Positions 1 through 64,000 of a stretch of 64,000 bases of DNA are shown here, piece after piece. Source of the stretch: Macrostomum lignano (taxonomy: Eukaryota); the NCBI GenBank assembly GCA_002269645.1, contig NIVC01000751.1, positions 192,249 to 256,248 on the forward strand, read 5' to 3'. The position numbers and the translations under genes were made by a program. The notes under the pieces were generated by a model. The model saw only the letters and a list, made by a program, of their open reading frames with translations, had not been told where the DNA came from and did not search any database. Each line of letters starts with the position of its first letter. Position 1 is the stretch's first letter.

Positions 1-517
1 TAGTCGACTCGCCTTGGGCTCGGTTTATTTGAATTCTTAATTCTTATTAGAAGACTCGTAGATTCTTGTAGAGTCTGAGAAAACTCTTATCAGAAGTAGA
101 TTCGTATAATCACTTTAAATACGAGTACCAAGGACAAAAGGATAATTTTGTTCAGAGATACTGGGCAAAGCTATCAGAATCAAAAGCATCAAAGATAAAA
201 TGATGGATGGACTTTATCAAAAAATATTGGTTTGCACGTGACCCCATTTTTACGCTTCAATCACGCCACTTAAAAGCATAAAATGGAAGAACGGCGTAAT
301 TTTGCATAAACTTTTTTACTTTTTTGCTGCAATTTGCTGCTATTTCTAGGCCCCGCCTGATAGACCCTGTTCTGGTCTTATAGTGTTTCTTAATCCCAAA
401 CAGCGGCCTGACAGAAATGAACATATATTTCTATTAACAGTAGAGTATGGAATACATCCAGTGCTGTCTTCAAGATTTCCTCACTCAACTATGGTTCCTA
501 AAGCCTGCTTCGCTCCC

Positions 518-586
518 ATTGGTCAGGAAACAATTATCGATCGTTGACAATTTTCGAGCTTGGTTTCTTTGCTGGGGTTATAAATA
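518..586 (+). promoter_or_regulatory. H2B core promoter: inverted CCAAT box and TATA box
   Basis: ATTGG at 518-522 and TATAAATA at 579-586, about 90 nt upstream of the H2B ATG. Confidence 0.65.
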
Positions 587-676
587 GAAAAAGCTTGCTG
601 CTCTTGGTTCCTCATCATTCTCACTCCTCGACCTATAGTAACTAATCCTTCTGTCTAACTCCGTCTGCATTGCATC

Positions 677-1042
677 ATGCCGCCGAAGGTCAGTGGAAAG
701 GCTGCCAAGAAGGCCAGCAAGGCTAAGGCCCCGAAGACTGACAAGAAGAGGAAGCGCAGGAGGAAGGAGTCCTACGCCATCTACATCTACAAGGTGCTCC
801 GTCAGGTGCACCCCGACACTGGCATCTCCAGCAAGGCCATGATGATCATGAACAGCTTCGTCAATGACGTGTTCGAGCGCATCGCCGGTGAGGCCAGCCG
901 TCTGGCTCACTACAACAAGCGCAGCACCATCAGCAGCCGGGAGATCCAGACTGCTGTCCGTCTGCTCCTGCCTGGTGAGCTGGCCAAGCACGCCGTCAGC
1001 GAGGGCACCAAGGCCGTCACCAAGTACACCAGTGCCAAGTAA
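677..1042 (+). CDS. H2B: Histone H2B, intronless, replication-dependent type
   Basis: 121 aa with the canonical H2B core ([27 protein letters not shown]...[15 protein letters not shown]); followed by a histone stem-loop. Confidence 0.99.
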
Positions 1043-1127
1043 TCGGTCTGTCACTGACAGACTATACGCTGGTCTACCGCGACGTCCGCTCTGGCTCCGG
1101 TGGCAGCTTAACGCTACAATGAACGCT

Positions 1128-1153
1128 AAAACGGCCCTTTTCAGGGCCACCAC
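1128..1153 (+). terminator. Histone mRNA 3' stem-loop (SLBP site)
   Basis: AAAAC-GGCCCT-TTTC-AGGGCC-ACCAC: 6-bp stem, 4-nt loop, canonical flanks, about 90 nt after the H2B stop. Confidence 0.95.
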
Positions 1154-1539
1154 ATTCAAATTGTGCTCTACATTGCAGTCTTGAAACATACATAGGCTAG
1201 GGGCCTAGTAATAATTGTTTTTAAAGGCCATTTAATTGAACGAGTCTAGTGCCGTGAGGGGGTCCATGTGCCGTAGCCGTATTCAAAAATTTTATTCGGT
1301 TTTCCGTAAGCGTAGTGAGTTGTGACCCCAAAATTACCATATTTCTGTAGGCTAGCTGTAGCCATAGAGGAAAAACAGAACAGAGTCCTTCCGTTAAAAC
1401 TTGATCATCAATCGAATTCTATTGATACTAAACTAAAGATTATACTCAACTAAATACTCTCACTTATGTTGTCTGTAATATGTCTACACAAACTCTATGA
1501 ACTACTGCATGTACGGTACAGTTATGATTATGGACCGGA

Positions 1540-1626
1540 TAGGCAGTGCTTATCCCCACGGCCCACGGTACCGTAGGAATAATTGCTGTCTTATTCCAAC
1601 GGTACCGTGGGAATAAGCACTGCCTA
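1540..1626. mobile_element. Small hairpin element (MITE-like) bounded by TA
   Basis: TAGGCAGTGCTTAT(C/T)CCCACGG at left pairs with CCGTGGGAATAAGCACTGCCTA at right. Each arm also contains a GGTACC-centred palindrome. Confidence 0.55.
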
Positions 1627-1690
1627 AAATAAGCATGGTAATTGCATAAATACATGTAGCATACCATTGTTCATTACTGGCATTAAAATT

Positions 1691-1730
1691 AAACGCTGAA
1701 ACGGCCCTTTTCAGGTCCACTCCACCACAT
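1691..1730 (+). other. Degenerate second copy of the H2B 3' end (orphan stem-loop)
   Basis: AACGCTGAAACGGCCCTTTTCAGGTCCACTCCACCACAT versus AACGCTAAAACGGCCCTTTTCAGGGCCACCACAT 570 nt upstream; one stem pair is broken and there is no CDS upstream. Confidence 0.8.
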
Positions 1731-2656
1731 AGCTGCGTCTTTTACATGCAGTTATCTCTCAGACCTGTTTTTATTCGAATTCTTTCTCTAGCATCAGGGA
1801 TCACGCAAATGTAATTTAATGATTTGATTGATCATTCTTCAAGGCTGCCGTCACAGCCTCTACAGCAGAGGTCGGCAAACTACGAGTACTGTCGTTGATT
1901 ACACAGTAACACAGTATACATATAGCTATGGTCTGCAGTAATATTTGACCACAAATCTATCCTTGTGAAGGCGAATGAGTCGCATTATCGTTTGTTTCTT
2001 TTGAAACACCCTTCGTACTTTGCATTATTAATAGTACGGGTACTACGAGCTAATAAAAACACTAAGCTATAAACACATACGGTAAATCACGCCTAAAACG
2101 ACTATAGACTTGTTAAACGACTAGTTAGTTCAAAATCATTATGAAAATACAATTGGAAACTCCCGTCCCGAGTATGTACATGTAGTCTCTTAATTTAAGT
2201 CTTCTTGTGAGTTTTTCAATGACAATGAAAATTAAGAAAGACCAATTCAAGAATGAATTATGTGGTAAAGAGCGATAGTTCTGTTTTCTAAATGGTTTAA
2301 ACGAAGATTACGTTTAGCATAGGCCCTATTTAAACAATCAATTTTATTTATTCTCTCAATACGAAATATACTCCTAAAATTTTCATCTCTACCTACTTAA
2401 CTGAAGTCAGTAGCGTATTGAGTTTACTAATTATTATTTCAACTCTTAAAAACTCGTAAAATAGAAAAATTCCGGAGTGAATCAAACCGAATCCTTCCTA
2501 ATTAGGAAGCCCCCCCCAGCGAGCAGCCAATCCGTTTAGGATGCTTAATACTTGAAAGCACAATCACATGTGTATATGAAGAATTGCGCTTTATTTGAAT
2601 TTCTTGCAAAAAATCAAGCGTGAAAAGTTTTCTAAAATATATTACCAAAACTATTA

Positions 2657-4315
2657 ATGGAGGCATTCAAGGAGGCTTGGCTCGCCATCGACCGTCTGGG
2701 CCGCGGCTACATCACGTCAGACGATCTGAACGTCTACATGCGCAAGCAAAACTACGACGAATCATTTGTGCGCAAATGGCAGAAACTGTTCGACCCGGAC
2801 AACACCGGAGTGATTCAGCTTGACGCCTTCTGCGACGTACTCGGGCTCAATGCTCGCGAGATTCAAGAGCAGGCCAGGTCCAATGCTGCCAGCAGCAACA
2901 GCCTGCCAGATGATGTGGTGGTCATCAGCGGCGACATGGGGCTCGAGTGGCAGGTCCGGGTCGTTAACATTGTCAAGGAGGCGCTGAGAGAGTGCGCCAA
3001 GATGAGCGTGAGTTCCGAGGGGGGAGATGGGTGAGAGGGAGATGGGTGAGAGTGAGAGGGATACATGTATGGGTGAAAATGAGAGGGAGATGGGTGAGAG
3101 GGAGATGGGTGAGAGGGAGATGAGTGAGAGGGAGATGGGTGAGAGGGAGATGGGTGAGAGGGAGATGGGTGAGAGGGAGATGGGTGAGAGGGAGATGGGT
3201 GAGAGGGAGATGGGTGAGAGTGAGAGGGATATGGGTGAGAGTGAGAGGGAGATGGGCGAGAGGGAGATGGGTGCGAATGAGAGGGATATGGGTGAGAGTG
3301 AGAGGGAGATGGGTGAGAGGGAGATGGGTGAGAGGGAGATGGGTGAGAGGGAGATGGGTGAGAGGGAGATGGGTGAGAGGGAGATGGGTGAGAGGGAGAT
3401 GGGTGAGAGGGAGATGGGTGAGAGGGAGATGGGTGAGAGGGAGATGGGTGAGAGGGAGATGGGTGAGAGGGAGATGGGTGAGAGGGAGATGGGTGAGAGG
3501 GAGATGGGTGAGAGGGAGATGGGTGAGAGGGAGATGGGTGAGAGTGAGAGTGAGAGGGAGATGGGCGAGAGGGAGATGGGTGCGAATGAGAGGGATATGG
3601 GTGAGAGTGAGAGGGAGATGGGTGAGAGGGAGATGGGTGAGAGGGAGATGCGTGAGAGGGAGATGGGTGAGATTGAAAGGGATATGGGTGAGAATGAGAG
3701 GGAGATGGGTGAGATTGAGAGGGAGATGGGTGAGATTGAGAGGGAGATGGGTGAGATTGAGAGGGAGATGGGTGAGATTGAGAGGGATATAGGTCAGAGG
3801 GAGATGGGTGAGAGTGGGAGGGAGATGGATGAGAGGGAGGGGAGAAGGGAGGAGGGGAGATAAGTACATGTAAGATCGGCGAATATATAGCCCAGATAAA
3901 GAAGTTGGGGTGAGAAGTACATGTATATCTAAGAGTGCTAGATTGAGAGATGAGGTTGTATGAAAGGGATGAGAGAATTAAGAAATGAAAAAGAGTTATA
4001 ATTGAAGTAAGGAATGACGGGAGAGACAAGAGATAGTGAGCAGTGAGAGGTGAGAAGTAATTAAGAGTAACTACAATCAAATGTAACCTCCTTGAACCGC
4101 AATATCCCACGTTCTCACCTGGCGTGCAAATGCAATTACACAAGGACGTGCCCAAACAAGCGAAGACCAACTTGGACCGGCAGTGCAACCAGCTCTGGCA
4201 TGTGATCATTGCTCAGGGCCAGTTCTGGTGTTACTATGGACACGAGCCGGCTTACTCGCTTGTGTTCCAGATCGGCAAGCAGGTGTTCATTGTGTTCAAG
4301 ACGCCGGAGTACTGA
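2657..4315 (+). CDS. Tegumental-allergen-like (TAL) protein: EF-hand pair + dynein light chain domain; exons 2657-3007 and 4145-4315, about 173 aa
   Basis: Exon 1 has EF-hand loops (DRLGRGYIT, DPDNTGVIQ). Donor is AGC|GTGAGT. The joined sequence ALRECAKMSDVPKQAKTNLDRQCNQLWH aligns without gaps to the LC8 segment from AL to WH. It ends ...VFKTPEY*, with AATAAA at 4376. Confidence 0.85.
3023..3830 (+). repeat. 15-nt minisatellite (GAGAGGGAGATGGGT)n filling the TAL intron
   Basis: Directly visible tandem array of about 50 units with variants. Confidence 0.97.
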
Positions 4316-4699
4316 CGAGATGCCGACCGCGGCCATCATGGGGTGGAGTTTGCCTGCCTTCCCTGCACGGCAACTAATAAAATATATAACTAATATATAA
4401 CTATGGTGATATCCTAAATCCTTACGAGTACCAATATAGCTTGTTATTAAAATCGCATGTATTGAATAGTAACTTTTATCTGTTATAAAAAAAATTATAT
4501 TCATTTACTGTTACTCTGTAGTTTCTTTAGGTAAAGTCTATAATAAAAATTTGGAAACCAGCCAAGAGAATGTTTAATTAACTGGATATAACGATATACC
4601 TGCTTGCGAGCTCGCACTGCGTACTTCATCGAAATTAATGTTGCATGTATGTTTAGTTTTTTGTGTTTATATAGAGCACTTGGTGGCCTAAATCGAATC

Positions 4700-5280
4700 A
4701 AGGACCCCTATAGGACCAAAAAGCGAGTCAAGGACCCCTATAGGACTGAAAGTCCTAGTCCCGGGAGTCAAGGACCTCTTGGACCGAAAGGGAGTCAAGG
4801 ACCCCTTTAGGACTGAAAGGGAGTCAAGGACCCTTTAGGACAGGACCGAAAGGGAGTCAAGGAAGTCCTAGGACCAGGAGTCAATGAACTCCTCCGAGGA
4901 CCCAACACGGGAGGTTCCAACACGGGAGTCAGTGACCTCCTTCGAGGACCCAACACGGGAGGTTCCAACACAGGAGTCAATGACCTCCCTCGAGGACCCA
5001 ACACGGGAGTCAGTGACCTCCTTCGAGGACCCAACACGGGAGGTTCCAACACAGGAGTCAATGACCTCCCTCGAGGACCCAACACGGGAGTCAGTGACCT
5101 CCTTCGAGGACCCAACACGGGAGTCAATGACCTCCCTCGAGAACCCAACACGGGAGGTTCCAACACGGGAGTCAATGACCTCCCTCGAGGACCCAATAAC
5201 CTCCCTCGAAGACTCAAAAACCTCCATCAATGACCTCCCTCGAGGACCCAACAAACGAGTCAATGACCTCCCCCGAGGAC
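4700..5280. repeat. Compound minisatellite (AGGACC/GAGTCAA core; about 33-nt unit CGAGGACCCAACACGGGAGTCAATGACCTCCCT)
   Basis: Tandem units visible; they generate the spurious ORFs at 4807-5402. Confidence 0.9.
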
Positions 5281-5659
5281 GCACCCAATTGAGTCACGCA
5301 ATACAGAGCGAGCTCAACTTCTGGCTTCCTTCTTTTGCCTCGATAAACTACCCATCTGTACCTCCCGCAGAAACAGCAGCAAATATTGACTCTCAGTCCT
5401 AGCAGTGTGCCAGCTCCTTAGACTGCGTGTTCCACACGGCGACAGGTTCAAATATTTGAACAATGAGCGCACACGATGTGACATTGGGAAGGGGACGGCA
5501 GACACCTTCGACACTGGGCAAATAAGGCTAATATAAGGCAGCCATTAGGACATACTGAATAATAAACAATACTGATCTGATAAAACATTAGGCTGGATAC
5601 GTATTGCCTTAGGCATGTATATTCCCTGTTACTCCATGGAGACCCAGATCTAAAACCTA

Positions 5660-6000
5660 GAGTGACATCTGCGGCGCTAAAATAAGTGACGGTGGCGCTA
5701 AAATAAGTGACGGTGGCGCTAAAATAAGTGACGGTGGCGCTAAAATGAGTGAAATCCGTGTTGCAAAAAATGAGTGATATCTGTGGCGCTAAAATGAGTG
5801 ATATCTGTGGCGCTAAAATGAGTGACCGTAGCGCTAAAATGAGTGACATCTGTGGCGCTAAAATAAGTGACCATAGCGCTAAAATAGTGATATCCGTGGC
5901 GCTAAAATGAGTGACCGTGGCGCTAAAATAGTGATATCTGTGGCGCTGAAATGAGTGACCGTGGCGCTAAAATGAGTGATATCTGTGGCGCTAAAATGAG
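5660..6000. repeat. About 20-23-nt tandem repeat (GTGGCGCTAAAATGAGTGAC)
   Basis: About 15 visible units. Confidence 0.9.
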
Positions 6001-6342
6001 AAAAGATGTGAGATTCGAGCTCATGTATGGTTAATGGAATCTTCAACTCTAGCCAGCTATATTCGAAAATGGCTAATCAAATCCACTTCTTGAGCAGTGC
6101 GTGTGGGCAGCCAAGCAATGCCTGTGTCTGTGTGTGTGTTCTTCATCATGAGCTCTTCCACCGGTTCTGCAAATACCAAAACTGTGTGTGATTCACGTCT
6201 CATTTATTCATTTTTTCTGCTTTTAATCTAAGATATAGTTGACTGAATTCTGCAAGATGTGTGCTTGAGAATTTAATTAAACGATCTTTGACTGCCCTGC
6301 ATCAGCCATAAATGTAATAAATGTATATGCAATACAGAATTC

Positions 6343-7266
6343 CCTTCACTGCCTCAATCCCCTCCGTTTACTGCCTCAATCCCCTCCGTTCACTGCCTCA
6401 ATCCCCTCCGTTTATTGCCTCAATCCCCTCCGTTTACTGCCTCAATCCCCTCCGTTTACTGCCTCAATCCCCTCCGTTCACTGCCTCAATCCCCTCCGTT
6501 TACTGCCTCAATCCCCTCCGTTTACTGCCTCAATCCCCTCCGTTTATTGCCTCAATCCCCTCCGTTTACTGCCTCAATCCCCTCCGTTTACTGCCTCAAT
6601 CCCCTCCGTTTACTGCCTCAATCCCCTCCGTTTACTGCCTCAATCCCCTCCGTTTACTGCCTCAATCCCCTCCGTTTACTGCCTCAATCCCTCCGTTTAC
6701 TGCCTCAATCCCCTCCGTTTACTGCCTCAATCCCCTCCGTTTACTGCCTCAATCCCCTCCGTTTACTGCCTCAATCCCCTCCGTTTACTGCCTCAATCCC
6801 CTCCGTTTACTGCCTCAATCCCTCCGTTTACTGCCTCAATCCCCTCCATTTACTGCCTCAATCCGCTCCCTTTACCGCCTCTATCCCCTTCTTCACCGCC
6901 TCTATCCCGTTCTTCACCGCCTCTATCCCCTTCTTCACCGCCTCTATCCCTCCCTTAACTGCCTCTATCCCCTTTCCTTCACTGCCTCTATCCCATTCTT
7001 CACCGCCTCTATCCCCTTCTTCACCGCCTCTATCCCCTTCTTCACCGCCTCTATCCCCTTCTTCACCGCATCTATCCCCTTCTTCACCGCCTCTATCCCC
7101 TTCTTCACCGCCTCTATCCCCTTCTTCACCGCATCTATCCCTCCCTTAACTGCCTCTATCCCCTTTCCTTCACTGCCTCTATCCCCTTTCCTTCACTGCC
7201 TCTATCCCCTTTCCTTCACTGCCTCTATCCCCTTTCCTTCACTGCCTCTATCCCTCCCTTCACTGC
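6343..7266. repeat. 22-nt minisatellite (TTTACTGCCTCAATCCCCTCCG)n grading into a 21-nt variant (CCGCCTCTATCCCCTTCTTCA)n
   Basis: Tandem units visible; the switch occurs at about 6860. Confidence 0.95.
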
Positions 7267-7706
7267 TAATGTAGGTAGAGCAAATCTCTCTACTTACAGT
7301 AACAGTAGTGTAACAAGTACACGCGCTAAACTATATCTTTCAAAATTCGGTCTCTATGGAAAACACTGAATAGTTTGCTGCAGTTCCATTAAAGGCAGCC
7401 TTTTAGCAGCTCTTTCAGCTCATACCGTCCGTGGCCCTGCCTCCTGCGTGCATTGGAATCAGAAATGAAAGCAGACATCAGGCTCGACAGATTTGCACTC
7501 CGGAAAGGAACTGGCTGCGTTGCTGGCCTGTGGCATGCGCTGATACTGCCCAGCAACTCCACAGCTGATTTTTTTCAAGCACCGGAAAAGCAGATGATAT
7601 AAAATGTATCGCCGCTTGAAGTAAAAGCAGTGTAAAGAATTTTTACTACCAACCACTGCAGTCAGGGCCTGGCATTTTTTCACTCTTGAAAAGTGGGCGA
7701 TTCTGT

Positions 7707-8634
<928 letters not shown>

Positions 8635-8645
<11 letters not shown>

Positions 8646-8834
8646 TCCTCTGTAATTCCAGTCGCCCCAGAACCGACCAGACGGGATTACTGGCCATAAA
8701 TTGTCTCCTTCACTCTTATCTACCAAATAAAAGGCAGCAGAAGATGCAGGGGGAGGCAAGAAAGTTGCGATGGAGCCGCAAGATAAAGCGCTGCCGTATG
8801 CGGATCTTCGGCACCAGCCCGCAGCAGCCCAAGG
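8635..8834 (-). CDS. Putative exon of an unidentified minus-strand gene
   Basis: Acceptor CCCCTTTAG| opens [66 protein letters not shown]; possible donor GA|GTATCT. No family recognised. Confidence 0.3.
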
Positions 8835-9830
8835 CTAAAGGGGCCGCACTGCAGGCGCAGCCGGGTTAAAAGAGTTATTTGGGGAAGAATTCTCCGTGTT
8901 GGTGGTGGAAACAGATCGACTTCCGCGTTGGAGTGCGCTGGCCCCCTAGCGGCTGCTGACGGCCAATCCGACTGACGGTGCTACGCGATTGCGGAATCAG
9001 TAGTAAAGCCAAAATCCTGATCTCAATCTGAAACTCGAGTCTCAGATAGTTACAAATAGTCACCTCATGCACTGATGATTAAAAAAACTACAGATAGCAA
9101 ATGAAGCTGTGTGTCGCAACAGTTTTGTTGAACTTTTTGTGGGAGAGTTGCTGCTAATTGGAATGTACTTTGAATGGATAAATTATTAATTGGGACTGAA
9201 GAGGGATGCGTTTATTCAAGGTAGTTTTACTGATAGCAGCTGTACCGTTAGATTACGTAATTCAAGCATGATCTGTGCCAACGCCAACAATAGAGAACCG
9301 ATTACGACAAACAAATAAACAAACAAACAACAACCAACCAAATACGACAATCGACAACAATCAACCAGCTAGCAGCAACAAACAAAAAACAAACAACAAA
9401 CAACAAACAAACAAACAATAAGCAACAACCTACATCAAAGAGCGGATGACAGCGGCAGAAAACAATGACGAAACTTTAAATAAATATGAAAACTGCTGTT
9501 CATGATAATTTAATAAGAAAGAAATGCCAAAGCTCGGCAATTATAACAATTAATTTATCGATGCATTGGGAAACAATGATTGAGTTGAGAAGAAATGCTC
9601 CGGGACCAGGCACGGCTGATGACGTCAATATAGAAACCGTAAAATATAAATTAAAGTCAGAGTGCAAGCAGTAAAAATAACTCCCTCCAATCAGTTGAGG
9701 AAATTCCCTGCACCGCCGACACTCTTGGCGAATTGCATTGGCGCCGGCGAGGCGCTGAAAGTGTTCCACACGTGAAGGCGCGGGTGGTCTGAGGAGGGCC
9801 GTCCGGAGCTGCCTGCAGTGCGGATTAAGG

Positions 9831-10218
<388 letters not shown>

Positions 10219-10789
10219 TAAAGATCAATAAACATGAGCTAATTGTCCAGTTTCGAAACGGATACTGTGCAGCACAAGGCGGAACTTTAACAGCCAACGG
10301 CGCCGCTCTAAACACGAAGATGCAGTGGATAATAAAGTTCAAAGTCAATGAGGATTTATGGAAGGCCTTTGATGAAAGAATGAAAATGGCCCCAGAAACG
10401 AGTTTCCACCGTCAGCAGAAAGCTGACGGTGTAGCGGCTGTAAAAGGCACAGCTAACCAGCTGCCTATTATTAGCCTCCTAAGAGCTGTATTGCGCAGGC
10501 ACTTTCACGGTTAACTTGGCTTTTTTTTCCAAAATGCCATTCCAACTTGAAAATGCGAATGCATCTCGATCCGTTTCGGTTGCGTGTGATGACGCGGAGT
10601 TGTTGCTGGGCTAATCGGTGGTGGTCAGTTCAGTTCAGTCTTGAAAGTTGCTTGCAATCCTTTTTTCCTTGAAGCCACTGAATGCAACTGTACTTTTCGG
10701 TTTTTCATTGGCTTCTTTCAGTGCACAGACGGCGGAAAGCCGGACACATTTTTTTGCTTTCTTTGAATCTGCTTTGCTATGTCAGGTTT

Positions 10790-11185
10790 CTGTCTGTCTG
10801 TTTGTCACTCTACTGTCTGTCACTCTACTGTCTGTCACTCTATTGTCTGTCACTCTACTGTCTGTCTGCCATTCCTCCGTCTACTGTCTATCTGTCACTA
10901 TTGTCTACTGTCTGTCACTCTTTTGTCTATGTCACTCTACGGTCTGTCATTCTATTGTCTGTCTGATACTCTTTCTAACCTTTCTCAAAACACTCTAATC
11001 TCTCTCAGAGCACTCTAATCTCTCTCAGATAACTCTAATATCTCTCAGATCACTCAAATCTCTCTCTCAGAGCACTCTAATCTCTCTCAGATCACTCCAA
11101 TCTCTCTCTCAGATCACTCTAATATCTCTCAGATCACTCCTATCTCTCTCTCAGAGCACTCTAATCTCTCTCAGATCACTCTAAT
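10790..11185. repeat. Two short minisatellites (CTGTCTGTCACTCTA; CTCTAATCTCTCTCAGATCA); duplicated at about 18183-18578
   Basis: Tandem units visible. Confidence 0.85.
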
Positions 11186-11694
11186 CTCTCTTGCCGCGCC
11201 CTCTCGTCGCCAGCAAGCTCACCAGACTGCCCTCTGCCAGACTGCTTCCTCAGGTCCAGCATGAACAGGCTGCTCTTCTTTCTACAGGAGCCGCTGCCGC
11301 CCATCCTGTCGCCGCCGGAGCCGCTGGCACCGCCGAACGAGTAGTCCTCGCTGATGTCCACCGCTGCAGCCACCGAGCAGCAGGGCGAGTCCAGCACCGC
11401 TTGGCCGTAGGCGTCGCCCAGAGCCTCAGCCGGGTTCAGGCCATAGACAACGGCGCCGCCGCAGGTCATTCGCAGCTTGGCGCGGCCCCGGCGCCACAGG
11501 CGGTGCTGCTTAGCAACCGCTATTCGGCGACGCTTTCGGTGATAAGCGAAGAAGCTGACTATGAGCAGGATGAGGCAAAGGCAGATGATGAGAACATGAG
11601 CAATCCACGGTTGCCACATACTTGTCGAATAGTTTCGGCCCTTTGCTTTGTCAATTTGTATGGGGTGTCTGTTTTTGTAAGCGCGAATTCGCTG
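11176..11694 (-). CDS. Putative exon encoding a single transmembrane helix + basic stop-transfer motif and cytoplasmic tail (unknown gene)
   Basis: Acceptor GGACTTCAG|CAG; ...WIAHVLIICLCLILLIVSFFAY-HRKRRR...; GC-rich, coding-like codon usage. Confidence 0.55.
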   Translation of the reverse strand, partial: QRIRAYKNRHPIQIDKAKGRNYSTSMWQPWIAHVLIICLCLILLIVSFFAYHRKRRRIAVAKQHRLWRRGRAKLRMTCGGAVVYGLNPAEALGDAYGQAVLDSPCCSVAAAVDISEDYSFGGASGSGGDRMGGSGSCRKKSSLFMLDLRKQSGRGQSGELAGDERARQERLE

Positions 11695-11814
11695 CTGAAG
11701 TCCAGTTGCCAAGTAGTAGTGAGTGAGTGGCCACAGTTCTGAGGGCGAATGGGAGAGATTGCCTCAGCTGCGGGGCAGCGCAAAATCCCAATCTTCCACT
11801 TAAATATGTTTCCC

Positions 11815-13930
11815 CTCTCTTTCATCCCACTCTCTTCCTTTGTCTCCCTCTCTCCCTTTGTCTCCCTCTCTCCCTTTGTCTCCCTCTCTCCTCTGTCCCC
11901 CTCTCTCCCTTTGTCTCCCTCTCTCCTCTGTCCCCCTCTCTGTCTCCATCTCTCCTCTGTCCCCCTCTCTGTCTCCATCTCTCCTCTGTCTCCATCTCTC
12001 CTCTGTCTCCCTCTCTCCTCTATCTCCCTCTCTCCTCTATCTCCCTCTCTCCTCTATCTCCCTCTCTCCTCTATCTCCCTCTCTCCGGTCTCCCCCTCTC
12101 TCCCTTTGTCTCCCTCTCTCCTCTGTCCCCCTCTCTGTCTCCATCTCTCCTCTGTCCCCCTCTCTGTCTCCATCTCTCCTCTGTCTCCATCTCTCCTCTG
12201 CCTCCCTCTCTCCTCTATCTCCGTCTCTCCTCTATCTCCCTCTCTCCTCTATCTCCGTCTCTCCTCTATCCCCCTCTGTCTCCATCTCTCCTCTGTCCCC
12301 CTCTCTGTCTCCATCTCTCCTCTGTCTCCCTCTCTCCTCTATCTCCCTCTCTCCGGTCTCCCCCTCTCACTCTTCATCTTCCACTCTCTCTTTCTTTATC
12401 TCACCCTTCCTCTATTTGTCTATCAAGGAATCTCTCGCTCCCTTCATCTCCCTACCCTCATCTCCCGCTCTCTCCCTTCATCTCCCTCTCCCGTCATCTC
12501 TCCATCCCTTCATCTCACTTTATCTTTCCACTTGTAACTTTTATCTTCCCTCTATCGGCTACTTGCCTTTGTTCCCTTTTTTGCCAGTCTCTCAGTCCAT
12601 CTCGCATCCTGACCGAGACCACTCCATCACTTATACTCCCCAGCCCAGCAGCTGCTATAAAAAACTTTTGTGTTGCTAATTATCAACAATTATACATACA
12701 AATCATTTTCCATCTGTTTTTTTCTATGACAGGTAAACATCAGTAATTTATGACTCGCTAAGCGTTGACCCGCGCACTTATAGACGCCACGCAAGCAGCT
12801 GCAAGTGTTAATCAAAACTGACATCGCTTGGCGAATTTCGACCGAATTAATGATAATCAATCAATTTCCTTTCAACGCAATTGTGCCTGACCTTTTTAGC
12901 TGGGACCAGTTAGACAGGCAATGCCGGCTGAGTACAATGCCGTGCAGATGTAGAGAGACGGAAGGACAGAGGAGGAAGATGGATAAAGGAGAGAGGGAGA
13001 GGGAGAGAAGTGGGAGAAAGGGAGAGAGAGAGGGTGAGAGAGGGAAAGACTGAGAGGGAGATGGTTAAAAGGGGAGATGGAGAGAGGGAGAGGGGAGAAA
13101 GGTGAGATAGGGTGAGAGGGAGAGAGGTAGAGTGTAGAAGAGAGTTAAAGAGAGAGAGAGAATGTGTAGAAGAGAGGGAGAGAGGGAAAGAGGAAGAGTG
13201 TAGAAGTGAGGTAGAGAGGGAGAGAGGGAAAGAGGGAGAGAGGGAGATGGTTAGAGGGGGAGATGGAGAGAGGGAGAGGGGAGAAAGGAGGTGAGATAGG
13301 GTGAGAGGGAGAGAGGGAGAGAGGGAGAGGGAGAGAGGGAGAGTGTAGAAGAGAGGGAGAGAGTGAGAGGGAGAGAGGGAGAGAGGGAGAGGAGAGAGGG
13401 AGAGGGAGAGAGGGAGAGAGGGAGAGGGAGAGAGGGAGAGAGGGAGATGGTTAGAGAGATGGAGAGAGGGAGAGGGGAGAAAGGAGGTGAGATAGGGTGA
13501 GAGGGAGAGAGGGAGAGAGGGAGAGGGAGAGAGGGAGAGTGTAGAAGAGAGGGAGAGAGTGAGAGGGAGAGAGGGAGAGAGGGAGAGGGAGAGAGGGAGA
13601 GGGAGAGAGGGAGAGAGGGAGAGGGAGAGAGGGAGAGGGAGAGGGAGAGAGGGAGATGGTTAGAGGGGGAGATGGAGAGAGGGAGAGGGGAGAAAGGAGG
13701 TGAGATAGGGTGAGAGGGAGAGGGAGAGAGGGAGAGAGGGAGAGGGAGAGAGGGAGAGAGGGAGATGGTTAGAGGGGGAGATAGAGAAAGGGAGAGGGGA
13801 GAAAGGAGGTGAGATAGGGTGAGAGGGAGAGGAGAGAGGTGAGAGAGGGAGAGAGGGAGAGGGAGAGAGGGAGAGAGAGAGAGAGGGAGAGTGTAGAAGA
13901 GAGGTGAGAGAGGGAGAGAGGGAGAGAGCA
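11815..13930. repeat. CT-rich (11815-12500) and GA-rich (12960-13930) low-complexity tracts; duplicated at 19208-21315
   Basis: Directly visible polypyrimidine then polypurine tracts. Confidence 0.95.
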
Positions 13931-14997
13931 GAAGAGAAGTTCCACCTTCCACATGGCCTGTGAAAGAATAAATAAGGCATCACACTGAAGCTTCAAATAT
14001 TAAAAAAACATTCATATTGTACAATCGTACAAAAAGTGCACAAAATAATACCCAAATTTGCATCCCAATCGAGGACTTAAAGGCCCTACTAAACATGTGG
14101 CCTCTGAAATAAAAACAGCGGGCGGTGGCCGCCACGCCTCTTTGCATTCGAATCCGCCTATTAAAATGTTCGAGGAAATTTCCGAGGAAATTCAAGGCAA
14201 AAATGTACACGCATTATTATACGAGTGCAAATGTAGAAATCGCTCTGTAAAGTAGATTTTCGATACATATCGGCTTTACTCTCCGGCAATTATCTTCAAG
14301 CCTTAATTAAGAGATTGAATCCCAAAAACTAAACACAAAGAAAAGACATAAACAATGAAGACTCATGTGTTAGAGTGCACCGACAGCGTACGCGCAAGAG
14401 GCTACTTTCAGTAAGCTAATTAGACAGTAGTATATATTTTTGTTGTGCAAAAAATCATATTTTAGGGAAATACGCTTAAAAAGATTTAAAATTACACTAC
14501 AGTGGACAGACACATCGACGCTGTTATTTGCCTGTTTGATAACGGTAGACACGGATTAAAGTAATTGCAGGTACCAGCCTGTGCATAGCAACGGTCTGTT
14601 TACCATAGATACCATAAAGGACACTTAAGGACGGAATCATATTATCCTCGAGTAAAACGAACAAAAGCTTGAAAAAAAATGGAATAAATTTTAAACAAAG
14701 TAAAATTTTGGTTCGGATTTTTAAATAAGCGGTAAAACAAAAAATGGCGAGTGATTATAACAAAACAAATGGACGCAATTGTTCAGTTCAAATTGTTTTT
14801 AAAAAGCAAAACAAAATATCCAAGAGTTGCAAAACCTGTGCTGAAAAAAATTCTACAATCAATTTCTGTTGAATATAATACTTTTGTTCCGTCAAAAATG
14901 ATTTATTGATTTTCAAGTCTCCCTTGCCAAGTACTCGGTGTGGACGGAAGCGATAAAATAGTACATTTGAGAATTTATTGTTGGATATTCTAAGAAA

Positions 14998-15093
14998 TCA
15001 ATTTCCGCGAAGCATGCTGCTGATCTCGTCCCAGTCGATGAAGCTGCTGTGGCTCTGGCTGTCGCTGCGGGCTGACCCAGGCTGCTGCTGAGG
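14998..15093 (-). CDS. Duplicated copy of the CPLANE1 terminal exon (PQQQPGSARSDSQSHSSFIDWDEISSMLRGN*)
   Basis: Matches 22382-22477, with intact acceptor CCCGCAG| and a downstream AATAAA. Confidence 0.8.
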   Translation of the reverse strand, partial: PQQQPGSARSDSQSHSSFIDWDEISSMLRGN

Positions 15094-15169
15094 CTGCGGG
15101 TCACGTGAGTCGATCATAAAATAGTGAGTCATGCTTCACCTTCGAACTTTTTGACTCGTTGGCTCAAAT

Positions 15170-16185
15170 CCCTGACCCATTGACCATAAAAACCTGACCC
15201 AATAGCCTGACTCACTGACGGTTAATTCACTGACCCAAGCTACGAAATCCGATGACCCACATTGCACAGTGTGACCCAAGCTACGAATTCCGTTGACCCA
15301 CATTGCTCAGTCTGACCCAAGCTACGAAATCCGTTGACTCACATTGCCTGACCTAAGCTACGAAATCCCATGACCCACATTGCCTGACCCAAGCACCGAA
15401 ATCCGTTAACCCAAATTGTCTGACCCAAGCTACGAAATCCCATGACCCACACTGTCTGACCCAAGCTACGAAATCCGATGACCCACATTGCTCAGTCTGA
15501 CCCAAGCTACGAAATCCCATGACCCACACTGTCTGACCCAAGCTACGAAATCCGATGACCCACATTGCACAGTCTGACCCAAGCTACGAAATCCCATGAC
15601 CCACACTGTCTGACCCAAGCTACGAAATCCGATGACCCACATTGCTCAGTCTGACCCAAGCTACGAAATCCGATGACCCACATTGCTCAGTCTGACCCAA
15701 GCTACGAAATCCGATGACCCACATTGCTCAGTCTGACCCAAGCTACGAAATCCCATGACCCACACTGTCCGACCCAAGCTACGAAATCCGATGACCCACA
15801 TTGCTCAGTCTGACCCAAGCTACGAAATCCGATGACCCACATTGCACAGTCTGACCCAAGCTACGAAATCCGATGACCCACATTGCACAGTCTGACCCAA
15901 GCTACGAAATCCGATGACCCACATTGCACAGCCTGACCCAAGCTACGAAATCCGATGACCCACATTGCATTGTCTGACCCAAGCTACGAAATCCGTTGAC
16001 CTACATTGCCTGACCCAAGCTACGAAATCCCATGACCCACACTGCCTGACCCAAGCTACGAAATCCGATGACCTACATTGCCTGACCCAAGCTACGAAAT
16101 CCGATGACTCACATTGCACAGTTTGACCCAAGCTACGAAATCCGATGACCCACATTGCATTGTCTGACCCAAGCTACGAAATCCG
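15170..16185. repeat. About 36-41-nt minisatellite with core CTGACCCAAGCTACGAAATCC (also 22553-23668, CPLANE1 last intron)
   Basis: About 25 units per copy. Confidence 0.95.
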
Positions 16186-17225
16186 GATATATGCGGATCT
16201 TCGGCACCAGCCCGCAGCAGCCCAAGGCTAAAGGGGCCGCACTGCAGGCGCAGCCGGGTTAAAAGAGTTATTTGGGGAAGAATTCTCCGTGTTGGTGGTG
16301 GAAACAGATCGACTTCCGCGTTGGAGTGCGCTGGCCCCCTAGCGGCTGCTGACGGCCAATCCGACTGACGGTGCTACGCGATTGCGGAATCAGTAGTAAA
16401 GCCAAAATCCTGATCTCAATCTGAAACTCGAGTCTCAGATAGTTACAAATAGTCACCTCATGCACTGATGATTAAAAAAACTACAGATAGCAAATGAAGC
16501 TGTGTGTCGCAACAGTTTTGTTGAACTTTTTGTGGGAGAGTTGCTGCTAATTGGAATGTACTTTGAATGGATAAATTATTAATTGGGACTGAAGAGGGAT
16601 GCGTTTATTCAAGGTAGTTTTACTGATAGCAGCTGTACCGTTAGATTACGTAATTCAAGCATGATCTGTGCCAACGCCAACAATAGAGAACCGATTACGA
16701 CAAACAAATAAACAAACAAACAACAACCAACCAAATACGACAATCGACAACAATCAACCAGCTAGCAGCAACAAACAAAAAACAAACAACAAACAACAAA
16801 CAAACAAACAATAAGCAACAACCTACATCAAAGAGCGGATGACAGCGGCAGAAAACAATGACGAAACTTTAAATAAATATGAAAACTGCTGTTCATGATA
16901 ATTTAATAAGAAAGAAATGCCAAAGCTCGGCAATTATAACAATTAATTTATCGATGCATTGGGAAACAATGATTGAGTTGAGAAGAAATGCTCCGGGACC
17001 AGGCACGGCTGATGACGTCAATATAGAAACCGTAAAATATAAATTAAAGTCAGAGTGCAAGCAGTAAAAATAACTCCCTCCAATCAGTTGAGGAAATTCC
17101 CTGCACCGCCGACACTCTTGGCGAATTGCATTGGCGCCGGCGAGGCGCTGAAAGTGTTCCACACGTGAAGGCGCGGGTGGTCTGAGGAGGGCCGTCCGGA
17201 GCTGCCTGCAGTGCGGATTAAGGAC

Positions 17226-17484
<259 letters not shown>

Positions 17485-17485
17485 A

Positions 17486-17600
<115 letters not shown>

Positions 17601-18568
17601 GTCTGTTTGTCTAAAGATCAATAAACATGAGCTAATTGTCCAGTTTCGAAACGGATACTGTGCAGCACAAGGCGGAACTTTAACAGCCAACGGCGCCGCT
17701 CTAAACACGAAGATGCAGTGGATAATAAAGTTCAAAGTCAATGAGGATTTATGGAAGGCCTTTGATGAAAGAATGAAAATGGCCCCAGAAACGAGTTTCC
17801 ACCGTCAGCAGAAAGCTGACGGTGTAGCGGCTGTAAAAGGCACAGCTAACCAGCTGCCTATTATTAGCCTCCTAAGAGCTGTATTGCGCAGGCACTTTCA
17901 CGGTTAACTTGGCTTTTTTTTCCAAAATGCCATTCCAACTTGAAAATGCGAATGCATCTCGATCCGTTTCGGTTGCGTGTGATGACGCGGAGTTGTTGCT
18001 GGGCTAATCGGTGGTGGTCAGTTCAGTTCAGTCTTGAAAGTTGCTTGCAATCCTTTTTTCCTTGAAGCCACTGAATGCAACTGTACTTTTCGGTTTTTCA
18101 TTGGCTTCTTTCAGTGCACAGACGGCGGAAAGCCGGACACATTTTTTTGCTTTCTTTGAATCTGCTTTGCTATGTCAGGTTTCTGTCTGTCTGTTTGTCA
18201 CTCTACTGTCTGTCACTCTACTGTCTGTCACTCTATTGTCTGTCACTCTACTGTCTGTCTGCCATTCCTCCGTCTACTGTCTATCTGTCACTATTGTCTA
18301 CTGTCTGTCACTCTTTTGTCTATGTCACTCTACGGTCTGTCATTCTATTGTCTGTCTGATACTCTTTCTAACCTTTCTCAAAACACTCTAATCTCTCTCA
18401 GAGCACTCTAATCTCTCTCAGATAACTCTAATATCTCTCAGATCACTCAAATCTCTCTCTCAGAGCACTCTAATCTCTCTCAGATCACTCCAATCTCTCT
18501 CTCAGATCACTCTAATATCTCTCAGATCACTCCTATCTCTCTCTCAGAGCACTCTAATCTCTCTCAGA

Positions 18569-19087
18569 TCACTCTAATCTCTCTTGCCGCGCCCTCTCGT
18601 CGCCAGCAAGCTCACCAGACTGCCCTCTGCCAGACTGCTTCCTCAGGTCCAGCATGAACAGGCTGCTCTTCTTTCTACAGGAGCCGCTGCCGCCCATCCT
18701 GTCGCCGCCGGAGCCGCTGGCACCGCCGAACGAGTAGTCCTCGCTGATGTCCACCGCTGCAGCCACCGAGCAGCAGGGCGAGTCCAGCACCGCTTGGCCG
18801 TAGGCGTCGCCCAGAGCCTCAGCCGGGTTCAGGCCATAGACAACGGCGCCGCCGCAGGTCATTCGCAGCTTGGCGCGGCCCCGGCGCCACAGGCGGTGCT
18901 GCTTAGCAACCGCTATTCGGCGACGCTTTCGGTGATAAGCGAAGAAGCTGACTATGAGCAGGATGAGGCAAAGGCAGATGATGAGAACATGAGCAATCCA
19001 CGGTTGCCACATACTTGTCGAATAGTTTCGGCCCTTTGCTTTGTCAATTTGTATGGGGTGTCTGTTTTTGTAAGCGCGAATTCGCTG
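18569..19087 (-). CDS. Second copy of the TM-helix exon of the unknown gene
   Basis: Same translation as 11176-11694 (+7393). Confidence 0.55.
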   Translation of the reverse strand, partial: QRIRAYKNRHPIQIDKAKGRNYSTSMWQPWIAHVLIICLCLILLIVSFFAYHRKRRRIAVAKQHRLWRRGRAKLRMTCGGAVVYGLNPAEALGDAYGQAVLDSPCCSVAAAVDISEDYSFGGASGSGGDRMGGSGSCRKKSSLFMLDLRKQSGRGQSGELAGDERARQERLE

Positions 19088-22000
19088 CTGAAGTCCAGTT
19101 GCCAAGTAGTAGTGAGTGAGTGGCCACAGTTCTGAGGGCGAATGGGAGAGATTGCCTCAGCTGCGGGGCAGCGCAAAATCCCAATCTTCCACTTAAATAT
19201 GTTTCCCCTCTCTTTCATCCCACTCTCTTCCTTTGTCTCCCTCTCTCCCTTTGTCTCCCTCTCTCCCTTTGTCTCCCTCTCTCCTCTGTCCCCCTCTCTC
19301 CCTTTGTCTCCCTCTCTCCTCTGTCCCCCTCTCTGTCTCCATCTCTCCTCTGTCCCCCTCTCTGTCTCCATCTCTCCTCTGTCTCCATCTCTCCTCTGTC
19401 TCCCTCTCTCCTCTATCTCCCTCTCTCCTCTATCTCCCTCTCTCCTCTATCTCCCTCTCTCCTCTATCTCCCTCTCTCCGGTCTCCCCCTCTCTCCCTTT
19501 GTCTCCCTCTCTCCTCTGTCCCCCTCTCTGTCTCCATCTCTCCTCTGTCCCCCTCTCTGTCTCCATCTCTCCTCTGTCTCCATCTCTCCTCTGCCTCCCT
19601 CTCTCCTCTATCTCCGTCTCTCCTCTATCTCCCTCTCTCCTCTATCTCCGTCTCTCCTCTATCCCCCTCTGTCTCCATCTCTCCTCTGTCCCCCTCTCTG
19701 TCTCCATCTCTCCTCTGTCTCCCTCTCTCCTCTATCTCCCTCTCTCCGGTCTCCCCCTCTCACTCTTCATCTTCCACTCTCTCTTTCTTTATCTCACCCT
19801 TCCTCTATTTGTCTATCAAGGAATCTCTCGCTCCCTTCATCTCCCTACCCTCATCTCCCGCTCTCTCCCTTCATCTCCCTCTCCCGTCATCTCTCCATCC
19901 CTTCATCTCACTTTATCTTTCCACTTGTAACTTTTATCTTCCCTCTATCGGCTACTTGCCTTTGTTCCCTTTTTTGCCAGTCTCTCAGTCCATCTCGCAT
20001 CCTGACCGAGACCACTCCATCACTTATACTCCCCAGCCCAGCAGCTGCTATAAAAAACTTTTGTGTTGCTAATTATCAACAATTATACATACAAATCATT
20101 TTCCATCTGTTTTTTTCTATGACAGGTAAACATCAGTAATTTATGACTCGCTAAGCGTTGACCCGCGCACTTATAGACGCCACGCAAGCAGCTGCAAGTG
20201 TTAATCAAAACTGACATCGCTTGGCGAATTTCGACCGAATTAATGATAATCAATCAATTTCCTTTCAACGCAATTGTGCCTGACCTTTTTAGCTGGGACC
20301 AGTTAGACAGGCAATGCCGGCTGAGTACAATGCCGTGCAGATGTAGAGAGACGGAAGGACAGAGGAGGAAGATGGATAAAGGAGAGAGGGAGAGGGAGAG
20401 AAGTGGGAGAAAGGGAGAGAGAGAGGGTGAGAGAGGGAAAGACTGAGAGGGAGATGGTTAAAAGGGGAGATGGAGAGAGGGAGAGGGGAGAAAGGTGAGA
20501 TAGGGTGAGAGGGAGAGAGGTAGAGTGTAGAAGAGAGTTAAAGAGAGAGAGAGAATGTGTAGAAGAGAGGGAGAGAGGGAAAGAGGAAGAGTGTAGAAGT
20601 GAGGTAGAGAGGGAGAGAGGGAAAGAGGGAGAGAGGGAGATGGTTAGAGGGGGAGATGGAGAGAGGGAGAGGGGAGAAAGGAGGTGAGATAGGGTGAGAG
20701 GGAGAGAGGGAGAGAGGGAGAGGGAGAGAGGGAGAGTGTAGAAGAGAGGGAGAGAGTGAGAGGGAGAGAGGGAGAGAGGGAGAGGGAGAGAGGGAGAGGG
20801 AGAGAGGGAGAGAGGGAGAGGGAGAGAGGGAGAGAGGTTAGAGGGGATGGAGAGAGAGAGAGAGGAGAGAGGGAGAGGGTGAGAGGGAGAGAGGGAGAGA
20901 GAGGAGAGGGAGAGAGGGAGAGTGTAGAGAGGGAGAGAGTGAGAGGGAGAGAGGGAGAGAGGGAGAGGGAGAGAGGGAGAGGGAGAGAGGGAGAGAGGGA
21001 GAGGGAGAGAGGGAGAGGGAGAGGGAGAGAGGGAGAGGAGAGAGATGGAGAGAGGGAGAGGGAGAGAGGAGGGAGAGGGAGAGAGGGAGAGGAGAGGGGG
21101 AGAGGGAGAGGGAGAGGGAGAGAGGGAGATAGGGAGAGGGAGAGAGAGGGAGAGAGGGAGAGGGAGAGAGGGAGAGAGGGAGATAGAGGGAGAGAGAGAG
21201 AGGAGAGGAGGTGAGAGGGAGAGGAGAGAGGAGAGAGAGGGAGAGAGGGAGAGGGAGAGAGAGAGAGAGGGAGAGTGTAGAAGAGAGGTGAGAGAGGGAG
21301 AGAGGGAGAGAGCAGAAGAGAAGTTCCACCTTCCACATGGCCTGTGAAAGAATAAATAAGGCATCACACTGAAGCTTCAAATATTAAAAAAACATTCATA
21401 TTGTACAATCGTACAAAAAGTGCACAAAATAATACCCAAATTTGCATCCCAATCGAGGACTTAAAGGCCCTACTAAACATGTGGCCTCTGAAATAAAAAC
21501 AGCGGGCGGTGGCCGCCACGCCTCTTTGCATTCGAATCCGCCTATTAAAATGTTCGAGGAAATTTCCGAGGAAATTCAAGGCAAAAATGTACACGCATTA
21601 TTATACGAGTGCAAATGTAGAAATCGCTCTGTAAAGTAGATTTTCGATACATATCGGCTTTACTCTCCGGCAATTATCTTCAAGCCTTAATTAAGAGATT
21701 GAATCCCAAAAACTAAACACAAAGAAAAGACATAAACAATGAAGACTCATGTGTTAGAGTGCACCGACAGCGTACGCGCAAGAGGCTACTTTCAGTAAGC
21801 TAATTAGACAGTAGTATATATTTTTGTTGTGCAAAAAATCATATTTTAGGGAAATACGCTTAAAAAGATTTAAAATTACACTACAGTGGACAGACACATC
21901 GACGCTGTTATTTGCCTGTTTGATAACGGTAGACACGGATTAAAGTAATTGCAGGTACCAGCCTGTGCATAGCAACGGTCTGTTTACCATAGATACCATA

Positions 22001-22381
22001 AAGGACACTTAAGGACGGAATCATATTATCCTCGAGTAAAACGAACAAAAGCTTGAAAAAAAATGGAATAAATTTTAAACAAAGTAAAATTTTGGTTCGG
22101 ATTTTTAAATAAGCGGTAAAACAAAAAATGGCGAGTGATTATAACAAAACAAATGGACGCAATTGTTCAGTTCAAATTGTTTTTAAAAAGCAAAACAAAA
22201 TATCCAAGAGTTGCAAAACCTGTGCTGAAAAAAATTCTACAATCAATTTCTGTTGAATATAATACTTTTGTTCCGTCAAAAATGATTTATTGATTTTCAA
22301 GTCTCCCTTGCCAAGTACTCGGTGTGGACGGAAGCGATAAAATAGTACATTTGAGAATTTATTGTTGGATATTCTAAGAAA

Positions 22382-22477
22382 TCAATTTCCGCGAAGCATG
22401 CTGCTGATCTCGTCCCAGTCGATGAAGCTGCTGTGGCTCTGGCTGTCGCTGCGGGCTGACCCAGGCTGCTGCTGAGG
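22382..22477 (-). CDS. CPLANE1: CPLANE1 exon 23 (terminal, stop TGA)
   Basis: Acceptor CCCGCAG|CCT, phase 0; AATAAA about 20 nt past the stop. Confidence 0.75.
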   Translation of the reverse strand, partial: PQQQPGSARSDSQSHSSFIDWDEISSMLRGN

Positions 22478-25400
22478 CTGCGGGTCACGTGAGTCGATCA
22501 TAAAATAGTGAGTCATGCTTCACCTTCGAACTTTTTGACTCGTTGGCTCAAATCCCTGACCATTGACCATAAAAACCTGACCCAATAGCCTGACTCACTG
22601 ACGGTTAATTCACTGACCCAAGCTACGAAATCCGATGACCCACATTGCACAGTGTGACCCAAGCTACGAATTCCGTTGACCCACATTGCTCAGTCTGACC
22701 CAAGCTACGAAATCCGTTGACTCACATTGCCTGACCTAAGCTACGAAATCCCATGACCCACATTGCCTGACCCAAGCACCGAAATCCGTTAACCCAAATT
22801 GTCTGACCCAAGCTACGAAATCCCATGACCCACACTGTCTGACCCAAGCTACGAAATCCGATGACCCACATTGCTCAGTCTGACCCAAGCTACGAAATCC
22901 CATGACCCACACTGTCTGACCCAAGCTACGAAATCCGATGACCCACATTGCACAGTCTGACCCAAGCTACGAAATCCCATGACCCACACTGTCTGACCCA
23001 AGCTACGAAATCCGATGACCCACATTGCTCAGTCTGACCCAAGCTACGAAATCCGATGACCCACATTGCTCAGTCTGACCCAAGCTACGAAATCCGATGA
23101 CCCACATTGCTCAGTCTGACCCAAGCTACGAAATCCCATGACCCACACTGTCCGACCCAAGCTACGAAATCCGATGACCCACATTGCTCAGTCTGACCCA
23201 AGCTACGAAATCCGATGACCCACATTGCACAGTCTGACCCAAGCTACGAAATCCGATGACCCACATTGCACAGTCTGACCCAAGCTACGAAATCCGATGA
23301 CCCACATTGCACAGCCTGACCCAAGCTACGAAATCCGATGACCCACATTGCATTGTCTGACCCAAGCTACGAAATCCGTTGACCTACATTGCCTGACCCA
23401 AGCTACGAAATCCCATGACCCACACTGCCTGACCCAAGCTACGAAATCCGATGACCTACATTGCCTGACCCAAGCTACGAAATCCGATGACTCACATTGC
23501 ACAGTTTGACCCAAGCTACGAAATCCGATGACCCACATTGCATTGTCTGACCCAAGCTACGAAATCCGATGACATTGCCTGACCCAAGCTACGAAATCCC
23601 ATGACCCACACTGCCTGACCCAAGCTACGAAATCCGATGACTCACATTGCATTGCCTGACCCAAGCTACAAAAACCAGTGAAGATTTGACAGCTCACCTG
23701 AGCCGGCCGACCGGCATCTCCGTAGACAATTCGAACCATATCGTCAGACAGACTCCACGTGATATCGTCCAGCGACTCAGCCTGGCTGGGACTGGCGGGT
23801 CGCCGATCGGACTCAGGCTGAGCAGCGGCTCGACCGCCTGCCGGCGCTCTGCCACCCTTGGCAGCCTGCTTCATTGACGCTTGGCGCTTCAATTCTTGGG
23901 CTGAAAAATATAGTTAAAACGCGTTTGTTTTTTTGCTTATATTTCTACTTACAGTAGAGTAGTCAGACGGTGACGCTTAATTCGGATTCAACCACAAATA
24001 CTAGAATCACTAGATGGGCTTACTCAGCACATTTGCGTGTTAAGCTACTTTCAGTTCAGTACGAGTAGTAAGCTAAACAGAAGCATTTTAATGTATTGTA
24101 TTTTTAAAGCCAAGGCACATTTATTGGCTTTAATCCGCCCAGCTTAAACTCTCAAACCGCGCCTTTCCACACTACTCCCCGCCCGCCCCAATTTTTATGG
24201 CCTTTCTCAGAATTCCAACCTAAAGCTGCCATGTACATTTCAGTGGCCAATGTACATTATTGCTGAACCAATTAGCAAGTTTTTTACGCCTGCAAGCTTG
24301 GACTTCTAAACTTATCAAAGTAATTTCAGCTGCCTTTATTTTTATAAAATAGCTTATGTATTCTTCTTTGCTACTGAGCTGAAAGTAGAAAGCTGTTTTA
24401 CTAAGAATATGTGCCTGAGTGGCCCATCTAATTATTTGGATTCAATTTGGCTTCGATTTCGCCTGTTCTGCTTAGATTTCTACTTACAGTAGAGTAATAA
24501 GAACTTTAGTAGGTAAATTTAATCATTAATTTAGCAGCGCTTGATACTGGCTCACTGACCGAGAGTGGAGCCATAATTTTGCTGATAAGAAGAAATGTCA
24601 GAGATTAGAAAGTTAAAAATAAGGGCAGGGTACAGCCAGCAGAAACGGCCTAGCACGGACTGGTATTTAAAAGATAGCGAAACAAGAGCACCTGTTCCAG
24701 CTTAAGCAAGCTTAGCGCTCTAAGCAGTTGAGAAATACTGAGTATTCCACCTTGGAAAAAATGCCGGACAATGGCTCCGATTCCAGCAGCCTGCTGGAAG
24801 CTGGAATCATGCAAACCGTGTGGGATCTGCGTGCCGGATACGAGGACACGCTTGCGTCCCCCCTGTTCCCAGTGTTCATCTCGGTGGGCTTCTACTTTGC
24901 CACCGTGTTCCCCATGACATTCTTCGACTTGTGCGCCAGCCGCTGGGCCTGGTACCGGAGCTACAAACTGCAGCCGGAGAAGGAGATCACCTGGCCAATG
25001 GTGAAGAAGTGCCTAGCCTTGGTGATGACTAATAACTTCCTGTACGTGCTCCCAGTCACGGTGGCGCAGTACATCTGGGTGCCGCCGACGCCTCTGCCAG
25101 CTAAGGCCCCGACAGCGCTGGAGTTCTTCGGCCAGCTGACGGCTCTGCTAGTGATCTTCGACTTTCAATACGGAGTCTGGCACGCGGTGCACCACAAGAA
25201 TCGTTGGCTGTACAAGAACTTCCATTCCACTCATCATCAGTACCACACCAGCTTCGCCCTGGTTGGCCAGTACCTGCACCCGTGGGAGCTGTTCACCATT
25301 GGCCTACTGACCACCGTGGATCCGTGGTTCTTCCGATGCCATCCAATGACCTGCTGGGTGTGGATGCTGATGAACGTGTGGCTGGCTGTTGAGGCGCACT

Positions 25401-28400
25401 CAGGACTGGACATCTGGTTCAGTCTGAGCACTTTTGTGCCTTTCGGACTCTATGGCGGCAGTCGCAAGCACGACATGCACCATATGAAACCGCTGACCAA
25501 CTTCCAGCCGTACCTGAGCACGTGGGATCGATTCTTTGATTGGGACTGTCCCGGTGAGTCCGGCACTCGAGTAGGGGAGTTATTTAAAGTTACCATTTGC
25601 CCTCGAAAAGAACCGAATGTCCTTAGAAAATGAGCTGAAATGTCCTTGGAATGAAGGAACCGAATGTCCTTAGAAAGGAGCTGAAATGTCCTTAGAAAGG
25701 AGCTGAAATGTCCTTGGAAGGAAGGAACCGAATGTCCTTAGAAAGGAGCTGAAATTTCCTTAGAAAGGAGCTGAAATGTCCTTAGAAAGGAGCTGAAATG
25801 TCCTTAGAAAGGAGCTGAAATGTCCTTAGAAAGGAGCTGAAATGTCCTTAGAAAGGAGCTGAAATGTCCTTAGAAAGGAGCTGAAATGTCCTTAGAAAGG
25901 AGCTGAAATGTCCTTAGAAAGGAGCTGAAATGTCCTTGGAAGGAAGGAAATGAATGTCCTTAGAATGGAGCTGAAATTTTCTCAAAAGGAACCGAATGTT
26001 GTTAGAAAAGGAGCTGAAATGTCCTCGAAAGGAACCGAATGTCCTTAGCAGCTAAATTCGAATGTCCCTTGGAAAAGACAAGAATGTTCTTAGAAAGAAG
26101 CTAAATAAAAGCATTTCAAAGCATTAACCACATCGTGTCCCCCATCAAACCGAGCGCAGGAATGAAAGGCGGCGGAGTCAAACCCGAGGAGCTGCTAGCC
26201 TGGGAGCAGCGCAACAAACGCAAACGGATGAGCAAGCACGCCACCGAGCTCATGACTGGCACGGTGAACGGCTTCCTGTCTGTCACTGACGACGCCAAGG
26301 GTAACAATGAAACAACGGACACGGCCAAGGATAAATGAATGCATAAATCTGTGTGCCGTTTCTTTCGATCTTAACTATGAAAGTCTATAAAAATATATGT
26401 CTAACTGCTACTATCAAGAAGTACTGACGGACAGTCTGACCTTTTCTTACTGTTATTAACCCTGTCTAATGCCTCAGTCCTTGAATACGCCAGTAAACAG
26501 GGTTAATTTAATAAACAACAAATATATATTGGACACCGAATTAGAAGTCTAATAACAGTTTATTGAATAGGTTTAGCCACGCACCCTCGCAAATTTAGCC
26601 TCTACAATTTTTCTTAACCCTCCGCCATCATTGTTTGCTTAAGTTGCGCTTCTTCTTCTTCTGTTTTTCTATGCGCGAGACGAAACGAAACGAAACACCT
26701 TATATTAGCTCGACCCCCTGCTCAGGGTGACCAGAAAAATTTTGCCTGCAACCCTCGCGAGGACAATGCACAGCGAGGCGGGCCTGGTTACAGCTTCTCT
26801 GTACAGTAGAAATATATAGAAGAAGGTGCGCAGAGTTAACCGTAGAAGAAAGACCCAGGTGTTTGAGTCGCCATCGTTTCTATGTGAGAAGAACTGCATG
26901 CGCCAAAGACAGTTGGTAGACTGGTTTAACAACATGGAGTCAACTACATTCCGCGAACTGTTCCCGGTGCACGAGCTGACGGAAGAGATTAGCGGATTCT
27001 TTGGCTACATCAAGACGCGCCTACCGCGTCACTCTCTATTCGCTGCTCAACAGCAGCTCAACGTTCCGTCTGGGGCTAACGATAAAGCGGCGCTAGCAGC
27101 TCTTCAAGCCAAGGAGCGAAAAGAGGCCGAACTGCTGCTGAGAATGCAACGCGCCGCGGAGGAGAAAGACATGGCGGCTCTCTCCGGTCTGTTTTCCCCA
27201 GCCAACGTTGATAGGCCGGTGAAAGATGCCATGCGGTTAAGCGATTTGGCGGCCGCTTTGGGCAGCACGCCAATGCTGCAGCTGGTGCTGGACCATGGCG
27301 GCCAGATCAATGCCAAGAACGCTGCTGGCCAGCTGCCAATTCACTACGCCCTCACCAGTCCGGAGGTGCCGGCCACTGTTGCCTACCTGTTGGAGCGCGG
27401 TGCCGATCCGAATATTCCGATGCCGAACGGCGATTTTCTCATGCACAAAGCTTGCTCGGACAGCGCCACGACCTTGTTGGATCTGCTGTTAAACCATCAG
27501 GCAGATCCGGGCTGCTTGGACAGCCAGAGGCACACGCCGCTGCATCGAGCCTGTATCAATGATCTGAGAGAGCACGCCGAGATCGTCCTTGACGCTGCCC
27601 CGGATTTAATCAATCAGCAGGACGCGTTCGGTCGGACAGCGCTGCACATCGCCGTGGAGAATCAGAACATCCAGCTGATGAAGATGCTGCTAGAACAGGG
27701 CGCCACCATCGATCGTGAGACGGAGAACGGCATGACAGCCATCGATTCGATGATGGTAACTAAGAACCGAGGCGCACTCAAAGAGCTCATCGTGTACTTC
27801 ACTGAAAAAGTGTCTAAAGATGTCCGGGCGTACAAGATGACGGATCTCTACCGCAGTAAGCACTTTCGTCAATTCCTGAACGTTCTGAAGCTGATCGACT
27901 CGGAGGCGTGCAAATGCTACTACAGGGCCAGAGAGGAAGACTTGGAGCAGAAACGCGAGACCGAGCTGAAGCTGGTCAACGATCTTCTAGACGTTGACGA
28001 GGAGAACACGCAGGACGTTATGGACTTTCAGTCCAAGATGATGGCGGCACTCAAAACTGGCGCCATACACGACTGCACTGACAACCGCGAGATCATTGAC
28101 ACGATCGCCATCTTCACTACAAAGTACATTCTGTTCAGAGAGGACGTTTCCATGCTGCAAGACGTAATGCACTGCGGAGTGATTTGGCGACACGTGAGCC
28201 AATTTCTTGAAGAACACATCGCCACGCTGTATAGCAAGACCAACAAGGATGCCAGCATCATTAGCAAGCTGTTTGCGGAGCAGTTTATTGACTACAGCGC
28301 CGGTGGCAAGCGGGCCGCTTTGCGCAGAACAGCTTTGGTAAAGAAAGTTGGCGACGTCCTTGGCATGTACCAGCTGAGCCGGGTGAATGTCGCTCACTGC

Positions 28401-31400
28401 TTGGAGGTGACGAATCCGATTGACACGCTGCCAATCTGGTCCATACTGACCGGCAAGATGAACCTGACGCTAGAATTCTTAAGTCAGGTGCAATTCGAAG
28501 CTGTGCCAGTCTGCCTGATGGCGGCCGGATTGTTGAGAAATCTGCACAAAGTTCTCAACGTTGACACGCTGGAGCTGCCATCGATCGCTGTGCTAGCAGA
28601 TCAATGCGAGATATTCGCCTGCAAAGTGGTTGAACGAATGTGCATGGTTGACGTCAGCGAGCACAAGAAGACTACGTACCAATATCTGCTACAGATTCTG
28701 CCAGCGTTCGACAACCTGAACTGCCTTCACCTGGCTGCCAACTGCGGCTGCGACACGTTCCTACGATTGGACACGTGCCAAAAAGCCATGGACGTTGCCT
28801 GGTACAGATTTCTGCTGGACGTGAATCCAATCTATCGCGAGATCATTATAGCCTTGGGCTGCATTCCGCTCAACCCACTGGTGTCTATCGCACTCTATCG
28901 GGATTATCGGCGATTGGCCCACGCTGAACAGGAGCGTCGACTAAGTCTCGATGCTGTTCAGTCAGCAGATCAAACCGAAGGCTCTGGAAGTGGCGGCGGC
29001 GGCGGCGGCGGCGGCGGCTCGTCAAGGAATCGTCGAACCAGCTTCATGATCGAGGACGACGACACCAGAGACGCGACGAGTACAATGTTCTCAGACGCTT
29101 TGGAATTCCAGCCGCCGGATCCGCGGCTGCACGGCGGCACTATGGCCGCAAAAGTTTCCGAATGCTGCACCCTGTACTATTATTTCTATCAGATTCCGGC
29201 CGTGAAGTTTCGCTACTTCACCATCAGCCACCTGGTGCTGCTGTGCACCCTGTCCTATGTGGTGCAGTTTCAACTCAACGCCAGCATCACGGCGCTTGAG
29301 GTATTTGTCTACATCACGGCGTTTGGCTTCGTTGTTGAAGAGGCAAAAAAGTTTGTCCAGTCCATCTGGCGCCAGAAACTGTTGGACTATGTGAGAAACA
29401 AGTGGAACATTTTCGACTTTGTGACTAGCCTCATCTTTCTGACTGGTTTCGTCCTGCGGCTTGTGGTTCTGGAGTACGAGCCCTACAGTTTGGACCAGAC
29501 TATGCTAGGCTTGTTCGACAACCGCCTGTGGTATTGTACCAGGGCATTTCTAGGCACTTACTGCCTGCTATTGTGGGTGAAGCTTTTGAACACATCTAGG
29601 GTGCATCAGTACTTTGGACCCAAACTAAAGATGATCTACAAAATGATCATCAAAGATCTCTTGCCGTTTCTATTCATCTTAATAATATTTCTATTGGGAT
29701 TCGGCATACTCATGTGCAGCCTGCTCTATCCGAACGGTTACTACGCCTACAATCCCAACAGGATGAGCCTAATCAGCATGGCCAAGCGACTCGTGCAATT
29801 CTGCTTCTTCAGCGTATTCGGCGAGTACCATCTGGACACGGTGAACGGCGAAAACTGCGAAGAGGTGTACACAGCCAGGACCAACAACACTCTGCCTTGT
29901 CCCAATCCTCAGTCAACCTTTATTGTACCCTACATACTACTGCCGCTGTACGTCACCATCACAACTATACTACTGCTCAGCCTCATTGTCGCCCTGTTCT
30001 CCAAAACAATTGAAGAGATCGACTGTAACAGCACGGCTCTGTGGCAGTTCGAACGGTTCTTCTTCATCGCCTCCTACGCCAGCAACTCCTCGCTGCCGCC
30101 GCCGCTCAACGTCCTCGACATGGGCAGGGAGCTGCTACTGAAGGTGTGCCACAGGTACCTGGAGCAGCCTCAGAAACCAATCGAAATGGACTTCTTCAAC
30201 CAGGACGTGGCGTTGAAAGCTCTGATTTATCAGGCTATCGGGATGCGAAATTATCGCAGCGAACTGCTGATCACGTGCGCCAACACTAAGGAGGCCAAAG
30301 CGGCCACTATCGGAGTGAAGCGGTCGGCAAGTCTGTTTCATCACTGAGTCCATCATCAATCAACAAATACGGATATGATCTTTTGCTTGTATTTTAACAG
30401 CCACACTCAACTTAATGTCTTTGTCTTAAAATTGCTGATAAAAAATCCATTAAACGTTATTTCTACCTAAAATATTATGGTAAAACGTGACTAAGTATTG
30501 TTTAATTTTTTGGTTTAGGAGCAATCAAAACTCATTTATAATTAAAAATTGTACTTCTAATTATAAGCATCAGGGATGAGAAGCATCAGGGATGAGAAGC
30601 ATCAGGGATGAGAAGCATCAGGGATGAGAAGCATCAGGGATGAGAAGCATCAGGGATGAGAAGCATGAGGGGTGAGAAGCATGAGGGGTGAGAAGCATGA
30701 GGGATGAGAAGCATGAGAGATGAGAAGCATGAGGGATGATGCATGAGGAATGAGAAGCTTTAGGGATGAGAAGCATCAGTGATGAGAAGCATCAGGGGTG
30801 AGAAGCATCAGTGATGAGAAGTATCAGGGATGAGAAGCATCAGTGATGAGAAGCATCAGTGATGAGAAGCATCAGGGATGAGAAGCATCAGTGATGAGAA
30901 GCATCAGGGATGAGAAGCATGAGGGGTGAGAAGCATGAGGGGTGAGAAGCATCAGGGGTGAGAAGCATCAGTGATGAGAAGCATCAGGGATGATGCATGA
31001 GGAATGAGAAGCTTTAGGGATGAGAAGCATCAGTGATGAGAAGCATCAGGGGTGAGAAGCATCAGTGATGAGAAGTATCAGGGATGAGAAGCATCAGTGA
31101 TGAGAAGCATCAGTGATGAGAAGCATCAGGGATGAGAAGCATCAGTGATGAGAAGCATCAGGGATGAGAAGCATCAGGGGTGAGAAGCATCAGTGATGAG
31201 AAGCATCAGGGATGAGAAGCATCAGGGATGAGAAGTATCAGGGATGAGAAGCATCAGTGATGAGAAGCATCAGGGATGAGAAGCATCAGGGATGAGAAGC
31301 ATCAGTGATGAGAAGCATCAGGGGTGAGAAGCATCAGTGATGAGAAGTATCAGGGATGAGAAGCATCAGTGATGAGAAGCATCAGGGATGAGAAGCATCA

Positions 31401-34400
31401 GGGATGAGAAGCATCAGGGATGAGAAGCATCAGGGGTGAGAAGCGACACAGAGGACAGGCCACTTACCCTGCCGTTTCGTGATCATCACTGGTGTCTGGC
31501 GCATCTGCTCGTGCAGCCGTCTCTGCGCCTGCGGATCCGGTCGCCTCGACGGTCCCTTACGCGTCAACTCGGGCCGCTGCATTCGAACTACCTGGGTGAG
31601 AGGCTTCTGCGGCGGCGGCTGGTAGGGCACCAGCTCGTCCTCTGAGTCCGGCTCCCGCGGTGTCGGCCTGTTACTGCTAGCCTGCTGCATCATCGCCTCG
31701 GAGGCTGCGGCAGACGACAGCTCCACCATCCGGTTCAGGTAGTCCTCGTACTCCGCGTCAGTCTGGAATTCGCCTCTCAGACCGAAGCCCGAGTCGACTT
31801 GACGACCGGATTTGTCTTTGGCGTTCCTTCTCGACGAATTCGAAGCGGCCTTAGCTGCTGCGGCCATCCGGCGCTGCTCCATGGCCAGCTCCTCCTCCAT
31901 CAGCTGGATGGCCGACTTCTGCGGCTCGAGGCGCGGTCGGATGGCCTCGTGCGAGTCGCGAAGTCCGCCAGAGGAGGCCGCGCCGGACAGGTCCTCCTGC
32001 ATCAGGCGGCGGAGGTGAGCCTCTTCGCGTTGTTCGCGTTCAGCGCGTAGCTGCTCCCGGCGTCGCTGACGCTCGGCTTCGGCAGCTTTCCAGTCGGAGA
32101 CGGTGGGTGCTGCCCCGCCGCCGCCGGCGCCACCCTGATAGGGCCTCGCCTCAGCCTCTCTTCGCTCTTGCTTCTGCTTGCGGTACTGCCCCAGCTGCTC
32201 CTTGCGACGCTGCTCCATCCACTGGCGCAGCTGAGCTCGCTCTTCGGGCGTTCGATGCTGCGGCTGCAGCTGGTGCTTCACGGCTGCCGCCGCGGCGCCC
32301 CGGCGTCGGTGTGACGACGCTGGACTGAGAGAGTGGGACCTGGCCGATGCACTGCCAACGCCGAGATGCGAATTTCTTGTTAGGATCGGTTGGCACCCTG
32401 CTATGGACTCTAGTTAGTTACCTGGTCTGCTGTTACTCTCTCCGGATGCTAGTTACTCTCTCTGGATGCTAGTTACTCTCTCTGGATGCTAGTTACTCTC
32501 TCTCCGGATGCTAGTTACTCTCTCTGGATGCTAGTTACTCTCTCTGGATGCTAGTTACTCTCTCTCCGGATGCTAGTTACTCTCTCTGGATGCTAGTTAC
32601 TCTCTCTGGATGCTAGTTACTCTCTCTGGATGCTAGTTACTCTCTCCGGATGCTAGTTACTCTCTCTGGATGCTAGTTACACTCTCCAGATGCTAGTTAC
32701 TCTCTCTGGATGCTAGTTACACTCTCAGGATGCTAGTTACTCTGGATGCTAGTTACTCTCTCTGGATGCTAATTACTCTCTCTGGATGCTAGTTACTCTC
32801 TCTGGATGCTAGTTACTCTCTCTGGATGCTAGTTACTCTCTCTGTATGCTAGTTACTCTCTCCGGATGCTAGTTACTCTCTCTGGATGCTAGTTACTCTC
32901 TCTGGATGCTAGTTACTCTGTCCGGATGCTAGTTACTCTTTCCGGATGCTAGTTACTCTCTCTGGATGCTAGTTACTCTCTCCGGATGCTAGTTACTCTC
33001 TCTGGATGCTAGTTACACTCTCCGGATGCTAGTTACTCTCTCTGGATGCTAGTTACTCTCTCTGGATGCTAGTTACTCTCTCTGGATGCTAGTTACTCTC
33101 TCTGTATGCTAGTTACTCTCTCTGTATGCTAGTTACTCTCTCCGGATGCTAGTTACTCTCTCTGTATGCTAGTTACTCATAATGGATTCCAGTTACTCAT
33201 AATGGCTGCTAGTTACTCTCTCTGGATGCTAGTTACTCTCTCTGGATGCTAGTTACTCTCTCCGGATGCTAGTTACTCTTTCCGGATGCTAGTTACTCTC
33301 TCTGGATGCTAGTTACTCTCTCCGGATGCTAGTTACACTCTCCGGATGCTAGTTAGTCTCTCCGGATGCTAGTTACTCTCTCTGGATGCTAGTTACACTC
33401 TCCGGATGCTAGTTACTCTCTCTGGATGCTAGTTACTCTCTCTGGACGCTAGTTACTCTCTCCGGATGCTAGTTACTCTCTCTGGATGCTAGTTACTCTC
33501 TCTGGATGCTAGTTACTCTGTCCGGATGCTAGTTACTCTTTCCGGATGCTAGTTACTCTCTCTGGATGCTAGTTACTCTCTCTGGATGCTAGTTACTCTC
33601 TCTGGATGCTAGTTACTCTCTCTGTATGCTAGTTACTCTCTCTGGATGCTAGTTACTCTCTCTGGATGCTAGTTACTCTCTCTGGATGCTAGTTACTCTC
33701 TCTGTATGCTAGTTACTCATAATGGATTCCAGTTACTCATAATGGCTGCTAGTTACTCATAATGGATTCCAGTTACTCATAATGGCTGCTAGTTACTCAT
33801 AATGGATTCCAGCTACTCATAATGGCTGCTAGTTACTCATAATGGATTCCAGTTACTCATAATGGCTGCTAGTTACTCATGATGGATTCCAGTTACTCAT
33901 TATGGATGCTAGTTACTCACTATGAATGCTAGTTACATGTTAATTACTCTACATAGAAAAATTAAAAACTTACGCATTAGCTGACGCTCCGGCCGAACGA
34001 TGCGAGTGCAGCTGGTCGAGTTCCAATGGTGGCACCTCACTATTTGAGTCAGGCATTGGTGGGGTGCTGAAAGTTCATGAAGTTCATTTTTTAATTGATC
34101 GAACTTGTTACCGTTTTGCTAAGTGAATTTAGGCTGATGATGAGGAGAACAAGTCTCACCGCGCCAAATCGCGCCTCGGCGTGAACGGGTCCGGGTCTTT
34201 GCGCTGGTGCACTGGCGGCGCCTGCTGCTGACCAGCAGCTGGTCTTTGCTCAGCCATGTTAGTCTGGTTGGCTAAGGGCTGACGCTGAGGACTGCGGTCT
34301 CTCTGACCATCATCAGGTTCGTAAGTCTGCGACTGGTCAGCAGACTGCAGCTCGATGATGGTGGACAGAAGCTGGAAGGTTTTGGTTGAAAAAAATCTGT

Positions 34401-37400
34401 TTAAAGAGAGCACAAACTACGAAAATTGGATATAGCCTACACAGGCAATAAACCCTGGATCAGCCAGTCAAATCAGCGAGAAGCACCCACCATCCATTGG
34501 CATAAGCCCTGGATCAGCCAGTCAAATCAGCGGGAAGCACCCACCATCCATTGGCATAAGCCCTGGATCAGGCAGTCAAATCAGCGGGAAGCACCCACCA
34601 TCCATTGGCATAAGCCCTGGATCAGCCAGTCAAATCAGGTAGAAGCACTCACCACCCAACTATACAGGCTATAAACCCTGGATCAGCCAGTCAAATCAGC
34701 GAGAATCACCCACCACCCCATTTACACGCAAGCCATAAGCCCTGGATCAGCCAGTCAAATCAGCTAGAAGCACCCACCTCCCTACTACACAGGCTATAAA
34801 CCTTGGATCAGCCAGTCAAATCAGCGAGGAGTGCCAACCACCCCATTTACATACAGGCCATAAACCTTGAATCAGCCATTCAAATCAGCTAGAGAGAAGC
34901 ACCCACCACCCCATTTGCACAGGCTATAAACCCTGGATCAGCCAGTCAAATCAGCGAGAAACACCCACCACCCCATTTACGTACAAGCCATAAACCCTGG
35001 ATCAGCTAGTCAAATCAGCTAGAAGCATTCACTACCCCACTACACAAGCTATAAACCTTGGATCAGCCATTCAAATCAGCGAGGAGTGCCAACCACCCCA
35101 TTAACGCACAGTCCATAAACAGCAAATATGTTTACAAAAAATTAATCAAGCTGACCCTTTTATTTCTTTCATAGTCGCTGTCAAACCGATCGGACATATC
35201 CGCAATAAGACGCAGCCGTTTCTCCATGTCTTGCAGTACAGCATTTGAGTGTCCAGCTCGTTGAAGACTCTCCCATGACAGCGGCTGACGATCTGGTGGT
35301 TGTCCAGCTGCTGGTTCAGCCGATTGATCTACGTCATCTTGCTGCTGCTGCTGACGGTAGCGACGGTCGATCTTGGCGAGAGTGACAGGATCGCCGCCAG
35401 ACTGGGGAGCATCTTCTGCTTCTGCTGCTGCTCCTCCTCGAGCCGAAGACAACGGAGTCTTCTGCTTCTGCTGCTGATCAGATCTCTGACTAGCCAGAGC
35501 TTCCAAATCTATAGGCGGCATATCCTTAGCAACTAGATCGTCCCAGACTCCTTCATCAACGCTAACAACAGATAGGAACTTCCGTCCTTGACCGGAATTG
35601 TCTCCAGCGGAAGCCGCGGATTGATCGTCGAAACGCATCTGGCCCAGCACGCTTGGCGGCAGCGGCAGCCTCTGCTGGCCGGCCCGACTGCGAGCTGCGC
35701 GCATTAAATTAATAAATAAACTCTACTACTGTTCGAGTTGAAATAAGTAGACAAGTGACAAAAACTTTATGAAAAATTTAAAAACTTACGCGTCTCGGTG
35801 ACGAAACGTGGCGAAAACAGTGATAGATTGTTTAGCCTGGGTGTTGTGCCAGCGGAACGGTTCTCCTAGAAGATGAAACACATAAGTTAAGGCGATAAGG
35901 CGAGAATATACAAGCCAGTCAAATCAGCGAGGAACACCCACCACCCCATTTAGCACAGGCCATAAAATTGGATCAGCCAGTCCAATCAGCGAGGAACACC
36001 CACCACCCCATTTAGCACAGGCCATAAAATTGGATCAGCCAGTCCAATCAGCGAGGAACACCCACCACCCCATTTAGCACAGGCCATAAAATTGGATCAG
36101 CCAGTCCAATCAGCGAGGAACACCCACCACCCCATTTAGCACAGGCCAGAAAATTGGATCAGCCAGTCCAATCAGCGAGGAACACCCACCACCCCATTTA
36201 GCACAGGCCATAAAATTGGATCAGCCAGTCCAATCAGCGAGGAACACCCACCACCCCATTTAGCACAGGCCAGAAAATGGGATCAGCCAGTCCAATCAGC
36301 GAGGAACACCCATCACCCCATTTAGCACAGGCCATAAAATTGGATCAGCCAGTCCAATCAGCGAGGAACACCCACCACCCCATGAAGGATCCAGTAAACT
36401 CCATGAAGGGATTGGGTCATGATCTAAGTACACTGACGTAACTGCATATAGTGGCCCTGGCTCTCTCATAGTTTTTTAAACCCCCCTCTCCCCAAAAAAC
36501 CAAGCGCTTCGATTTACCAAAGCTGCGGCAGCCTCCGGCCCGACCAGAGCGTCAATCAGTCCGGGCGTGATGGCGAATCCCTGCCGTCTGGCCGCCTCAG
36601 CCAGCAGCTCGTCCATAGACATGTCCTGACCGTCGTCGTGCTGCACCCAAGCGTCTCGGTGTCCAGTAGTGCCAGCGTCAACTTTAGCTGGGACTTTTTT
36701 CGGCGTACCGGAGCCCGCGTCCGCTCGACTGGGACCGGAGGATTGGTCTGCAAAGCTGCTGTCAGCCTGCTGCTCCTGTTGCTGCTGATACGAGTATTCT
36801 TGACCAAATGGCAACTGTTGATGTTGTTGTTGTTGCTGCTGCTGCTGCTGCTGCTGAGGCGGCCTATCCAGCCGCAACAACTGTTTGCCAAATCTTTCCA
36901 ACTGTTCCATTCGAAGTCTTTCGTGTAGGCCGTCGTCTCCATCTCGTTCTTGCGCCGAGAACCCACCAGCAACGCCTGTCGATCTGAAATGGTCCAACAC
37001 CAGCCGAGGATCCACTAGCGAAGGCCAGGCGCCACCTTCGCCAACGTCAACGTGGTCGTTCGCAGCAGACGCCGCCGGTCCCAACGTCGCAGTGGACACA
37101 CTGGGCGGCGGCGGTTGACGTTCCATCGCGCGAAACACAGACGCCCAGGAACCTCCTGCGGCGCCGCCGCCGCCGCCACCTCCAACTGAATCGTTCCGAT
37201 TGGACAGAGTGAGCAAAGGAAACGGGAACTGCTGCTGCTGCTGCTGGGCAGGCGGCGGCAGCGAGTACTGCTGGTGCGCACGGCCAGACGTGACCGAAGC
37301 AGCTGGAACATCCGTGGCGTAGCGAGCCAACGGCGGCAAATTCAAATTCAAATCGGATTCAAAAGCCGGATTGGCAAAGTTCAAGTCCTGAGCAGCCACC

Positions 37401-39883
37401 GAGGCGGAGGCGGCTGGCTGGTAGAACTCCGTGACCTCCGTCAGGTCGTCGCTCTGACCGGATTCTCGACGCGACCGACCGCTCTGACCGCCGGAAGCTT
37501 GTCGATTGTAGCGAAACGACGACTGGCCGAGGCTTCGTCGAGAGAATCGTCGTCGGCCTCCCGACCGTCTGCTCTCTCGGCCGCCGCCACCGGCTACTCC
37601 GTCTCTAGGCGACGAGTCGGGACTGTTGTTGGGATCCGAGTCGCCCGCGTCAGCCTCCAGGGCTTGGACTACGGCGGTTACGCTGGCCTGCTGGAACTGG
37701 AGGGCGAGGCGTCTGAGGCTGTAGGCTGGGGCTGGATGAAGGGATCGGGTCATGATCTACAGCTGGATGAAGGGATCGGGTCATGACCTACAGCTGGATG
37801 AAGGGATCGGGTCATGACCTACAGCTGGATGAAGGGATCGGGTCATGACTCAAGCTGGATGAAGGGATCGGGTCATGACCTAGCCTGGATGAAGGGATCG
37901 GGTCATGACCTAAGCTGGATGAAGGGATCGGGTCATGACCTAAGCTGGATGAAGGGATCGGGTCATGACTCAAGCTGGATGAAGGGATCGGGTCATGACC
38001 TAAGCTGGATGAAGGGATCGGGTCATGACCTACAGCTGGATGAAGGGATCGGGTCATGACCTACAGCTGGATGAAGGGATCGGGTCATGACCTACAGCTG
38101 GATGAAGGGATCGGGTCATGACCTACAGCTGGATGAAGGGATCGGGTCATGACCTAAGCTGGATGAAGGGATCGGGTCATGACCTACAGCTGGATGAAGG
38201 GATCGGGTCATGACCTACAGCTGGATGAAGGGATCGGGTCATGACCTACAGCTGGATGAAGGGATCGGGTCATGACTCAAGCTAGATGAAGGGATCGGGT
38301 CATGACCTAAGCTGGATGAAGGGATCGGGTCTTGACCTACAGCTGGATGAAGGGATCGGGTCATGACCTACAGCTGGATGAAGGGATCGGGTCATGACCT
38401 AAGCTAGATGAAGGGATCGGGTCATGACCTACAGCTGGATGAAGGGATCGGGTCATGACCTACAGCTGGATGAAGGGATCGGGTCATGACCTAAGCATTC
38501 AGAACTAACAAACCAGCACAGTCTCCTCACCTTGAACAAGCGCCTCATCTCCCTACGCAGGACCTGCTGTATCTGCTCGGCAATAACCGGTCCAGATGCG
38601 CCATTAACCGATCCGCTGGAAGCGTTGCCATTGACTACTCCGGTTGCCATGCTGTTGCTAATGATGTTACTAGGAACTTGACTCGAGCCCTCGACAGGAT
38701 TCCGTCGATCCAATGCAGTCTGCTGATGCTGACCGACGGAATAGGAGGCTGGCGGTCGCTGATGAAGCTGCTGCTGCTGCTGCTGGTGTACCTGGCTGTT
38801 CCTGCAGAGAAATAGAAATTGAGTAGAGTTCTAGTACAGTATAAATATATAGCAACGAATAGCCAGAAAAAACTGTACTAGGTGACAGACAGGCAGACAG
38901 AATATACGCTCGCTTAAATTTGCTCTGTTCAAAGGCGTTCAGTGCACTGTACTGCCTGTCACCTCATCAGTGTACGTCAATTTCCTATCTCTAGCTGTAG
39001 AAAGAGAAGGAAATGAGAGAGAAGAAGAGAATGGGTAGGGGAGGGGGGTTGTGGAGTAGTTCTCTGCACTAAATACCTGGCAGGTAGGTTTGCGGCTAAA
39101 GCTATGGGTGGCTGGAGAGAAACGGGAGAGGGGGGAGAGAAGGGAGAGAAGGGAGGAGTCATAAGGCTGCACGAGTGCTCAGAAAATTGGACGCCACGGC
39201 AGCCCAGAAAAGTGTAGCGTAGGGGCAGCCGTGTAAATAAAATCGCGCTAAATTGTATGTTATAAGGCATTGGTTTTTGCGTCAAATAGCGCACAGTTTT
39301 GGGTGTCAGAACGGGGGAGGGGCGCCAAATTGAGAGTTGGGGGGCGCCAAATCGAGAGTTGGGGGGCGCCAAATCGAGAGTTATGGGGCGCTAATTCGAG
39401 AGTTGAGGGGGGGCGCCGTTTTCGGTTATGTTTAGGTTAGGCTAAAGGACTGTCACTTACACAGCCGCTGGCACAGTCTCATCAGCTTCATCATGAATCT
39501 GCTCAGCCTCCAAAGGCGACTCAAGCCGGCCGCTACGACCGGTCTGACGCCGCCCCTCTCTGTTGCTGCTGCTGTCGTTTCTCTTGGCGCGCCGTCTCGA
39601 TGCGCTGCCTGCCGAGGGCTCTCGCTCGTTTTTTGCATCGGTGACAAAATCTGACAGGTGCTTGTCGGCTGCGCGGCGGACCCGCTCGCTGTGCGACATC
39701 GACGAGCTCGGCGTGCCGACGCTGCTGGCCAGGGAGGCCGCTGGCGGGCTGCCGGCTCGATGGAGGTCCAGCGGAGGTGGCGGCTGCGGCCGCAGATGCG
39801 TTGGCGGCTGTTGCTGCTGCCGAAGGTCGTCACGATGGTCGCTTGGTGGCTGCGAGTGAAGTTCGGTTTGCGGATGCTGGGAT

Positions 39884-39951
<68 letters not shown>

Positions 39952-39965
39952 CACACACAGACAGA

Positions 39966-40020
<55 letters not shown>

Positions 40021-43000
40021 AAACTTACGTGTTGCACACGCCGACGTTTCTGTAGCTTTTTCCGCTTTTGAACCTGCTGTTGCTGCTGTTGTTGATAAGA
40101 GTTCAAGGATGTCTCATCAGCAGTCCCTGCCGAGACGTCAGCCCCGACGGTCCCAGCCGTGGCGGGCTGCTGCTGCGGGCTCCTCACCGCCCCGTAGACA
40201 GCATAGACGAGCAGCTGCGGGCTCAGCCGGATGCGCACGCTCGGCAAGCCGGCGCCACCGACGACCGACGACTTACCAAATGACGAGTTCGACTTTGATG
40301 ACGTCACTAACAGCGGCTGCTGCCGATAGGTCCATCGAACCAGCCAAGCCAGTCGATCGGCTATGGCTTGCGGACAGGCGCCGTCAGGCACGGCAATCGA
40401 TGGCACCTCTTTGCGTTGCAGTCGCTGGTGTTGCTGTTGGATCTGCTGCAACTGTTGCAGCTGTTGCAGTTGCTGCAATTCGGAACTGCGAGGAGTTGAC
40501 AGGCTGTTGCTGCGACCTCGGCCAGCCAGGTCCAGCTCCGGCTTTCTAAATCCGTAGCTAACCGGCTGCTGAGACGACTGTTGAGACGACTGCTCGTGCG
40601 ATCGTTGAGATTCGTCGGCTGTGTTGAGACTGTCCTGACTGCCGGCTTTGTTCAGGCTGCCGTGGCTGGCCGAGCGGGGCATGGCGTGGCTCGACTGCTC
40701 CGTCTGAAGGTTGACGAAATGGCGATAGGTTTTGAAACAATCCCTGCATTGATTCCCCATTGTGTCTCTAGAACTTTGGCAAAGATGTCAGTCGAAGGAC
40801 TGAAACAGTCTTCTTTCAAAGCTGACACCGATCACTGGAAAAGCACATCCCCCGGAAGCAGACACTCCGGAAGCAGACCTTCTGGAAGCAGACCCTCTCA
40901 AGACAGACACTCTGGAAGCAGACCTTGTGGAAACGGACCCTCTGGAAGCAGACACTCTGGAAGCAGACACTCTGGAAGCAGACACCCTGGAAGCAGACAC
41001 CCTGGAAGCAGACACTTTGGTGGCAGATAATCAAAAAGAAGACCCTCTGGAAGCAGACCCTCCGGAAGCAGACAATATGGAATAGAAGATAGCAATAGAA
41101 GATAGACTCACAAAAATTGGCGGCTTCTGCTTGTCGCGATGCTGCAACGAAGCTCTCGGTTTCCTTGGCGACGGTGGATTGGGCTGATGGCCCTGGTAGC
41201 TGAAGCTGCGCTGAAATACCGGATGCTGCGGCTGGGGCTGTTGCGGCTTTTGAGTCTTTTGCTTTTGCCATTCCTCCAGCCAGACAGCCTCTGCAGTGTC
41301 CAGCAGCATCGGAGATCCTTGATCACCAGAGGCGTCTTCTGTTGCCATGGCAACCGACAGGAAAGTGTCAACTAGATCTAGAAACGCCGGCTCCAATTCG
41401 TGCTGCCGACAGCCGATTGGCGGCAGGTCGAATGGCGGCGTCGGCCATTGAAACAACTCGGCTGATGCCTTCTCTGTTACCATGGCAACCGACTCGTTGC
41501 TGTCAATCGCAGTCGGCGGCGGCGGTTGCTGACTTCGCCGAAGCCGGTAATAATCAGCCAGAGTGTTGTTCGGCTGGGCGGCGTCAGCCGGCTCGTCAGA
41601 GTCGGAGTCGGGCGGGCCCAGCGGCAGCCGGGACCAGTCCTCGTCTACCAGGCGCTCCAGCCGCAGCTGAGCCACCCCGGCAAGGCTGTTGGACAGGCTT
41701 GCCAACAGATCGGCCAGTTGTCTGCGAGTGTTTCAAAATGCATTGGTGCGTACTGATAGTAGTGTAGTTCGGTGGAGCAAAAATGAACAAAGCTTTTTTG
41801 AGCTCAGTGGTCTAGCGCGGCGTGTTTGATGTGCCAGCGACCCAGGCTCGATTCCAGGTGCAGTCACATTAATTTTGGGGCTAAATTGGAATCTCGGCTT
41901 GGCTCTGCTCGTGCAATTACGGCCTTGAGGGCCAACCCCTAAGGCACAGTGAAGTGTACATGCCTAACGATAAATAAAGATAGGGCCGCTGTACACTCCT
42001 GTGTGAGTGTGTGCCTGTTCAGAAGTCGGCGGAATGGGCCGTAATGCCTCTCGCCGGTTGTGTTATAATGTCGTTCAAAGTGCACCAGGGTGCACAGTCC
42101 CTGGTCTCTTAATGAAAATTAAAAACGGCCCTTTTAGGGCAGATTTATGAGTGCATTCATACGTGTATGCAAGGAGACAATCCCAATTTTCCAAATTTCA
42201 CTCGCTTGCTTTTAGAATTTAGATAATAAGTGTTTAAATTATATACATTTCGCACATCAAAATATTATCCGCGCTTAAGATGCATAAGACGACCCCTTTA
42301 AGACTTAACTTTCAGGAATACAAACTGAAAGTAATCATTTTCTTAGGTTATGTAGAGCCTGGATTTTTTGCAAACAAAAACAGTTTTTAAACAAACTTCA
42401 AAGCCAGAAAAATTTCCCATTTTGTAAACATTTTTAATTTTAACACGAGACGAATTGCATAAAACGGCCCTTTTAAGGGCACACGAATTCCGGCGTATCT
42501 TTCAGGACGCACATGTGGTCGTGACTTCAGCTACTATTGAATATTTTTGCAGTCATATAATCTTTCCTATATAAGCTCTCTATTTTATACGAAACTTCCT
42601 TTTACCAATATCCATGGATACAGTTACGGACTAGGGATTCCAAAATCCCGACATTTTACAATCCCGGGATTGAATAGTCCCGAAATCCCGATGCTGTTGA
42701 AATCCCGGGATTCAAAATCCCGGAATCCCGGTGCTTTTGCAATCCCGGGATTCGATTCCCAAAAAAATCCCGGGATTCAAATCCCGGATTTTTGGCCCCA
42801 ATCCCGGGATCCCGGGATTGGAATCCCTATTACGGAGGCACCAATTAAAAAACACTATCAAACTTAAATCTTATCAATTTTATTACCTATCCTGCGGTAA
42901 ATCGGCCGCCAAGCCCAACAGCAGACAGTGCAGGCTGTGCCAGTCTGTGAAGAGTCCCCAGCGAGCCAGCGGCACCAAATGCAGAGTCCAGGCCAGACAA

Positions 43001-44457
43001 TCGGCAGACTTGGCTGACCAGACTGCATCGACATCGGCAGCAATGTCACCTGTTGCCGGCTGCAGAGCCAAGGCGGAGCGCTCTCTGGCCAGCAGCGACA
43101 GTCGATCGCGGCAGTGCAAAGCCCACAGGCAGCTGGCCAGGTCGCGAACCGCCGACACGCAGCTGACGGTCGACGCTCCACCGTCAAGCCGTCCTGCCGC
43201 TGCGCCACCATCGTCTTCAGCATCCGTTGACCTCAGCACGGAGGCGAACAAACCGGCACTCCGCTCCAGGTGTCTCCGCAGTTCAGGCTGGCCCAGATGT
43301 CGGCAGGCGGTGAGCAGGCTCCGGCAGTAGCGCCGGAACATGGGCGAAAGCGTGTTGGACGCGCGCAGGGACAACAGGAACAGGCGAACAATGCTCCAGA
43401 TTCGCTGGCGTTGTCCAGCTTCTGGCGACTGGTCAGCCGCTCCAGCAGTTCCCGCAGGCTGCGGGCAGTAGGCTGGCGGAGCCGGCAGGTAAGTGCCAGT
43501 TGGCACCAGAGCTGGCATCAACGACATCACCGAATGCAACTCGCGAAGAAGCCGACGAAGGAACGGCTCCAGCAGGGGTGTCTCGGTGACGCAGCCAGCC
43601 AGAAAGCAGTCTGTCAGCGCCTGCAAAGCCTCTTTGTCTGGCGTTGCCGATCGAACTGAAATATCGAAGGAAATTCGCAACGGAACAGTTAAAACGGCCC
43701 TTTTACGGACAACATATGAAATTGAAGAGTTCTTTATGGACTAATATAAGCGCTTACCATCCTGAACCACTAGTCTGTCGAATAGCAGATCCAATTTATC
43801 GGTGAGAATTTGTTGAACAGATCTTGTGCTGGTCTCATTCGACACTCGAATTGAGCTGCAATTAGTGTTAATTAATTATGTTAATTATTTATGTACTTAC
43901 AGGCACAAAGGAGATACTCCTTCGACTAACAGGTGATGTAATTAATGTAACAAGTATATAAAATCCTCCCATGTAACAAGTTTAATCTTACAGGCAAAGT
44001 ACCCAATCTAACAGGTAAAATTCCAATCTAACAGGTAAAATCCCTAATATAACAGGTAAAATCCCCAACCTAATAGGTAAAATCCCTAATCCACCAGGTG
44101 AAAAAGTTCAACATACCAGGCCAACGCGTCCCTCTGCTGCAATTCCACAGCCAGCGACCGGAGATAGGTGAGCACCAGTGCCGACTTCCAATCGGACAGC
44201 TGTCCGGTCACGTGAATAGCCTCGTCCAACAGTCCGGACACCAGGTGTAATTCTACGCATTTCTCGGCCGTCCAGCTGGCCTCAAGGCCGTCTCGGCGAA
44301 TCAGTTCAATCACGGTGGAGTGCAGAAACGGCATCCGGTTCTTGTCTGCGTTGGCGGCGAGGATGCGGAGATGTGGTTTCAGTTAATTACTAGCTAGCTG
44401 ACTGACTGACTAACTAACTAACTAACTAACTGATTAACTAACTAACTAACTAACTAG

Positions 44458-44496
<39 letters not shown>

Positions 44497-44633
44497 GCTA
44501 ACTAACTAACTAGCTAACTAACTAACTAACTAACTAACTGATTAACTAACTAACTAACTAACTAGCTAACTAACTGACTGACTGACTAACTAACTAACTA
44601 ACTAACTGATTAACTAACTAACTAACTAACTAG

Positions 44634-44688
<55 letters not shown>

Positions 44689-44774
44689 GCTAACTAACTA
44701 ACTAACTAGCTAACTAACTAACTAACTAACAAACAAACAAACAAACAAACTAACTGACTAACTAACTAACTGAT

Positions 44775-44840
<66 letters not shown>

Positions 44841-44888
44841 GCTAACTAACAAACTAACAAACAAACAAACAAACAAACTAACTAACTG

Positions 44889-44935
<47 letters not shown>

Positions 44936-44988
44936 GATTAACTAACTAACTAACTAACTAACTAACTGACTGACTAACTAACTAACTG

Positions 44989-45023
<35 letters not shown>

Positions 45024-45071
45024 GACTAACTAACTAACTGACTAACTAACTGACTAACTAACTAACTGACT

Positions 45072-45124
<53 letters not shown>

Positions 45125-45144
45125 GACTGACTAACTAACTGACT

Positions 45145-45189
<45 letters not shown>

Positions 45190-45233
45190 GACTGACTGAC
45201 TAACTAACTGACTAACTAACTAACTAACTGACT

Positions 45234-45270
<37 letters not shown>

Positions 45271-45318
45271 GACTGACTGACTAACTAACTAACTAACTAA
45301 CTAACTGACTAAACTAAA

Positions 45319-45359
<41 letters not shown>

Positions 45360-45491
45360 GACTGACTAACTAACTGACTAACTAACTAACTAACTGACTA
45401 ACTAACTAACTGACTAACTAACTAACTAACTAACAAACTAACTAACTAACTGACTGACTGACTAACTAACTAACTAACTAACTAACTGACT

Positions 45492-45532
<41 letters not shown>

Positions 45533-45647
45533 GACTAACTAACTAACTAACTAACTAACTAGCTAACTAACTAACTAACTAGCTAACTAACTAACTAACT
45601 AACAAACAAACAAACAAACTAACTAACTGACTAACTAACTAACTGAT

Positions 45648-45696
<49 letters not shown>

Positions 45697-45699
45697 GAT

Positions 45700-45772
<73 letters not shown>

Positions 45773-45845
45773 GACTGACTAACTAACTAACTAACTAACT
45801 GATTAACTAACTAACTAACTAACTAGCTAACTAACTGACTGACTG

Positions 45846-45888
<43 letters not shown>

Positions 45889-45980
45889 GACTGACTAACT
45901 AACTAACTGACTAACTAACTAACTAACTAACTGACTAACTAACTAACTGACTAACTAACTGACTAACTAACTAACTGACT

Positions 45981-46045
<65 letters not shown>

Positions 46046-46169
46046 GACTAACTAACTGACTAACTAACTAACTAACTGACTGACTAACTAACTGACTAAC
46101 TAACTAACTAACTAACAAACTAACTAACTAACTGACTGACTGACTAACTAACTAACTAACTAACTGACT

Positions 46170-46210
<41 letters not shown>

Positions 46211-46318
46211 GACTAACTAACTAACTAACTAACTAACTAGCTAACTAACTAACTAACTAGCTAACTAACTAACTAACTAACAAACTAACTAACTAACTGA
46301 CTAACTGACTAACTGACT

Positions 46319-46367
<49 letters not shown>

Positions 46368-46482
46368 GACTAACTAACTAACTAACTAACTAACTAGCTA
46401 ACTAACTAACTAACTAGCTAACTAACTAACTAACTAACAAACAAACAAACAAACTAACTAACTGACTAACTAACTAACTGAT

Positions 46483-46539
<57 letters not shown>

Positions 46540-46542
46540 GAT

Positions 46543-46603
<61 letters not shown>

Positions 46604-46672
46604 GACTGACTAACTAACTAACTAACTAACTGATTAACTAACTAACTAACTAACTAGCTAACTAACTGACTG

Positions 46673-46703
<31 letters not shown>

Positions 46704-46724
46704 GACTGACTAACTAACTAACTG

Positions 46725-46763
<39 letters not shown>

Positions 46764-46811
46764 GACTAACTAACTAACTGACTAACTAACTGACTAACTA
46801 ACTAACTGACT

Positions 46812-46864
<53 letters not shown>

Positions 46865-46912
46865 GACTGACTAACTAACTGACTAACTAACTAACTAACT
46901 GACTAAACTAAT

Positions 46913-46957
<45 letters not shown>

Positions 46958-46978
46958 GACTGACTGACTAACTAACTG

Positions 46979-47013
<35 letters not shown>

Positions 47014-47058
47014 GACTGACTAACTAACTGACTAACTAACTAACTAACTAACTGACTG

Positions 47059-47093
<35 letters not shown>

Positions 47094-47097
47094 GACT

Positions 47098-47174
<77 letters not shown>

Positions 47175-47194
47175 GACTAAACTAACTAACTAAA

Positions 47195-47243
<49 letters not shown>

Positions 47244-50200
47244 GACTAACTAACTAACTAACTGACTGACTAACTAACTGACTAACTAACTAACTAACTG
47301 ACTGACTAACTAACTGACTAACTCACTAACTAAAGCTGTCAGCTCCCTAAACGAAATAAAATCAATACAGATCTACCAACCGTTAAAGTCTGTCTCCAAC
47401 GTTGGCGGCGGTAGAGGCGCAGGCACGTGAGGCGGATTAACATACAACGGACAGTTGAGAAAGAAGGCGGCCATGAAGCGAGCCATGGACTGCACAGGAG
47501 TGGACCTGCGCCGCTGCAGCAGACTCAAACTTGGCTGACCCTCCGCAATACTTGACGACGAGAAGAATGGTTGCAGAAACAGAAACCGTTGCTGCTGCTG
47601 CTGCTGAAAGGAGCTGTTGGCAGTGTCCGAATCCTCTGAGCCCAAACCGGCCACGTGGTGCACAAGATCTAAGGCGTAGCGAAAATCACCTCTGAGCATT
47701 GAGACGTAGAGTAGAGAGTGGAGTAGCTGAGCAGCTGGCTTAGAGTGCAGCTTGCAGTCTGAAAAACATTGGAGAGTGTACTCGTGTAAATCAGTAATCT
47801 GTTTGCTTTTTTGGATGGGTACAGAATTTTGATCCAGCCTCTTCAACAGGTACATCTAATCTCTGTTCTCCTGACCTTTGGTCTGTGTTCTCCTGATCTT
47901 TGGTATCTGTTCTCCTGACCTTTGGTCTGTGCTCTCCTGACCTTTGGTCTGTGTTCTCCTGACCTTTGGTATCTGTTCTCCTGACCTTTGGTCTGTGCTC
48001 TCCTGACCTTTGGTCTGTGTTCTCCTGACCTTTGGTCTGTGTTCTCCTGACCTTTGGATTGTGTTCTCCTGACCTTTGGTCGGTGTTCTCCTGACCTTTG
48101 GTATCTGTTCTCCTGACCTTTGGTCTGTGCTCTCCTGACCTTTGGTCTGTGTTCTCCTGACCTTTGGTCTGTGTTCTCCTGACCTTTGGATTGTGTTCTC
48201 CTGACCTTTGGTCGGTGTTCTCCTGACCTTTGGTATCTGTTCTCCTGACCTTTGGTCTGTGCTCTCCTGACCTTTGGTCTGTGTTCTCCTGACCTTTGGT
48301 CTGTGTTCTCCTGACCTTTGGATTGTGTTCTCCTGACCTTTGGTCGGTGTTCTCCTGACCTTTGGTATCTGTTCTCCTGACCTTTGGCCTGTGCTCTCCT
48401 GACCTTTGGCCTGTGTTCTCCTGACCTTTGGTCTGTGTTCTCCTGACCTTTGGTCTGTGTTCTCCTGACCTTTGGTCTGTGTTCTCCTGACCTTTTGGTC
48501 TGTGCTCTCCTGACCTTTGGTCTGTGTTCTCCTGACCTTTGGCCTGTGTTCTCCTGACCTATGGCCTGTGTTCTCCTGACCTTTGGTCTGTGTTCTCCTG
48601 ACCTTTGGTCGGTGTTCTCCTGACCTTTGGTATCTGTTCTCCTGACCTTTGGCCTGTGCTCTCCTGACCTTTGGCCTGTGTTCTCCTGACCTTTGGTCTG
48701 TGTTCTCCTGACCTTTGATCTGTGTTCTCCTGACCTTTGGTCTGTGTTCTCCTGACCTTTGGTCTGTGTTCTCCTGACCTTTGGTCTGTGTTCTCCTGAC
48801 CTTTGGATTGTGTTCTCCTGACCTTTGGCCTGTGTTCTCCTGACCTTTGGATTGTGTTCTCCTGACCTTTGGATTGTGTTCTCCTGACCTTTGGTCTGTG
48901 TTCTCCTGACCTTTGGTCTGTGTTCTCCTGACCTTTGGATTGTGTTCTACTGACCTTTGGTCGGTGTTCTCCTGACCTTTGGTCTGTGTTCTCCTGACCT
49001 TTGGTCTGTGTTCTCCTGATCTTTGGTCTGTGTTCTCCTGACCTTTGGTCTGTGTTCTCCTGACCTTTGGCCTGTGCTCTCCTGGCCTTTGGCCTGTGTT
49101 TTCCTGACCTTTGGTCTGTGTTCTCCTGACCTTTGGTCTGTGTTCTCCTGACCTTTGGTCTGTGTTCTCCCTGACCTCAGTCTCTATCCTCCATGACCTC
49201 AGTCTCTATCCTCCGTGACCTCAGTCTCTATCCTTCATGACCTCAGTCTCTATCCTCCATGACTTCAGTCTCTATCCTCTATAACCTCAGTCTATATCCT
49301 ACAAGCCTCAAACCTCACCCTAAAACCGGCACGCTAGCATCATCAAACTACCAAAACTCACTTCTCGTTGCCAGTTCAGTCAGCTGCCGACGCCACTCCA
49401 CCATGGCTTCCTCGTCGCGCCCCTCAAGCAGATGCCGCTCCCCTCGGCCAATGATTTGTCCTTCGTGCTCAGGCAGATAGGAACAGCTGGCCTGTATAGC
49501 GGCCTGTATTGAGCACAAACTACTCTCAACGTCTTCATCAATCAGGCCTGTAGATTGATAGATTTTAGAGAAAAACTCGTGCAAAGTCAATCGACTAGCT
49601 AGCAGCATCTCGTCGGCTGAGCCAATCGCATTGGAAGCAGCGCTGGGGCCGCCGCCTAGCTGACGGCACAGCCTGGCTGGCAGCCAAGTGTTGGCAGCTG
49701 GCAGGTCGTGAAACGACCGAACTGGCGGCTTGGACCAGGCGTAGGTTTCAGCCAGAGACTGGGCCGCTCTTTGGACAAAGCTGAACGCTACAGCGCCGCC
49801 GTGCAGCACTGGAATGTAGTCTCGCAGGTGTTGGCTAGCAACCAGGTAAGAGGTGAACTCGGCATAGAATTTAGTCAACGGCTGGCACAGACTGAAAGTG
49901 CTCGAGTCAAATTGAGCAATTTCTAGCACAGTACCAGTCAGACTGTGCAGCTGTTCGAGCACGAATGCTAGGAAATCTTCCTGCGACAGTTCGTCCGCTT
50001 CCTCCAATGTCAGCACTAAATTGCTGGCCATGTGAAAGAAGCCCTCGAGTACCAATTCAGCCAGACGCTGCTTGTGCCGCACCGGTTTACCCCGCTCCGT
50101 GACTAACAGTCCCCAGGCTGACGTCAAGTAGAAAAGCGCCTCGCGAAAGTACGTTCCAGGATCGGTTTCGTCGCCGAATAAACTGTGCAAACCGCTGTCG

Positions 50201-52424
50201 CTGTGCTGCTGCACCGCTGTCGGGGGCAGCGGCGGCGGTAAAGGCGTTTGAAGCTGCGTCTGCTTCGACTGCTGCTTTGGTACCGATGAAGCGGCTGAAA
50301 AATTAGGTTGTGCAAGAGTCACAGATTGAATTTTATAAATGATCCATAAATGAATTTTGATGATTTATACTCGTCAGATTGAAAGCATATCGATTTTTAA
50401 CGCCTTTCAAAAAATCTGAAATATTCAACTTCAATCAGGATGTTGATACTTCGAGGAGGATGTGACACGTGGTGGCATTTGTGATTTGTGTGACACAGGA
50501 TGTGGCATTTTAATGAGGATGTGACACTTCAATGAGGATGTGACACTTCAATGAGGATGTGATACTTCAATAAGGATGTGAAACTACAATGAGGATGTGA
50601 CACTTTGATGAGGATGTGACACTTTGATGAGGATGTGACACTTTGATGAGGATGTGACACTTTGATGAGGATGTGACACTTCAATGAGGATGTGACACTT
50701 TGATGAGGATGTGACACTTCAATGAGGATGTGACACTTCAATGAGGATGTGACACTTCAATGAGGATGTGACACTTCAATGAGGATGTGACACTTCAATG
50801 AGGATGTGACACTTCAATGAGGATGTGACACTTCAATGAGGATGTGACACTTCAATGAGGATGTGACACTTCAATGAGGATGTGACACTTCAATGAGGAT
50901 GTGACACTTCAATGAGGATGTGACACTTCAATGAGGATGTGACATTTCAATGAGGATGTGACATTTCAATGAGGATGTTTACACACAGAGTCTGGTACAA
51001 GTATCACTCGCTCTCTCACCTGTCTCGGAGCCCCGCCTATTGGCAGCACTGGCAGCACCGGGATCGTCTGAATCGTCTTCCTCTTCGTCGTCTTCGTCCT
51101 CAGACGAAGATCCCAAATTTCTACTGCGATAGTCGTAATAGTAGCTTCCCGTACCGTCCTCCGCTGTGTCTGCGTCTTCTTCATCTTCTTGATGCTGCAG
51201 CTGAGGCTGCTGCTGCTGCTGCTGCGGCTGCGGCTGCGGTTGATTTGTCAAAGCCGGAGGAGGCCTCGGTGACGGCAGTGCAGACGCTGGCAGCCGTGGA
51301 GTAGCCGCCGCCGAACCAGCCCGAGAATTGTAGAGCGATCCGCCGCCGCCGCCGATGCTGCCGAAGCTGATTCGATACATCTCGCTGGCTCCCATCCTGT
51401 TTCTTGGCGTGTCGCCCGATTCCTCGTCAGCAACGCCGCGATTGTTAAACTCTCTCTCCTCATCATCGCGGTCATCAACTCTGAGCTCAGCGTCGAATCC
51501 GCTGCCGAAGCTCTCCCGGTGCCATTCTCGAACGCGGCTCATTTGATCTCGCGAGAATCGCTGACAGGCGTGCAGGCGCGGGGTGAGCACTCCGGCGGGG
51601 TCCAGCTGCAGCTGGGACAGCACCTGCTGAGCGTGCGCCACCTGTTGGCGAACCACTCCGCTGAGTCCGGCGCCAGACGAAGGGAAACGAAGCAGGGAGA
51701 CCGAGTAGCCGTCGGTCATGGCGAACAGAGGATGGCGAGGATGAGCGGACACTGAGTAGCGTTGGACGCCGTGACGGCCTGGCGAGCTGCGGCGTTGGGG
51801 GGGGAAGCGCTGTTTTTAGATTGAGCTGTTAGCCTTTGCGGGTGAAGGAGCGAATGGCAACAGATGCAGGGAGGGAGAGTGGAAGGGTGAGATACAGAGA
51901 GACTAGAGAGAGATAGAAGAAGGGTCTGAGATCCAGAGAGAGTGAAAGGGTAGAGATTCAGGGATGGTGGAAAGTCAGAGATGCAGGGAGAGAGAGAGTC
52001 GAAGGGTCTGAGATTAAGAGAGAGTGGAAGGGTCAGAGATGCAGGGAGAGAGAGTGGAAGGGTGAGATACAGAGAGACTAGAGAGAGATAGAAGAAGGGT
52101 CTGAGATCCAGAGAGAGTGAAAGGGTTAGAGATTCAGGGATGGTGGAAAGTCAGAGATGCAGGTAGAGAGAGAGTCGAAGGGTCTGAGATGCAGGGAGGG
52201 AGAGTGGAAGGGTGAGATACAGAGAGACTAGAGAGAGATAGAAGAAGGGTCTGAGATCCAGAGAGAGTGAAAGGGTTAGAGATTCAGGGATGGTGGAAAG
52301 TCAGAGATGCAGGGAGAGAGAGAGTCGAAGGGTCTGAGATTAAGAGAGAGTGGAAGGGTCAGAGATGAAGGGAGAGATAGTGGTAGGGTCCGAGATGCAG
52401 GAAGAGAGTAGAAGGGTCTGAGAT

Positions 52425-52475
<51 letters not shown>

Positions 52476-55085
52476 CAAGGAGAAAGAGAGTAAAAGACCA
52501 GAGCTGCAGGGGAAGCCTGAAGGGCCAGATGGCCAACTGTAAAAGAATGAAAGGCGGGCAGCTCAAGCAGCTAACCGAAGCGTGTTAACGGGATGCACAG
52601 GCAGAAACATAGCCGGGCCGAGCTCCAGACAGCCTTTGCAGGTGAGAGTCAGTGGCGAGCCCATCCTAGCGCAGGCGAATGCAAAGCCCAAACCGGTGCA
52701 GCCGACCAAAAACAGGCCGCGACAGTCCCAGGCCAGGTCTCGAACCCAGGTTGCTGGGGCGCCTCGACTTCCAGCTTGGCCGCCGCCACCTCCTCCCAGG
52801 ACATCCTGGTCGGATAGGCCGATGTCACGCAGGAGTTGAACGTAGCGACTGCTGCCGGTGCCGCTGGCGGCGCTGCCCGACCCGGCGCCGCCTCCGGGCC
52901 CGCCGGTGCCGTTGCCGCCGGCTCGATTCCGTCCTCCGTAATCGACAACGCCCAGGCCCATCAAGGACGAGTGCGTGGCGCAGCCAAGCAGCACGTCAAC
53001 GTAGACAAGGCAGGCGGCTTCGGCTGAGCGCTGGTTGACGCACACAGCTAGGAGAGGCTGATTCGGGCAGAATCGAACCAGCAGAGAGCCGCGGACGTGT
53101 TCCACGGCGGCTTTGGAGCCGAATAGATCGGCAGGATAGCCGGTGCTAATCCAGCTTGAAATGAGCTCGCCAGGTGTGCTGCCACCGCCGGAGCGGCCAA
53201 CAATCCATCGGGATAGATTTGTGGCTACTAATAGGCGGCCCTCGTGATAGAAGCAGTAGCTAACTAGTACGCACGGGCCGAGGTACTGCGAATGTTGCGT
53301 GGGAAAGACATTACTGTTGACGGATTTTAAAACAGTTGAAACACCCACCTCGCTCCGCGACACCCCATTCCTGCCGACTAATAAAAACAGTTAAACACCC
53401 ACCTCACTCTGCGACACCCCATTCCTGCCGACTAATAAAAAACAGCTAAAACACTCACCTCATTCCGCGACACCCCATTCCTGCCGACTAATATTGTAAA
53501 AACAGTTAAAACACCCACCTCACCTCACTCCGCGACACCCCATTCCTGCCGACTAATAAAAACAGTTAAACCTCCTTACACCGCGACACCCCATTCCTGC
53601 CGACTAATAAAAACAGTTAAAACACCCTCCTAGCTCCGCGACACCCCATTCCAGCCGACTAATAAAACAGTTACTAAACATCCAACAAACTGCGACAGAC
53701 AAAAATAGCCTCACCTTGTCAACAAAGTATCCAACATCAACGCAGACTTCGCAGTTCTCATCAGGATCTGGCACGGGAGTGTCATAATCCCAGCGCAATT
53801 TGAACCAGCGACCACTTGGCTGGGATGAAGCATCGTTGCAGCTTCTTTCCCACAGGTAAATATCGGTAACTTCTAGTATCAGAACAATCACGCTGATGTC
53901 TTTGGCAACAAACAGTACCGGCGGGTTGCGTTTTGACAAATCTGCATTTTTTGTGTTATGTAATGTAATTGCATTGATATAAAAGGATTGAGTAGAGAAC
54001 CAGGTAGACAATCTAGCTGGTTTTATCTTGACAATCAATGAACGCTCAGATACATTGATATTGATGTTTTACAAGCGTATCTAATGTACATAGAAAAAAT
54101 GCACAATGGATAAATAGAGTTGAAAATACACTAATTATATGTCTGGCATTTTATTCATACTCTACTTGTAGTAAAAAATTGAATATTACACGTATAAAAT
54201 TGTTAGTAATGAAATATTATTCAATACCCTATTGATTGTAGAAATATAGACAAAATACGATAAATATTAACAAGTAAAAATTTATTTACTACTCTGCCTG
54301 TAGTAGCGACATTAGCATTTAATTTAGTGACGATTTTCAACAGTTAAAATTCGGGTTAAATTTTAAACAGAACGCCAATGCCAAAGACATTCAGCAACTC
54401 AGTGAACTCACTCTCTAAGGAGTTGTAGTGCGACGAGTCTAATGGTCCGGGAACGACATGGACAGCGTTTGAATCGCGACGATAAATCACTATTTGACCA
54501 TTGCTGCAGAAAGAGGCCAGATATTCGCCTGTTGATAGGATTACAGGTGGACAAAGAGATTTTTACACATAATCTTTTAAGAACATTTCAAACTAGTATT
54601 GTAAAATATCAAAATCCACAAGGATTGAATAGTGTGCATGCTTGTCAATAAGAAAGTACATTGCTTCTGTACACTCTGTGTGAGCATGTACCTGTGCATC
54701 CTCCACTGAGTAATACAGACCAAAAATGACAATTTATGAACAGACTTTGTGCTAGAATACAAATAAGAACTCACTCACCCTGAGCAAAGGTGCTCAATGC
54801 AAGATTTTCACTTTTATAGAAAGCAGCAAAGTTCTTCTTTTTCTTCTTGGTTTTGCCAGTTGGCAAGGTCAGAGTGGCAATTTCATCCTTGTTCAGACAG
54901 AATAGACCTTCCTTTTCCTGTTGAGACCAAGATTTTGGCAAGTAATATCAAATAAATAACTCTAAAATTGTTAAAACCATATCTTCATCAACAATAACCA
55001 TTACCTTGCCAAGCCATTGCAGGTTGGCACAAAGGGACTTCTTCTTTACTGGACAAGAAGAGACTGCATCCAGATAGAGTTCCAT
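22382..55085 (-). CDS. CPLANE1: Ciliogenesis and planar polarity effector 1 (C5orf42/JBTS17) orthologue, 23 coding exons, about 3224 aa
   Basis: N-terminus MELYLDAVSSCPVKKKSLCANLQWLGK|EKEGLFCL matches the CPLANE1 start (..WLGKEKE). Also GSLLVRF..LAVCVNQ, WVRDLAWD, LELGPAMFLPVHP, AHPRHPLFAMTDGY, GLLDEAIHVTGQLSDWK, LAWLVRW, and a C-terminal Joubert-type helix QLRQWMEQRRKEQLGQY. All 22 introns are GT-AG with matching phases, and the CDS sums to 9675 nt. Confidence 0.9.
23698..23900 (-). CDS. CPLANE1: CPLANE1 exon 22
   Basis: TTTTTCAG|CC (phase 1, matches the exon 21 donor across a 7.57-kb intron); donor CAG|GTGAGC. Confidence 0.8.
24664..24672 (+). promoter_or_regulatory. TATA-like box upstream of the hydroxylase gene
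   Basis: TATTTAAAA about 90 nt before the ATG at 24761. Confidence 0.4.
24761..26338 (+). CDS. Fatty acid hydroxylase/sterol desaturase superfamily protein (cholesterol 25-hydroxylase-like); exons 24761-25553 and 26160-26338, about 323 aa
   Basis: Histidine boxes WHAVHH, HSTHH, EAHSG, HDMHH plus hydrophobic segments. Donor CCCG|GTGAGT and acceptor GCGCAG|GA are both phase 1. AATAAA at 26510. Confidence 0.9.
25608..26100. repeat. 22-nt minisatellite (AATGTCCTTAGAAAGGAGCTGA)n in the hydroxylase intron
   Basis: Tandem units visible. Confidence 0.95.
26898..30347 (+). CDS. Intronless TRP cation channel: about 6 N-terminal ankyrin repeats + TRPM-like MHR4, 6TM and TRP-box (ORF open from 26820)
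   Basis: Ankyrin motifs (GQLPIHYA, HTPLHRAC, GRTALHIAV). TRPM-type motifs: PIWSILTGK..AVPVCLMAAGLL, LNCLHLAA..F....CQKAMDVAW, FYQIPAVKF, WNIFD, FGPKLKMIYKMIIKDL, FGEY, LWQFERFFFIASY...LPPPLN. Confidence 0.88.
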   Translation: MRQRQLVDWFNNMESTTFRELFPVHELTEEISGFFGYIKTRLPRHSLFAAQQQLNVPSGANDKAALAALQAKERKEAELLLRMQRAAEEKDMAALSGLFSPANVDRPVKDAMRLSDLAAALGSTPMLQLVLDHGGQINAKNAAGQLPIHYALTSPEVPATVAYLLERGADPNIPMPNGDFLMHKACSDSATTLLDLLLNHQADPGCLDSQRHTPLHRACINDLREHAEIVLDAAPDLINQQDAFGRTALHIAVENQNIQLMKMLLEQGATIDRETENGMTAIDSMMVTKNRGALKELIVYFTEKVSKDVRAYKMTDLYRSKHFRQFLNVLKLIDSEACKCYYRAREEDLEQKRETELKLVNDLLDVDEENTQDVMDFQSKMMAALKTGAIHDCTDNREIIDTIAIFTTKYILFREDVSMLQDVMHCGVIWRHVSQFLEEHIATLYSKTNKDASIISKLFAEQFIDYSAGGKRAALRRTALVKKVGDVLGMYQLSRVNVAHCLEVTNPIDTLPIWSILTGKMNLTLEFLSQVQFEAVPVCLMAAGLLRNLHKVLNVDTLELPSIAVLADQCEIFACKVVERMCMVDVSEHKKTTYQYLLQILPAFDNLNCLHLAANCGCDTFLRLDTCQKAMDVAWYRFLLDVNPIYREIIIALGCIPLNPLVSIALYRDYRRLAHAEQERRLSLDAVQSADQTEGSGSGGGGGGGGGSSRNRRTSFMIEDDDTRDATSTMFSDALEFQPPDPRLHGGTMAAKVSECCTLYYYFYQIPAVKFRYFTISHLVLLCTLSYVVQFQLNASITALEVFVYITAFGFVVEEAKKFVQSIWRQKLLDYVRNKWNIFDFVTSLIFLTGFVLRLVVLEYEPYSLDQTMLGLFDNRLWYCTRAFLGTYCLLLWVKLLNTSRVHQYFGPKLKMIYKMIIKDLLPFLFILIIFLLGFGILMCSLLYPNGYYAYNPNRMSLISMAKRLVQFCFFSVFGEYHLDTVNGENCEEVYTARTNNTLPCPNPQSTFIVPYILLPLYVTITTILLLSLIVALFSKTIEEIDCNSTALWQFERFFFIASYASNSSLPPPLNVLDMGRELLLKVCHRYLEQPQKPIEMDFFNQDVALKALIYQAIGMRNYRSELLITCANTKEAKAATIGVKRSASLFHH
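30566..31443. repeat. 16-nt minisatellite (GAGAAGCATCAGGGAT)n
   Basis: About 55 units ending about 25 nt from the exon 21 donor. Confidence 0.97.
31468..32324 (-). CDS. CPLANE1: CPLANE1 exon 21 (Joubert-domain helix)
   Basis: CTCTCTCAG|T phase 2; RTPEERAQLRQWMEQRRKEQLGQY; donor CAGG|GTAAGT. Confidence 0.88.
32410..33935. repeat. 20-nt minisatellite (GATGCTAGTTACTCTCTCTG)n
   Basis: About 75 units. Confidence 0.97.
33974..34066 (-). CDS. CPLANE1: CPLANE1 exon 20
   Basis: ACTTTCAG|C ... GC|GTAAGT, phase 2/2, open frame. Confidence 0.75.
34160..34371 (-). CDS. CPLANE1: CPLANE1 exon 19
   Basis: CTTCCAG|CTT ... CG|GTGAGA, phase 0/2. Confidence 0.78.
34430..35115. repeat. About 54-60-nt minisatellite (CATAAACCCTGGATCAGCCAGTCAAATCAGC...CACCCACCACCCCATT)
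   Basis: About 12 diverged units; related to 35915-36385. Confidence 0.9.
35156..35694 (-). CDS. CPLANE1: CPLANE1 exon 18
   Basis: GCGCAG|CT ... AGG|GTCAGC, phase 1/0; LQDMEKRLRLIADMSDRFDSDY. Confidence 0.8.
35790..35865 (-). CDS. CPLANE1: CPLANE1 exon 17
   Basis: TCTTCTAG|GAG ... C|GTAAGT, phase 0/1. Confidence 0.75.
35915..36385. repeat. 54-nt minisatellite (GGATCAGCCAGTCCAATCAGCGAGGAACACCCACCACCCCATTTAGCACAGGCCATAAAATT-type)
   Basis: About 8 homogeneous units. Confidence 0.92.
36518..37696 (-). CDS. CPLANE1: CPLANE1 exon 16
   Basis: CCCTCCAG|TTC ... TTG|GTAAAT, phase 0/0, within ORF 36476-37753. Confidence 0.8.
37733..38495. repeat. 22-23-nt minisatellite (GCTGGATGAAGGGATCGGGTCATGACCTA)n
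   Basis: Fills nearly the whole of intron 15. Confidence 0.96.
38531..38801 (-). CDS. CPLANE1: CPLANE1 exon 15
   Basis: TCTCTGCAG|G ... AAG|GTGAGG, phase 2/0. Confidence 0.8.
39461..39876 (-). CDS. CPLANE1: CPLANE1 exon 14
   Basis: ATCCCAG|CAT ... GT|GTAAGT, phase 0/2. Confidence 0.78.
39883..40020. repeat. (GACA)n microsatellite filling intron 13
   Basis: Directly visible. Confidence 0.97.
40029..40703 (-). CDS. CPLANE1: CPLANE1 exon 13
   Basis: CCTTCAG|ACG ... CAC|GTAAGT, phase 0/0; IADRLAWLVRW. Confidence 0.8.
40830..41075. repeat. 15-nt minisatellite (CTCTGGAAGCAGACA)n in intron 12
   Basis: Tandem units visible. Confidence 0.92.
41112..41721 (-). CDS. CPLANE1: CPLANE1 exon 12
   Basis: ACTCGCAG|A ... 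TTT|GTGAGT, phase 2/0. Confidence 0.82.
41797..42125 (+). mobile_element. tRNA-derived SINE
   Basis: A-box GAGCTCAGTGG (41800) and B-box GGCTCGATTCC (41845) at tRNA spacing; unique body; 3' hairpin CCAGGG/CCCTGG and A-rich tail. Confidence 0.6.
42111..42141 (+). other. Orphan histone stem-loop-like motif
   Basis: AATGAA..TAAAAACGGCCCTTTTAGGGC; matches the H2B 3' end including the upstream AATGAA. Confidence 0.65.
42461..42484 (+). other. Orphan histone stem-loop-like motif
   Basis: AAAACGGCCCTTTTAAGGGCACAC: 5-bp stem GCCCT/AGGGC, 4-nt loop TTTA; lacks only the basal C. Confidence 0.72.
42632..42829. mobile_element. hAT-type MITE (198 bp)
   Basis: TIRs TAGGGATTCCAA...TTGGAATCCCTA; 8-bp flanking repeats TTACGGAC/TTACGGAG (7/8); internal ATCCCGGGAT palindromes. 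Confidence 0.8.
42887..43655 (-). CDS. CPLANE1: CPLANE1 exon 11
   Basis: ATTTCAG|TT ... AG|GTAATA, phase 1/2. Confidence 0.85.
43683..43724 (+). other. Orphan, stem-degenerate histone 3'-end homologue inside the 102-nt intron 10
   Basis: GAACAGTTAAAACGGCCCTTTTACGGACAACATATGAAATTG versus H2B GAACGCTAAAACGGCCCTTTTCAGGGCCACCACATTCAAATTG. Confidence 0.6.
43758..43855 (-). CDS. CPLANE1: CPLANE1 exon 10
   Basis: ATTGCAG|C ... G|GTAAGC, phase 2/1. Confidence 0.8.
44117..44345 (-). CDS. CPLANE1: CPLANE1 exon 9
   Basis: AACGCAG|AC ... TG|GTATGT, phase 1/2; WTAEKCVELHLVSGLLDEA..LSDWK. Confidence 0.87.
44390..47332. repeat. About 2.9-kb (CTAA)n microsatellite with CTGA/CAAA/CTAG variants
   Basis: Directly visible; fills intron 8. 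Confidence 0.98.
47381..47758 (-). CDS. CPLANE1: CPLANE1 exon 8
   Basis: GTTTTTCAG|AC ... G|GTTGGT, phase 1/1. Confidence 0.78.
47865..49290. repeat. 21-nt minisatellite (CTCCTGACCTTTGGTCTGTGT)n followed by (GACCTCAGTCTCTATCCTCCAT)n
   Basis: Fills intron 7. Confidence 0.97.
49362..50294 (-). CDS. CPLANE1: CPLANE1 exon 7
   Basis: TTTTTCAG|CC ... A|GTGAGT, phase 1/1. Confidence 0.87.
50440..50978. repeat. 20-nt minisatellite (GAGGATGTGACACTTCAAT)n
   Basis: Tandem units in intron 6. Confidence 0.96.
51020..51786 (-). CDS. CPLANE1: CPLANE1 exon 6
   Basis: CCCCAACGCCGCAG|C ... CAG|GTGAGA, phase 2/1; QRYSVSAHPRHPLFAMTDGYSVSLLRF. Confidence 0.87.
51862..52472. repeat. Purine-rich higher-order repeat (about 130-170-nt blocks) plus (GA)n
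   Basis: The block GATACAGAGAGACTAGAGAGAGATAGAAGAAGGGTCTGAGATCC... recurs three times. Confidence 0.85.
52576..53285 (-). CDS. CPLANE1: CPLANE1 exon 5
   Basis: TTCGCAG|TAC ... CG|GTTAGC, phase 0/2; beta-propeller-like motifs. Confidence 0.9.
53335..53670. repeat. About 50-nt minisatellite (GCGACACCCCATTCCTGCCGACTAATAAAAACAGTTAAAACACCCACCTCACTCC)
   Basis: Six units filling intron 4. Confidence 0.92.
53715..53941 (-). CDS. CPLANE1: CPLANE1 exon 4
   Basis: AAATGCAG|AT ... AAG|GTGAGG, phase 1/0; IYLWE..SGRW. Confidence 0.82.
54412..54528 (-). CDS. CPLANE1: CPLANE1 exon 3
   Basis: TCAACAG|GC ... A|GTGAGT, phase 1/1; EYLASFCSNGQIVIY. Confidence 0.8.
54779..54917 (-). CDS. CPLANE1: CPLANE1 exon 2
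   Basis: TCAACAG|GAA ... G|GTGAGT, phase 0/1; EKEGLFCL. Confidence 0.82.
55005..55085 (-). CDS. CPLANE1: CPLANE1 exon 1 (start codon)
   Basis: ATG GAA CTC...TGG CTT GGC AAG|GTAATG. Confidence 0.82.
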
Positions 55086-56709
55086 AGGACTCCACTGGAA
55101 ACTGCTATTGTCATACCATGCACATTTTTCAGGAGACCAAAAGATTAAGAAATGACTAAGGTTCAGTGACTTATATTTTTTATAAACAAAGTAAAAATAT
55201 AAGAAAAATATAAATATAGATAAATAGCAATTTGAAATTAAAGCAAAAGATGTAAAAATTCTAAATTAATGATTAAGGTTATGTTTAGTGACATCATCTC
55301 ATAGTCTTGTTATCAAATGTTTAACAGAAATGGCATAGTGCTTTTGTTGGCATTTTATTATACATTTTAGTCTAAAGAAAATCTTAATTTTTGTGATAGA
55401 TTGATAGGCAATTAAAAGAAATATATTATTTAATAATAAGCAAGATTCATGTATAAAACTTTAAGATTTTTAAGTTATTACTATTACTATTATAATTATA
55501 TCTGACTCATTATAGGAGTGGTCAAAGACCAATGGCAAAAGCACCAATGGTTGTCCCATGGTTATGGAGAGAAAAAAGGCAAAGGAATTGAAATAAAACA
55601 AAGGGAAAAGGTGGAAAGAAAACAAGACAAAGAAAAAAGAAGCCTAAAAAGATCAAGGTAGGCCTAGTCTTTGAGATATCTGGCTCTTAAAAATGGATGG
55701 CCTAATACCCCTGGCTGGATGGCCTAATACCCCTGGCTAGATGGCCTAATAGGCCTAGCTAATGCTATAAGTAGAGAATCTATAATTTAGAGTAAGTGGG
55801 AATAAAGCATCACTTCTGTTGCTCTGTTCTAGGAAAAGGAAACCTAAGGAGAAGCTGTGCTAATTGTTGTTAGAATAGATACCATAGTGCAACTATAGAG
55901 CAGCAAAGGGAGGGAGGAGCTACTAAAGTTTACTAGGGCCTTGACTTCTAGAAATCTAAGGACAAAAGCAAGTTTACTAGGGGCCTAAGAGTTCTATGAA
56001 TCTTAAGGCTACATGTATATTGAACCTTGAAGGAGTCATTATGATCCTGATAGCCTTTTGCTCAATATGGTCGAATAAAATAATTTGGGACTCATAGGGA
56101 GATCTTCCATCTATATATAATGGTACAATATACAGGGAATGATATTAAAAAGAAACAGGTAGAAAATCACAAAAATCCTTTTGTTACTAATGATTATATG
56201 CTCCTATTCATTATGGCTTAGGATTAAACTTTATATTTCAATCTAAACCCCATTTGTTAACTTTTTAAGATCTATGGTATGCCTAATTGGAAATTCTTAG
56301 GATGCAACATTTATTCTAGATGCAAAAGGGATAATGGATAGCTAGTAGCTAGTAGGATAGGTTGTAATTTCAAGAAGGTCATTGATAAATTATTAAAAAG
56401 TAAGAATAGGGTAGGTCTAAGATAACCATGATATCCTAGTACACATTTGATTCTTCAAATTTCTTTCAAAATATATTTTTTATTTTAGGACAAAATACTA
56501 CACTACAGTGACCAGACAATTCCATAGTCTTGTAATGAACATGGACTCACTAACTAACTAGACAGGACATGTCCAGATAGCATAATCACTGCCTAGTAAA
56601 TTGGTAAAATAAACAACATGTTAGGCCTATATGATAGTGAATATGTATACTACTAGTAACCTATAATAGAAAATAAATTGTGTCTTTGAGTATATAAAAA
56701 TTGGCTAGT

Positions 56710-56887
56710 CAGTGGCGTAGCCAGGATTTTCTTCTGGGGGGGGTCACAGTCAGTCACAGGCTCACAGCAGCAACTGGGGGCAGGGGTGCTAGGCCTCTGC
56801 GATGGGGGAGGGGGCCTGAAAATTTGGCCTGGATTAGGCCCTAGCCGGCTGGGGGGTCATGGGGGGGGGCCCTTGGCTACGCCCCTG
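56710..56887. mobile_element. hAT-like MITE
   Basis: TIR CAGTGGCGTAGCC / GGCTACGCCCCTG (12/13); G-run-rich interior; TSD not recognisable. Confidence 0.6.
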
Positions 56888-57020
56888 AAAATAGTCCCAC
56901 CAATATTCGCTTGGACAAAGCTAATACAATTATAACATAACAACTAGGCATAGGGGTTGCATAGAGACTGCAACTTCTAGATAAAATTTCCAATTTATGT
57001 AGTACATATTAATAATATGC

Positions 57021-57223
57021 CAGTGGTGCAACCAGGGGGGACCCTAGGGGCCCTTCCCCTCCTTAGGCAGAAACCAGAAAAAAATCAAGGGGGTTGCAGG
57101 CGAATTTTCACCAAATTACAGAGCCGAGCCACCCTCTCCGGTCTCTGCCTTCCGCCTTTGGGTCTTTACTCTTTACCCTCCAGAATCCGCCCCCCTCCAA
57201 AAAAAATTTATGGTGGCGCTACT
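57021..57223. mobile_element. Degenerate MITE
   Basis: AGTGGTGCAACCA versus the reverse complement of TGGTGGCGCTACT (10/13); GC-rich interior in AT-rich context. Confidence 0.45.
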
Positions 57224-58479
57224 TTAAATAAAAAAGCAAATAAAAATACATATTTTGATCATAATTATCTAATGAGTTGAGTTGGTCCAATAAAAATAAA
57301 AGTATGCGCATCAGGTTACGGTATAATAATACGTCCTATTGTAAATTAAATTGCAAAGAAGAAGCGAAAAATAGCGTCAAAAAAACATTTAAAGCTTCTA
57401 GTCAGTAACTAAAAAAATATTTTAGGTCTTCACTGTTAGCCATCTACAGTAAATCTACTTTTATTTTTTAAATGCTCTAATATTTGATGAAAAGGTTAAA
57501 ACTTTGCAGGTTCGGGTCGTTCATTTTTAACTGTCATAATTTCACCACATCACCTGGGGGTACATTAATTTTTTTGCTCATTCAAAAACGAACCTATTGA
57601 GTTTCTGTAATTCACTGTAAGCCAAGCCATGGACAGTATATTGTAATATAGCATAATCGAAGACCAAAGTTTTATTGGTTTCATTTAAGTTTTAATGAGA
57701 ATAATTCATAGTAAAATATAGCCTAGGCCTACTGTACCTGTTTATTGGGCCTTAGATTCTTAGAATCATTTTTCACTTAATTTGTATTTAATGACTATTT
57801 TTTTAAATCAAGTCCAATTTTAGTGGTGGTAAGTTGCTTGGTTCAACTTGAATTCAAAATAATTTTGAGCAAGTTAAGCCACTTTTGTAGGCTAACATTT
57901 TAGTCTATTTGCTCTTCTAGTTCTAGATCTAGATAAAAATAGAAAATAATTATCTATGGCTAGGCCTACCGCCTACTTGCTACCATACTATGTCCATACA
58001 CTTCAGCAACAAGACATTTTAAAAATGGACATTTTAACAAAAAAATTTGGACAAATGATTTTTTGTCAACAATAGACCTTATGGCTTATTCTCACACACA
58101 TTGGCAATAAAAGAGAAAGAAATTTCAACAAAAAGCCTTCAATATGAATATAATAATTAATAAATAGCTATAGACATAGGCCTAAGTCTTAATTTGACAA
58201 TTGATTTTGATTGATATTAGGGCCTAATTAGTAGCAAGTAGGCCTATATTTGTTTTTCATTTACTTAAAACTTGAAAGTAAGACATACTACAGGCCTAGG
58301 CCTAGTCTATAAATATAAAATACTAAAATAAAATGAAACAGGCCTAATCATTCTATTTAAGTAAGTTTAGTTGGCAATTTCCTAGTTTACTGCGTCAAAC
58401 TATTTTTGGGTAGAAAATGAAAAGTTACATATTTCAATAGTTGGCAGTAATTTGAGAGCAGTCCAAAGTGTCAATAATA

Positions 58480-59330
58480 ATGCACAACCTAATATAGGAA
58501 GTTCCAAATTCTTTCTTCAAGAAGAGGTGGCGCCATAGGTACTCATTGAAGTCTAGGTGGATCTTAAACAGGGCGTCGCTGGTGCGTGCATTGCCCTGAA
58601 TTTGGCCTTGACGTGTGCCCATGACCCCTTAATGGTGTTTGTATGAATAGTTGGGTTGTGGGAGTCCACAAAGTGGAGTCAGTGATTGAGAGCCACATGA
58701 TTCTGCAAGCTGTTGTAAGCCTGCTATCCATCAGTCAGTATCTTTATGCCAGGAAATATATGCTACTAGATAATGGGCAGAAGTGTTTGAGCAGTGCAGT
58801 TTGGAACAAGCATCATCATGGCTTTGTTGGTGCCATATTCCACCATTCTGAGAACCCAATGACCTTCATGATAACCTTGCTGGTATTTGCGGCAGAAAAA
58901 CTTTTATTTATCTACCTCTACCTTATTAACAGGGCCACCAAGTTCCATGGGATGGTTGAACAAGTATTGGCAGCATATGTTGCAACAGAAATTGGCCTAG
59001 TCCATGGCAGTCTAGCGGGCAATGTGACATTAGCATTCAATCTAATACATAGGTAGGCTGCATACACAAAGGTAGATGAAATCTAGCAGCTAGGTGACAA
59101 TAAGATGGCTGCCCTTAAAGAAGCTACCCTTTGTAATCGCTTCCTATGTCTTGTAGATAGGGCATGACCAGGCATAGCCATTGATAAACTAGAGTCTATC
59201 TTGCCGTTATAGTTGCATGGCCAGAGCATCTAGGCATTGTTTGCAAGCCTAGGAGTTAAGAAGCAGCTCGTAAGTGGCCAGCCAGTACATAGTTGCCATG
59301 CCATCCAATATGAGCAGCACCAGCTCATGC
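58480..59330 (-). pseudogene. Decayed Merlin (IS1016/IS1595-ISXO2-like DDE) transposase
   Basis: Minus-strand translation: ITKGSFFKGSHL..LLDFIYL; D*ANFCCNICC; LGGPVNKVEVDK*KFFCRKY..G..EGHWV; LVPNCTAQTLLPII**HIFPG.KILTDG*QAYNSL; LNH*LHFVD..IHTNTIKGSWAHVK; then a frameshift to EYLWR. Multiple in-frame stops. Confidence 0.85.
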
Positions 59331-60639
59331 AGTATTAAATCAATGTTGCAAAGCTCAGCTGCAGGCCTCAAATTGGCCTCAGGTACAATTGTAATTAATG
59401 CTATAGGCCTCCTGGCCATATGGGCAGTTAGTAGGTAGGCTGAAAAGTTTTGAAAGTGGGCAAATAATTTAATGCAGTAAACTAGAAGATTATGGTTTAG
59501 TCATTATTATAATTATAAAAATATTGAATTATGATAATTATTTTAAAAAGCATTGAGCAAATTGCAGAAGTCTAGTAGTTGCAAAGCTGTTTTGTTTCCT
59601 TGATAGTATTACTTCCATAGCTTCTAGAGTTTGCCTTGTCTTTGAAGCTAATATATTTGCTGACATTGCTAAATTGCTCTATGTATTATATTAGGAGTCT
59701 CACATTATATATGCGCAACCTTTGGAATCACCTAGCCATTTCTATTAGCAACGTATATATGTAAGTTGCTATTGGCTAAGAGCAGTCATGTGACTGCTAT
59801 TTGAACCAAGTGACTTATATGTGTTGCCAATAGAAATGGCCAGGTGAATTCCTAGGTTACATTAGCATCTCACATTGATATATTGATAGTCATTAGGCAA
59901 CTTTCTAAAAAAATGATATATACCAAGAGATAGAACTAGAATCTAGTATATTATGCTTGCTGATTAATTAATTTGCTAGTGCTGGCTTTAATAGTTATTT
60001 TATATATATGGCATGCCTATAGGCACTAAGCTCATTGACAATTGTCAATCTATATTAAACTTGATAACCAGATATTCTAGTGATTAATTGGATATAAATA
60101 GATATGAAATTGTAATCTAGCTTATTTAATATTTTTACTGATTGTTACTACATTATTTATATATATATATTATATACTTGACAGAAACTAGATCCATAGT
60201 CATCTAGTAAGTATATATATTAAAATAAACACAATTCCTATAGCAATAGCTCATTATAATTAGTGATAGAGGATCTCAATAGTTGAAAAACATTGTGAAT
60301 TTTCTCACTAGGCCTAGGTAGGCTTAAAATGGCAATGCCATTAGCTTATAACAAAAATGCTAAGTTCTTTTATCATTTTTGTACAATTCCTAAAAGCCTT
60401 ATAATTGATTTTTTGCCAAATTTCTTGTATAAAGTGAAATATGCAGCCATGGATGATTGCATCTGGAAAAAAACAGCCTTGATTGATAGCTTGCTAGATT
60501 ATTGTTTGAAAAGTTTTTTAACATTTTAAGAATTGAGCCCCATTTAACTAGAGCAATATTTAGAATAGACTCTTGCCTAATTGCCATTATATATATATAT
60601 ATTATAAGCTTCATATATACTAAAAATGAAATGTCTGTA

Positions 60640-60980
60640 ACTATCTAGCTATGCGATAGATTTCAGAAAAAGTGGCTCAACCGATTTTCTTCAAACTTGC
60701 ACCATTTGATCAGAAATTTTCCTGGGACGGTACATGCATCTTGGCTAAGAAATTGCTCAATTTTAAAGGGATTAAATATTCGAAAAACATGCTTTTTTGC
60801 AAAGGTCAAGCAGCTCTTTCGACCTGAAATGAATTGTAAAAATGCGAAAGAAAAAACTGACTGACTGAATTTCAATTGTGATAAAGATTGCATCACAACA
60901 AGATGAAAACAGTGTCGAAAAAATGCACACAAGACTTGATTGTAATTGCGTAACCATATTGCTAACTTGAATTGAGACTG
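60640..60980. mobile_element. Possible non-autonomous Helitron/Helentron-derived fragment
   Basis: Motif GGCTCAACCGATTTTCTTCAAACTTGCAC, typical of such elements and shared with 62655-63300. Confidence 0.3.
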
Positions 60981-61087
60981 ATACTGGCTGACTGAGAAAT
61001 TGATTATGTCATAACTTTTTACTCTAACTGACTTGCTATAAGAATTGAATTATAAGGGCCACAATACATGTTCTCCAATTGAAAAGA

Positions 61088-61160
61088 GATAGCCAAGATG
61101 GGAACAGACTGGACTGCTAATGTAGCGACCTGGGTTCGAATCTTAGTAGTGCAAAAACAT
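61088..61160 (+). pseudogene. tRNA-Ser(GCT)-like fragment / SINE head
   Basis: A-box TAGCCAAGATGG, anticodon-arm-like GGACTGCTAAT, B-box GGTTCGAATC, then a T-run; acceptor stem not intact. Confidence 0.4.
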
Positions 61161-61194
61161 TTTTTTATTAAAACACTTTAAAACAACAAATGCT

Positions 61195-62640
61195 AAACAT
61201 AAAAGAAGCGCAATGTCAAATATAAAAGAGCCACCATGCCAAACAAAAAAAGTGCCCCATGTAGAACACAGAAGAGACACCATGTCAAACATAAAAGAGC
61301 CACCATTTCAAACATAAAAGAGCCACCATGTGAAACATATACGTGACTCAATGTCAAACATTAAAGAGCCACCATGTCAAACATTAAAGAGCCACCATGT
61401 CGAACATAACAGAGACAACATTTCAAACATAAAAGAGCCATCATGTCAAACATAAAAGAGCCACCATGTCGAACATTAAAGAGCCACTATGTCAAACATA
61501 ACAGAGACAACATTTCAAACATAAAAGAGCCATCATGTCAAACATTAAAGAGCCACCATGTCGAACATTAAAGAGCCACCATGTTGAACATTGAAGAGCC
61601 ACCATGTCAAACATTAAAGAGCCACCAAGTAAAATATAAAAGAGCTACCATGTCAAAACATAAAAGAGCCACCATGTCGAACATAACAGAGACAACATTT
61701 CAAACATTTAAGAGCACCATGTCAAACATAAAAGAGCCACCATGTCGAGCATAAAAGAGCCACCATGTCAAACATAAAAGAGCCACCATGTCAAACATTA
61801 AAGAGCCACCATGTCAAACATTCAGAGAAACCATGTCGAACATAACAGAGACAACATTTCAAACATTTAAGAGCCACCATGTCAAACATAAAAGAGCCAC
61901 CATGTCGAGCATAAAATAGCCACCATGTTGAACATTAAAGAGCCACCATGTCAAACATTAAAGAGCCACCATGTCGGCATAAAAGAGCCACCATGTCGAA
62001 CATAAAAGAGCCACCATGTCAAACATTAAAGAGCCACCATGTCAAACATTCAAGAGACACCATGTCGAACATAAACAGAGACAACATTTCAAACATTTAA
62101 GAGCCACCATGTCAAACATAAAAGATCTACCATGTCAAACATAAAAGAGCCATCATGTCAAACATAAAAGAGCCACCATGTCGAACATTAAAGAGCCACC
62201 ATGTTCAACATTAAGGAGCCACCATGTCAAACATAAAAGAGCCACCATGTCAAACATTAAAGAGCCACCATGTCAAACATTAAAGAGCCACCATGTCAAA
62301 CATTCAAGATCAGCCATGTCGAACAATAAAAGAGCCACCATGTAAAATATAAAAGAGCTACCATGTCAAACATAAAAGAGCCATCATGTCAAACATAAAA
62401 GAGCCATCATGTGAAACATATACGTGACTCAATGTCAAACATTAAAGAGCCACCATGTCAAACATATACGTGACTCCATGTCAAACATATATGACTCCAT
62501 GTCAAACATATATGACTCCATGTCAAACATATATGACTCCATGTCAAACATATATGACTCCATGTCAAACATTAAAAATAAAAAAGACACCATGTCACAC
62601 ATAAGGGAGCCACCATATCAAACATAAAAGAGCTACCATG
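61195..62640. repeat. About 20-22-nt minisatellite (AAAGAGCCACCATGTCAAACAT)n
   Basis: About 65 units with variants. Confidence 0.96.
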
Positions 62641-62654
62641 TCAAAACATTATTG

Positions 62655-63300
62655 AGCCATTATCTCTACCTATAAAAATCAAAAACTCTGTCTGTCTGTG
62701 GACAAATTACTTCGCTATGGACTCCCAAACCGCTCAACCAAATTACACCAAACTTTACACCACCCTAAACTTACTACGGAGATGTCTTAGGCTACCTTTT
62801 AATTTCCTAAATTTGAGTCTTCCTACCTAAAAGTACAAAAAACTGCTCAAAATGCGCGATTTTTTCACTTAATCCTCCATAGCGCCGCTCCACTTCTACC
62901 GATTCTCTTCAAATTTGACACAGATAATCTTTAAACTATTTTGGCACAATTGTGTAAAATTTCGAGTCTCAAAGTTAATCCTGAGCGGTGCTGTGCACTT
63001 TAAAGTTAGGCTGTTTTTTTCAGCGTAGCAACCACCCCAACCTCCGCCCGCCTGCCTCTCTTTCCCGATCCTGATCTGGGCCCAGATGTGTATAAGGGTT
63101 TCAAAATTGACTAACTTTCAGCTGCCATAAGTTTGCTCCACGTAAAGCGATTGACTTCAAACTTGACACAATTCTTCATTGACTCATTCTCTATCTAAAT
63201 GTAAAGTTTCAACTCTGTAACTCAACCGAAAAAGAAACTGTAAGCATGTGAAGTTTGTCTGCTTTTTCTGTTGTTTGTGCCACTCACTCACTCATTCCCC
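62655..63300 (+). mobile_element. Possible non-autonomous Helitron/Helentron-type (HINE/DINE-like) element
   Basis: 5' CTATAAAA..CTGTCTGTCTGT microsatellite followed by recurrent (A)CCGATT..CAAA(C/T)TTGACACA-like blocks. Confidence 0.4.
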
Positions 63301-64000
63301 AGAGCCAGACGAAGGGTCAGGCGATAGGACTGAATGTACATAGCAAATGTACAGTGTTTTGGAATAACTTTTTAATAGCCGTCTCTGTACCCCGCGAGTG
63401 GAGAGGCGTGGAGAGGAGAAAGTTTAGCGAGAGATTCAAACTACTGTCCTCTGTATAGACAAGTCGCAGCAGTTAAACAAGGATGGCAAATCAAGGCGAT
63501 GTGGGATGGTTTATAAAAATAGCGAAAAATTAATGAATAACTTATTACAATGCAATCCTACTAAATTAGTTACACCATGAAGCTTTTAACATTAATTTTC
63601 GCATAGAGTAACTTTAAAATTTAAATGACTCCTAAGAAATGCGCATTTCCTTGGTTGTTAGACTGCTGCAGAGTGCAGACTGTGGTGGTGGAGCTGGAGA
63701 TACACAAATTCCTCTCAGGGCTGCTAATTGGCCAGAAAGGTGACGTGTTTAAAGCATAAGAAATGATAACCATGATAGTACGACGTCCCACAAACTGGCT
63801 TTCAAAGCAGGGATCGGTAGATTTTTAACTCAAAGGCCAGATAAAGAATCCAGCTCATGGCTGCGGGCCAGATGAGAGTAAAAAAGAAAAGGAATAGACT
63901 ATTAGAAAGAGAGGAAGGGTGAGAGGGGGTAAGAGAAAAGATATAAGATAACAGGAAAGACGAGTGGGGTGAGGACGAGGAGAGAGCAGAGAATATGGGA

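What the first reader, a model, noticed from the sequence alone, without database searches (positions are those of the whole stretch)
54529..56715. Sharply bounded CpG void over the first two coding exons and 5' flank of CPLANE1
By manual scan this 2.19-kb stretch has one CpG (about 56072), where tens would be expected from its base composition. Exon 3, immediately adjacent, has about 9 CpGs in 117 nt, and all downstream exons are CpG-rich. Exons 1-2 (220 nt) have none and use AT-rich codons. A second depleted block spans about 57660-60650 (roughly 14 CpGs in 3 kb). This is the inverse of a CpG island and unlike gene-body-wide methylation. Inference: a germline methylation or deamination domain restricted to the 5' end or promoter flanks, strong enough to rewrite coding exons.
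Basis: partly seen in the sequence, partly recalled or inferred. Interest (0 to 1): 0.7.

Follow-up and report, generated by a model that had tools for sequence, protein, structure and literature searches.

The report
CpG-free block over a flatworm gene start
A 2.2-kb stretch covering the first two exons of the cilia gene CPLANE1 in the flatworm Macrostomum lignano has lost almost every CpG; it is the edge of a 6-kb CpG-poor block that holds a dead transposon, and past or present DNA methylation is the likeliest but unproven cause.

Summary
Window 54529-56715 has 1 CpG where 58.7 are expected (P about 1e-24), and it is complex sequence, not a tandem repeat. Base composition does not explain it, because equally AT-rich neighbours have normal CpG. 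A mis-join is excluded: exons 1-2 encode the conserved CPLANE1 N-terminus and align collinearly with orthologues across the void edge.

The organism is Macrostomum lignano, which per the literature keeps DNMT1 and DNMT3 and has low 5mC.

- The void is not confined to the gene's 5' end. It is the left edge of a roughly 6.1-kb CpG-poor block (54529-60650).
- That block is broken by a 0.95-kb CpG-bearing insert and contains a decayed ISXO2-like transposase.
- A TpG/CpA surplus, the deamination footprint, appears in the 612-bp gene part (o/e 1.43) and in the transposase remnant. It is absent from the upstream 1.6 kb (0.98).
- Exons 1-2 have 0 Arg and 13 Lys, against 180 Arg and 44 Lys in the rest of the gene.
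- Other genes in the window have no 5' void.

Best model, at moderate confidence: long-term CpG methylation of a transposon-bearing intergenic block that reaches into the gene as far as intron 2. Methylome data would decide it.

The parts
54529..56715 (.). CpG void as reported: 1 CpG (at 56072) in 2187 bp of complex sequence
   Evidence: 1 observed against 58.7 expected; edge support 54530-54615 and 56560-56800
55005..55085 (-). CPLANE1 coding exon 1 (ATG at 55085; MELYLDAVSSCPVKKKSLCANLQWLGK); 0 CpG. A possible splice or trans-splice acceptor AG lies at 55096-55095 after a pyrimidine tract (unverified).
   Evidence: identical in M. lignano model P0001; aligns to residues 1-27 of ~3000-aa orthologues
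54918..55004 (-). intron 1 (GT..AG), 0 CpG
54779..54917 (-). CPLANE1 exon 2, 0 CpG, no Arg codon
   Evidence: (P0002 residues 142-189, 100% identity)
54529..54778 (-). intron 2 (GT..AG), 0 CpG against 7.4 expected; the left edge of the void lies in its last ~85 bp or at the exon 3 acceptor
54412..54528 (-). CPLANE1 exon 3, the first CpG-normal segment (9 CpG against 6.6 expected)
   Evidence: spliced to exon 2 in P0002
53715..53941 (-). CPLANE1 exon 4 (11 CpG against 12.6 expected); with intron 3 (53942-54411, 8 against 9.8) it serves as the local AT-rich, CpG-normal control
55141..56715 (.). Upstream non-coding part of the void: GC 0.31, 1 CpG against 37.3 expected, TG+CA o/e 0.98. Includes a 22-bp x3 repeat at 55694-55759. 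From ~55650 it is enriched in GGCCTA/TAGGCC and CTAG.
56716..57660 (.). CpG-bearing interruption (20 CpG against 40.9 expected). Contains two G-rich palindromic MITE-like elements (56709-56888 with TIR CAGTGGCGTAGCCAGG; ~57021-57222) and an AT-rich CpG-normal stretch, 57231-57660 (o/e 0.95).
57661..60650 (.). Second CpG-poor block (14 CpG against 86.4 expected, o/e 0.16); the non-transposon parts have o/e 0.06-0.11
58376..59491 (-). Decayed ISXO2-like (IS1595-type DDE) transposon remnant. The transposase pseudogene lies at ~58500-59060 with several stops and a frameshift. Putative 24-nt inverted ends at 58376-58399 and 59468-59491. CpG o/e 0.25, TG+CA o/e 1.42-1.47.
   Evidence: (PF12762, E = 7e-14)
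55650..60650 (.). Stretch with a distinct oligonucleotide signature: 27 of the window's 39 GGCCTA/TAGGCC sites, CTAG enriched about 5-fold, GpC o/e up to 1.84. The signature and the CpG depletion both end at ~60650.

Best explanation
The void is the left edge of a roughly 6.1-kb block (54529-60650) upstream of and overlapping the start of the Macrostomum lignano CPLANE1 gene. I propose that this block has been CpG-methylated in the germline for a long time. It is AT-rich intergenic DNA that carries transposon debris.

In this model, methylated CpGs were lost by deamination to TpG/CpA. The oldest non-coding DNA is now essentially CpG-free, with the footprint erased by later mutation. Later insertions (the ISXO2-like transposon and the MITE-like elements) are only partly depleted. 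The methylated state reaches about 1.1 kb into the gene, through exon 1, intron 1, exon 2 and intron 2, and stops before exon 3.

In the two exons the decay removed every CpG, including all CGN arginine codons, and lysine has taken over the basic positions.

Shown here: the depletion, its extent, its CpG specificity, the gene structure, the transposon remnant, the TpG/CpA surplus in the gene part, and the Arg loss.

Inferred: that methylation is the cause, that it acts or acted in the germline, and that it is nucleated by the transposon-bearing DNA.
For: - CpG-specific loss with normal GpC.
- Equally AT-rich neighbours are CpG-normal.
- The rest of the gene and the other genes in the window have o/e ~0.9-1.1.
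- Depletion is graded inside the block. Background non-coding DNA has o/e 0.03-0.11, the transposase remnant 0.25, and the MITE-bearing interruption 0.49. This fits a process acting in place over time.
- TG+CA o/e is 1.43 in the 612-bp gene part: 103 observed against 71.8 expected, a surplus about equal to the 21 missing CpGs. It is 1.42-1.47 over the transposase remnant. Only 1.4% of comparable windows elsewhere reach 1.43.
- Exons 1-2 have 0 Arg and 13 Lys, against 6 and 4 in exons 3-4 (P = 0.002) and 180 and 44 in the rest of the gene, where most Arg codons (140 of 180) are CGN. Orthologues have 4-6 Arg in the same 73 residues.
- M. lignano keeps DNMT1 and DNMT3 and has low-level 5mC (PMC11292947, PMC9246332, PMC10658182).
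Against: - No methylation measurement was available.
- The upstream 1.6 kb of the void has no TpG/CpA surplus (0.98).
- The few windows elsewhere that reach TG+CA 1.43 are CpG-normal coding DNA, so the surplus in the gene part is only suggestive (P = 0.014-0.058).
- An o/e of 0.017 is far below what bulk methylated vertebrate DNA shows (P = 1e-4 against 0.2), so an unusually efficient or long-lasting process is required.
- The 55.65-60.65 kb stretch has its own k-mer signature (GGCCTA, CTAG). This could mean a distinct sequence origin rather than decay in place.
- 57231-57660, inside the block, is CpG-normal and unexplained.
- Only one locus could be examined.
Confidence: 0.5

Rival explanations
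1. One reading: a methylation domain that belongs to the gene itself. This would be methylation of the 5'-proximal gene body or outron of CPLANE1, starting just downstream of a TSS in the CpG-retaining 57.2-57.65 kb stretch and ending at exon 3, as in the 5'-biased gene-body methylation of insects. In this reading the transposon block upstream is depleted independently.
For: The void runs from just left of a CpG-retaining stretch (57231-57660, o/e 0.95) to intron 2. A pyrimidine tract plus AG 9 nt upstream of the ATG could be a trans-splice acceptor. The deamination footprint and the Arg loss lie in the gene part.
Against: The TSS is unknown. CpG depletion resumes upstream of the proposed TSS, from 57661 to 60650. 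The other two genes in the window show no 5' depletion, in the ORF or in the upstream kb (o/e 0.73-0.98). The remaining ~23 kb of the same gene has CpG o/e ~1.
Confidence: 0.17
2. A structural mosaic with no process acting in place now. The CpG-free DNA would be an old sequence layer, a fossil of an earlier methylation regime or DNA of a different origin with its own oligonucleotide signature. The sharp edges would be breakpoints: insertions on the right, and on the left a recombination or gene-conversion tract that refreshed exon 3 onward from a CpG-normal homeologous copy.
For: - There is a distinct GGCCTA/CTAG signature from 55650 to 60650, ending exactly where CpGs return.
- The right edge of the void coincides with the end of a MITE-like element.
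- There is no TpG/CpA surplus in the upstream 1.6 kb.
- Another M. lignano gene model (P0002) has exons 2 onward nearly identical but 141 N-terminal residues not encoded in this window. That hints at a second copy or a different upstream context.
Against: The gene part (54529-55650) lacks the k-mer signature yet is CpG-free, so the void and the signature are not the same unit. Exons 1-2 are orthologous CPLANE1 sequence, not imported DNA. Graded depletion of the inserted elements suggests decay continued after they arrived. No breakpoint is visible at 54529.
Confidence: 0.2
3. An assembly artefact: a mis-join with foreign DNA at about 54530, or systematic consensus errors at modified CpGs.
For: The edge is very sharp, and the depletion is more extreme than known methylated genomes show.
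Against: - The reading frame, GT..AG introns and splice phases are continuous across the edge.
- The orthologue alignment is collinear through the exon 2 / exon 3 junction.
- Two separate M. lignano gene models contain these exons. P0001 is 100% identical over exons 1-2 but was built on a sequence with frame errors that this window lacks. P0002 has exons 2-3-4-5 spliced as modelled here.
Confidence: 0.03
4. A CpG-specific process other than 5mC deamination: a RIP-like defence, an editing deaminase, or selection against CpG in the 5' leader or promoter.
For: Near-total erasure with sharp borders is reminiscent of RIP-type processes.
Against: The void is not duplicated anywhere in the window. 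RIP indices are normal: TpA o/e is 0.94 and CA+TG exceeds AC+GT. No such system is known in animals, and selection cannot plausibly clear 1.6 kb of non-coding DNA.
Confidence: 0.05

Closest known systems
Mosaic invertebrate DNA methylation with CpG depletion of methylated compartments (low CpG o/e classes; transposon-directed methylation in some lineages)
   Same: CpG-specific depletion is confined to a domain in a genome that is otherwise CpG-normal. The species has DNMT1 and DNMT3. A transposon remnant lies inside the domain, and a TpG/CpA surplus is present in the (ex-)coding parts.
   Different: The usual invertebrate target is the body of housekeeping genes, with o/e ~0.3-0.5. Here the gene body is CpG-normal, the depleted part is the intergenic/5' end, and o/e is 0.02. 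Methylation itself was not observed.
5'-biased gene-body methylation of insects (methylation concentrated in the first exons and introns)
   Same: Depletion covers the first two exons and introns and stops within the gene.
   Different: It extends at least 1.6 kb (with block 2, 5.5 kb) upstream of the start codon. It is not seen at the other genes in the window, and the position of the TSS is unknown.
Spreading of transposon methylation or heterochromatin into adjacent genes (plants, mammals)
   Same: A dead transposon and MITE-like elements sit within ~1.6-4 kb of the affected exons. The affected distance into the gene is ~1 kb.
   Different: The flanking DNA is more depleted than the transposon itself, and no small-RNA or chromatin data are available.
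Vertebrate-type global CpG depletion with CpG islands
   Same: The dinucleotide pattern of the block resembles vertebrate bulk DNA (CG low; CC/GG and AG/CT high; AC/GT low). A short CpG-retaining stretch (57231-57660) is embedded in depleted DNA.
   Different: It is a 6-kb island of depletion in a CpG-normal genome, the inverse arrangement. The depletion is about 10-fold deeper than vertebrate bulk DNA.
Repeat-induced point mutation (fungi)
   Same: Sharp borders and near-complete loss of the target dinucleotide.
   Different: No duplicated partner, no TpA excess or CpA loss, and not known in animals.

Membership tests
Methylation-driven CpG-depleted domain | CpG o/e far below local expectation while GpC and base composition are ordinary | tested here: met
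   o/e 0.017, GpC o/e 1.15; AT-rich controls have o/e 0.82-0.95
Methylation-driven CpG-depleted domain | Matching surplus of TpG/CpA (the deamination products) | tested here: inconclusive
   Gene part 1.43 and transposase remnant 1.42-1.47, but upstream 1.6 kb 0.98 and whole void 1.11. Some CpG-normal coding windows also reach 1.4-1.5.
Methylation-driven CpG-depleted domain | The organism has maintenance and de novo CpG methyltransferases | not tested
   Taken from the literature only: DNMT1 and DNMT3 are conserved in M. lignano, with low 5mC (PMC11292947, PMC9246332)
Methylation-driven CpG-depleted domain | 5mC actually present on the domain in the germline | not testable with these tools
   No bisulfite or long-read modification data were reachable. 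M. lignano genomic records could not be fetched.
5'-proximal gene-body methylation | The domain starts downstream of the TSS and lies within the transcription unit | not testable with these tools
   TSS unknown. Depletion also lies upstream of any plausible TSS, at 57661-60650.
5'-proximal gene-body methylation | A recurrent feature of genes in the genome | tested here: not met
   The TRP-channel and fatty-acid-hydroxylase genes in the window have CpG-normal 5' flanks and ORFs (o/e 0.73-0.98). Only two genes could be tested.
RIP-like mutation | The target is a duplicated sequence | tested here: not met
   No copy of the void elsewhere in the 64-kb window. The rest of the genome was not testable.
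RIP-like mutation | TpA excess with CpA/TpG loss | tested here: not met
   TpA o/e 0.94, CA/TG 1.10, AC/GT 0.82
CPLANE1 (C5orf42/JBTS17) orthologue | Conserved N-terminus collinear with long (~3000 aa) orthologues | tested here: met
   phmmer matches query residues 1-60 to residues 1-60 of proteins of 1000-3687 aa, several of them over 3000 aa. The alignment runs through exons 1-4.
CPLANE1 (C5orf42/JBTS17) orthologue | Joubert domain (PF15392) | tested here: inconclusive
   Partial hit in ORF 31430-32281(-), E = 4.6e-5, 23.6 bits, below the 27-bit cut-off
ISXO2-like / IS1595-type DNA transposon | DDE_Tnp_IS1595 transposase domain | tested here: met
   PF12762, E = 7.4e-14, 52.5 bits, on the stop-masked conceptual translation
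ISXO2-like / IS1595-type DNA transposon | Intact ORF and terminal inverted repeats with a target-site duplication | tested here: not met
   Several stops and a frameshift. Only a 24-nt, 83% inverted pair, and no clean duplication. It is a dead remnant.

The most novel reading that the evidence does not exclude
Macrostomum lignano, a free-living flatworm whose methylation landscape is undescribed, may aim its DNMT1/DNMT3 system at transposon-bearing intergenic DNA rather than at gene bodies. The effect would be so persistent that CpGs are erased almost completely (o/e 0.02, about ten times deeper than vertebrate bulk DNA). Where such a block abuts a gene it would rewrite the protein; here every arginine in the conserved N-terminus of a ciliogenesis gene has been replaced. 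CpG voids would then be a sequence-only map of the flatworm's methylated compartment.
Probability: 0.3. Interest if true: 0.55.

Novelty: new member of a known kind. Interest (0 to 1): 0.35.

Why it matters
Reviews state that the genomic pattern of DNA methylation is unknown for any free-living flatworm, even though M. lignano keeps the full methyltransferase set (PMC9246332).

A sharply bounded block with almost no CpG, in an otherwise CpG-normal genome, is a cheap sequence-level pointer to where that machinery has acted. Here it points to transposon-bearing intergenic DNA and a gene's 5' end, not to the gene body.

If the pattern is general, CpG o/e segmentation of the assembly would predict the methylated compartment. 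It would also show that local methylation can change protein composition (Arg to Lys) in a conserved ciliopathy gene.

As a single locus without methylation data, it remains a modest curiosity.

Tried and rejected
- **Composition alone.** Rejected: AT-rich neighbours are CpG-normal.
- **Tandem or low-complexity sequence.** Rejected for this block, but it is the explanation for every other long CpG-free run in the window.
- **Mis-join or foreign DNA.** Rejected by splice continuity, orthologue collinearity and two gene models.
- **Fetching M. lignano paralogous or other genomic loci for a substitution spectrum.** P0001, P0002 and the TRP-channel ORF are not on record.
- **Using the 7.4-kb tandem duplication (8797-16185 / 16190-23568) as an internal mutation spectrum.** The copies are identical outside a GA-repeat, so they give no information.
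- **Using CG/CA/TG variants among units of the 23-bp satellite (61195-62645).** The site is no more variable than the sub-family sites, so it is uninformative.
- **Comparing the transposase remnant with its closest relative (L001) for the fate of CpG sites.** At 67% DNA identity it is too diverged. L001 is CpG-normal and lacks the GGCCTA signature.
- **Long terminal repeats or inverted repeats defining one large element at 55.1-60.7 kb.** None found.
- **Rfam and tRNA scans of the window.** Nothing found.
- **Literature on the M. lignano methylome.** Only secondary statements were available. The primary paper (Wasik et al. 2015) is not held.

Full report
**1. The observation**

Window 54529-56715 (2187 bp, GC 0.329) contains a single CpG, at 56072. 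Base composition predicts 58.7, giving o/e 0.017. The Poisson probability of seeing one or fewer is 2e-24 at o/e 1 and 3e-16 at the window-wide o/e of 0.67. It is still 1e-4 at a vertebrate-like o/e of 0.2.

GpC is normal, at o/e 1.15. The stretch is complex sequence: Tandem Repeats Finder reports only a 22-bp x2.6 array at 55694-55751. Every other CpG-free run of 300 bp or more outside 54.5-60.65 kb is a tandem array, for example (ACTA)n at 44389-47333.

- Exons 1 and 2 together are 220 nt with 0 CpG, against 10.1 expected.
- Exon 3 is 117 nt with 9 CpG.
- Block 57661-60650 has 14 CpG against 86.4 expected.

A change-point likelihood puts the left edge at 54530-54615 and the right edge at 56560-56800.

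Composition alone is not the cause. Intron 3 (GC 0.29) has o/e 0.82, 57231-57660 (GC 0.30) has 0.95, and 14001-15000 (GC 0.35) has 1.22.

**2. Organism and gene**

A word-indexed protein search with the spliced exons 1-4 returned one protein, UniRef A0A1I8I7D4 of Macrostomum lignano (P0001). It is 100% identical over exons 1-2.

The gene lies on the minus strand:

| Feature | Coordinates |
|---|---|
| Exon 1 (ATG at 55085) | 55085-55005 |
| Intron 1 | 55004-54918 |
| Exon 2 | 54917-54779 |
| Intron 2 | 54778-54529 |
| Exon 3 | 54528-54412 |
| Intron 3 | 54411-53942 |
| Exon 4 | 53941-53715 |
| Exon 5 | about 53285-52587 |

All introns are GT..AG with compatible phases.

A full phmmer scan of 1.84 billion representative proteins with P0001 matched residues 1-60 of the query to residues 1-60 of proteins of 1000-3687 aa, several of them over 3000 aa. 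A MAFFT alignment is collinear through exons 1, 2, 3 and 4. It includes the exon 2 / exon 3 junction (STFAQ|G|EYLASF against, for example, SSSPN-G-EFLIGL).

A second M. lignano model, P0002 (1006 aa), contains exons 2-3-4-5 and further exons, spliced as modelled here. A partial Joubert-domain hit lies in a downstream exon at 31430-32281, so the gene spans about 31-55 kb.

Exons 1-2 are therefore genuine CPLANE1 coding sequence, contiguous with exon 3. This refutes a mis-join with foreign DNA.

P0001 carries out-of-frame pieces of exon 5 that this window reads cleanly, so it was predicted on a different, more error-prone sequence. The CpG-free exons are nevertheless identical in it. This argues against a consensus artefact.

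**3. What surrounds the void**

The void is not an isolated feature of the gene's 5' end.

- To the right lies a 945-bp CpG-bearing interruption, 56716-57660 (20 CpG against 40.9 expected).
- It holds two G-rich palindromic MITE-like elements, at 56709-56888 (inverted ends CAGTGGCGTAGCCAGG) and at about 57021-57222.
- It also holds an AT-rich, CpG-normal stretch, 57231-57660.
- Depletion then resumes from 57661 to 60650 (o/e 0.16).

Inside that second block, on the minus strand, is a decayed ISXO2-like (IS1595-type DDE) transposase. It has several stop codons and a frameshift. Pfam PF12762 scores E = 7e-14 on the stop-masked translation. Possible 24-nt inverted ends lie at 58376-58399 and 59468-59491. 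Its closest relatives are 60% identical proteins on metagenome contigs. The one examined (L001) is CpG-normal.

Depletion is graded:

| Segment | CpG o/e |
|---|---|
| Non-transposon background of block 2 | 0.06-0.11 |
| Upstream part of the void | 0.03 |
| Transposase remnant | 0.25 |
| MITE-bearing interruption | 0.49 |

From about 55650 to 60650 the DNA also carries a distinct oligonucleotide signature. It holds 27 of the window's 39 GGCCTA/TAGGCC sites, CTAG is enriched about 5-fold, and GpC o/e reaches 1.84. The signature ends exactly where CpGs return. It is absent from the gene part, 54529-55650. The void and the signature therefore overlap but are not the same unit.

**4. Is there a deamination footprint?**

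Over the whole void TG+CA o/e is 1.11, no higher than the CpG-normal left flank at 1.22. Splitting the void changes the picture.

- The 612-bp gene part (54529-55140; 0 CpG against 21.1 expected) has TG+CA o/e 1.43, with 103 observed against 71.8 expected. The surplus roughly equals the missing CpGs.
- The upstream 1575 bp has 0.98.
- Windows over the transposase remnant reach 1.42-1.47.

Only 1.4% of comparable non-repeat windows outside 54-60.7 kb reach 1.43. Those that do are CpG-normal coding DNA, so this is suggestive rather than decisive (P = 0.014 against the window mean, 0.058 against the local flank).

At protein level, exons 1-2 have 0 Arg and 13 Lys. Exons 3-4 have 6 Arg and 4 Lys (Fisher P = 0.002). 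The rest of the gene has 180 Arg and 44 Lys, and most Arg codons there (140 of 180) are CGN. Two orthologues counted have 4 and 6 Arg in the homologous 73 residues. GC3 in exons 1-2 (0.48) is close to that of exons 3-4 (0.50), so the shift is specific to CpG and Arg rather than a general AT bias.

**5. Context in the window**

All downstream CPLANE1 exons have CpG o/e 0.73-1.12. The TRP-channel gene (26.9-30.3 kb), the fatty-acid hydroxylase ORF (24.7-25.6 kb) and their upstream kilobases have 0.73-0.98. Depletion at the 5' end is therefore not a general gene feature here.

**6. Background knowledge**

According to the papers read, M. lignano retains DNMT1 and DNMT3 and has low global 5mC. The genomic pattern of methylation in free-living flatworms was described as unknown in 2022 (PMC11292947, PMC9246332, PMC10658182). 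The primary genome paper could not be read.

**7. Explanation**

The best-supported reading (confidence about 0.5) is long-term germline CpG methylation of a roughly 6.1-kb AT-rich, transposon-bearing intergenic block. Its left edge extends through CPLANE1 exon 1, intron 1, exon 2 and intron 2.

- Old non-coding DNA has reached near-zero CpG, and later mutation has erased the footprint.
- Younger inserted elements are only partly depleted.
- The constrained exons retain the TpG/CpA products and have lost their CGN arginines.

The cause (5mC) and its timing are inferred, not shown.

Rivals:
It is weakened by the upstream depletion and by the normal 5' ends of the other genes.
- (b) A structural mosaic or fossil layer with no ongoing process, confidence 0.2. 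The k-mer signature and the element-defined right edge support it. The signature-free but CpG-free gene part and the graded depletion weaken it.
- (c) An assembly artefact, confidence 0.03.
- (d) A CpG-specific process that does not involve 5mC, confidence 0.05.

**8. Novelty and score**

CpG depletion of methylated compartments is a known kind of feature. This is a new instance in a lineage whose methylation targets are undescribed. It has two unusual properties: its depth (o/e 0.02) and its position (intergenic DNA plus first exons, with a CpG-normal gene body).

With one locus and no methylation data, interest is moderate at 0.35. The decisive tests are mapping methylome data to 54-61 kb, genome-wide CpG o/e segmentation, and polarised substitutions against the homeologue or sister species.

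Noticed in passing
window 8797-16185 and 16190-23568: A 7.4-kb direct tandem duplication. The two copies have no mismatch outside a GA-rich tandem array (99.0% overall, with all differences inside 13450-13840). It is either a very recent segmental duplication or an assembly artefact.
   Followed up: partly
window 30.5-53.7 kb (e.g. 44389-47333, 47860-49300, 32428-33936, 37731-38493): The introns of the CPLANE1-like gene are packed with long micro- and minisatellite arrays. These include a 2.9-kb (ACTA)n array and 16- to 62-bp units repeated 8 to 75 times, and they account for most of the gene's 24-kb span.
   Followed up: partly
window 56709-56888 and ~57021-57222: Two related G-run-rich palindromic MITE-like elements with ends CAGTGGCGTAGCCAGG / CAGTGGTGCAACCAGG. 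One end differs by a CpG-to-TpG change. The family was not identified.
   Followed up: partly
window 58376-59491 (minus strand): A dead ISXO2-like (IS1595-type DDE) transposon remnant. Its nearest relatives are only 40-60% identical proteins on ENA metagenome contigs, and no M. lignano protein was returned.
   Followed up: yes
window 55650-60650: Strong local enrichment of GGCCTA/TAGGCC, AGGCCT and CTAG (about 20-fold and 5-fold over the rest of the window) with GpC o/e up to 1.84. It is not due to long repeats, and its origin is unexplained.
   Followed up: partly
protein P0002 (M. lignano model), residues 1-141: This second gene model shares exons 2 onward (99-100% identity), but its first 141 residues are GC-rich, low-complexity sequence not encoded anywhere in the window. 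This suggests a chimeric prediction or a second gene copy with a different upstream region.
   Followed up: partly
window 26826-30347 (+) and 24728-25633 (+): An apparently intronless 1149-aa ankyrin-repeat TRP-type cation channel ORF and a fatty-acid hydroxylase-domain ORF lie downstream of the CPLANE1 3' end on the opposite strand. Both are CpG-normal.
   Followed up: partly
window ~53.7 kb: A compositional step separate from the CpG edge. Exons 1-4 and their introns (GC 0.28-0.48, GC3 ~0.5) sit in an AT-rich domain that runs to the end of the window. Exon 5 onward is GC 0.52-0.66 (GC3 0.60-0.76).
   Followed up: partly
window 61195-62645: A 23-bp satellite (about 63 units, AAACATAAAAGAGCCACCATGTC) lies just right of the CpG-poor block. 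Its units carry CG, CA and TG variants at one site, but that site is no more variable than the sub-family sites.
   Followed up: yes
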